A DNA stretch of 51,456 nucleotides, filler included, from Jimgerdemannia flammicorona (taxonomy: Eukaryota): the NCBI GenBank assembly GCA_003990765.1. It is 2 parts of 2 records of this genome, joined end to end, with 100 filler letters (N's around TTAATTAATTAA, not from the genome) between each part and the next. Parts side by side here need not be neighbours in the genome. Positions count along the whole stretch, not along the records: positions 25,787 to 51,456 come from RBNJ01000805.1; 1 more part is not named here. The stretch is one strand, 5' to 3'. Shown piece by piece: positions 1-51,456 of the stretch. The position numbers and the translations under genes are program-made. The notes below the pieces were generated by a model that saw only the letters and a list, made by a program, of their open reading frames with translations, had not been told where the DNA came from and did not search any database. The stretch's first letter is position 1. The number at the start of each line of letters is the position of its first letter.

Positions 1-3000
1 AAAAGACCACCTTGTCTAACACCATTGCCACTCTCCCACCACTCTGTTCACAGATCCTTACCACCAAACCACAACGTCGATCCCCCTGAGGACCCCAACC
101 CACCCACCATCCAGTTAGCAGATCCCCCAACAGCCCCTCCCACCTTAATACCTTCTCCCGCAGCCCCAACCACTGCCCCTCCTCAAATACAAAAAGCCAA
201 TGGTCTGCCAGTCTCACCCATACTACTAGTACCCACCCTACAGTGAGCCAACTATCACCCACCCCACCCACAAGCCAAGATCTCAAGTCCTCCCAGTGAC
301 CCTCCCCCACTGGCCTATGCCCCACTCCCAGTCTATCTCCTATTTCAGTCCAAAATTCACCCAAACCCTCACACTCCCCCAGCCAATGTTCAGGCGTCTG
401 TACATGACCCTCAGCTTGCCCAACATTGTAACACTCCTCACAGTCGAATTGTCCACCCTCTACCAAATGTCTCATGCAGAAATTCAGCATGACATTCCTC
501 CGCAACATTCTTCATCATACCACCCAGAACTTGGGGGGAAGCCACCTCCGTACCTCTGCACTCCAAGCCCAGATACCTGCCCAGTCCCACTCCTCGCTGA
601 TCCCTGCTGCCTGCCAGCCACTTGGCCAAAGATCCTGGCCAAGCCCCTGCTGACACTCTACTCCCTCCCCAAAATTGAATATAGCCAGCGGAGCACCCCC
701 CAGGAGCAGTCTATCCCAATGCCACATATTAGGCCCCTACACCTCCTCCCCCTCATTGCCTTGTCAGTGCAGGCCAATTCGGTATGCTCCATCAGCCACT
801 CCGCACCAAAAGCCCTGGAACTGCAGCCTCTGAATTTCATTCAGCCCCACCAAAGAGAGCAGATCTCCAGATGACCCTCGAGGGGATATTCGCATCTCCC
901 ACACCTTCTGCAACAGAGGCACCCAATCTCCTCCCTGCAGTTCCACTGCTCTCTTCAACCACCAGGCTTGCAAGCAGTGCAGCCTCTTAGGGAAATCCAC
1001 CAGGCCAAGACCTCCCCTGACTACTGGTCTCGCAAGAGTATCCCAACTGACCTGGGACCTCCTCCCCGCCCAAATCCAATCCCTAGCCACCTTCATCAGC
1101 TTCTTCACCACCCACACTGGGAAGTTGAGGTGATATACCACATACCACATCTTGGGGAACCAATATATATTCAAGATTGACACCTGCCCTGCTAGAGAGA
1201 TATGGCAGCCTCCCCAACCTCTAAGGGCCTCCTCCCAGATATTCACCCTGCTCTCCCACCACACTCATGGCAAGACAGAACCATATACAGAGAGGAAGAT
1301 GCCCAGATACCGCACCACCTCACCAGTAGGGACAATTGTTCCAATGATGTCCCCACCCACTAGCCCATTCCCTAGCACCATTGTCTCACACTTATGCCAG
1401 TTGAGCTTCACTCCCGAGTGAGCCTCATACCATTCCACAGTCTCCTGAAGTGCCTCTACATCTGCCACAGACCCAAGTCCAACCACCATACATCAGCAAA
1501 GGCCCCCACCTTCTACACTATACCATATATAGAGAGCCCTGCCACCTTCCGGCGAATTCTATCCATCAACAGCTCCAGCGAAAGGGCATAGAGAATAGGG
1601 GACAGAGGGTCCCCCTAAGGGACTCCCCTTCCCAAGGAAAATGCCCTCTCACAGTGACCATTACATGTCAAAGCCACCTGACTGCTTTCCAGCAGACTCA
1701 ACATAGAGGCCCTAAATCTTGAGGGAACACCAATTTGGTCCAATACCTTGCCCAGCCACACCCACTGTACATGGTCATAGGCCTTCTCCTGGTCCAAAAA
1801 GACCAACCTTCCATCTAGTCTACAGGCCCGAGCCCCTTCAATGATACCATGAATCCATGCAGTCCCATCTCTTATAAGTCTGCCCCCAACAAAGCCCTGC
1901 TGCTCCTCCCCCAGCACCTGTTGGGCAACTTTCTGCAATATTGCGACAATCACCTTAGTCACCATCTTCCTGTCCATATCCAGTAGCATTATCAGTCTCC
2001 AGTTCTTCCAGTCTTCCCTCCTCCCCTTGTCTTTGTACAATAGGGCCACCAGTCTGAGATCCTGCTCTCCAACCCATGCACCGCTCTGAAGGATATGGTC
2101 ACAGAGGGCAGCCATCTCACCCAAAACTCCGGGGACATTTACTATCTTCTTCCAGAAATCCCATGGCAATCCATCCTCCCCTGGTGCTGTCCCAAGTTTA
2201 GTTGCTGCCAGGATACTCTGGATCTCCTCTCCCTGTACTGGCAAGATCAAGTCACCCAGTCCAGCTACTTGTGGTGGGTCCCACTCTTTTAGTGTATCCA
2301 CAATCTCCGCCTCATCAGCACCCCCTTCTCTCTTACTTCTCAAGTCCTGCCATCTCCCCTTCAAAACTCCTAAGATTCGTTGTGTGCCATGTACCATGTC
2401 CCCATCATCATCCAGGACCCCATCCCACCGATGTCGCACTCTCCTAGCTTTGAGAAGTCTTGGTAAGTACCTAGTAGGCTGCTCGCCCTCCTCAAGCCCC
2501 TGCCACCATAGCCTAGCAGCCATACCCCACATATGAGACTCCTCCTCTTCCCTCAACACCTGTTGTAGTTCCACTATCTCCAATTTCGCCCTCTCTAACC
2601 TCCAATCCTCCACTGAGCAAACCCACCCACTCCATTTGTAGTCTCCTCAGCCTACTGGAAGCACACCTCGTGCACCTCCTCCTCTGCCTCCCGGCCTCTC
2701 TACCAGCCCCTCCCCAATAAACCCTCGCAGCCTCTTTCAATCTCATCCAGCAGACAGCCACAGGCAAACCCTCCTGCCTCCAGATAAAAACTTTTGCCTG
2801 AATGTCCTCCTCCCACAAATCCCACAACCCCTTCTCAGCCAGCAGGGAGGAGTTAAGGCACCAATGTCCGGGTCCATCTCCACTCCCCCCAAACTGCCCC
2901 TGCCCCAACAGTTCCCAGTGATCAGACCATGGGTACCACTCCACTTCCAATGCCTTCCAAACATCTGAACCCCAGCACTCTGCCATCAGAATCCAGTCAA

Positions 3001-3598
3001 TCCTTGTGCCCAAGCCATTCATCCAATGTGTGTAGACCCTGGTGTCACCCCACCTTATTATGCCCATATCCCCCAAGGAGCTCAATGTCTCCACCTCCTC
3101 CCACACATCCAGACCTCCACTTCTTCCCCCGGCACTCCTCCCACCATCAGTTCTGTCCAGATGCCAATCCTGAACCATATTAAAGTCCCCACCGAGAACA
3201 TTGACCCCTTCCTCCAAGAGAATACCCTCCTCCAGCAGCCCCCTAATCTATGCAATCCTCTCACCCCTAGCCACAGGGCAGTAGCAAGAGCCCACCTTCA
3301 CCAATTCCCACCCTGGCCGATGCCAATCTCCTCAGACCAAGCGATCGCCCCAGCTCCTGATTCTCCCCAAGTCTCCTCTGCCCTTCCTCACCAGAATCGC
3401 TACCTTTCCAAACCAAGCAGTAGCCCCACCCCATTCCCTAGTCCACTCCACCCGATCATCCTCATCCTCACACCGAACATCCTGTAGTAAAAAGAGATCA
3501 GCCTCCAATCCCTTGAGCCAAGTAAAAATGTTCCTACACTGCCCAGAGCCCCTTAACCCATTCACATTCAAGGAAAAAATGTTGGTTGTACTGTTCAT
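1..3598 (-). pseudogene. LINE ORF2 (APE endonuclease + reverse transcriptase + C-terminal Cys/His motif), disrupted
   Basis: MNSTTNIFSLNVNGL, GGDFN, RIDWI and SDH (APE); PGEDGLP, NWRLIMLLDMDRK, QQGF, LDQEKAYD, GRGVP and YLG (RT). Split by stops and frameshifts. Confidence 0.93.
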
Positions 3599-3629
3599 AA
3601 AGAATAATGATATATCATGGTCTCATCCT

Positions 3630-5666
3630 CTACAAGTCCATGCTCTGCTCCTCCTGCACCAAGTCCAATTCACGTTCGGCTGCTAGTTCTCTCTCCCCAG
3701 CTTCCCGTGCTGCCAATTCTCCCAGAAGTTCCACCATTGCCCCATCTTCACGCTCCTCAAAGTCCTCCCAATACTCCAGAAAGGCCTCCTGCCAGAGCTG
3801 CAGACTATGATGCTCTGCCCAACAGTAGGTCGCCCACTCACCAGCGACCACCCCCAGCTCTGCCTTCCGCACCTTGTCAACCACATATCCCTCCTCCTCC
3901 AGGAAAATTGCCAGAATCTCCACCTTCAGTGCCTCCACCATTCCATCACTGTGCAGAATCCGTTTCCAATGCTCCTCAGGCATCATCTGCAGGTCCACTT
4001 CCCCCAAAGCCTCTGCCACGAGATTATCCATCACCTTGCGCAACCACAACAGGTTCCCCACCTCCTTCCCTCCTGGAGTCCCCAGCTGCCCTGCATACAA
4101 CATCGTGGTGTCAGCTCCTACACTGGCAGCCTCCTCCTACTCCTCCTCAGGGACATCCACCAGCTCATCCTCGCCAACCGCCACCACCTGACCCCCTTGT
4201 GCCACATTGGGGACCCCAAAGCACACCTGCTGGGCCCCCTGCATCCACATATCCTCCATCATCCCTCGCTTCCCAACCAGGCCCCTCCTGATAAGTGGGG
4301 GGGGAGTGGCATCCAACTCTGGCTCCCACACTTCGAAGGTACCATCAGCAAATGGGTTCTTGGCCAGCATCTTCCCAGCCTCTGCCTCCTTCGCCTCCAC
4401 CTCCTCTCCTCCTTTACCAGCCCAGACACTGGCCTTAATGCCTTCCGACTCCTCAGCACCAACCGACTTCTTCTCCACCCCTCCTGTCATACTTGCCAAT
4501 AGCTCCCTCTGCCTCTTGCATCCCTGGACCCACTCCCACTGCTTCTTATCCATATGGATATGCTTCCTGCCCACAACCTCCAGATGCGTCGACTCCTCAA
4601 ACAATTTCCAGGCCTTCGCCCTTCTCTCCACAGCACCACCCAACTCCTCCAGTACCTTCAACAAGTCCTCCTCCTCCTCTTCGCTCCCTTTCACCCTCGA
4701 CACCTTGCAGACGACGGCCCCCCACATCAGCACCGAGGGCCAGTCACTTGTCTTCCCTGTGGCCTTCTTCCCTGCTAACCTAATCCTGACATCAACGTCA
4801 CCTATCCTGAAAGTAGTTCTCTCCCACAACTGAAAGCCAATGTCCACCACATTACCATACTCTACCATCACCTCCTCTACCCTCCTCCTAGTCTCCTCCT
4901 TCATCACCATGGGCACCCCCCTCACCAGAAGCTGCACCACCCTGGGGTCCCATCTTAAGCACCTCACCATGAGGACCACCACCTCCCCAACCACCACTCC
5001 GGTCTTCATGGCCTCGTCCAGTAGGCCTGCCTCCTCAAAGCCCACCTCAACCCCCTCCAGACCCTTCAAGAACTTCACCGAGGCCGCACCAGCCACCTGC
5101 CTTGAAATAAACCCCAGGACCATCCTCGCTATCACCACCAAGCCCCTGAAGCACAAGGTAGCTGCGAACTCCGAGATCGACTTCTTGAGCAACAGGGCTG
5201 CCACCAGTCCCATTACACCATCCACCAGGTCCCCCTTCTGCATCGGGAACCCCTGTCCCCCCTGGCCATCAGCTGTCACATCTCTTTTTTTTTCCTCCTG
5301 ATTCACCATCACGCCACCATCAGCAGTTCTGCCACTACCCCCAGCAGCCACTCCACTCCCTTCACCTCCCATCGATGAAGGCCCAGCTCCCCCAGCATTC
5401 CCAGCCTTCTTCTTCCCCTTCCTGCCTGACTGTCCACCATGATCTCCCATCGGCCAACCTCCTGTCCTCAGCATATCTGCAAAGCTCCTTCCCTGCTGCC
5501 CTCCAGCCCCCCCACCAGTGCCACTTCCACTGCCCGAGCTGCCCTGCCCACTGGGGCCACCAAAAGACCCCATCCCCAGTCCATACCCTCTCCCGACATG
5601 CTGTCAGTCAAAGGCCCCAGGTCTACCTGACCTAGTACAAATGCCGGCTTGCTTGCTGGTTGACAT
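3630..5666 (-). pseudogene. LINE ORF1 (RRM-like core, acidic C-terminal part), with in-frame stops
   Basis: ATG at 5666 (MSTSKQAGICTRSGRPGAFD*QHVGRG) aligns with copy B MATNEHPEVRTGQGGPGAFEWQQVGRG. ORFs 4137-5573 and 3630-4103 are homologous to ORF1 of B and D. A 31-nt spacer separates it from ORF2. Confidence 0.88.
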
Positions 5667-6225
5667 CTCCTTAGAATCTTTCTCCAATAAACGATATGAA
5701 AGTGTGTTGTAAAGTGTGTGTAACGTGAATTGTAGCGGAGAGAGATGGAGCTAGTAGTTCATTATCCTCTTCCTATTTCTTCTCTTCTCTTGCCTATTTC
5801 TCAAAAGTCTTCTGTCTTCTTTCATAGTAGAACTTTGAATCATTCTGTTGAGGTTTGATTTGCCAATATATCCTAAGCGTTGATGTTACATATTAGATGA
5901 ATCAGATATAGTTATTATGCATGTAGAGGCTTTTATGCTATTCCCATTCAGTATACTATTAATTATGTAAAATTGCCATATTTCAAGACTATTATCAGCT
6001 TATTGTCATCCAAATTATATATGGTTGCACCCTTTAAGTATGTATAGATTTCTTTATTACTACAGAACATCATTTTGCCTATCAAAAAGAGGTTTTTGCC
6101 AATTTTGGAGCATATAGTACATCTAGAAAGGTGCTTGCAGATTCTGTGATATTGCAATAGAGATGTATCTCTACATTTCCCTTTTCTTGAGTATAAATAA
6201 TATTGTTATCTTCTAGTTTGATAGG

Positions 6226-6509
6226 TAGTGCTTTTAACAAATTAAATCAAATTGAATTTGACTCAAATTTGATAAATCAAAAGTCCAATTCAATTTGATT
6301 CAAATCAAATCAAAGGTCTAATTCAATTTGAAATTTGATTCAAATCCTATTTTTGAAATATAATAACTTAATGAAAATATGTCCAAATTTAAGAAGCTAA
6401 AATCATTAATTTTTGACATATTTTGTCAAGTTATTATATTTCAAAAAATAGGGTTTGAATTAGACCCTCAATTCAATTTGAATTTGATTTGATTTGTTTG
6501 GAAGTACTA
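6226..6509. mobile_element. MITE / non-autonomous hAT-like DNA transposon inserted in the Copia protease region
   Basis: Exact 8-bp TSD TTGATAGG (6218-6225 and 6510-6517); imperfect TIRs TAGTGCTTTTAACAAATTAAATC / TAGTACTTCCAAACAAATCAAATC; internal fold-back. The Copia reading frame resumes when it is removed. Confidence 0.88.
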
Positions 6510-7783
6510 TTGATAGGTATAGAGTATTTGAAAGATTTATATGTAGAGAACTATTCTCTGTATGGTATCATATGTTATATAACTCCAGAATCCATTAGCC
6601 AGACATCATTATCATTAGCACTATTTGCAGTACATTTATTAGATATATAGCTGATATTATTATCACTTTTTATTGAGTGAATTCGAGATGAAGGTTGGTA
6701 GATTTGGCAGTAGAAATATAGTCATCTACATGTGTTGCTTGTGTGCAGAACATGCTACCACTATTAGTTTTGTAGTATTTTCATTATCATGCTTCATTTT
6801 GCCTTGATAGTTTCTACACTGGCTTTTTTTATGCTTATTTTCACCTCTCTCCTTGTCAATTTCCCAGTAATAAAAATTGTGTTTTTTATATTCATACTTG
6901 TTGCAGTATTCATAATAACCATCATATTTAGTTGATTGGCTACTATTATATTGATTTTGGATTTTGGTTTATTGATCTTATTACTTGTACTTTTGACCTC
7001 ATTTGGTACCACCATATCTACAAGATCTATAGAAGGTATTTTGGTCATCATTGCTATCAATTCTGTGATATATTTTCTTGTTTATGAGACTTGTTATTAC
7101 ATATGTATAGTTTATGAGTCTACCACTCTTACATATAGCTGCAACATTAATATTATATATATCTAGTAGTTCTCTTATAAGTGTTATAACTTTATTATCA
7201 TTACTAATACAATCTACAGATATGCTGAGAGAATTCACTTAATTCATCAGATTTTTAACATAACTAGTATATTTGTAGATACTCTTCTTGAGCTTCATTT
7301 ATAGATTAAATAGCTGAGATTTTAGGTGGAATTGATTCAACATAGATATTTGCAAGTAATAATTGTGTAGAGTCTCATACATCTTATAAGCTATTGGAGT
7401 ATATATTATAAGCTTTATTTGTAAATTTGACAATATAAATGTAATCTCACATAATACTCAATGATTGATTGCAGTGTCTTAATCTTAAATCAGTACTTGT
7501 GGCTTCATATACTCCACTAAGCTATATTTTTCAAAAAGATTCATTATTTGGAATATTCAAATAGTATAATCTTTCTCATTAAAGATCAGGATGGACCTCT
7601 TGGCTGTGTTTATACTTATAACTAGGACTGTTTTTCTCATATTTATTGAGATCATATCTATAGAAATACTTGTGATTAGTATATCAATATTACTACTTAT
7701 ATATTAGACTAATTGTCTGATATTTCTAGTATAGTATATTTTAAAGAGATATATTTGTTTGCTATAGTCACTTAGTACTAGTA

Positions 7784-7941
7784 GGGCTCATAACTATTAT
7801 TGGAAAGAGAGAGATATTTTTATTTAAGTTATATAGGTTACATATTTCATATATTACTGATAAATGATATAAAACTGATAAAATAGTATAAGTCATATAC
7901 TGATATATTGAGTTGCTATCACAATATTAACTATTCTAATA
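7784..7941 (-). repeat. Copia 5' LTR (7798-7941) and PBS (7784-7795)
   Basis: Minus strand starts TATTAGAA and ends TTCCAATA (decayed TGTTGGAA...TTCCAACA), followed by AGTTATGAGCCC, matching the GGTTATGAGCCC-type PBS of fungal Copia elements. Confidence 0.75.
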
Positions 7942-10598
7942 ACTTCTAAGCTATTTATAGGTTTATACAATGTCTGGATATTCATTAATAAGAATATTAT
8001 CAATAATATTATTTCTAATAAAGTAGTTATCTAAGAAGAGTGGTTTTTGGATTATTCTTTTAAGCTTGTTCTTATAGTATATAATATACTGAAACAAAAT
8101 AATCATTCTACAGAATAGTATTATCTATCTTATGTATATTCTAGGTATTATATTGGTAGATAGAATAGAGGTACATCATCTTTATATTTATTAGATTTGG
8201 TATCAGCATACTTTTGATAGGTTATGGTACTGTATATTATAGAGTTATAATATACTCAAGGTTATTCTTCATTTCATTCATACTGAAGAGATAGAATTAT
8301 TAGTTCATCTCAAGTTATCTAGAGATATAGATTGTATTCTATTATTTCTTTATTATAGTTGAAATAGTTAGATATAAAGATAAGTTAATACTCATTTCAG
8401 TGATCATTATTTCAGTAAGTCTTATAGATAATTATTAACTATTTTAAGTTTATTAATAAAGTTCATGGAGTAATCAGAGTTGGTAGAGATTCTTGACTGA
8501 AAGACATCTCAGTATCAGAGAAGGCATTATCTTTTGCTTTATTATTATCAAACTAAATTATATTATAGATATTCTTCATGGTATATCTAAGTTAGAGTAT
8601 TTGTAGAATATGATCATCTAGATTTAGAAAGGGTCTGACAGTAGTCTGAGTATACTTGATGTATTACTGGTTAGAGTTTTATATTATATTATTAATTTGG
8701 CTATATATAAAGTGATAACTATTTCAGAGATAGTAACTCAGAGATAGGAAATAAAGATACTATACTTATAAAAGAGGTTTCAGTATTTATATATATATAA
8801 TGAGTTTCTGATATTGAGATATCTTAGTAATATTAGTATTATAATAGTAGTTGACCATATCTTCAAGAAGACAGCTGGTTTAGTAGTAGTTTGAGATTTG
8901 TCTAATTTGGTAGACTTCACTAAGTATGTCTAAGGTATTCTATCTGGCTTCTACAAAGTAGAGGAGTAATAAGCTGTAAATATTCATTAGAGGTAGAGAT
9001 ACTATAATATAGTTGACAATAGTATTCCAAATATCAGCACAAATATAGTTGTAGATTTCAGAAGTTATAACTGAATATATATTTGAGAATTATGATTATT
9101 TATTTGTAGTAGTTCTTTCTTTTAGTGTGTAGTATATCTGATATATATACTTTTGATCTTGATTTGTAAGGTTCTATTTCTATTAATTATATATTCTATA
9201 ATTTTGATTTGACTCAGCTTTATGATCTTATATTTTATAACTTCCAACTAACTCAGTTTTATAATCTTATATATATATAGTTTCTGAATTTATTCTGAGG
9301 ATAAAATGTAATTTCTATTCCTTAGAGGTTATATACTTATATAAATCATCAGCCAACAAATATTAAGTTGTAACATAGTAGATATATATTGATAGAAGTG
9401 TGGCAGATTTCTTTATCTTAAATACTTGATCTTTTTTGACTTCTCAGAGTCCTCAGGTATAAGAGTTGATGAGTCTGAAGTATTTCTTCCTACAGATTTG
9501 CTAGTTTCTTACCTCTTTACTTAAACTATTTTGATCTGAGATTTATCTACTTGAGATATTAAAGATATTTATATAAGTTTTCCAGCTATATATGTAGTAG
9601 CTAATTTAAGACTTCTTTTTCTGTAAGTTATTTTGTATATTTGAGAGATTCATATATTTGTATAATCTATTTGATTATGAGTTTTATATAGCTGTATAAA
9701 TTATATAACTGAGATTAAGTAACTACTAAACTATAATACTATACTATATCAAAAATTAAATTCAGATACTATAATTAGATATCTATTCTTTAATTATTAT
9801 TTCTAATTCAGATCATTTATCATATCAAATTTTTTTTTTTTTGTTTTTCTTTTATTATCTCTCAACTATTTTAATAGTTTTTATAATTTTTTCTCATACT
9901 TCATTAAGAAGAAATAAACTCTTTTATATAGTCAGAATTGTTTAACTTTACTTTTTAATAAAGTATAATATATATAAGAAAGATCATCTTAAAATATCTA
10001 TTTTCAAAATTATTTATTATAAGTATTATAATTAAGTAACTTTTTGCAAAAATATAAAATTTACTATAATAATAATTTACTTCTTAAATAAATAGCTTTA
10101 CAATATACTTTAATTTTACAAAAAAGTAGTCTGAATGAGTAGTATTTATCTAAGTTTTTCAGAATTATTATAGGTTCAAAATCTAATAAATGTGATTAAT
10201 TTCCACTAATATAATATAATAAAATATATACTATTCTATAAGTTACTAATATTAGTTAAGATTTAAGTATAATAATATATTATATTTTTATTTTATATAT
10301 TTAAAATTCAGATTATTATTGTATTAAGTAATAAAATACTATATTATCTTATATATTGTAATGGTGACCCCAGAATAATGATATCAGCACAGAAGACAGC
10401 TTTTCCTTGCAAGCTACCAGATCAGAGCACAAGAAGATTATACGGCATATGAGATGAGAAATGATGACCAACTGTGAGTCATTGTGACCACAGCACAAGC
10501 ATCCTGAAGAATATAAAAGAAGGATCAAGGAACCACAGTAGCAGTGACCAACAAGAACCACCAATCCCAAAATAGCTCAAAGACTTACCATAAACAAA

Positions 10599-11417
10599 AT
10601 GCCTGCTGTCTGCCAAACCTCAAGATCAAGGAACCACCAAGGTATCTCAGTTGAAGAAAGAATGTTCCAAGACATCAGAAGAGTCATGAGGACCCGCTCA
10701 AGAAGGACTCCTAGTGTCTACCTGGGTACTGCAGACCCTTATCACTTTATTCTCTACTGCCACAAAATGGAAACAAGGATCACCATAGCCACCGAATGCC
10801 TCCAAATGTGGCAGGAGTACGAAATAGGAAACCTCCTCTGCCAGGAGTTCCCACAGGCCAGCACCCAAGAGCTACAAGATGCCACTTCCATGGATATATA
10901 TGAAATGAGGACAGCTAGGAAGATCCATCAGATCTTCAGGCATGTACCATGGTCGATCCCCAACTTGGAGTATGTTAGAGTCTCAGATTTCAGAGACCTA
11001 TCATCCTGCCGCATCAATGCACTAGAAGCCAGGGTGGCTACAGAAGCCCAGTCCACTATCACCCTCAACAGCGAAGAAGTAGAAGACTTCTAGCACACCA
11101 TCCTTCAGGACAACCCAGACCAATTCCTGCAAGGATTGATCTCAGTATTTCAAGGCCCAAGCATCCGGGTTAGATCTCCCCAAGACCCCACATTTGTTCC
11201 TTATTTTGTGGAAGAGAACCTCATAGACTGGAGAGCTCCAGATCTTGTTCTTGATTTCCCCGCCACAGCCGAACGTGATGACATCATCGATGACGTCATC
11301 CCGCATGACATACGCAAAGTACGCGAAACACGTGACCTGCATGATGAATTCGCGGATCTCATCTCCTTCAGTGATGATGATGATGAAGCCCCCATGATCC
11401 TGAACTTTCTGCTCTAA
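10599..11417 (+). pseudogene. LTR-embedded ORF of ~272 codons, unknown product, one in-frame TAG at 11091-11093
   Basis: ORFs 10599-11093 and 11136-11417 are in the same frame (offset 537 nt) and read through as EEVEDF*HTILQDNPDQFLQGLISVF. ATG follows an A-rich context (AAACAAAATG). Confidence 0.7.
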
Positions 11418-11425
11418 GTTCTATA

Positions 11426-11590
11426 TTACACTGGATAATGCTAGCACCAGTATTCTCATGTAATACTGGATAATGCCAGCACTGGTATTCTCATATAATA
11501 CTGGATAATGCCAGCACCGGTATTCTCATATAACACTGGATAATGCCAGCACTGGCATTTTGATGTGATACTAAATAATGCCAGCCCTGG
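11426..11590 (+). repeat. 35-bp tandem repeat, ~4.7 copies, in the U3-like part of the solo LTR
   Basis: Units start at 11426, 11461, 11496, 11531 and 11566; consensus TAATACTGGATAATGCCAGCACTGGTATTCTCATA with internal palindrome AATGCCAG-CA-CTGG(C/T)ATT. Confidence 0.92.
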
Positions 11591-13211
11591 AACTTGGTAG
11601 TTTTAGTTATTGGAATTTATATTTAGCTTTATATCTTAGCAACCATTGAATTATATTTTGTATAAATACTCCTCTTATTTCCTTTGAAATAAAGTCAGTT
11701 CCGGTTTCACTTACACACACTTCCTTGCAAGCAATCTAAGAGATAACAAGACAGTTAAAGATAAGAAGTTTGAGGACTATAAGACCTTGGGAAGGCACTC
11801 CAATAAGAACTTGCTTATAACAACTTGAGTTAGTCTAAGAGATATACCTTGAAGAGAATCTGGCATATTTGAAGGACTCAGCGACCACTATGTGACAATA
11901 TATATTTAACTTTGATTATTTTCTCTCTAAACCTCTTAGTATCTCTTTATTACTATAATTTATATTATAAATATTAATAAGATTGTGCTTAATTAATAAA
12001 TTAAAATATAAAATAAAATATATAATATTATTTGATTTTTTAATATAATTTTTCAAATCCTCTACTTTAGCAATCTTGTAGATAATCATATTATTATTTT
12101 GATATTAGTTTATTTAGTTTATATTTAAATAGCTAATAAAAAAAAATATATATGATATAATTTAACAAAATTATATCAATAAGATAAAGCTTTATATTTA
12201 AATTATAAGCAAAATTCTCTATAATGACCTATATTCATATTAAATTTTATGATAATATTAAACTTTCTAGATAAAGTCTGAGAGCCTCTATAATTTATTT
12301 TTAACTTTAATTAAAAGTTATTTTTTAATTATTTTCAATATTTAAGCTTTGTTATTCCAGTTTGAAAAGAAACAAATCTTTTAGCATAGACAGTGTGAAT
12401 GACTTGGCTCAATCTGAATTTTTTAATACATATCTTTATATAATATGGCACAGATACTGAATTGGACAAAACTTGTATCTCACATATGGGCAATCGGGTT
12501 TGCAAATTTTATTTGGTTGAGAAATCATCCAATCATATAAGGTTAGAATTTTATTTACATTTTCTTATTTTTGAAATATACACCTCTAAAATACTTTCAT
12601 TTATTTATTTCATATTTTTTAACGACCAATGGGTGAGGTTTTGGGGAGTACAGTTCACAACCACCGTCTTATGAACATGCATAAAGGGTACCGGGTTCTT
12701 GGTTCGCCTCCTTGTTATTGATCCTAGGGCATATCGTGGCAGAAAGCATCTCGCCAGGGGTTGTTGGTGAGGCTGATGAATTTTTAAGATACGTATTTGG
12801 TATTTATGCTTTTGTTACAGTTTATTTATTTTATTTTTATTTTTATTTTTTTCGTAAAGGTACAGAACGATTGTGGGTTTCCCTGTCAGAGAAAGGAGAA
12901 TGACCGTTCTTAATACAACAAATCCAATTAATAGCTAGGATAAAAACGGTTCAGTATGATGCCTGCATACATTGAATACAGGGTGAGCCGAAGGATGGCG
13001 CAAATTATCGAGGAATTCAAAGGAAAAAGGAAGAATTAGAAGACAGGATTATCTGCACGTCCTTGGAATGTTAACGAGCTATCTCTTCCAGGCCGGTGAG
13101 CACACTAAGTGGTCAAAGAGCCATGCGCTGTCTCTTTCAGCCAGTCAGTCAGATCAGTCTCAAATAAAATTGCCGGGCGTAACATTACTCGTCCTGCCCA
13201 AATAACGGAAG

Positions 13212-13243
<32 letters not shown>

Positions 13244-13246
13244 TAG

Positions 13247-13281
13247 TGCGTAAGGCCGGGAATCGAACCCAGCTACCTCCT
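13247..13281 (-). tRNA. tRNA-like 3' fragment (Gly-like T-arm and acceptor 3' strand); pseudogene or partial
   Basis: Minus strand GGAGGTAGCTGGGTTCGATTCCCGGCCTTACGCA (B-box GGTTCGATTCC), followed 6 nt later by a long T run. No matching 5' half (GCGTAAG, D-arm) is visible nearby. Confidence 0.5.
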
Positions 13282-13825
13282 CCGGGAATTGAAACCATCC
13301 ATCATCGGAGGCAATTTATGATAAATTGGCTGAGACGGTATAAATTTTGATCAAGTGACGCATTTTCGGTCCTTTTGACATGGAGTCTCCGAAACATGGG
13401 TGATGTCACTGTCAGCTGAGCAAAACAAAAAGAACAAAGCCACAACAGCTTTAAAGATGCACCGCTGAAAAACTATCAAACTGCATCACGGGTGACTTAA
13501 CTGTATAAGCGAGTAAGTGCACAAAATCGGCAAGCGCGACCCAGATTGCGAGACGACGATGATGTAGCAACGATGCGTGAACATTTTCAGGACAGATGGA
13601 CAAGGGCACTTTCCCTAAGTCGTCTCCTTTAAGGCGATCAGCGCAAGTACTCTTCGGTCATGTAGTATGTACGTATTTACTAGTCCACGCGTTAATCTAC
13701 TATTAAAATCGGGTCTTTAATCTTATTGAAATCGTGGCACAATTCCCTTGAACGGATTGCAGCTTCTGACAATTAAAATAAGTCCGCTGATGAATTAATT
13801 AAAAGCTTCCCAAGACGTATTAGCC

Positions 13826-13987
13826 TCCCCGTCCCCTGCCCCGTCTCAGTGGTCATGTCCTGGTCGTCGTCCCCGTCCCCGGCCATCCCCGTCCCCGGCA
13901 TCCTGGACGCCGTCCCCGTCCCCGGCGTCCTGTCGCCGTCCCCGTCCCCGGCGCCGTTCAGGTCGCTGTCCCCCGTCCTGGTCACTG
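13826..13987. repeat. GC-rich CCCCGTCCCCG micro-repeat array, possibly one end of a hAT-like element
   Basis: Repeated CCCCGTCCCC(G) units ending in GTCCTGGTCACTG (CAGTGACCAGGAC on the minus strand, a CAG-start TIR-like end). No partner end found. Confidence 0.5.
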
Positions 13988-15056
13988 AAATTACTGAAAT
14001 CTGATGATGCTATAGCCAACAAATTTCATTAAAAAATTGCCTGGCCTAACAGACGTACTTGGTAAGCTGTCAATCTCTACTGGTGCTCTGTCCTTCGGAG
14101 ACGTTGCAGGCTCGTGATGCCATTCATGTGCGGAAACATTTGTGATGGCGTCACCGTCGTGTTACACACAATTTCTGGTCTCCAACGGCACTGGGGTCCG
14201 GGTACTGTCCAGCCGGCCACTTAAATGAAGCGGCATGCTAAAGCCCCACACTCTCTTTATTTTTTCCGCGTGGTTTCTGTTTATCAATCTTTTGGAAAAT
14301 TAAATATAACTTTAAACAAAATGCTAATCCTCGCGAAATACCATCCATCAACTAATAGCTTAATGAAAAAATCTACATCAAGTATATGGCACTCTGCTCC
14401 TTCGTTTAAATCAACGCCTCCCTGCCAGTTCTATTATACAATGGAATTGTACACCGTTCCCAACTTTGACTACCGTGCGAGAGGAAACAACAAGATCGAA
14501 CGATATTCTCAAGCTGTTGATGTAGACAAGTGGTAAGGTAGCAGCGATAGTTGAGTTAAAGCAGGTGCAGCAAACCCTGTATGGGCAAGAATAGTTTGAA
14601 TTGAGGGCTATCATGAGTGCATTTGAAGACTACCAGCCGTCTATTGTATTGGTGGCTATGAAATTGTGTATGAGATGTTAACGTTTGTTGCACTAATTTG
14701 CATGATACGGATCCAAAACAAGGTGGTCGGTGATGCGAAGCTCACTAACAGTGCGCATTCTACTCGGCTCCATATCTTGGTAATGCGTGTCAAAAAAATT
14801 TCTTGTTCGTTTGCTTCATGGGTAAAGAACGGAAAGAAAATGATTTGAAATGGAACTCAAAGACAAGCCATCAGGAAATATGGTGGATTTCAACTACACA
14901 TGAAATATTATGGAAGTGACATGTGAAAATGTAGATGCGATAATAGATGTTGACCGGAAAGATAAAGTGAACATATGATAATACAGATGTTCCCATCTGA
15001 ATGATAATGATATATATTTTTCATGCATGCGTTGGACGTTAATGCTATATATGCGA

Positions 15057-16048
15057 AAGTGCCCTTTGTATGGAATTCCCGCACCTATTGTATATTTGAT
15101 TTTTCAAAAATCACAAGGATGAGAGAAATTTTATATTGAAAGTCGGACTCTTATAGGTGAATCGGATCCACATCAGTGATTGATTATAACTCTCATATTA
15201 CAAGATAATCGATTTCTCCACCGTACAAGTGCCCTTTGTATGGATTTCTCGCCAACCTTTGTACATTTGATCATTCAAAATCTCGGTGCTGACGGAATTT
15301 TAAAAGTTGAGGTCTGTAAGTAGAACCTGATAAACATCAGTAAATAATTCATAATTCTCATCCTTCAAAGGAAGCAGTATCTCTATAGCGAGCGGCACCG
15401 CTGGAATCCGTTTATAATAGGGTGAAAAATTCTTCATACCCATCCACCCTTGTTCAATTCCCATTCCCCAACATGCTCATCGTTACACTCATCCTGTTCT
15501 GTGCTATACTGCTCACCGTCGTTCGACCTGGTTTTGGACAATGAAATTGACCTATCTGTGGACCGTAATTTTTCGTTCACGAAGATGCGTGCCTCATCAT
15601 CCATGTCATAAATCATTATTCAAGACCAGATGGTAGTTCCACATGCACCAGTCCGGATAGGACCTTTTGTGGTAGTACCGTGGTTGGATGGTGCTCTCTA
15701 ATTTTCGGCAATCAAATCGTCTTTCTTATCTCGTTTTGTTCTAATTTCCAGTTTGCACTCTAATTTCCATCACCGGGCTCAAACCCAACAGGCTGCGAAC
15801 CTTGTGGCTACGAAACATTCCACTGTCTCTTTTTGGCTCACACACTCGAGATATCCATACTTTTTTTCAACTTTGACGCATTTTCGGCGTGCTGCAAAGG
15901 GCGATATAGGCCTGATTCAACATTAGGAACACTTGCTTCCCTAAAATCCCTGCGATAGAGTTCAAAATTCAAGGACCCAAATCGTCAAACCAGCCAAACA
16001 CGCCAAGGTATCCACTTCTAGAAGAAGGAAACCAGCCAAAGCGGGTCG

Positions 16049-16087
<39 letters not shown>

Positions 16088-16925
16088 AAAATCGAGGACG
16101 GGCGGGTAAAAAAGCTCCGCCAAGCGGAACTGTAACGTTTCCCTTGGGCTCATGGTTGTTGCGAATAAAAGAAAAAATCTCGAATTTGAGCGCAAGATTT
16201 TCGCAAAGGTGTTATCACATAATTACAGTCTTGCGCGGTGTGTCGGGAAAACGCCGTTGGTTACCTAAGCACACGGACTGTCTACGCAAATCTCCGTCCC
16301 AATACATGGGCGCATGTTCCGAGCCTGTCAACATTCTTGGTATAATGCAAAGGGAGCGCTGACATGTTCCTATTATGGATCATAAAGGCAGGCATAGACG
16401 CCTCTTTTTGTATATTTGCGAACCACCGGTTTTGACTACTTATGTCATTGTTAGTAATGGACTTACGTCCAAGTTTCACCGTCACGTTCTATTTCACGGC
16501 CATCCCACCACGTCGTCAGCTTCTGTAGCGCTTCGATCACAGAATTTCACCAAGTGCGATATGTGAACCGATGCCCAGGTCGCGACGGGGACGTCGCTGA
16601 CGATGGCGATGACTCATACTTGTTGAACAGGAGTGATGAAGGTTGCTCGTCTGGTCATATACTGAGATGGGGGGGGGATTCCAGATGGATTCAGTTACCC
16701 ATTAGGTAATGAAATGATAGTGGAACCGGAGTGAATGAGGGTCAGACGACCCACGAGCATCTTTCAATGAATTGAGCGCTCTTTTAAGTAATAATGACCA
16801 AGGATACTGGGCCCTTGAGTATTGTTGTCTTCGTTCCTTCTTCAATCTTCATGCACACAATTACCTTTCACCAGGATCTCCCTTAAAGCGAATCTTATTT
16901 TTGGTCATAGGATGGGCAAGTTTAC
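15057..16925 (+). repeat. Diverged local duplication, copy 1
   Basis: Colinear shared blocks with 18080-20060: CCCTTTGTATG..ATTCCC, TTCATACCCATCCA..CTTGTTCA, TTTGCACTCTAATTTCCATC..CAGGCTGCGAACCTTGTG, GCCAAAGCGGGTCGT, GTCTTGCGCGGTG..TCGGGAAAACG, GATGGCGATGACTCA, CTTTCACCAG.ATCTC. Also an internal ~170-bp repeat (15057 and 15227). Confidence 0.85.
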
Positions 16926-18079
16926 GAAATCAGTGAGGTGATAAATCTGGTAAGGAGGTCAAAGTTGTTCATGCACATCTGCCTCATGTCCCAGATGCAG
17001 CACAATAGCCATGAGGTTTGCTGAGGGTGTTGACAGTATTGATCCGGAATTATGTACAAAGACCAGTGAGTATCTGGCATAAATATGACTGTTATCAAAA
17101 ACGATGAGAAGACCTTTGGACCAAAAGATATTATAAAAAAAATACAACAGATAGTTGTGGATAATATTGATAATTGAGAAGACAACAACAAGAATTTGGC
17201 GATGCCTATAGAGGCTATATATGAGGCAGGTTTGGATCTCATTTATAGTGATGATATGAATGAGGGTGCAGTTGAAACTGATGCATCAGGTACCATTTTG
17301 AGGGCTGGTCAATTGGGAAGCTGATGTTATCAACTTTCACTGCAGGATGATATTTCCTTCATCTGGCAGTTGAGAACATTGGCCACGTGGGAAGAGGCGT
17401 GATGTGACGACTGCGGTATCTGTGATAGGATGAAATGTAGAGTGGAGAAATTGACAAATTACTTCCAATGATGGATAAATACCATCAATCATCTAATCAG
17501 CATACATGAAAATATTTCCTCACGTACAGGACATCCTCCTCCATCATTTGATAGATGCCTCCCTCCCGGTCTGATTGCACGACGATCTTACACCCTTCCG
17601 AATGTTGACTAACGTGCGAGCAGTAAGACAACAAACTCAAACGTAATGGCAGAAATAATGGGTTAATGTGGGGTAAGCGAACCTTTTGGTACACATAGGA
17701 ATTGTTTTGTTGATGGTGAATGATGGAATAGTATTGAGAACCATCGTGTGTGCATGTGCGGGAGTTCGAGGCTCATGCCGAAGGTGGTGGTGGTAGATAG
17801 GACGTTTGTGAACAGAGCACCCTCTAAAAAGACTTGGGCAAATGAGGCAAATATAGACCACAGGGAAATATGGTGCACGATACTCAGTCAAAGCGTCACG
17901 TCAAGCTGCATTGAGAAAATAGCTGTTGATCAACAAGACAAGGAGATAAAATATACCAATCAATACAATGACATGTGCGATATATACGATGGGCTATGTT
18001 TCATTCTATGTAAAAATCATTAGAACGGCCATATCATTTTTACTAGCTCAAAACATACTACATTGTATTGAATTCTCAC

Positions 18080-20060
18080 ACCCTTTGTATGAAATTCCCA
18101 CACCCTTGTACATTTGATCTGATGCTGTCGCAGAAATTTCAAAGATTACACAAATAATCGAATTTTTGAATTAGAGATGAAATATTAAAGTGGGAAGCTG
18201 ATCCACATCAGCCATTGATTCATTATTATTTCTCCACAGCAAGCCGAACGGCTTGGAATCCGTTAAATAAGGCCACAAGATTCTTCATACCCATCCATCC
18301 TTGTTCAGTTCCCATTCGCCAATATGCTCTTCATCGCGCTATACCTGCCCGTTCTTTTCCTGGTCGCCCTCGTCCGAGCATTGGATTTCGGATGTAGGTG
18401 ACCTATCCATGGGCTCTGATATTCCGATTGAATAACGTGCCTCACAATCCATGTAACAAATCGTTATTCAGGCTCAGATAATCTTGCCTCATGTACCGGT
18501 CCTAGTGGACCCTGTGGTACAACCAAGGTTGGGTTCTGCTTTCTAACTTTAGGCAAGCAAATTGTCATTCCTATCTCCTTTTTGTTCTATTTTCCGGTTT
18601 GCACTCTAATTTCCATCCCCCTGCTCCAATCCTACAGGCTGCGAACCTTGTGTAACAGAAACTGGCTTCAATGTCAACTGGTAAGGATTTATGATGCGAT
18701 TCAGTTACAGTACACTCTGTTTTTCTCACTCGCTCGAGTTATCCAAACTCCGTTTCAGCAATGATGCGTTTCCATCGTGCTGCCAAGATCAATGTAAGCC
18801 TCAATCCGCAATACAAGGGGCATCTCTCGCAAGAAAGATCCCAGTAAAACCGGCCAAAAAGCAAAAAGTCCAACCCACCAAACCGGCCAAAAAACCAGGA
18901 TTCAAACCCGTCAAACCAGCTAAGGGACCCACTCCTGCGGGAAAGAAGCCGGCCAAAGCGGGTCGTAAGGGAATCAAACCAAAATCAAAGGTTTCCGCGT
19001 AAAAAACATCAACCAAGCGGAATTGTAATACTTCCCTTGAATTCACGGCTGTTGCAAGGTGTTTACAGTCCCTCTGAAGCATTGTCGGTTTTACGTGTGC
19101 AAATTTTTACCAATATCATGTAGCTCAAAATACTCAACTTAGGAATAAAGGAAAAATCGCGAACTCGAGCGCCGAGACGTTATCACATACGGTCTTGCGC
19201 GGTGGATCGGGAAAACGTCTCTGGTTACCTCAACGCGTGAACTGCACCTATATGCATATCTCTGTCAAAATAGTTCGTTGTAAGTTCTGAGCCTGTTCAC
19301 CTTTTGTTCTTGGCTTAGTCCGAAGGAAGTCCTGGTAAGACCGGTATAGGTGCCTCATTTTGTTTACTTCTCTTTTTTTTTTTAGCAACCATGGGTTTGG
19401 CTTTTTTTTTCTTACAAATAGGCAAGTGGGTTCGCCTTCATATTATAATTCACACTCCGCATCAAGCTATTTTTTAACCACTACATCCACAGAATTTTAC
19501 CAACTGGGGACGGCGCCGACGAACAAAAATACAGAAATGCCCTGGTACCGAGAACGAAGGGGGGGAGAATTTGCGATGATGTTTTGCGGTGGGCAAGACT
19601 GGGGTGTAAGAAAATATTTCAAAATACCCTTTTCAGGGGTTGATAGGCTCTGGATATCAGATATTTTCGTGTCTACGACATGAAAAAGTGTGATGGCGAT
19701 GACTCAAAGTCATTGAAGATGAATGGTGAGCATTGCTCTTTTGATACAGCCGATGATAGGGGTATTTCATAACGCGTGCACTTACATGGATTAGGTTACT
19801 CAATAGGTTTGATTCTAGTTGTAATGCAAGGGTAGCGCACATGCACGCGGAGCCAGAGAAAGCAGAACCAGGCGAACCACGAGTGTCCATCCCCATATAA
19901 TATGATGACGTGTGAGCTTTATTCAGTAATAATGATGGAAGATACTCGGCCCTTGTGCGTTATTGCTTTCGTTCACCCTTCAAGCCTTGTGCAAAAAATT
20001 ATCTTTCACCAGAATCTCTCCCTAAATGTACTTCATCGTTGTCCTGAGGATGGACAAGCG
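18080..20060 (+). repeat. Diverged local duplication, copy 2
   Basis: Same blocks in the same order as copy 1, offset by about 3 kb. Confidence 0.85.
18691..19002 (+). CDS. Putative small Lys/Pro/Ala-rich basic protein (KPAK repeats); start uncertain
   Basis: KIPVKPAKKQKVQPTKPAKKPGFKPVKPAKGPTPAGKKPAKAGRKGIKPKSKVSA*. The paralogous frame in copy 1 (IVKPAKHAKVSTSRRRKPAKAGRS-Kn-TKSRTGG*) ends at the homologous TAA (16107-16109). Confidence 0.4.
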   Translation: MMRFSYSTLCFSHSLELSKLRFSNDAFPSCCQDQCKPQSAIQGASLARKIPVKPAKKQKVQPTKPAKKPGFKPVKPAKGPTPAGKKPAKAGRKGIKPKSKVSA

Positions 20061-20711
20061 CCCGTATCTCTCGGTGTCAGTGGGTAAGGTGGCGGGGGGT
20101 GCTTGAATCATTAATAACGTATCGAAATGCTTTGTAGAATCGTTGAAGGTTCGGAAGTTGAGAGTTTCCATCTCCATGTAGGTAATGGAAAATGAAAAAT
20201 TATAACATGTTGGCCATATTCCACGCTCTGGAATCTTTGGTCATGAAGAAATGTATTCAATGATGCAATTGATTTTTATTCGTCCACAATATTAAAACAG
20301 CATTTACAAAAGTGAAATGCCACACAATTGCGCTCAATAACTGCTTCCCTCTACTGTAACCTGTGCTTTCCCTCCCTCCCCGGGCCGATGCATTTGACGC
20401 AAAATTTCCACCTACCTACTCTGCAGGCTCGGATACTACCTCCAATGTGTCGACCTTTGCTTGCTCCTTCTCCTTCAATATCCCGCCAAGCTGAAGAATC
20501 TTCTACGAGATAGACGCTTCTACGTCGAACTGAAACTCGTTACAGTCATAGCAAGCTGAAGGCGCTGCTCAGCGCAGTCATTAATGAAAATCTTAAAATG
20601 CGTTCCGTCATCGGCACGGCCTGGCTTCTCACGAGCCGAAAGAGAATGTAGCGGTGAGGAGTTTTATACATGCCTTTGTTTGCGGTTTGTTTGTGGTCAA
20701 GGATAGGCGTT

Positions 20712-20742
<31 letters not shown>

Positions 20743-22859
20743 GGCCCGGATAGCGACAACCGATATCGCTTCCAATTTGAGTCGTTGCGGACCCTGTCCC
20801 CCAAAATATATAACTCATACTGCAACATCCACCCATACACGCTTTGTTATCCCTCACAAACCATGCGAGCTGCTCGTTGAAAGCCTACAGTGCTACCCGT
20901 TCCGGGTTCCATTTTCCCGCGTCCGTCTCGAGAGGGACTTTATGCATATGGGGGGCATTGTGGCATGTGTTGAGTGGAAGCTAGAAGACCGAAGTCGAGT
21001 AGATGCAGTGGAACGAGCGCGGATCGTAAGAGTCGCTGGGCGAGGAGTTGGCGGGTCGGCGGAATCAGCGGAGAGAGTATAAAAGGAGCCGTCGTCGTCC
21101 TCTTTCTCACTGTCGCCCTTTTCATCCTTGTCTACGAAAATCAGTTCGGAGAAATGTCAGTAGAATTGATCACACTTGTCGAGGTCCAGAATAAGCTCAT
21201 CACATCCTTGCACGCCTCTGGTTCTAGAGCACGGCGACGACTAAATGTCCACCAGCAAGCCGATATTTCCGCATACCGCGCGAACTTCCAGACAGCCTCT
21301 CAACACACGCTATTTGCATTTACTAAGGATCGTCAACCGCTTCGATCCCCGAAAGCTGACGAATTTACCCGCGGTCAATGTGGGCAATAGACAGGTCCAA
21401 ATGAGTATTGAAAAAATCGAAATGGTGCATATGCTGCGGTACAATGGATGAGACGTCGAGGTGATTCGAAGCACAGAGGCATGCGGGAAACTTCCGGTAG
21501 GTTACCCAAGGGGACGGACCAGTCTTTGAAGTAACATTTCGCGAGTTGGAGGTCTGTTTCTCGTCTGTGACGCAGAATATGGTGTGGCGTACAAATATGT
21601 ACAGCTCAATGTGCCAGAGACGTTATTAGCGTCGTCCCTGTCAGTTATGTGAATATAGCGGACACGGTTCTGGCAACAAAGTCGATTTGAGCGCCGTTTG
21701 ATTTGTGCGATAGGACGTTCGTATGTCGGGCTTCAGACTTGCGCCCGTTCGAGTTTTGCGGACGGTTCGTGTGTGTGGAATAAAGGATACAACCGCCGAT
21801 GGCTGTTCTGCGTGTGCAAGAATTACGCAGCGGAGTTACCACGCCGTTCGCTCGCGAACAATCCGAATTTATCATAAAAGGCACGAATGTCGGAGCTTGA
21901 ATCCCGCAAATTTCGATCGACTTTTATGCAGCGCCTGCTATCGTCACTGTCATTTCGGGGCTCCTCTTCCAGTAATGATCTGGGACAGGGGGCGGGTCGA
22001 CAGAGACAAAATTGGAGACCCGTGTGCTGTGCGACATTTGTTGGTTGTGTGGCTTGTGGCTTGCCATCATATATTTATATCTTTCAATTATCAGGTTATT
22101 TAATTGCACCTAGACTCTTCGCTGAGTTTGGTGGGATAACTGCAAGTTCTCCTACAAGCTTTGCCGCAACTCCGCGGAGTGACTAGATGTTCGGGTTGTG
22201 ACCAGAAGTTCTGCGGCGCGGAGCATTTCACGGAATGGTGAAAGTGCTAAGTGGAATATATATTTTGGGACGATATTTCCAAAAATATGCGGAAAAGACG
22301 GGGCGTTTCAATATTATTATTTTATATGCAACATCTAGACTTCATTTACTCCACCTTTACGTCATACGTCTATTTAACAAAACCTACCTCAGGGGGAGGT
22401 TTTTTTTTTGGTAACAATTTGTTTTATTGGAGATCAGACTTACTTGTAATTGCAGGAGCGGATTCTTTTTTTTTTTTTTTTTTTTTTTTTTAATAAAAAA
22501 AAGCAGAGCGGTGGAGTAAAGAACTGGCAACCGAAATCAGGATGCAGTTGTGCCACACACCACCTTTATTTCCTTGATATGTTCGATAGGAAGGTGTCGG
22601 ACAACATATCCTCTAGTTTGAGATATCCGCTCTTGACTTGGACATTGCTGCGTCATAGGAATGTGGAACCGAAATTTCGGCGCCGATTTTATCAGATCTC
22701 CAAAAATTGATAAACCAAAATGGGACCAGGTCAAGCCTTATTTGAACTTTCGGCTTAGGTAATAGTCACGTTAGATCAGCCTAGAGATCTTCGCGAACTT
22801 ATAAAAATGCCCTTGTTGCAGAAAACTATTGTTGGCACACAACGAACTTACTCAAATAA

Positions 22860-23682
22860 ATGGACACATATCAATTCTTTAACGAAACACCACAATACAG
22901 TCTCAGCCACCCTTCGGGAAAAGGCAAACCAACGAAGCAGCGTTGCAACAACTGCGACAAGAGCAGGAAGTTTTGCGACAAAAAGGATCCCTGTTCAAGA
23001 TGCCGAGGCCTCGGAAGAAATTGCTCGTACGACCGCTCCAACATGACGAAGGTTCTGCCATCGCCATTAGCAACGGAAGAATGGGCCACAGAAGAAAGGG
23101 CCAGAAAAAGACAAAATACTGATCATGGTATGTCCAAAGTTCTTATATTGACAGATATCTCTATAATGCACTATATATTATATCGTGCTTACAGAAAAAA
23201 CATTGTGTCTCCTATAAATTATGACTTCGGAATGGACAGATCACGAAGATAACGGAAATGATTTCATGTTCGGTTCAAACATCCAGGACCTGGCTGAGAT
23301 GATCAGGCAGCTCCAACAACTACGATCACGTAACATCGAATTGGAGACAGACAAGGGCAAATTCGACCAGCTTGTGGCGCGCAACCTGCTACTGGAGCTC
23401 GAGAAAGAAAGTCATACCGCCAATCTGAATAAACTTTCGAAGCGTGAAAAAGAGCTCGTCGAAAGCAACCTGCTGTTAGATGTCGAGAATGAAACTCACA
23501 TCGCCGAGTTGAACAAGCTTTCGAAGCGCAACAAAGAGCTCAAATCCGAGGTGCGCAAGAGCCAACAAGAGATAAACCGTTTGTTGGCGAGGAATCAGGA
23601 ATTGGAGACCGAGCTCGAGAGACACAAGCTGGAGTTAGAAGTCGTCGGATCTTATGATACGGAATTGGATGCTGGAGGCTAA
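22860..23682 (+). CDS. Fungal Zn(II)2Cys6 binuclear-cluster protein with a coiled-coil C-terminus; probable intron 23128-23194; possibly disrupted
   Basis: CNNCDKSRKFCDKKDPCSRCRGLGRNC fits CX2CX6CX5CX2CX6C. GTATGT...CTTACAG intron. The spliced frame joins ORF 23221-23682 (heptad-rich, 28-aa repeat) but crosses a TAA at 23215. Confidence 0.75.
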
Positions 23683-24503
23683 AGTTTGGAGGCTAGAGGT
23701 TGAGGTGGAGAAGATCAGCGTAATCTCTAAGAATAAGGGAAATGGTCCTGCCTAATGCAGTTCCAAACTCTATGTCAAATATTAGGAAATAATAAATAGT
23801 GGAAGAGCTGGCGTTACGAAGCCAGTATCTGGTGGCAAAGAGACAAAGATTAATGAGCTTTGTATATTGTGTTAAATTCCGGAGAAAAGGACGAAGGCGG
23901 ACGAGATGTGGAAGATCCCAGTGGCAATAAGCTTTGCAACACATACGACAGTTCAACCAAGACAATAACTGATTACAGGCGGTGCATGTCCGTTGTAGCG
24001 AGATGGAATAACAGTACATTTTTTAAAAGTATTTGAGTGACGCCCCGCTCGACGGATTCGGTAGAGCCGTGAATGCCACACACGCCGGAGTGTGACACCA
24101 TACTAGCATTGCGAGTATTAGGAATTGAAACAGTAGCGCCAATATTAGAATTTCGCCCAGCTGGAATCCGATAGCAACTGGTGGTGCCAAAACGATACCT
24201 AGCTCATACTGCAGCTGCGTGAATACAAAAGTTGGACCGGCGATGTCCCGTGGTTCCGGAACCTCGAGACCAAAATCACCAAGTTCTCCTAGACGAAAGA
24301 AGCGATATGAGACGAACAAACCAATTTCCGGAAAGTTGAGTGTGTGCGGAAATTTGCGAGAGGAGCCTAAACAAGACTGGGTGACGTGTTTGAGCGATGA
24401 GAGGTGCTATAAACGCAATAATTACAAAGGCAATGGCATTTACTTGAAATTCTCAGATGCGGTGAGCAAAGTCTGGTGGAGAAATTCTGCCAGTAGTAGC
24501 TAA

Positions 24504-25100
24504 TGTAACAATAAGCTTCTTTACAAGAACACTTATATATTACTAGAGACTTGACACACATAGTTCAGGAAGCCTTTCTGGTTCTTCTGGGTGGGAAAGC
24601 ACTATGTAATTTCTTGTAGCAGAATAATTCAATGTCCCTGCTATTTAGCAATCAGGGTCTTCTTACTGTTCACAGACTGAATCTCTTGTAATTCTGATTT
24701 CTTTTCAAAATGTTTGTCTATAGATTATATACTGATTTACAGTGAAATAGAAGTTAGCTAGACTTCTGGAGTTTAGTCAGAAATCTAGAGTAACTTAGGT
24801 ATCATTACTAAGAACTCAGGGGATTGTATATATATATAAAGAACTTGTAATTTTCTTTGTTAACTGAACAAAGACTGATTTATTTCAGATTTACTACTAG
24901 GGGAATTTATACATGTTGGCTAACTAATGTGCATGGATTTTGACTAAGTATGTATCCTAAATTGGGTATGTGACTTTGTGTTCTGGACATGTTGAGGACA
25001 TGCCATCATGCTAAGTCATACTGGACAGCTTCTCAACAAAAGTGCAGGTCACAGTGGATTATGCCCAAAACTGCAAGTCACAATGGTTAAGTAATGGTTT
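24504..25100 (-). mobile_element. LTR-like fragment or solo LTR, right boundary uncertain
   Basis: Begins TGTAACA; abrupt CpG-free block in CpG-containing DNA; minus strand GTATAAAT...CTGAAATAAATCAGTC has the TATA/poly-A spacing of the other LTRs. No TSD found. Confidence 0.5.
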
Positions 25101-25686
25101 ACTGTGGTCCGCGTGCTGCGGCCCAATGTTCAAGGTATTCGATATCGATGGATTCAACAGGAACATAACATAGTACACGTTCATTTTTTTATTTTTTATT
25201 TTATTTTTTTTTTTTTCGTGGAGATGCAGCAATTCCGAAAGTCAAATATATATATATATAATCCAGCAATGCGGAAGGGTTAGAAATTGTCTCCCTGTTT
25301 CGCCCTTACTCAAGGAACTCGTCGGTTGGCTTCAAGAGTAGCCAAGACTGGATTGCAGGTTTCTACATGGGCAATAAAAAGCATTCCAGCTGCCAGTTGG
25401 TTTGAACGGCGCTTGAAGAAAGACAACGAGAGAAAACGAGCTAAAAAGGTAAAGTATTTTTCAACCGCAAGATTTCGGCAATGCAATATTAATAGCCGCA
25501 GAGGCAAAACGCACAAGTCCTGTGTAGGATATGGTGAAGAATTAGTTGCAGCAATAACTGCGTGACGCCTGCAGTTGACCCGACTCGCAGAGGTGTAGGT
25601 CGTGCATGGTAGACAGATGTAGGGCGGAGGCGTGAGGGTGTTGGGGAGGGTCGGGGTGTCCGGGGGGGTGGTTTCCTTCCGGGGGG

Positions 25687-25786
25687 NNNNNNNNNNNNNN
25701 NNNNNNNNNNNNNNNNNNNNNNNNNNNNNNTTAATTAATTAANNNNNNNNNNNNNNNNNNNNNNNNNNNNNNNNNNNNNNNNNNNN
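25687..25786. other. Assembly gap with artificial six-frame-stop linker
   Basis: N44-TTAATTAATTAA-N44, exactly 100 nt, flanked by a G run and a 54-nt A run. Confidence 0.95.
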
Positions 25787-25843
<57 letters not shown>

Positions 25844-26309
25844 GAGATCTAAAAAAGTTAAATAGAGAACTGAGATAAAATAAATCATCGAAATATCTAA
25901 AGAGATGAGATAAAAGAAAGAAGAGAGTTAGAGATCCCAGACCTTTTTGGATCTGATTCTTCAAGACTGCTAGCTGCTGCTGTAGCAATAGAATATTTAC
26001 ATATGTATACATATATAATATAAATTAAGACTAATATAGTGTTTCAGTGCTTGTGGAAAAATAAAATCAAATAAAATATAATAAGCAGAGTTGCTTCATG
26101 AACTGTGGTACAAGTTCATTGGCTCAGATGCTTTGGCATCTTCTCTCCCCATGTGCCCTTCCTCATCAAGGGTCTCGCCGATGCCAAATACTCACCATTA
26201 TTCAGCCAAAAAAGGATGAAAAAAAAAAAAAAAAAAACAAAAAACACCCTCAACATAAATTTCCACACCATCCCCATCCCTTTCGCAAGCCTCCCGCTCT
26301 CCCGAATAA

Positions 26310-26525
26310 CACTCACTCCTCCGATACGCCTTCCTCGGTGTCTCCCTCACCAGCGTCCCTGGCCTCCCGAACAGCTCACTCCCCTGATACACCGCCTTCC
26401 TCGGTGTCTCCCTCACCAGCGTCTCCGTCCTCCCAACAACACTCATCACCAGTCCCCATCCTCCCAAAAACATTCACCCCCCTGATACGCCGCCTTCCTC
26501 GGTGCCTCCCTCACCAGCATCCTTG
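26310..26525 (+). repeat. Three imperfect C-rich repeats
   Basis: GATAC(ACC)GCCTTCCTCGGTG(T/C)CTCCCTCACCAGC occurs near 26323, 26386 and 26484. Confidence 0.8.
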
Positions 26526-29005
26526 CTGGATTTCCCAAGCTCGAATTCAACGTCATGTCTCCCGGTGGAACTCACTGCTGCGTCCACGCTGAGGGGCCGG
26601 GCCTTTGGGCATACTCGTGTTGTGCGAAGGGCCGATGCACGTCCATGCATTGTCATTGGAAGAAGTAATTGCACGCCAGCCGCAAAGAGTAACTGTTCGT
26701 CTGTCATCTCTCGGGTGAGGGGAATTATGAGGAGCATGCAGTGTTTCGAGAGGCTCGGTCCGGGAGAATCACCTATGACGGCTGCGCATTTGGCGGTGCT
26801 TGTGCCTGGGATTAGGGAAGGTAAGCCATGAATGAGTTCACTAAAATGACGTAAATGTAAAATCGTCCAAACACAAAACCCCACTCTTGGCTGATAGTAT
26901 CCTTACTCTTTTTCTGTTTTCCCAATGCAATCGACGTCGTATTTCTCTCCTATTCTTTTGAAGTTCTCACCTATATTGAACCCGGGGGCTTTTCCTCTTC
27001 GATCATTAAGCGTGACCTCTTGGAAGGACGCTCGCCTTCTAGTTCTGTGAGAATGAGGAAACCAGGAAAATGATCATTCAGAATGACCAATGGTATGGAC
27101 ATCTAAAACGAACAAGCTCAGGCCTGGTCTTCGGTCGCGAGCTTTCTCCCCAGTCATCTCAACCTCTTGTACAAAGCATCGATCAAAGTCAATTCCGCTT
27201 TGGCCAGATGCCAAGTACTTCCCATTCCTGAATGTAAAACCTAGAAGGACAAGGATAAATATCGTACCTTGCACTACGGTCAAGTATACTTTTCCACATC
27301 GGGTATCTCTTGCAATTGTTGATTCTTCGGAAGACATTTGCAATGTAACAATATATATGATATGAGTTCTAGAATAAACAGATGAGGTTTTAAATTTCAT
27401 CTAACCTGCTATATAATTGTATTTTCGTATACCTTTTATCTTGCGCCTTTTTGCTATGCGCTGATGGTCGTTCACGTTCGACAGACTAAAAAGACGAGAG
27501 CGACAACATATAAATAGATGTGAGATGCTGTTCATACAGGCCACTAGATTTGGAACCTGCTTCATTGCATACGAGATATAAAAGCAATGGGAGGCCATTT
27601 GCGCAGTAATAATAGAAGAAAACTCCCACGTACCTCGGGAAGACTGATGTTGATGATGAGCATTACAAAAGTATTGAATGAATGGTGGGCAAGAGTGCGG
27701 AGTTAAGAAATGAGGGAGGCAATGTAATTTTGAGCTTCGAATCATCTCCCCTCACATGGGGCCTCCAAAAATTGGACACCATGTCAAGGTTCAACCCTCT
27801 CCTCTCCTCTCCTGTCCTGTCCAACTCCTCCTGCAATTCCAGCTCGTCATCATTGAACAGGAGCTTGTGATGACAGGAAAGATCACGGCAGGCTGCAAGA
27901 TGCTGGCAGGCATGGGTGAGGGTGAGTTTTGATGCGGGAATAGAACGGTTGTGCTGGTTGTGACAATTGGAATACGACACGTGAGTCGGATAAAAGTAAA
28001 CTCGGAGGGTGGGAGCGGTTATGTCTGGAAGCGGTCGAGGCTACATGGGACCACCTGTGTTTGCATCTGTGAGTCTCAGGAGTGTGTGGAAGGAGTAGGG
28101 GTCAAAGAGGTCGTCAGGGAGGGAGGTTGTGGTGTCCAAGTCGTCATCGAGCTTAAGAGTGCTTCGAGGTTGACGTTTGGGAGTCATGAGTTCGGGGCTG
28201 TAAGTCAAGAACAGGAAATGATACAGTAAGAGAATGCCTCCTAAGCCCCTTTACTAAACTTTTGGACTCCCAGCTAATATTTACCTGTACGTAAATGAGC
28301 CATCTCCACTCACAGCAACAGAGTTTGCAGTCGGCGATGTGGGGCTTTGGCGTGTGGCGCTACCTAGTTGATTCAGACTAATAAATGAGTGATAGTGTGC
28401 GATCTTTGCCCAACCCAACTGAGAGATGCCACTCTTCATGCGGATGTCGACCAGGCATGCTGGTTGCACACATGACCGATTCGCTCGATCGATCCCTCGA
28501 CAAATAGCATCACCACCTTGTACCTTGTGCTGGTGTTGCTTAGCCAGATTTGCACTATTGAATATTGCTCGGCCTCCATTATTCAACTCCAGGTGTCATC
28601 TTGGTAATCGTATTGTTAGAACACACTTTCCACAATCCGCACGTCAACAATCCTAGCCCAACCGTGGTTCGCGTGTATAAGCAGTGAGATTGATCCATCG
28701 TCCATCGAGGTGTATCCTCGGTATGTTGCTTCTGCTAGGTATATGTCGTCACATGCACGAGCTTCGACTCATTTATGTGTGTGGAGACGAGTCAGTCAAT
28801 GTAAATTCTGGTGTATGTCGAAGATGGCAAACTCACTTGACCGATCCACTTGGCTGCATGACCAATTGCACTGACTGCAGATTACAATGGTGCTGGTTGT
28901 TGCTCAAAATGTACAGAAAGATGCACCGATTTTTATTATTTCCGATTGCAACATTACATCTGAAAATAAGTAGCAAGGCTGGAAGCACAGTTTTTATTTA
29001 TGAAC

Positions 29006-32000
29006 CTATTTAGTCCACCCATCCAACGTGCACTGGTTTTCAAGGGGGCTTTTGGCCTTTACTGCCTTCAACACATCAATTGTTTTCAGCTCGACAAAAT
29101 CCCTGGTGTTTGCACGATCTATCACAATGATCAGTTCTTTGCTTGCTGTATCATATCGGCTGGGGTGTCCCCTGAACTCGCACAGGTATGCAATGAGCAG
29201 GCCGATCGACGCAACGCCCAATTCTGCAGCTCTGCCGAACTTGCTGGCAAGACATTCGATGATGTCTTTCCTCTTCTCGGAGAATGTGTCATGTCGTGGG
29301 TTGTTGAAGAACATGCGAGGTGATACACTTCTGATGGCCTTATTGAAGTCGACAGTTGGTCATAACCTTGCCTGGACAAATACCGGGATCTTAACCGGGC
29401 TGTCAGGGTCTCTATTGTGGTAGACATTGATTACAAAGGTGATGTCAGGGCCCACCATCTTCTCCGGCAGAATGAACGGCAGTTTGGGATCATTGAGATA
29501 CGTGAGGAGGTCACCCGCCGCGCAGAGGTTCGGACAATCCACATTCCAGAGCCCAGTCAGGTGACGGTCTATTTCAATTCTGCTAGAAAACAACTTCGCG
29601 AGGTTGCCGTTGCCGATATAGGGCGAAAACAGCGGATGATCATGCAATCCCCCTTTCCTGCCATCAAACAGTTTTGACAGCAGCTCGAGCAGGTAGCATA
29701 TGAAAAGGTTCCCAAGATGGCTGGCATTCCATTGGTTCTTTCCGATCATTTTTAGTATCCTTCCAGTGACCGTCTTGTATGTTCATGCATATCGCAGATA
29801 TGCCATGACTGCTAACGGTTCGGATATTCCTGCCACCACCACAACGCCTTGCGAGCTCCGCTTGATCTTGTCGAGCCGCGCGAACCCAATCTCTACCGTA
29901 AGTGCAGTGTCTACGCTGTCCACAATGCTGCAGCCCGAGAAAAAGTGGCAGTCGATGATCGTGTCCTCCATATCCGCCCAGAAAGTCATTTCCGAAATAT
30001 GTGGAATCATCTGTGCCAGCTGGCCGACAATTTCACTCAAGGCCTCGTCACGCCATACTTCAACAAGAGCGTCCATGTCACCAGTCGTATGTTTGTCAGA
30101 GCTGTCAAAAGCACACTCCATATACTGGATGACATAGCGGTGACGACCGCGGATATACTCAAATATGGTGTTGGCCTGTCGCTCAGATAGAGTGCCCATA
30201 AACCACTCGATAAATAGCTTTATGTTGTTGACATCATTGAACCCATCTATTATGCAGATAAAGTCATCAGGCTGGATCATCTTGCCGGCCGCCACCACAC
30301 TGCCAGCATCAAGCTTCAGATCGTCTATGCGTAATCCGGTCCCAGACAGAACCGTGCATGTGCCGCAGTCCAGGTCCAAGACCATGCGCAGGAGGATTGC
30401 AAAGAAGGACCTTTTGTTTGTTGACGTTGTTGAATGAAACATATCAATATATTTGTCGACTGTGAGTTGTGCTTCGTCAATTGCAACTGGGACCTGTGCT
30501 TGATCTGGAATGTGGGCCTTGATCAACCCCCGTATCGTTGTCATGGTCTCCACGATTTATTCTTCAATGTCCCACCACTCCAACGACGTAAATGTCTTTG
30601 AGATCGTAACCCAGAAGTCATATGGATCCAGCCCGACATTCTTCGGAAGCAGTTGCATGAGCAGCCATATCTTTGGTGTAAAGGATTCTAGACCCAGCTG
30701 GAGCAGCTTGAGGAGAATGAATAGGCGGTCAGCCAGAACTGTGCGTATTTTGAAGAAGGCTGTGTCGCTGTTCTGCTGGTGCTGGCCTGCCTTTAGTTTG
30801 GGATACAACACACCTACTGCGGCGTCTAGATCGTGAGATCCCATATTCTTGCCAGTGTTCCCGGAGGCGAATGTGAGATATATGCCATATCGTTTGCATA
30901 GCAGCTCATAGACACTTCGCATTTGGGAAAGTCAGTGTCAATCGGACAGTAAAATCTACAGTGTACATCACCTCATATCACAATGCATGTTTATGCAAAA
31001 AAAACGACACTCACCCAGACATTCCAAGCAGCATGAATCAACTTCGCTCATTGGATTCTTTGATCAGCTTTCTGCATACATACCATTCCACATACCTGGT
31101 GTCATCTTCTAGATAAGGGAGACTGTGCAATATGAATTTGGGCAAATTGCTTCTCTTGTCGATTGAAGGAATGTTGGCATTAATGATGTAGGTTACACAG
31201 GGGTGATTGTTGATCTTGTAAGTATTCAGTGGAAATCCGGCAGTAATTATCGCAATAAACGACCTTTTCCAGGCTTTATACAGCACTTCGGCGGCGTCTT
31301 TGACCAGGTCGGCAGAAGGCTGGTATTCTACTTTGTAGGAGAATGGCTCTGGCGAAGGTATCCTTGCTGGCTCTGCATCAAGAGTTTTTTAGATAGGATG
31401 GTCAGACATATAACAGATGAGATGATGTTCAAAGTACACTTATATTGTTGTTGTGATAAATAAATACAATAGTTGATTGATTTAATGTTTGATTGATTAC
31501 AAGTGCCAGACTACATCTGAATACATTTCGGTACTATCGGGTCATGTATGTTCTCGTCATCATGCTGTTTCCACTTTGCACACTGTTTACTAACATTCTT
31601 AACCAAAAGCCCTGCGAGTAAAGTTGGCATGCCATTCAATAACTTTTGTTGTGATAGGCACAAGACCCTACCTAGCTTGTCACCACTATAAAGCATCGGC
31701 TTTGGCATGACAACTAATGGTTGGCGAACAAATGGCATGTTAGTCATCATCAATACGCGTAACCTGGTGTGTCAGCAGATGCATACTTGCCTGGTTTGTT
31801 TGCTTTGCAAGGTCGTCTCGCACGAGCGATAGATCGTGGCTCGACTGCAGGGGGTGCTACAATTGCAGGGTGCTGGACAACGATGTGAATGTGTTTGTCT
31901 GCAAGGTTGTTAGGGAAATATCGCCCAACTTTGTGCAGCGCGAGTAGCTTCATGCCTCCTAGCATCATCTCAATGTCAACATCGGTGGTAACCTCCAGGA

Positions 32001-32214
32001 GGGCGACCTCGTCAGATTCGTCGATAGGTATATCAACCTTCCAGAGCACAAGCTCATTTGCAGCAATATTGTCGAAATGCAGCATCATCTCTACCTTTAT
32101 CAATCTTTTGAAAGCTGCAATACTTTGAGTCATCTTGATTTCAACTTTGAAAGCACGTTCGGATAGAGGGGTGTCACCTTGAACCACGCAGTTGAGGGTT
32201 ATGGTAGTAGCCAT
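29006..32214 (-). pseudogene. Crinkler (CRN)-family gene: ubiquitin-like header + P-loop NTPase + PD-(D/E)xK-like C-terminus; multi-exon, with in-frame stops
   Basis: N-terminus MATTITLNCVVQGD..AFKVEI..ANELVLWKVDIP..HIHIVVQHP (LWKV and HIxV motifs of fungal CRNs); LLGMSG before an intron then RSVYELL (Walker A region, damaged); VAIDEAQ (Walker B); PEKMVGPDI...VFVQAR (REase-like). Stops at ~30554, ~29783 and ~29360. Confidence 0.85.
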
Positions 32215-32449
32215 GTTTGCAATGAGCAGTGTGCAGCATGTCAAAGCACATAACGGCAATTTGATGACTTCACGCGTTTGGTATGTGACATTGCTGCGAT
32301 TCGTCACACCCATAAAGTACAACCTGGCATAGTTGAATAAGTGTATAAGTCAGTCCCACAGATGCATCCTAGCATTTCAGTATTCCAGTATACAATATTG
32401 GAAAACCACACTCTATCCAACTATATGACAGATCCATGTTAGTAAAATA

Positions 32450-33019
32450 TAGTACTCTTAAAATAAATTAAATTAAGATCAATAACCTTTATTGTGCTAG
32501 ATTCTACTAGATACAAATATAATGAAGTATAATTTTTCAGTTATTAAATATCAAAAATTAAGGTTTAAATTGAACTAAAATTAAATTAGACCTCAGTTTG
32601 ATTTAAATTGAATTTACTTTCAATTTAATTAAAATATTTCAAATAAAATTAAATTGAAGTCAAATTTAATCTAGTTAGACAAATAATTATAATTTCAATT
32701 TAACTGAGAATATATAATAAGAATCTAAATAAATTAAATTAAATTAAAATTTAATAAAACTTAAGTTTAATTTTAGTTTTCACAATTTAATAACTTAGAA
32801 ATATATATATATTATAACTTATTTAGTTCATCTCATATAGAGAAATCTATTGTAACAAATTTAGATATATTTTAAATTAAATATAATATTAATTTAATTT
32901 GAACTATACTAAATTAGATATCAATTTTAACTTAAATTAAAAAATTCTTAATTCAATTTAATTTAACTCAATCTTAATTTAAAATAATTTAAATTTATTC
33001 AATTTGTTTCAAAGTATTA
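32450..33019. mobile_element. Degenerate AT-rich fold-back element related to the MITE at 6226-6509
   Basis: Ends TAGTACTCTTAAAATAAATTAAATT and (reverse complement) TAATACTTTGAAACAAATTGAAT resemble the MITE TIR; internal AGTTATTAAATATCAAAAATTAAGGTTTAAATT resembles MITE 6430-6460. No clean TSD. Confidence 0.55.
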
Positions 33020-33402
33020 ATATATAGTCAAGTTACTTATTCTGTTAAGTTATTAATCTATACTATTATATAATAATATCTAAATCAACTTTTATAATAT
33101 ATTTTAACTTTAATATTATTTGATATATTGAAGTAAAAAAGTATACTCTTATTATATCTTTTAATTATACTTTTATTTTATCTGATTAATATATTAATTA
33201 GTAAAATTTATATTAAAGTTAAAATTTATTTAAATATATATCTTATTTAGATCAATATATAGTTATTTATATATTTGAATAAATATATATAATATGATAG
33301 TTGATCTAAATTAAGAATATAAATCAGAGAAATAGATATTTAATTATGGTACCTAAATCCAATTTCTAAATATAGTATAACCTTATAAATAGTAGTTATT
33401 TT

Positions 33403-33495
33403 ATGAATGTTAAAGTTTTAGCAAATGTTAAACTCTTTGTAAATGTTACGATTTTGGCAATTATCAAAGATTTAGTAGATGTTGAAAGATTTGAT
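33403..33495 (+). repeat. ~18-bp degenerate tandem repeat, ~5 copies, upstream of the Gypsy LTR TATA box
   Basis: ATGAATGTTAAAGTTTTA / GCAAATGTTAAACTCTTT / GTAAATGTTACGATTTTG / GCAATTATCAAAGATTTA / GTAGATGTTGAAAGATTTG. Confidence 0.6.
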
Positions 33496-33859
33496 ACTTG
33501 TGAAAAGTAACTCACAACTTAGTCACCTTATAGCTAGCAAACTTATATAAATATCTCTAGTATCTAGAGTAAATAAACCTCAGATTAAAATATTTTAAAC
33601 TAAAGAAAAAGTAAAGGAACTAGTAAGTCTATAGGCAGATATACTTTGAACTCACCCACTCCTATATATATCTCAAGAACTCTACAAAGTCAAAGAAGAT
33701 CAAGTTTTTAAGATACAGAAATCTAATATAGTTATATAGTTATATATTTACTACATTACAACTTGGTGTCTATTGGCTGATGATTTCTCTCACTTTCAAA
33801 CTAAATAACAAATAACTGCTACTATCTGAATAACTATACAAATTGAATCAAGACATTTA

Positions 33860-34788
33860 GATAAGATAGATATAAGACTACCAGTATTCTACAGATATAT
33901 ATATCTCAGATGAATCAATTATTAACTTTATTGATAATTTTGAGTAGTATACTGCTTTAAGGACTCTGACAGCAGCACAGCAAGTAGTCCTCATGTCCTT
34001 CAGTCTATAAGGTCCTGCAAGAGCAGCATTTACAGCTGCAACCTATATAGGAAATAATGTTGATACTATACTGATAGCACAGAAGACCTAGCTCTAAGTT
34101 ATCTATAATGCAGATAAGATCAAGTAAGCTCTGAAAGATCAGCTCAATATAATATGCTAAGGAATGAGTAAGGATCCAAATACATTCTATACTAGAATTT
34201 GATATTAGATAATTTTTGCTGATTATACTGATGCTATCTGAGATCAAGTAGCTGAAGCAATCTTCATAAAAGGAGTTTACTCTGAGATAGTCATAGCTAT
34301 CTACTTTACCAATAGTCCTGGATCTAGTACAAAAGGTCACCTATGCTCTATAATATTAAATAGCCAGATATCTACAAGATCATACAATGGAAAGAGTTAC
34401 TGGAGTTAGAATTAAAGCACTCAAGATAACCAGTATAATCTCTACTGCAGTGATTAATCAAAACACATCTTAGCCAAAAGCTACTGAGCAGCAGAGAAAT
34501 AGTGACTCAATGGAGAAACTTGTTAAGAAGTTTGCTGAAATAATAGTCTATCTAAAAGATGTAGTAAAAGAAATTAAAGGAAGAGACTACCACCTAGTTC
34601 AAAAGTTTGCTACTACTGTAAACAAGAAGAGAGATACCTGCTATATCTGTGGAGAAGAAGGCCACTACTCATATAAATATATAAGCAAAACCAAACACAA
34701 GGCCCAGCTAAGCAATGCTACTCAAAATAAGGAACAGGTCAACATCATCACCTTCAAGGAGATTGGAGAATCAGATAAAGAAGAATAG
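33860..34788 (+). pseudogene. Gypsy gag relic with CCHC zinc knuckle
   Basis: LPVFY..ESIINFIDNFE..SL*GPARA capsid-like start; CYICGEEGHYSYKY with the last Cys mutated to Tyr. Confidence 0.78.
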
Positions 34789-35425
34789 AAAGCCTATCCT
34801 ATAGAGATTATTAAAAATGATGTCTATAAGCAACTTTATAAGAGACCACCAGAAAGACCCAAGAAGTACTCTGTAGAAAAATAGATAGAAACTGCTACAG
34901 AAAGCCGAGATAAAGAAATAGATCACTGGAATAGGCTATATAAGATATTATTCAAGGAACTACTCCAGCCAATAAAGAAGAAAAGAAGAAGAAGCTTTGC
35001 AAGACCAAGACTTTCAAATATAATATCTTCAAGGATCTTAGCCAACAGAAGGTCAATGCAACCTTCAGCTAGCTGGCAGAAATACTCACATTCAGATAGC
35101 AAATAAGATATAGACTTGCCAAGATAACTAAGAAGTAAGGTTGGAAGATAACTGATGCCAATAATATTTAAGCAGACTTTAGAAAAGAGAGTGAAAATAA
35201 TCATAAGACATCTGCCTATACAACCTATTAAATCAAAGATAGAATCTTTGAAGCAATTATTAACACTAGAGTAGGAGAATGTCTCCTCAGTAAAAAAGCA
35301 GTAGACTGCCTAGATTGGGAGGTTGAAGAAGTAACCAAATTAGCATCTTTCTCCAGTAACATTCAGGTTACATGATCCTTTGGCAATACTTTCGACACAG
35401 TTTCTGGAGAAAAGCTACTAGTATC

Positions 35426-37455
35426 ATGGCGACCAATGAGCATCCAGAGGTGCGTACTGGGCAGGGTGGCCCTGGAGCGTTTGAATGGCAGCAAGTGGGG
35501 AGAGGCCCCGGCTTGGGGGGAAGTATGAGGGGCCTGCTGGTGGGAGACCATGGTGATGGAAGGGGTGGAGCTGGGGGGCAAGGGTCTGGCAGAGTGAGCT
35601 TTGCGGAGAAGGTGAAGAGGGGTTGGCAAGGAGCTGGACTGGAGAGCTGGCTGAGAGGGGGGAAGGTACCAGTAGTGACTACCAGGCAGCAACCTCTTGG
35701 GGGTACCTCTCTGGAGGGCTATAGGGGTGGAGCTGGGGGGGTAGCACCTGGGGCGGAGACTGCTGATGGGGGTGTGACGGGCAATCTGGAAAACAATCTA
35801 GATGGGACTGCTGATGGTGAGCTGAGTGGTGGGAAGGGCATGAGGCCCAGGGACCTGGCAGATGGTGTAACAGGACTGGTGGTGGCTCTGTTACTCAAGA
35901 AATCAATCTCGGTGTTTGCAGTCACACTGTGCTTCAGGGGCTTGGCAGTGACAGTGAAAATAGTGTTGGGGCTTATCACTAAGCAGGTGGCAGGAGCAGC
36001 TTCGGTGAAGTTTCTGAAAGGACTGGAGGGAGTGAAGGTGGGTTTTGAGGAGGTTGAACCGCTGGAGGAGGTACTGAAAGTTGAGTTGGTGGTTGGGGAG
36101 GAGTGCATTCTGATGGCGAGGTGTTTGAAATAGGATCTGAGGGTGGTCCAATTGTTGGTAAAAGGAGTACCCACAGTGACAGCGATGGAGACAAGGAAGA
36201 GAGTGGAGGATTTCATGGCGGAGTACGGTGAGGTGGTGGATATCAGATTCCGGGTCTGGGAAGGGACCACTCTCAGGACTGGAGATGTGGACGTGAGGAT
36301 TCGGCTGGCTGGGAAAGAGGCTACTGGGAAGGCGTGGGACTGGTCTTCGGTGATGGTGTGGGGAGCTTTCCTGTGTAAGGTGACATGGGTGAAAGGAAGT
36401 GAAGAAGAGGAGGAAGATTTATTGGAGGCGCTGAAAGAACTGGATGGGGCTGTGGAGTGGCAAGCTAAGGCCTGGAAGACTTTCGAGGAGTTGACGCACC
36501 TGGAGGTGGTGGATGGCAAGAGGATTCAAGTGGACAAGGTGCAGTGAGAAAGGGCTCAGGGGCGGAAGAGGCAGAAGAATTTGCTGGCTAAACTGGGGGG
36601 TGGACTACAGAAGGAGACGAGCATGAAGTTGGGTGCAGAAGGGGCCAGGGCGAGTGTCTGGGCTGGTAAGAGAAGTGGGAACGATGGGACAGAGACAGGG
36701 AAGGCAACAGAGATGAGGATTAGCGACCCATATGCTGATGACACCTTGGAGGTGTGGGATGAAGTCTGGGAGAATTCCCCCTCCCCCTCCTCTCTTATCA
36801 GACGTGGCCCGGCTTCCAGGAATAAGTCTGGGGAGGATGTGACGATGCTGGGGACCCAGCAGGTGAAATTTGGCATTCCAGAGGTGATGAGTGGGGACCA
36901 AGTAGTGGCGGCCGGGGAGGAGGAACTGGTGGATGTCCCGGAGGTGTGGGATGAGGACACGAGTGCTGGAGCTGACACCATGATGCTGGATGGAGGGAGG
37001 CCGGCGACCCCTGGCAGAAAGGAGGTGGGGAACCTACTTTGGATGTGCTGGATGATGAATAACCTGGCAGCGGAAGAGCTGGGGGAGGTGGATTTGCGTG
37101 AGATGGGTGACAAGCACTGGACACGAATTCTGCAGGGGGAAGGAGTGGCAATGGCGCTGAAGGTGGAGATTCTCGCAGTATATCTGGAGGAGGAAGGGTA
37201 TGAGGTGGACAAGGAGCAGGAGGCAGAGTTGGTGGTTGTCACTGGGGAGAAGGCTGAGTACTGTTGGAACAGGCATCATGGGTTGCAGCTTTGGCAGGAG
37301 GCTTGCATTGAGTACCAAGAGGAGTTTAAGGAGAAGGCTGATGAGGGATGAATGAGCTGTTGGCTGGATTGGAGGCTCAGAGGGCTGAAGAGGAGGAGGT
37401 GATGGCTGAACATAATCTGGACATGGCACAGGAGAGGATGGGCATGGAGCAGTAG
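35426..37455 (+). pseudogene. LINE B ORF1
   Basis: ATG at 35426; ORFs 35372-36133, 36143-36547 and 36581-37351 are in one frame separated by stops; 1-bp deletion near 37347 relative to copy D. Confidence 0.9.
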
Positions 37456-37485
37456 GGATTGATTGTGAACAAACAGTATTTTATT

Positions 37486-40400
37486 ATGAACAGTACAACT
37501 AATATTTTTTCTTTGAACGTAAATGGGCTAAGGGGCGCCGTTAGATGCAGGAACATTTTTATTTGGTTGAAGGGATTGGAGGCCGATCTCTTCCTCTTGC
37601 AGGATGTCAGGTGTGAGGATGACTCTGATAGGATGGAATGGACAAAGGAATGGGGTGGAGTGACGATTTGGAATGGCAAGGTCGGGATTCTGGTTAGGAA
37701 AGGCAGAGGGGAGATACAGGATGTGAGGAGATGGGAGGAGAGACTGGTCTGGGGGGAGTGGATTGATGCCAGTTGGGAGCCAGTCACAGTTGACTCCTGT
37801 TACTGCTCTGCTGTGTGGGGGGAGTGGGTGGATTGGGTGAAAGGGCTCCTGGAGAGCGGGATCCTTGCTGAAGCTGGGTTGGATATGCTTAGTGGAGATT
37901 TCAATATGGTTAGGGATATACAGCTGGATAGAACTGATGGAGGACGGGGTGCTGAGAGCAGGAGTGGGGGGCTGATAATGTGGGAGGAGGTCAAAAGGCT
38001 AGAAGCGCTGGTGGATGCTGGTAGGGAGTGCTGGGGGGACAGGAGGTATATATGCATTGGGCTGGAGGGCTGGGGACAAGGATTGACTGGATTCTGACAG
38101 CTGAATATTGGGGCCGCAATATTTGGAAGGTACTAGAGGTGGAATAGTGTCCGTGGTCAGATCACTGGGGCCTTTTGGGACAGGGGTGTTTTGGGGGAAG
38201 TGGGGATGGGCCTGGACATTGGCACCTAAATTCCTCTTTGTTGGATGGTGAGTCTAGGTGGGAGGAGTGGGTAAAAGACATTCAGCTGAAGGTGGAGAAT
38301 TGGCAGCAGGAAGGGGCCACAATTGGGGTCTGGTGGATGAGTATGAAAGAGATGGCCAGGCTATACTGGAGCAAGGCTGGTGGAGTGGCTGGGAAGCAAT
38401 GAAGGTGGAAAGTGCATTGGGCTTCTACTAGATTGGCTAGGCTCCTGGAGGAGTGGGTGAGACTGGCAGTAGTGGAGAGAGAAGAGGATTGGAGAACATT
38501 GAGGGTGAAGATGGAGGTTGGGGAGCTACAACAAGTGCTGCGGGAAGAGGAAGAGCTAAGGATACAGGGCCTGGTGGCACAGCTGTGTTGGCAGGGGCTG
38601 GAGGAAGGGGAGAGGCCTTCCAAGTTTCTCACAAGAATACTTCGAGCGAGAAGGGTTCAGCAGCAGTGGGAAGGGGTACTGGACTCGGAGGGTATACTAG
38701 TGCATGGTGTACAGGATATCCTTGGAATGCTGAAGGTGCGGTGGAGTGGATTATGGAGTGAGGAGGAGGGTGGGGTGGATGCTACAGCCATTGAACAAAT
38801 GTTAGAAGATTAGCACCCACCACAAGCTGAGAGAGTAGGTGACCTGATGTTGCCTGTAACAGAGGACAAGATCCACCAGGTTCTTGCCGCGACAACCTTG
38901 GGTATAGCGCCTGGAGAGGATAGCCTACCCTGGGACTTCTGGAAGCGAATGGTTGGAGTCCCGGGCATGTTGGGGGAGTTGACAGCTCTGTGTGACTATA
39001 TATTGCAGTCAGGTGGATGGGAGGGGGAGCAGGATCTTGGGCTGGTGACGCTGCTTTATAAGAACAAAGGTAGGTGAGAGGATTGGAAGAATTGGTGGCC
39101 GATCATGCTGCTAGACATGGACAGAAAGTTGGTGACTAAGGTGGTGGTTGCGAGGCTACAGAAGGTCACCCAGTAAATTGTGGGTGCTGAGCAGAGGGGC
39201 TTCATAGGGGGTTGGCTTATTAGAGATGGCATGGCCTGGGTACATGGAGTTATTGAAGGTGCTCGAGCCTGTGGACTGGATGGGCATCTTGTCTTCATGG
39301 ACCAGGAGAAGGATTATGACCGGGTGCGGTGAGTTTGGCTGGCAAAAGTATTAGATAAAATTGGGGTTCTGGTTACATTTCAGTTGGTGATGGTAGGCCT
39401 ACTGGAAAGGAGTAGGGCTGCACTTGTGTGTAATGGGTATCAAGGGGTAGCATTCCCTCTGGGTAGGGGAGTGCCCCAGAGGGACCCACTGTCCCCCATT
39501 TTGTATGTTCTTTCTTTGGAACCACTAATGGACAGGATTCGGCGGAGGATAGTGAGGCTCTCTATCTATGGAGTTGGCTGGAAAGTTGGAGCCTTTGCAG
39601 ATGACATGGTGGTTGGTTTGGGAGTGACTGCTGATGTCGAGGAGCTCAAGAAGACAGTGGAGTGGTATGAGGAGAACTCGGGGGCGAAGCTGAATTGGCA
39701 CAAGTACGAAACAATGGTACTGGGCAATGGCCTGGTGGGCAGGGAGGTTATTGGAACAATTGTCCCCAGTGGGGAGGCAGTGCGGTACTTGGGCATCTAC
39801 TTGTCAGTTTATGGGTCTGTTCTGCCCAGACTGTGGTGGGAGCAGAGGATTGGAGTTTGGGAGGAGGATCTGTGGAGTTGGGGGGGAAGACACTTCTCTC
39901 TGACAGGAAGGATCTCGATTTGAATGTATACTGGCTGCCGAAGCTGTGGTATTTGGCTTATCATCTGGACTTCCCAGCCTGGGTGGTGAAGTGATTGGTG
40001 AAGGTGGCCAAAGGATGGATTTGGGCTGGCAGACGGAGTCAAATTGGTTGGGAGACTTTGTCCCTACCAGTGGCGAGAGGTGGTCTTGGGCTGGTGGACT
40101 TCCCCAAAAGACTACACTGCTTGAGGGCATGGTGGCTTAAGAGGGTGGTGGAGCTGCGTGGAGGGGGCTGGGTTCCCCTGCTGCAGATGGTCTGGGAGAG
40201 GCAGTCATCACCAAGAGGCTCGACGGGCAATCTTCTTTCATTAGTTGGGCTTCAGAACACTGCCCAACTGAGATATAGAGGCTTCTGGTGGGGGATAGCC
40301 AAGGGGGCACACTGCATTGGTATTCGCTGGTGAGGGGATGAGGGGGAGAGGGCTTGGGGCCCAGCGATGTGGAGATGGGATGGCATTCTTCTGGGAGGGG

Positions 40401-41140
40401 TGCCGTTACTTGAGTTCAACATTGGTGATGGAATCAAATGCCAGAGGGGACCGGGCCAGGATCTGTGGCATAGTGGTTGATAAGGAGTTGGAATTGGTGA
40501 GGAGTGGGACTGGCATGGGGTTTGGACCTGGAGTGCTGCAGTGAAAAATTGGATGCTGCTGAAGTACTGGGTGGTTTGGTGGCACATGCTGAGGAGGAAT
40601 ATAATGCTTAACTTCCACTCTGGACACCTTGTCATAGGGGGCTGTTTTGACTGTGAGGAGTGCCATAATGTAGGGCAGAAAGGGGGATTTGTACAGATGC
40701 CAGAACATTGGCTAGGGGAGTGTGAGGTGTTGGGAGACTTTTGGCAGGCCATTGGGGACTGCTTGGAGGTGAGGTGTAGAGGAGACAATGTACGGGGGAG
40801 GTGGGAGGACCTGAGGGATCAATTGGTAGGGGGGGTAGGGGAGGAGTGGATTACTTTAGGCTGGGCATTGGCTATTTGGGTTGGGCTGGCCAGTCATTGG
40901 CTTTTTGTATTTAAGGAGGAGAGGTGACAGAGCTTGGGGAGCAGGGTATCATGGTGGCAGTGTCTTATGGAGGATACCTTGACAGGCTGGTGGCTTGGTT
41001 GGGGGCTGCAGGGGGGTCAGAGGCGCTGCTTGGTGGTGAAAATCTGTGGTCAGAGTGGTGGGAGAGTTGGAGTTGTTGGTGAGAGGGTGATCTTTATACG
41101 TGGAGAGGTGGGGAGGGGCCCCCCAATGGGGATCGGATAG
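37486..41140 (+). pseudogene. LINE B ORF2 (APE-RT-Cys/His motif)
   Basis: SLNVNGL, LQDV, GDFN, SDH; GVPQRDPLSPILY, GAFADD, YLG; CEEC...EHWLGEC. Confidence 0.93.
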
Positions 41141-41814
41141 TGGGGGTGATATTGTATAATTATTCATAGACTGGTAATAAAGATGGAGTCCAAGGGACTA
41201 TAAAAAAAAAAAAAAAAAAAAAAAGAAGTAACCAAATTAGTATTTATCATAGTAGATAGCACAAGAGCCACATCTCTGAGAAAGATCCAAGATATTCCCA
41301 TTAAGTTTGGAAGAGTAACTATTCCAGTAGATATGATTATAACTAATGCTACCAACTATGTCATCCTCATCAGTAGCCAGTGGCATTATAAAGTCAGAGC
41401 AATAATTGACCTTAATGTCTAGAAGATACAAATTATTTACTGAGATCAGAAGATACAAATTCCCATCAATTTCAATAAAAGAGTGCTGTCTGAGATAGAG
41501 AAAGAAGAAAGTAAGCAAGAAGAAACCTATATAGTGACTATTCAAAAAAAGAAAAAGAAAGTCAGATGGATCAGTAAAGAAGAATAGTATAAAAGGATCA
41601 TTAAAGGATATGTACCACAAGGAGTCTGTCCTCACAGAATCAAGATGTACTATATGAAACATATTGATGATTGCTATCAGTACATCAGTGGAATCAAGAA
41701 AATCTACTATAAAAAAGACAGAAAAGTCTCAAGAAACAAGCAAGATAAGAAAAGGAGAAGGAAGAGGATGACAAACCACCAGCTCTCCTAGAGGACAGTG
41801 ATGATGAAGAAGAA

Positions 41815-42225
41815 ATCAAGATCAAGATTGGGAAAATCCACTCCGATGCAGTTCTACCAGAATATAAGTCAGAGAATATAGCTAGAATAGATATTACCAC
41901 AGTAGAGAAAACTGAACTGGAGCCCCAGACAACTACTCTACTTATATCTAGTCTGGAGATGACTATTCTAAAAGACTATATCAGAATTCTCAAGACAAGA
42001 AGCAGCCTAGCCAAGAGTGAGATTATTATCAAAAGAGAAGTTATCAATTCAGACTATATTGGAGAAATACTACTTTTACTAGAAACTACAACTCTATAAT
42101 TCCATTTCCAATTAAGAAGAAAGACTGATTGATACAGATATTGATCTTCCCAGTTCTTTAGCCAAAGATCATAGAAGTCAAGAAGTTGGAGGAAATGGAA
42201 AGAGGAAGTATTCACCAGTACCAAG
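41815..42225 (+). pseudogene. dUTPase domain within the Gypsy pol, between protease and RT
   Basis: KIHSDAVLPEYKSENIARIDI (motif 1, AGxD), TRSSLAK (motif 2), REVINSDYIGEI (motif 3, GVIDSDYxGE), and after a frameshift KD*LIQILI (motif 4, GDRxAQ) and EEMERGS..FTST (motif 5). Confidence 0.85.
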
Positions 42226-42329
42226 ATTATAGAACTAGACCATAAGAAGGAGAAAACTACAAATAAGTATAGCTATATCTTGGAAATGAATTTCTACTCA
42301 AGAAGGAACTCAAGAAGATACTGTATGTA

Positions 42330-43605
42330 TTTGACAATATCCTAGCCACAGACTTCAAGAATATCAAGAAAAAGACTCCACACTACTATTATAATATAGA
42401 CATAGAAGATATCAAACCTATCTACCAAAAAGTAAGACCAATTCCACCAGTCTATCATGAATAGCTCAGAGAAGAAATCAAGCAGATGGAAGAAGCTAGT
42501 ATTATTAAAGAAACCAGTAGCCCTTGGGCTTCACCAGTTATATTAGCTCTAAAGAAAGGAAGTGAATTAGGAGAATTTACCCTGAGGCTCTATACTAATT
42601 ATAGGAAGCTCAATCTGGTCAAAAAGAAGAATTACCAACTACTGCCCCTCATCAGTGACTTCCTTATAACTCTGGGAGATAAAGCACAGTATTACAGTAT
42701 CTTGGATTTATACTCAGAATTCTACCAGATTGATCTTACTAAAGCAGTAAGTGAAAAATCAGTCTTCATTACCTCAGACAGAACTTATATCTATCTGCAA
42801 ATACTATTAGAAATATATAATGTACTAGCAAGCTTTCAGTAAATGATGAACAAAATTTTCTGCAATGATATGAGAAGATAGATGATGGAGAAGCTAAGGA
42901 AGTATAGTCTTTATATCAAGTAAGTTTGCAGAAATTAAGATCTCCTACCTTGATCACATTATTAACTGAGATAGAATACATACAGACTCTCTCAAGATTT
43001 AAGTAGTAATAGCATACTCAAGGTCCACCACTGTCACTGAAGTCCAAGCCTTCATGAGATTTGCCTCATATTATTATAGATTTATCAGAGAATTCTCTAA
43101 CATCACAGAACTAATTTATAAACTCAATAAGAAGAATATTAAGTTTCAATTGACTGGTAGGCAACAAAACGTATTTGATGAAGTCAAGATCAGACTGACC
43201 CAAGCACCTATCCTCAGAGGACCTGATTGGACTCAAGAATTCATCCTGCAGACAGATATAAGTACACAGGGACTAGGAGCAGTTCTGGTATAGAAAAAAG
43301 ACAAAGTAGTGTATATCATTATATATCTCAGCTGAGGGATCTGAGGAGCTGAAAAAGAATATGAATCCTATAAGTTGGAATGTCTCATAGTCATCTGGGC
43401 TATAGAAAAGTTCCACTACTACCTTACCAGAAGACACTTTATCATCCAGACAGACTATTCAGCCCTCATCTGACTACTGACCACTGGGCAATCGAAAGGA
43501 ATCTATGTCAGATGGATTATGAAGTTGCAAGCTTATAACATAACCATCATACACTATCCTGGAAGAATCAATATCAATACAGATACCCTCTTACAGATAC
43601 TCTGA
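42330..43605 (+). pseudogene. Gypsy reverse transcriptase + RNase H relic; YxDD region apparently deleted
   Basis: KPIYQKVRPIPP..EEIKQMEEASIIKETSSPWASPV; FMRFASYYYRFIREFS; FILQTDISTQGLGAVL; KLECLIVIWAIEKFHYYL; IQTDYSAL. Confidence 0.88.
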
Positions 43606-43705
43606 AAGACCCTCAACTAGTAAATTAATTATGAATAAGGAACTCTACTATAGATTTATCACCTACCTGGGACAGTGAAAGATGCCACAATATCTAGAAG
43701 AATAG

Positions 43706-44439
43706 TGTAACAAATCAAAACATACTACCTGAATTATAACTTATCCAGATGATGCAAACAATTAGCATATGTAACTAGATGATGTGGGTTCTAGTGTATC
43801 ATAGTTACTCATGCCCACCACACTTATAATTAGCCAGACATACCAGATAGGATCTGTTTACCTGTACAGGTCCTGTACACTGTACAGACTCTGTACACCT
43901 GCTATAAGTAGCAGATCTATAGTTAGCCACATAGTAACCAGATAGCAACCAACTTGTATAAATTACTCCAGAGACAAGAGTAAATAAACCTCAGGCTAAA
44001 ATATAAACCAAAGAAACCTCTAAAGATTGAGCATTGGTCCCCTTTTCACTCCAGTCCACTTTCTGATACAAAGCTTGAAGATTTTGCCACCAAGTTTGAG
44101 TGAAGAACTTTGCCACCTTTGGAATTATTGGTATGCTTGCCAGACTAAGCCTGAAGAATCTGCCACTTAAGGAATAAGCTGCGCTATTGGTACACTTACT
44201 AGACTAAACCTGAAGAATCTGAGTTTGCTGCCAAAAGTTCTAGGAAGAACTTTACTGCCATTTTCAAGAAGTCTGTCAATTCCGGAGGATCTGTGTCATC
44301 TACTATTTCCAAGTTATTCACTGCATTCCCAGAAAGCCATCTTGCTCAAGCCAGTTTCTGACACAACTTTGCAGTGATTCATTTGTACAAATGAAGTCAG
44401 TCTTTGACACAACTTTACTAAGAGACCCTTTCCCATGAC
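43706..44439 (+). mobile_element. Second LTR inserted downstream of the Gypsy RNase H, itself interrupted by LINE C
   Basis: Starts TGTAACA; ACTTGTATAAAT...GAGTAAATAAACCTCAG core resembles 33541-33583 but the flanks differ; short internal repeats (AGACTAARCCTGAAGAATCTG twice). Confidence 0.62.
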
Positions 44440-45871
44440 CTTTCACCAGTAACATTCAGGTGACACAAGACTCAGACAATACTTTTTACAATGTTTTTAG
44501 TGATAGACAACTATCGACATGGATGGCAATAATCAAACTGGTGAGCATACTGGCCAAGAGAGCAGTGGTGCCTTTGGTTGACAGCAAGTGGGGAGGAGGG
44601 GAGATGGTGTGGGGATGCCAGGGGCCTTGATGGCTGGCTGAGGTTCTGGTGGTGGAGGGAGGGGTGGCCTGAGGCAGCAAGGAGGGGAGAGGTCAACCTT
44701 TGCTGACAAGGTCAAGATGGGGAGAATGGCCTCTGGACTGGATGGTTGGCTGGGCCTGGGGAAGGTGTTGATGGCTACTGCTGGGGGACAGAGAGGAGTG
44801 CCCAGGGGAGTGTCCGGTGGTAGGGGAGGGGGGGGAGTAGGGGCTGGAGATGTGACTGTTGATGGGGCTGTGACTGGGGATCTGGAAAAAAATCCAGATG
44901 TGACAGTGGTTGCTGGTTTGGGACCGGAGGGGGGCACAAGGCCTGGGGACCTCACGGATGGGGTGATGGGCATAGTGTCAGCACTGTTACTCAAGAAATC
45001 AAGGTCAGAATTCACCATCACAATGTGTTTCAGGGGCTTGGCAGTGACTGTGAGGATGATCTTGGGGCTGGTAGTGCAGGAGGTGAAAGGGGCAGCATCA
45101 GTGAAGTTTTTGAAGGGGAAAGAAGGGGTCGAGGTGTGGTTTGAGGAAGAAGAGGCATTGCTGACTGCCATGGAGAAGGGGGTGACAGTGGGCGGGGTTG
45201 TGGTCCCTATGGCAAGGTGCATGCACTGGGACCCCTGAGTGGTGTAGTTGATGGTGTTGGATCTTCCTACAGTATCACAGGAGAGTGCTAGGGAGTTGAT
45301 TGTGGAGGCAGTCAAGGAGTATGGAGAGATAGTGGATGTCGGGTTCAAGGTCTGGGAGGGTATAGAGCTCTGGACTAGTAATATTGATGTCTGGGTGAGG
45401 CTGGCTGGTAAGGAGAACATGGAGAAGACAAGGGACTGGCCAGTGACTCTGAAGTGAGGACTGGTGGAGTGCAAGGTCACAAGGGTGAAGGGGACTCAGG
45501 AAGAGGAGGAAGACTTGCTTGAAGCTCTGGAGGATCTGGAAGGAGTGGTCGAGAGGAGGAGATTGGCTTGAAAGGAGTATGAGGTCAGGACAGTGGTGGA
45601 AGAAGTCGATGGGAAGAGAGTTAGGACGGATCAGGTGGTCTGGGGGAAGATGCAGGAGAGGAAAATCCAGAAGAAGCTGCTGGTGAAGTTGGGCAGCAGT
45701 GGGGCAAGCAGCAGTACAGAGGATGGGAAAGCAGGATTGCAGGAGAGTGCCTGGATGGGGGGGAGCAGGAGGACCCAAGGTGGGGCACAGGATGGATTGA
45801 GAGAGGAGAGGGTTGGCAGTGTGGAGGCAGATATGGAAATGAGCAAAGGTGTATACTCTCATTACTCAGCC
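44440..45871 (+). mobile_element. LINE copy C (divergent subfamily): 5' UTR and partial ORF1, interrupted by copy D
   Basis: 5' motif CTTTCACCAGTAACATTCAGGT; ORF1 homology DLTDGVMGIVSALLLKKS..GAASVKFLKG..EYGEIVDVGF; breaks off at the 5' end of D. Confidence 0.88.
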
Positions 45872-45950
45872 CTTTCTCCAGTAACATTCAGGTTATACAA
45901 TCCTTTGGCAACACTTTCAACATGGTTTCTGGAGAAAAGCTACTAGTATT

Positions 45951-47979
45951 ATAGCGACCAACGAGCATCCGGAGGTGCGTACTGGGCAGGGTGACCCTGG
46001 GGCATTTGAATGGCAACAAGTGGGGAGAGGCCCCAGCTTGGGGGGAATTATGAGGGGCCTGCTGGCAGGAGGCCGTGGTGGAGGAAGGGGTGGAGCTGGG
46101 GGTCAAGGGTCTGGCAGAGTGAGCTTTGAGGAGAAGGTGAAGGGGGGTCGGCAGGGAGCTGGACTAGAGAGCTGGCTGAGAGGGGGGAAGGTACCAGTGA
46201 CGACTACCAGGCAGCAACCTCTTGGGGGTACCTCTCTGGAGGGCCATAGGGGTGGAGCTAGGGGGGTAGCAGCTGGGCAGAGACTGCTGATGGGGGTGTG
46301 ACTGGTGATCTGGAAAAAAATCTAGATGGGACTGCTGATGGTGAGCCGAGCGGTGGGAAGGGCATGAGGCCTAGGGACCTGGCAGATGGTATAATGGGAC
46401 TGGTGGTAGCTCCGTTACTCAAGAAGTCGATCTTGGCGTTCACAGTCACACTGTGCTTCCGGGGATTAGCAGTGACGGCGAAAATGGTGTTAGGGCTTAT
46501 TGCTAAGCAGATAGCAGGAGCGGCTTCAGTGAAGTTTCTGAAAGGGCTGGAGGGGGTGGTGGTGGGTTTTGAGGAGGTTGAACCACTGGAGGAGGCACTG
46601 AAGGTTGGGTTGGTAGTTGGAGAGGTGTGTGTTCTGATGGCAAGGTGTTTGAAATGGGATCCGAGGGTGGTCCAATTGTTGATAAAAGGAGTACCCATGG
46701 TGACAGCGATGGAGACAAGGAAGAGAGTAGAGGATGTCATGGCAGAGTACGGGGAGGTGGTGGATATCAGGTTCAGGGTCTAGGAAGGGACCATGCTCAG
46801 GACTGGAGACGTGGATGTGAGGATTAGGCTAGCTGGGAAAGAGGCTACTGGGAAGGCGAGGGACTGGTCTTCGGTGATGGTGTGGGGAGCGTTCCTGTGC
46901 AAGGTGACATGGGTGAAAGGAAGTGAAGAAGAGGAGGAAGATTTATTGGAAGCACTGGAAGAACTGGATGGGGCTGTGGAGCAGTGAGCTAAGGCCTGGA
47001 AGACTTTCAAGGAGTTGACACACCTGGAGGTAGTGGATGGAAAGAGGATTCAAGTGGACAAGGTGCAGTGGGAAAGGGCTCAGGGGCGGAAGAGGCAGAA
47101 GGATCTGCTGGCTAAACTGGGGGGTGGACTACCAAAGGAGGGGAGCATGAAGCCAGGTGCAGAAGGGCCGGAGCGAGTGTCTGGGCTGGTGAGAGGAGTG
47201 GGAACGATGGGGTGATGACAGGGAAGGCAAAAGAGGTGAGGATTAGCGACCCATATGCTGATGGCACCTTGGAGGTTTGGGATGAAGGCTGGGAGGACTC
47301 CCCCACCCCTTTCCCTCTTATCAGACATGGCCCGGCTTCCAGGAACAAGTCTGGGGAGGACATGATGATGCTGGGGACACAGCAGATGAAATTCAGCATC
47401 CCGGAGGTTATGGATGGGGACCAAGAAGTGGTGGCTGGGGAGGAGGAACTGGTGGACATCCTGGAGGTGTGGGATGAGGATGCGAGTGCTGGAGCTGACA
47501 CCACGATGATGGATGGAGGGCGGCCAGCAACCCCTGGTGGGAAGGAGGTGGGGAACCTACTTTGGATGTGTCGGATGATGAATAACCTAGCGGCGGAAGA
47601 GCTGGGGGAGGTGGACTTGCAAGGGATGAGTGACAAGCACTGGATGTGAATTCTGCAGAGGGAAGGAGTGGCGATGGCCCTGAAGGCAGAGATTCTTGCA
47701 GTGTATCTGGAGGAGGAAGGGTATGAGGTGGACAAGGAGAGGGAGGCAGAGTTGGCGGTTGTCATGGGGGAGAAGGCTGAGTACTGTTGGAACAGGTGTC
47801 ATGGATTGCAGCTCTGACAGGAGGCTTGCATTGAGTACAGAGAGGAGTTTGAGGAGAAGGCTGATGAGGAGATGAATGAGCTGCTGGCTGGATTGGAGGC
47901 TCAGAGGGCTGAAGAAGAGGAGGTGATGGCTGAACATAATCTGGACATGGCACAGGAGGGGATGGGCACGGAGCAGTAG
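45951..47979 (+). pseudogene. LINE D ORF1
   Basis: Fragments 45975-46301, 46298-46783, 46793-46987 and 47212-47649 align with B ORF1. Confidence 0.9.
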
Positions 47980-48009
47980 GGATTGATTGAGAACAAACAG
48001 TATTTTATC

Positions 48010-51000
48010 ATAAACAATACAACCAACATTTTTTCTTTGAATGTCAAAGGGCTAAGGGGCGCCAGTAGGTGCAGGAACATTTTTATTTGATTGAAGGGAC
48101 TGGAGGCTGATCTCTTCCTCTTGCAGGATGTCCGGTGTGAGGATGATTCTGATAGGATGGAATGGACTAAGGAATGGGGTGGAGAGGCGATTTGGAATGG
48201 CAAGGTAGGGATTCTGGTTAGGAAAGGCAGAGGGGAGATAAGGGATGTGAGGAGCTGGGGGGAGAGACTGGTCTGGGGTGAGTGGATTCATGCCAGTTGG
48301 GAGCCAGTTACTGTTGGCTCCTGTTACTGCCCCACTGTGCGGGGGGAGTGTGTGGATTGGGTGAATGGGCTCTTAGAGAGTGGGATCCTTGCTGAAGCTG
48401 GGTTGGATATGCTTGAAGGGATTTCAATATGGTTTGAGATGTACAGCTAGATAGAACTGATGGAGGACAGGGGGCTGTGAGCAGGAGTGGGGGGCTGGCA
48501 ATATGGGAGGAGGTCAAAAGGCTAGGAGCGCTGGTAGATGCTGGTAGGGAGTACTGGGGGGACAAGAAGGTATATATGCATTGGGCTGGAGGGCTGGGGA
48601 CTAGGATTGACTGGATTCTGATGGCCAACTGTTGGGGCTGTGATGTTTGGAAGGTGCTTGAGGTGGAATGGTGTCCGTGGTCCGATCACTGGGGCCTTTT
48701 GGGACAGGGGTGTTTTGGGGGAAGTGGTGAGGGGCCTGGACATTGGCGCCTAAATTCCTCCTTGTTGGATGATGAGTCCCAGTGGGAAGAGTGGGTGATA
48801 GACATTCAGCTGAAGGTGGAGAAGTGGTGGCAGGAAGGGGCCGCAATAGGGGTTCTGTGGATGAGGATGAAAGTGATGGCCAGGGTATACTGGAGTGAGG
48901 CTGGCAGAGTGGCTGGGAAGCAGCAAAGGCGGAGGGTACATTGGGCTTCTACTAGATTGGCTAGGCTCCTGGAGGAGTGGGCGCGACTGGCAGTAGTGGA
49001 GGGTGAAGAGGATTGGAGAACAATGAGGGTGAAGATGGAGGTTGGGGAACTGCAACAAGTGCTGCGGGAAGAGGAAGAGCTGAGGATACAAGGCCTGGTG
49101 GCAAGGCTGCAGTGGCAGGGGCTGGAGGAAGGGGAGAGGCCTACCAAGTTTCTCACAAGGACACTTCGAGCAAGAAGGGTTCAGCAGTGGTGGGACGGGG
49201 TACTTGACCTAGATGGTGTACTAGTGCATGGTATACAGGATATCCTTGGAACCCTGAAGGCGTGGTGGAGTGGATTGTGGAGTGAGGAGGAGGGTGGGGC
49301 AGATGCTACAGCCATTGACCAAACATTAGAAGATTGGCGCCCACCGCAAGCTGTAGGGGTGGATGATCTGGTGCTGCCTGTAAAGGAGGATGAAATCTGC
49401 CAGGTTCTTGCTGCGACAACCTCAGGTATGGTGCCTGGAGAGGATGGCCTACCCTGGGACTTCTGGAAGCGAATGGCTGGAGTCCCAGGCATGTTGGGGG
49501 AGTTGACAGCACTGTGTGACTTTATATTGCAGTCAGGGAGATGGGTGGGGGAGCAGGATCTTGGACTGGTGACACTGCTTTATAAGAACAAAGGAAGGTG
49601 AGAGGATTGGAAGAATTGGCGGCCGATCATGTTGCTAGATATGGATAGAAAGTTGGTGACTAAGGTGGTGGTCACAAGGCTACAGAAGGTAGCCCAGCAA
49701 ATTGTCGGAGCTGAGCAGAGGGGCTTCATAGGGGGTCAGCTTATTAGAGATGGCATGGCCTGGGTACATGGAGTTATTGAAGGTGCTCGAGCCTGTGGAC
49801 TGGATGGGTGTCTTGTCTTCTTGGACCAGGAGAAGGCTTATGACCAGGTGTGGCAAGTCTGGCTGGCGAAAGTATTGGATAGAATTGGGGTTCCGGTCCT
49901 GTTTCAGTCGGTGATGGTCAGTCTACTGGAAAGGAGTAGGGCTGCGCTTGTGTGTAATGGGCATAGAGGGGTTGCATTCCCTCTGGGTAGGGGAGTGCCC
50001 CAGGGGGACCCACTGTCCCCCATTTTGTATGCTCTTTCTTTGGAACCTCTAATGGACAGGATTCAGCGGAGGATTGTGGGGCTATCTATCTATGGAGTTG
50101 GCTGGAAAGTTGGAGCCTTTGCAGATGACATGGTGGTTGGTTTGGGAGTGACTGCTGATATTGAGGAGCTCAAGAAGACGGTGGAGTGGTATGAGGAGAA
50201 CTCTGGGGCGAAGTTGAATTGGCACAAGTGCAAAACAATAGTGCTGGGCAATGGCCTGGTGGGCGGAGAGGTTATTGGAACAATTGTCCCCACCGGAGAG
50301 GCAGTGCCATACTTGGGCATCTATTTGTCTGTTTATGGTTCTGTTCTGCCCAGGCTGTGGTGGGAGCAGAGGATTGGAGTTTGGGAGGAGGACCTGTGGG
50401 GTTGGGGGGGAAGACACTTCTCTCTGGCAGGGAGGATTTCGATTCTGAATGTATACTGGCTGCCAAAACTGTGGTATTTGGCTTATCATCTGGACTTCTC
50501 GGCCTGGGTGGTGAAGAGATTGATGAAAGTGGCCAAAGGATGGATTTGGGCTGGCAGATGGAGTCAAATTGGTTGGGAGACTTTGGCCCTACCAGTGGTG
50601 AGGGGTGGTCTTGGGCTGGTGGACTTCACCAAAAGACTGCACTGCTTGAGGGCATGGTGGCTTAAGAGGGCAGTGGAGTTGCATGGAGGGGGCTGGGTTC
50701 CCCTGTTGCAGAAGGTCTGGGAGAGGTGGGCATCACCAAGAGGCTCGACTGGCGATCTCCTTTCATTAGTTGGACTTCGGAACACTGCCCAACTAAGATA
50801 TAAAGGCTTCTGGTTAGGGATAGCCAAGGGGGCACACCACATTGGTATTTGCTGGCGAGGGGATGAGGGGGAGAGGGCTTGGGGCCCAGCGATGTGGAGA
50901 TGGGATGACATCATTCTGGAAGGTGTGCCTTTACTTGAGTTCAACATTGGTGATGGAATTGAATGCCAGAGGGGACCAGGCCAGGATCTGTGGCCTAGTG

Positions 51001-51456
51001 GTTGGCAAGGAGTTAGAATTGGTGAGGAGTGGGACTGGCATGGGGTTTGGACCTGGAGTGCTGCAGTGAAGAATTGGTTGCCGCCGAAGTACTGGGTGGT
51101 TTGGTGGCACATGCTGAGGAGGAATGTAATACTTAACTTCTGCTCAGGACACCTTGTAGTAGGGGGCTCTTTTGACTGTGAGGAGTGCCATAATGTAGGG
51201 CAGGAAGGGGGATTTGTACAGACACTCGACCATTGGCTAGGGGAGTGTGAGGTGTTGGGAGACTTTTGGCGGGCCATTGGGGACCGCTTGGGGGTGAGGC
51301 ATAGGGGAGATAATGTACGGGGGAGGTGAGAGGACCTGAGGGATCGATTGGTAGGAGGGGTAGGGGAGGAGTAGATTACTTTAGGCTGGGTGTTGGCTAT
51401 TTGGGTTGGGCTGGCTGGTCACTGGCTATTTGTATTTGAGGAGGAGAGGCAACAGA
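48010..51456 (+). pseudogene. LINE D ORF2 (APE-RT)
   Basis: RIDWI, SDH; 566-aa open segment with LDQEKAYD, GVPQGDPLSPILY, GAFADD, YLG and CEEC..DHWLGEC. Confidence 0.94.

Follow-up and report, generated by a model that had tools for sequence, protein, structure and literature searches.

We found that a 1541-bp unit in the genome of the fungus Jimgerdemannia flammicorona is most likely a solo LTR of a retrotransposon and, leaving aside what the encoded protein does, that it probably carries a conserved gene within its U3 region. The unit lies at positions 10357-11897 of the window, the whole stretch of 51,456 nucleotides (filler included) that was analysed, and its features are listed in Table 1.

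The insert stands out from its surroundings by base composition, with a GC content of 0.432, compared to 0.153 in the 750 bp to its left and 0.246 in the 1000 bp to its right. It starts with TGTAATGG at 10357 and ends with ...TGTGACA at 11897, and so has the terminal dinucleotides TG...CA, the termini TGT and ACA occupying positions 10357-10359 and 11895-11897. The preliminary description had listed these ends together with ATAT(AT) flanks, an ORF broken by one TAG, tandem repeats, a TATA box and a poly-A signal, and all of them were found again, each in its place. A target-site duplication of either 4 bp (ATAT) or 6 bp (ATATAT) fits the flanks, while 5 bp, the commonest duplication size, is out of phase. 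Resampling of the flanks gave a chance of 0.002 for an identical 6-mer on both sides and of 0.015 for a 4-mer; as the context is AT-rich, the flank duplication is weak evidence on its own. Other kinds of mobile DNA were considered as well. A Helitron or a terminal-inverted-repeat transposon was ruled out by the TGT..ACA ends and by an inverted repeat no longer than 3 bp, and a retroposed mRNA was rejected since there is no A-tail at 11897.

Table 1. Features of the putative solo LTR and its flanks (positions along the window).
Feature	Position	Strand	Basis
Putative target-site duplication, left copy, ATATAT	10351..10356	.	sequence
Solo LTR (most likely), 1541 bp, TGT...ACA	10357..11897	+	ends, GC jump, public-contig depth limits
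Upstream TATA box TATAAAAG, candidate promoter for the gene in the LTR	10512..10519	+	sequence; kept in L001
Accessory gene, 272 codons + stop; pseudogene in the window copy through the TAG	10599..11417	+	frame scan, relatives
In-frame TAG, sole break in the frame	11091..11093	+	sequence
Hypervariable gene part, encoding the acidic linker and tail	11217..11386	+	depth dip, dN/dS 0.73
35-bp tandem repeats, 4.8 copies, 85% matches, putative U3 enhancer array	11419..11585	+	
Putative LTR-promoter TATA box TATAAATA for the element's genomic RNA	11661..11668	+	sequence
AATAAA, the sole one in the element, ~27 nt past the LTR TATA	11688..11693	+	expected U3/R border
Putative target-site duplication, right copy, ATATAT	11898..11903	.	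sequence
Inferred layout: U3, short R, U5	~10357-11690, ~11690-11715, ~11715-11897	+	positions of TATA and AATAAA

The limits of the unit were examined in contigs of public sequencing runs, of which 1903 matched it in run X1, 235 in X4 and 47 in X9. Their coverage corresponds exactly to 10357-11897, with depth beginning at the first and ending at the last of these positions: it was 0 in every flank bin and reached hundreds to thousands in the bins covering 10367-11896 in all three runs, while the depth beyond 11897 was at most 3.4 in X1 and X4 and 165 in X9. Some contigs from other copies extend past the unit. Ten X1 contigs have the 15-nt motif CTTGGTGCCCATTGG in common on the 3′ side of 11897, which places a TGG two bases past the end; a TGG so placed resembles a tRNA primer-binding site (PBS). 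The window contains no tRNA gene with which this PBS-like motif could be compared, and a search of the window for the PBS-like 13-mer with at most 2 mismatches gave 2 matches against 1.8 expected, i.e., nothing. On the 5′ side of 10357, three X4 contigs end in the polypurine-tract-like AGGAGGAAGA, with an agreement of 0.68. In X9, three unrelated, host-flank-like continuations begin no more than 18 nt from 11897, and hence many copies end at this position. Together with the TG..CA ends, the flank duplication and the sharp repeat limits, the PBS-like motif and the purine tract in other copies uphold the LTR-like character that the preliminary description had ascribed to the unit.

An alternative is that the unit was truncated from some larger mobile element lacking such LTRs; the gene would then be an ordinary internal gene of that element, and the shared sequence past 11897 simply its continuation. 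One continuation behind 11897 in ten X1 contigs is equally expected in that case, and paired copies were not seen: repeat search, blastn and tblastn detected no second copy of the unit in the window, no two such LTRs flank a gag-pol there, and the only DNA relative, the metagenome contig L001, lacks both ends. However, truncation is opposed by break points that fall on TG and CA with identical ATATAT flanks, by the exit of X9 contigs into three unrelated sequences, by the TGG and the purine run that adjoin the end and the start in other copies, and by a TATA followed by AATAAA 210-240 nt before the end of the element, as in U3/R. We thus regard truncation as improbable and a solo LTR as most likely, because the contigs stop at both ends and other copies have the PBS-like sequence 3′ and the purine run 5′ of the unit; such LTRs are presumed to occur in pairs.

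Few related loci were found elsewhere. Only 1 of 537 stretches of metagenome contigs held one (L001), compared to none of 332 stretches of viral contigs and none of 266 stretches of prokaryote genome contigs. The raw-read run X22 gave just four matching reads, each less than 90% alike, and so holds no close copy.

The gene lies wholly within U3, between the 5′ end at 10357 and the LTR TATA at 11661. The preliminary description had noted a gene of ~272 codons and suggested comparing its TAG codon and its dN/dS with other copies; both comparisons speak for a real, conserved gene. Nearly all of the contig depth at 11091 carries TGG (Trp) instead of TAG, position 11092 being a G in 863.6 of a depth of 870.4 in X1, 49.7 of 53.4 in X4 and 745.3 of 745.3 in X9. 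Of the 10 relatives aligned, 9 have W at this place and the tenth has H. The window copy of the gene is dead, owing to this change from TGG to TAG and to other private changes.

L001 is a 1345-nt contig, 72% identical to the unit, with an intact frame of 323 codons and the same layout of gene, TATA and AATAAA. The dN/dS against L001 was 0.138 over codons 1-212 and 0.73 from codon 213 to the end, as estimated from this one pair of copies, with a dS of 1.8 that is near saturation. The differences between the two are distributed as 63/40/95 over the three codon positions, a third-position excess, and blastn aligned only the coding part (69.8% over 669 columns). The hypervariable part of the gene coincides with a dip in contig depth, to 366 and 88 in X1, 0.84 and 6.9 in X4, and 0 and 0 in X9, the X1 depth over the remaining gene being roughly 800-1900; insertions behind 11371, 3 and 6 bases long, also occur in public contigs.

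Protein searches gave 6 relatives that are 58-90% identical, a search of 1.84 billion cluster representatives gave 5, and a profile search gave 11; together these span 27-90% identity and keep their frames intact down to 27%. Two relatives from JGI are named just "hypothetical protein". No fused or longer forms were found among 8000 candidates (weak evidence), and no relative beyond this small family turned up among the 1.84 billion cluster representatives or the longer proteins.

Could the frame be a chance or decayed ORF in a long LTR, with no protein made from it? The stop in the window copy and the lack of a known domain would agree with this, as would the fact that none of the runs with the unit is recorded as RNA, although X9 and X20 are guessed to be RNA. 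Such a reading is nevertheless contradicted by the low dN/dS and the third-position excess, by the intact frames of L001 and of relatives as distant as 27% identity, and by the sense codon at the TAG site in nearly all other copies, and we consider it barely credible. In summary, judged by its pattern of substitution, the frame represents a gene that is conserved and has been kept by purifying selection.

We then looked at the signals on either side of the gene. The upstream TATA, which the preliminary description had not listed, lies 80 nt before the ATG, and the 11-mer GAATATAAAAG at this site is identical in L001 despite the overall identity of 72%. There is no ATG between this TATA and the start codon in either the window copy or L001. 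This TATA may act as the promoter of the gene. Behind the gene, each of the 35-bp repeats contains short CTGG/CCAG inverted repeats, and the site of the array, 75-240 bp upstream of the LTR TATA, is consistent with an enhancer. The array is missing in L001, and hence it is no family-wide response element. At the LTR TATA, TGTATAAATAC is conserved in L001, as is the AATAAA, with the same spacing; the order of promoter and poly-A signal expected for U3-R-U5 is therefore seen in the sequence of both copies, and the AATAAA is presumably used as a poly-A signal. A search of positions 10000-12300 against Rfam returned four rows, each far below the gathering score.

A complete set of TATA, ORF and AATAAA would also be expected if the unit were an orphan gene of the host, present in many copies and equipped with a promoter and terminator, or if an LTR had recently taken up a host gene. 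Moreover, no retroelement domain is seen in the protein, and two of its relatives are known just as hypothetical proteins. On the other hand, the repeat reaches 155 nt upstream of the gene TATA and ~200 nt past the poly-A signal, this extended repeat ends at TG/CA with a duplication, and its non-coding ends are covered as deeply as the gene by hundreds to thousands of contigs. The absence of any relative beyond the small family, among 1.84 billion cluster representatives and among longer proteins, likewise argues against a host gene. In addition, L001 keeps the gene-TATA-AATAAA layout at a dS of ~1.8, so the association of the gene with the LTR is old. We therefore think that a host origin of this kind has little chance of being correct, and that the gene belongs to the LTR.

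A likely course of events is as follows. Two LTRs of one insertion of a retrotransposon family of a soil fungus would have recombined to a solo LTR, which would leave ATATAT on both sides. The internal part of such an element might be Ty3/Gypsy, perhaps of the dUTPase-bearing kind present at 41230-43540 of the window, or else Copia or Pao. In contrast to ordinary LTRs, U3 holds a complete gene: its TATA lies at 10512, the first AUG, which has a good context, follows at 10599, and the frame counts 272 codons. The gene would share the single AATAAA of the LTR at 11688. The LTR TATA at 11661 would thereby fall within the 3′ untranslated region of the gene, with the AATAAA at the expected start of R. 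Genomic RNA from a 5′ LTR would hence skip the signal, while RNA that ends in a 3′ LTR and the gene mRNA would use it. In this way, the protein could come from any LTR of the family, whether paired or solo. The presence of the gene in each solo LTR, seen in two DNA copies only (the window and L001), is plausible, because the gene, its promoter and its poly-A signal lie wholly inside the unit.

The protein starts with a basic stretch (the N-terminal 60 residues), continues with a helical core that measures ~150 residues, and closes with an acidic tail, variable but for a conserved hydrophobic motif at its end. In P0003, residues 1-60 carry a net charge of +8 and residues 211-270 one of -14. The protein is intracellular and soluble by prediction, having no membrane segment (top 19-residue hydropathy 0.74-1.07) and a pI of 4.5-4.9. 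A model of the core consists of helices and a hairpin (pLDDT 71.3), and the model of the whole protein has a pLDDT of 50.3.

The preliminary description had seen no gag, pol or env motif in the protein, and no such match was found in Pfam either. P0001 matched no Pfam family; among the 11 members, the only matches at E ≤ 1 were ATG5_HBR (3 members, best 0.028) and NpmA (1 member), which we took as chance, and gag and zf-CCHC families were absent in all 11. A sequence profile search of the PDB gave no hits at E ≤ 10. With the core model, neither Foldseek against the PDB nor BFVD gave a match at E ≤ 0.001, and a wide VIA search reached a best Z of 4.5, within noise. In the ESM Atlas, the top feature score of 0.83 and the top TM of 0.33 were both below the stated noise levels. 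The fold searches gave nothing above noise, and a remote capsid-like fold is possible. A helix-turn-helix regulator was also tried and rejected: with the whole model, a VIA search (best Z 4.4) brought up many such regulators, all of them below noise, and the pattern was gone with the better core model.

We infer that the protein may be a trans-acting regulator of the element, the charge layout (basic head, acidic tail) being the only feature that leans to a regulator. It might be a transcriptional activator acting on U3, perhaps via the 35-bp repeats in this lineage, which we put forward as a tentative idea; that it is an antagonist of host silencing is less likely still. A wider proposal, equally speculative, is that of a self-contained U3 gene that has its own promoter and shares the poly-A signal of the LTR, through which every LTR, including solo LTRs that outlive the elements, would express a trans-acting booster of new fold, a "public good" supplied even by dead copies, the booster being either an LTR transactivator or a blocker of host silencing.

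Genes at a comparable site are known from retroviruses. The sag gene of mouse mammary tumour virus (MMTV) codes for a superantigen, a type II membrane glycoprotein, and lies in U3 of the LTR. As in MMTV, a whole frame of ~300 codons is contained in U3, and would thus be present in both LTRs and in any solo LTR; in contrast to Sag, the protein described here has no membrane segment or Pfam match, its host is a fungus, and its gene has an apparent TATA of its own. Other retroviral regulators are encoded at the 3′ end: Tas/Bet of foamy viruses, Tax of HTLV, which works with 21-bp U3 repeats, and the lentiviral Nef, which overlaps U3. The LTR-borne gene resembles these in its site at or in the 3′ LTR and in the activator-like acidic tail and basic head of its product and, in the window lineage, resembles Tax in having tandem U3 repeats upstream of the TATA. 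It differs from them in that no sequence or fold match was found (PDB profile, BFVD), that the repeats are missing in L001 and that its activity is putative. Cassandra TRIM LTRs carry a 5S RNA gene, transcribed by RNA polymerase III, and so likewise hold a complete foreign transcription unit in each LTR; unlike these, the window LTR has a protein-coding gene, and Rfam has no match near the gathering score.

Additional ORFs (aORFs) are known from LTR retrotransposons such as maize Grande (gene23), rice RIRE2, Silene Retand and Botrytis Boty (PMC7264820). Grande gene23 is transcribed from a promoter of its own and has a nuclear protein product, and a regulatory role like that of accessory proteins has been proposed for aORFs. 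They are placed internally, in most cases between pol and the 3′ LTR, and antisense orientation is frequent (PMC7264820). Like these aORFs, the gene described here is conserved among copies and has no likeness to known proteins; unlike them, it is in sense and wholly in the LTR, and would therefore be duplicated with the LTR and survive in solo LTRs. The literature searched brought up no account of a fungal retrotransposon with a protein-coding gene in its LTR.

Outside their internal region, LTR retrotransposons are not known to carry extra genes, and genes within LTRs are known from a few retroviruses. In annotation, LTR genes of the kind described here would be miscounted as high-copy orphan host genes. 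If our interpretation is correct, solo LTRs would have to be seen as possible gene copies, beyond their role as promoters, and fungi with large repeat loads, here probably soil or mycorrhizal hosts, would have a testable accessory retroelement protein with no match among solved folds.

Alignment onto positions 9857–12397 (likeness of at least 85%) was carried out with four public sequencing runs, three as contig sets (X1, 1903 contigs; X4, 235; X9, 47) and one as raw reads (X22, 4 reads, all of them less than 90% alike to the unit). Contig depth was 0 in all flank bins, 20.5 in the bin with 10357 and hundreds to thousands over 10367–11896; the bin that follows 11897 had a depth of 3.4 in X1, 0.1 in X4 and 165 in X9. 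The unit is thus a dispersed repeat, the copies of which share exactly these ends. Related sequence occurs in 20 listed runs from 15 studies, mostly soil metagenomes (recorded as RNA, 0/20), and the best word share was 0.39. Repeat and blastn/tblastn searches found no second copy within the window; a metagenome scan for further related loci gave a single 1345-nt contig, L001, which lacks both unit ends, and viral and prokaryote collections gave none.

All structural elements named in the preliminary description, namely the TG..CA ends, ATAT flanks, an ORF with one TAG, tandem repeats, TATA and a poly-A signal, are present in the unit, with an ATAT/ATATAT duplication on both sides. The GC content is 0.432, vs 0.153 in the left 750 bp and 0.246 in the right 1000 bp. 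By resampling of both flanks, an identical flank 6-mer is expected by chance at 0.002 and a 4-mer at 0.015; a 5-bp target duplication is out of phase with the unit flanks. A primer-binding site for the CCA end of a tRNA is expected just downstream of an LTR, and ten X1 contigs run past 11897 into one sequence, CTTGGTGCCCATTGG (agreement 1), with TGG two bases past the unit end, the putative primer-binding site position. Three mutually unrelated sequences follow the unit in X9 contigs, which depart from it at 11900, 11905 and 11915; host DNA beside 3′ or solo LTRs would give this picture. In X4, three contigs carry a purine run, AGGAGGAAGA (agreement 0.68), before 10357, in the position expected of a polypurine tract. 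These two kinds of continuation, one common and several different, fit an LTR, as do the TG..CA ends, the duplication and a TATA–AATAAA pair 210–240 nt before the unit end. The unit family is probably an LTR, of which paired copies around gag-pol would be the direct proof; the earlier interpretation is supported as to structure (ends, borders, continuations) and as to conservation of the gene, and pairing of the LTRs is a prediction. Because its flanks are AT-rich without a purine tract or primer-binding site, and because of the duplication, the window copy is most likely a solo LTR.

Features of the unit and of surrounding elements in the window
Feature	Position	Strand	Remarks
Unit	10357–11897	+	1541 bp; 5′ TGTAATGG, 3′ TGTGACA
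ATATAT flank copies	10351–10356 and 11898–11903		directly adjoin the unit
Upstream TATA box TATAAAAG	10512	+	from sequence
LTR gene frame	ATG 10599, stop 11415–11417	+	272 codons; sole break TAG 11091–11093
35-bp tandem array	11419–11585	+	4.8 copies
Second TATA box TATAAATA	11661	+	from sequence
AATAAA	11688	+	sole one in the unit
Fungal Zn2Cys6 (Zn(2)-Cys(6) binuclear cluster) domain	22860–23249	+	Pfam 2.1e-04, just over cut-off
Crinkler effector N-terminal domain in open frame	31750–32349	-	Pfam 2.7e-19; adjoins AT-rich repeat DNA
LINE-like copy	1–~5600	-	RVT_1
LINE-like copy	35346–41225	+	RVT_1
LINE-like copy, partial	44439–45556	+	RVT_1
LINE-like copy	45871–51456	+	RVT_1
Decayed Ty3/Gypsy pol fragment	~41230–43540	+	AT-rich, many stops

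Elsewhere in the window, several copies of one LINE-like retrotransposon occur; the two plus-strand copies at 35346–41225 and 45871–51456 are 87–93% alike to each other and 70–79% alike to the minus-strand copy. The LINE-like copies show a weak endonuclease match, an A-run tail at 41199–41225 and an unusually strong strand GC skew (~0.4–0.5). The Ty3/Gypsy fragment, with a protease-like stretch, dUTPase (Pfam 9e-08), an RT start and RT_RNaseH_2 (1.5e-10), has the A-tail of one LINE on one side and a further LINE-related block on the other. This fragment, the LINE copies, the Crinkler domain and the Zn2Cys6 domain, the last being the chief hint of a fungal host, suggest a soil fungus as the source, as does the predominance of soil metagenomes among the runs with related sequence. 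In the gene-bearing part, 15380–16653 and 18231–19743 are 70–89% alike in several blocks, 2.85–3.09 kb apart, which looks like a diverged tandem duplication. Pure A/T runs of 25–55 bases lie in the gene-bearing region at 13210–13240, 16053–16086, 20720–20748 (T run) and 25787–25840, the last adjoining an N run at ~25778–25786 (assembly gap).

The frame inside the LTR is a gene. Relatives of its product were retrieved by word index (6 at 58–90% identity, among 349 candidates), by an exhaustive scan of cluster representatives (5 among 1.84 billion) and by profile search (11, identity down to 27%); no longer or fused form was found, which is weak evidence. A sense codon at 11091 in other copies, as raised in the preliminary description, was indeed observed in nearly all contig depth: position 11092 is G, giving TGG, in 863.6/870.4 of the depth in X1 (21 contigs), 49.7/53.4 in X4 (9 contigs) and 745.3/745.3 in X9 (2 contigs), and the aligned relatives have W (9/10) or H (1/10) in this column. 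In L001 (72% identity to the unit in aligned columns), the frame at the matching place is intact and runs to 323 codons. The dN/dS comparison between copies, likewise proposed earlier, gave 0.138 over codons 1–212 for the window copy vs L001 (Nei-Gojobori; one pair, dS 1.8, near saturation) and 0.73 in the tail, with 63/40/95 differences per codon position. Blastn between these two copies aligns the coding core only (69.8% over 669 columns), so that within the LTR this core is under the strongest constraint.

No family for the protein was found in Pfam, no relative by PDB profile search (E <= 10) and no look-alike above noise in the ESM Atlas; as first described, Pfam and the PDB profile gave no evidence for any gag, pol or env motif. 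The protein has a pI of 4.5–4.9 and no membrane segment, and the net charge of one family member, P0003, is +8 over the first 60 residues and -14 over residues 211–270. The tail is hypervariable among copies: depth falls 5- to 20-fold or to zero over its coding part 11217–11386, and other copies have in-frame 3- and 6-base insertions behind 11371. This acidic-linker coding part is far more variable than the remaining LTR. In most family members, a conserved hydrophobic motif ends the tail. Modelling of the whole protein gave a poor result (pLDDT 50.3); the core (L001 residues 17–216, 15-row alignment; pLDDT 71.3, pTM 0.62) is predicted to form a bundle of helices plus a small hairpin. The structure search suggested earlier, run with the core model, yielded no match above noise, neither by Foldseek against PDB and BFVD (E <= 0.001) nor by an exhaustive VIA search (best Z 4.5, under the stated noise level). 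Helix-turn-helix proteins, which came up with the poor whole-protein model, were absent with the core model.

The window copy and L001 agree fully over GAATATAAAAG, which contains the upstream TATA box and at which L001 happens to start. In both copies, no ATG lies between this stretch and the start codon, the context of which is A-rich with A at -3. The first poly-A signal downstream of the stop is the LTR's own AATAAA. The simplest reading of these putative signals would be that each LTR gives a monocistronic mRNA of ~1.2 kb of the LTR gene, the 3′ untranslated part of which would contain the genomic LTR promoter. The AATAAA follows the LTR TATA box by ~27 nt, where transcription is expected to start, with equal spacing in L001; therefore, RNA from a 5′ LTR would lack the signal and RNA ending in a 3′ LTR would carry it.

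MMTV sag is a gene within an LTR, alike in position and unlike in protein type; a Sag-like identity was ruled out (no membrane segment, no family match). Additional ORFs of LTR retrotransposons, such as those of Boty of Botrytis and Grande gene23 (own promoter, nuclear product), are placed in the internal region only, mostly in the pol-3′ LTR gap, in the parts consulted of a review (PMC7264820). Conservation and a lack of known relatives are common to both sides, whereas the gene described here lies wholly inside the LTR. In the open-access literature, main texts only, we found no protein-coding gene described as lying within a fungal LTR.

A basic head, a folded core and an acidic tail with hydrophobic anchors form a layout common to many transcriptional activators, and retroviruses with a gene that adjoins or lies within the 3′ LTR often use it to regulate their own LTR. 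On this charge layout and precedent, we propose that the protein would be a trans-acting regulator of the element. A role as activator of the LTR is a tentative possibility, and one as antagonist of host silencing a somewhat less likely one. L001 lacks the 35-bp array that precedes the LTR TATA box, so the array is not a general response element of the family; it could be a response element in the lineage of the window copy.

Follow-up and report, generated by a model that had tools for sequence, protein, structure and literature searches.

A dUTPase domain between protease and reverse transcriptase in a dead fungal Ty3/Gypsy copy, probably inherited with its lineage

Introduction

To what element does a dUTPase-like coding segment in the genome of Jimgerdemannia flammicorona belong, does it still encode an enzyme, and was it captured by this copy or inherited with its lineage? 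We asked these questions of the window, the whole 51,456-nucleotide stretch of DNA analyzed here, in which the segment lies 3' of an acidic run and 5' of a reverse transcriptase (RT).

Retrotransposons with a dUTPase have been described before. In the portions of the paper available, the Gypsy families of Postia placenta are reported to carry dUTPase at the N terminus of Pol, at its C terminus, or in the interval between protease (PR) and RT (PosPlaTy3-5); the same text cites earlier dUTPase reports, on elements of Phanerochaete chrysosporium and Tuber melanosporum, and it suggests that the domain was acquired independently (PMC2864245). The presumed role of the retroviral enzyme is to lessen uracil in cDNA (Payne and Elder, cited via PMC2864245). 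The available text of two further papers places dUTPase between PR and RT in the bdelloid rotifer elements Juno, Vesta, and TelKA (PMC5408684) and in planarian giant Gypsy elements (PMC6431247). In Entomophthora muscae, according to the accessible part of a bioRxiv preprint, dUTPase is enriched along with retroviral protease domains, and the available text of a stripe-rust preprint names dUTPase in its reference list alone. As far as these sources extend, the PR-dUTPase-RT layout of Gypsy elements is already published for P. placenta, fungi generally, bdelloid rotifers, and planarians. The original prediction for this locus, made from the sequence by a model, had called dUTPase sporadic in LTR retrotransposons, a view that the published layouts do not bear out.

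Results

A decayed dUTPase domain in the window

An open frame of 116 codons (ORF 41749-42096), which holds motifs 1 to 3, matched the Pfam dUTPase profile PF00692 with an E value of 9e-8 and 32.4 bits (cut-off, 22). This match covers profile positions 3 to 77 of 129, the N-terminal 60%, and the profile check that had been proposed was positive. Taken by itself, the stretch expected to hold motifs 4 and 5 (42087-42248, with X for each stop) had no Pfam match. The domain had been described as invisible in the ORF track; this is true of the remainder, which is broken by stops and frameshifts, but not of motifs 1 to 3. In tblastn, a protein of 232 residues (P0001) aligned with the window across the linker and dUTPase domain at 57-58% identity (E value of 3e-60, 58% over 137 residues), and P0002 aligned across the protease tail, linker, dUTPase domain, and RT. 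Together with the alignments of P0003 (Table 1), these matches support a Gypsy retroelement with a dUTPase between PR and RT. Its surroundings, an acidic linker before the domain and an RT from ~42330 after it, are also as originally predicted.

Table 1. Positions of the Gypsy remnants, dUTPase motifs, and LINE-like sequences in the window
Feature	Position	Strand	Evidence or remark
Candidate 5' LTR, LTR-like repeat just 5' of gag	33278-33786	+	Limits approximate
gag remnant	33900-34866	+	tblastn, P0003 residues 12-337, two frames, joint E 8e-37
CCHC zinc knuckle in gag remnant	~34636-34671	+	zf-CCHC weak: E 0.0042, 17.6 bits, under the 20.8 cut-off
Aspartic protease region, N-terminal part	35019-35342	+	Truncated by LINE; tblastn, P0003 residues 397-519, E 2e-9
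LINE-like non-LTR retrotransposon inside protease	35343-41224	+	~5.9 kb; foreign to the Gypsy element
Protease remainder	41225-41584	+	tblastn, P0003 residues 499-617, E 6e-22 (aligned from 41231)
PR-dUTPase linker	41585-41814	+	Aligned to P0001 and P0002
Cys/His motif in linker, decayed, GVCPHRIKMYYMKHIDDCYQY	41621-41683	+
Acidic run EDSDDEEE	41791-41814		Directly before dUTPase segment
dUTPase-like coding segment	41815-42225	+
dUTPase by P0003 mapping	41815-42069	+
Motif 1, IARIDI	41878-41895
Motif 2, TRSSLA	41995-42012		Intact
Motif 3, REVINSDYIGEI	42034-42069		Asn where 24/24 relatives have Asp
Motif 4, KD*LIQ	42120-42137		Different frame, TGA stop inside
Motif 5	42201-42206		Just R-G left
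RT and RNase H remnant	42330-43614	+	tblastn, P0003 residues 1036-1487, two frames, joint E 1e-89
RT by P0003 mapping	42330-42860
RT-RNase H by P0003 mapping	42907-43599
Integrase ORF leader (IMNKELYYRFITYLGQ...)	43511-43702	+	Separate overlapping ORF; tblastn with L081 integrase ORF, E 2e-7
LTR-like core with TATA box and AATAAA, candidate 3' LTR remnant	43929-44016	+	77% identity over 92 bp to 33517-33608, E 5e-13
Second LINE-like sequence	44437-51456	+	Ends recognizable Gypsy tail; foreign to the Gypsy element

The motifs are named as is general for trimeric dUTPases. All five had been reported in order. Motifs 1 to 4 are indeed recognizable, but the core of motif 5, GFGSTG, is deleted in the window copy: in the tblastn alignment, nothing in the window corresponds to EQGFGSTG of P0002, and the frame shifts at the same point. 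The stretch formerly read as motif 5, ERGSIHQYQ, is an out-of-frame read-on. The tblastn path runs in frame +2 through the protease tail and linker (41333-41716, matched by P0002 residues 1-128), in frame +1 through motifs 1 to 3 (41779-42096), and in frame +3 from 42081 to ~42206, through motif 4 with its TGA stop, a second stop, and then E-R-G, of which R-G belongs to motif 5. After the motif 5 gap, it is in frame +1 again (EEVFTSTKIIELDHKK...) and then in frame +3 into the RT. The domain thus holds two stops (42126-42128 and 42159-42161) and several frameshifts besides. The window copy does not have five conserved motifs: its motif 3 Asp is changed to Asn, motif 4 contains a stop, and the motif 5 core is deleted. 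Judged from its sequence, the domain is dead and cannot act enzymatically. With these lesions, a protease split by a LINE, and no detectable integrase core, the window copy cannot carry out the role proposed below for intact members.

The surrounding Gypsy copy

The domain lies in a broken Ty3/Gypsy copy at ~33.3-44.4 kb of the window. The remnants of this copy follow the order gag, PR, dUTPase, RT, RNase H, and of the integrase the ORF leader alone is present. In the tree described below, its RT-RNase H is placed with Gypsy loci that bear an integrase, and it matched Pfam RT_RNaseH_2 (E value of 5e-25) and RT_RNaseH (E value of 7e-25), while RVT_1 was absent from the Pfam results in every frame of the RT remnant. 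Beyond the leader, tblastn with the L081 integrase ORF never gave an E value better than 4.6 in the window; the integrase core of this copy is deleted or unrecognizable. The plus strand at 41.2-44.4 kb is AT rich (GC, 0.33-0.37) and A rich and contains many stops.

The point at which the LINE-like element entered the protease is fixed by a perfect 16-bp target-site duplication (GAAGTAACCAAATTAG, 35327-35342 and 41225-41240). This element has a poly-A run at its end, from ~41203, and its ORFs, read by eye, resemble a non-LTR endonuclease and RT. The 5' end of the second LINE-like sequence, at 44437, resembles the one at 35343 and is equally G rich.

We read two stretches, 33278-33786 and 43929-44016, as candidate LTR remnants, of which the core alone is statistically secure. 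The first aligned with the reverse complement of 9343-9839 at 70% identity over 519 bp (E value of 3.5e-50). Most differences in that alignment are transitions, and purine/pyrimidine agreement reaches 0.90-0.96 in the best 50-column blocks. TATAAAT and AATAAA, read from the sequence, lie within ~40 bp of each other in this stretch. Outside the 92-bp core shared by 33517-33608 and 43929-44016, LTR homology was not demonstrable. A long 3' LTR was considered and rejected: transition-tolerant local alignment of 32000-33950 with 43560-44520 scored 140, and shuffles had a mean of 110.7 and a maximum of 143.5.

Relatives with the domain in the same place

When ORF 41749-42096 was compared with longer proteins, there were two matches among 981 candidates. 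P0001 was 66% identical to the ORF (E value of 1.9e-37). P0002 (514 residues; E value of 2.5e-20) has both RVT_1 and dUTPase and, in a single frame, a protease tail, a Cys/His linker, an acidic run, a five-motif dUTPase, and RT. The one-frame arrangement of PR, dUTPase, and RT foreseen for intact copies is thus seen in relatives of this kind. P0002 in turn matched 244 longer proteins at an E value of ≤1e-10 among 8000 candidates scored. PF00692 was found in 21 of the best 120 of these 244, including all of the top 14. Pfam domain coordinates were taken for 19 PF00692-bearing proteins, and 10 of these 19 have the order PR-dUTPase-RT (P0003-P0011 and P0014); P0012 and P0013 are cut and yet consistent with it. 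Elsewhere the dUTPase lies 3' of RNase H (P0015), before PR in a chromodomain element (P0016), after integrase (P0018, P0020, and P0031), or between RNase H and integrase (P0074), and P0019 is a badnavirus polyprotein with a dUTPase. The relatives' domains matched the whole PF00692 profile with 73-117 bits. The best Atlas scores of P0002 (0.88, 0.84, and 0.80, all <0.9) give leads only, and we rejected their "Viruses, Uroviricota" labels as not credible for retroelement polyproteins.

A metagenome scan with RNase H alignment A3 matched 471 stretches, of which 380 were confirmed, and we used the best 80 of the 380. A dUTPase was present in 15 of these 80 loci. In every case in which the metagenome sequence includes both flanks, among them all 7 loci that hold the three domains, the dUTPase sits between PR and RT. 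Scans with single proteins confirmed none of 18 pattern matches in metagenomes (P0011) and none of 8 in viral contigs (P0003), and in a viral contig scan with alignment A1 the 80 loci kept matched just residues 784-1047 of the query, its dUTPase portion, and were left out of the later analysis. With 10 proteins and 15 of the best 80 metagenome loci carrying the domain, the segment is not an insertion missing from its relatives. Statements about the family as a whole rest on relatives of 43-66% identity.

Of four long loci tested, L081 has no terminal direct repeats; the other three, L083, L087, and L100, have them at a spacing of 7.8-8.1 kb. Short tandem repeats with units of 20 and 28 nt in 4-6 copies sit in the noncoding ends of these intact relatives (L083:499-658, L087:7401-7520, and L100:7316-7455). 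The PR-dUTPase linker of many relatives has a Cys/His motif, G-x-C-x-H-G...C-x-x-C (A1 consensus, columns ~1210-1295), which no Pfam family covers.

Trees of RT-RNase H and of dUTPase

Of the 76 rows in the RT-RNase H tree, 25 show the layout (14 loci, 10 proteins, and the window). Another 41 lack it, 6 of these carrying a dUTPase at a different place, and the remaining 10 are loci too short upstream; 27 of the 80 metagenome loci were left out since they had no single long RT-RNase H match. A single group of 31 rows (SH-aLRT, 92) takes in all 25 that show the layout, along with 5 rows that could not be judged and L125. The trait requires 1 change across the 66 scored rows. The window row lies inside the group, closest to L081 and P0003, and its exact place is unsure because its branch is very long (1.63) and its composition odd; no starred set contains it. 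L125, next to the clade, has an open PR-RT linker of 319 codons. A relic dUTPase suspected there by eye was rejected: Pfam gave nothing relevant, and the hhalign probability was 0.3%, no better than that of 5 shuffles. If L125, which has no detectable dUTPase, is a member of the clade, either a loss or a later gain must be assumed for it. As far as these sequences tell, the PR-dUTPase-RT layout is common to the whole lineage, and the domain is not a one-off. The original prediction of an independent capture by this element is not supported, with a single change among the 25 rows with and 41 rows without the layout.

A library-wide search with the dUTPase domain retrieved 28,414 proteins at an E value of ≤0.001. 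Nearest to it are standalone dUTPases of ~140-160 residues (45-54% identity), together with a few fragments of retroelements and proteins in which three dUTPase repeats stand in tandem. The top-scoring matches (P0123-P0131 and others) are ~370-770 residues long with two or three tandem repeats, and these tandem-repeat proteins were excluded from the trees. A search of proteins of near length gave 29 matches. The dUTPase-only tree is nearly without resolution (7 of 100 inner branches starred) and scatters the PR-dUTPase-RT domains, whose 27 rows need 12 changes. In a 51-row set under a simpler model, the free tree needed 8 changes; placing the 19 PR-dUTPase-RT domains in a single clade cost 50 log-likelihood units and was not rejected (p-AU, 0.12).

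Catalytic conservation and alternative readings

Among 24 PR-dUTPase-RT domains, the motif 1 Asp is present in 23, the motif 2 Arg and Ser in 23 each, the motif 3 Asp in 24 and Tyr in 22, and the motif 4 Gln and the motif 5 Arg and G-F-G-S in all 24. Mean column identity over the whole polyprotein is just 34%. That catalytic positions are kept in 22 to 24 of 24 domains despite this divergence we take as a sign of purifying selection on catalysis in the relatives. The best match of the P0002 domain among solved dUTPases was a shrimp cellular enzyme (E value of 3.5e-24, 88.5 bits), with the motifs aligned. It scored 52.5 bits against chain 1dut, which we take to be the FIV dUTPase.

Could this lineage maintain the domain not for dUTP hydrolysis but for, e.g., a structural or regulatory role? 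Dispensing with catalysis has precedent, for dUTPase-like proteins with noncatalytic roles are known elsewhere, and the conserved Cys/His motif that precedes the domain may point to a further function. However, the near-complete conservation of catalytic positions in the 24 relatives and the strong matches to active solved enzymes make this unlikely. A second alternative is that part of a dUTPase gene, from a host or a virus, entered this one Gypsy copy and is uninformative on the family. Just one dUTPase-bearing copy is visible in the window, and the closest standalone dUTPases (47-54% identity) are about as similar to the domain as many retroelement ones. Such an entry is nonetheless contradicted, as far as sequence comparison goes, by the alignments of P0001 through linker and domain and of P0002 from the protease tail into the RT, by the layout of the relatives, and by the single trait change on the RT-RNase H tree, and we consider it extremely improbable.

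The integrase raises a different doubt, namely, whether the element is a pararetrovirus-like retroelement that never had one and not a Gypsy retrotransposon. This was suspected from proteins ending after RNase H: the eight closest full-length proteins (P0003-P0009 and P0011) start at gag, stop ~55 residues or less past RNase H, and have no integrase domain. One protein has a weak caulimovirus-peptidase match, and no integrase core was found in the window. The metagenome DNA refutes it for the lineage, since an integrase lies there in a separate frame. In all 14 dUTPase-bearing loci that reach that far, an integrase ORF lies 105-288 bp 3' of RNase H, out of frame with it (offset of 1 or 2) and with stops between, and all 6 such downstream ORFs searched had Integrase_H2C2 and rve. 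In L081, ORF1 spans 1486-5967 and the integrase ORF 5816-7075 in the next frame, with an ATG overlapping the ORF1 stop. The window retains the leader of this ORF, the rest being missing or unrecognizable. An origin without integrase is thus very unlikely. The element remains best read as Gypsy. Integrase is in frame with RNase H, with no stops between, in 18 of 56 other loci, which form a more distant clade. The dUTPase clade, like its sister groups, has a separate overlapping integrase frame after a single Gag-PR-(dUTPase)-RT-RNase H ORF. A chromodomain, the mark of chromoviruses, was found in 0 of 10 downstream ORFs of relatives scanned, 6 of which are integrase ORFs.

Discussion

The segment is very probably the dUTPase domain of a dead, fragmented fungal Ty3/Gypsy copy, inherited within a lineage and not captured by this copy. 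Intact members encode Gag (with CCHC), PR, linker, dUTPase, RT, and RNase H in one long ORF and the integrase in a separate overlapping frame. Their dUTPase domain would be produced within the polyprotein, form the usual homotrimer, and convert dUTP to dUMP and PPi at the site of reverse transcription. Uracil would then be kept out of the cDNA, which host uracil-DNA glycosylase would neither nick nor degrade. The benefit may be greatest in nondividing cells, where host dUTPase is expected to be low. Hydrolysis of dUTP, trimer formation, and the gain for cDNA are what the intact domains of the relatives suggest.

The original prediction also tied the dUTPase to cytosine-deamination-type decay of this genome, a link that we find weak. 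The CpG observed/expected ratio is 0.89 in the genic part of the window, 0.04-0.07 in the Gypsy pieces, and 0.23-0.27 in the LINE and Copia sequences, and the RIP ratio (CpA+TpG)/(ApC+GpT) in the Gypsy pieces is 1.16-1.28, which is not lowered. CpG depletion with an unlowered RIP ratio argues that the decay is CpG-directed deamination of chromosomal repeats. A dUTPase lowers the incorporation of dUTP (U:A pairs) during cDNA synthesis and has no effect on chromosomal cytosine deamination. Thus, the CpG decay is unrelated to dUTP incorporation in reverse transcription, and neither explains the other.

Among known systems, PosPlaTy3-5 shares the fungal host, the LTR/Gypsy backbone, and the PR-dUTPase-RT order, as compared by published description in the part of that text available. 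Other placements described for fungal elements there are also found among our proteins, before PR (P0016) and after integrase (P0018, P0020, and P0031) (PMC2864245). Juno, Vesta, TelKA, and the planarian elements likewise have dUTPase between PR and RT of a Gypsy-like pol; in the accessible descriptions, these differ by their animal hosts and, in many, by env-like or other third ORFs (PMC5408684 and PMC6431247). In Juno, as described there, the domain is followed by an additional Zn knuckle; in the present lineage it is preceded by a Cys/His motif. Betaretroviruses, nonprimate lentiviruses, and ERV-L have the same enzyme family in a retroelement polyprotein, with the same presumed uracil-lowering role (PMC2864245), but with other RT lineages and at other pol positions, according to the original prediction and the available text (PMC5408684). 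Cellular and large-DNA-virus trimeric dUTPases in the PDB share the five motifs with our intact relatives (E values down to 3.5e-24) but are free-standing proteins of ~140-170 residues; in the present lineage, the domain is one part of a polyprotein 1,263-1,608 residues long.

The locus adds one more fungal host for Gypsy elements with a dUTPase between PR and RT. Taken with the metagenome relatives, it shows a domain that became fixed a single time within a sizeable clade and has stayed catalytically intact, which argues that control of dUTP is a real advantage for LTR retrotransposons outside the retroviruses. A further-reaching proposal, which we regard as doubtful, is that this clade is a distinct, undescribed fungal Gypsy lineage, abundant in environmental metagenomes, with a single Gag-PR-dUTPase-RT-RNase H ORF, integrase in a separate overlapping frame, and a conserved Cys/His (C-H-C-C) module directly upstream of the dUTPase, in which the dUTPase was fixed once against uracil-based cDNA restriction in slow-growing or dormant fungal cells.

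Other features of the window

Two ORFs support a fungal host. One, at 22860-23249 (+), matched the fungal Zn(2)-Cys(6) binuclear cluster with 21.8 bits, barely over the cut-off of 21, and is followed by a coiled-coil-like ORF (23218-23679). The other, at 31753-32349 (-), has a Crinkler effector N-terminal domain (Pfam E value of 2.7e-19), and its nearest Atlas clusters are from Mucoromycota and Basidiomycota. Further ORFs lie 3' of it on the same strand to ~29000; those following it (e.g., 29786-30556) had no Pfam match. A run of unknown bases at ~25690-25740, seen as 16 X in an ORF translation, probably marks a gap in the assembly. At ~5828-7433 (-), a heavily decayed remnant of Copia type matched Retrotran_gag_2 (E value of 1e-7) and, weakly, gag_pre-integrs, and it was apparently truncated by the LINE-like sequence at 1-5700. 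That sequence (-) is one of three LINE-like stretches in the window, with 35343-41224 (+) and 44437-51456 (+), whose coding strands are extremely biased, with 39% G and 15% C, a GC skew of ~+0.45.
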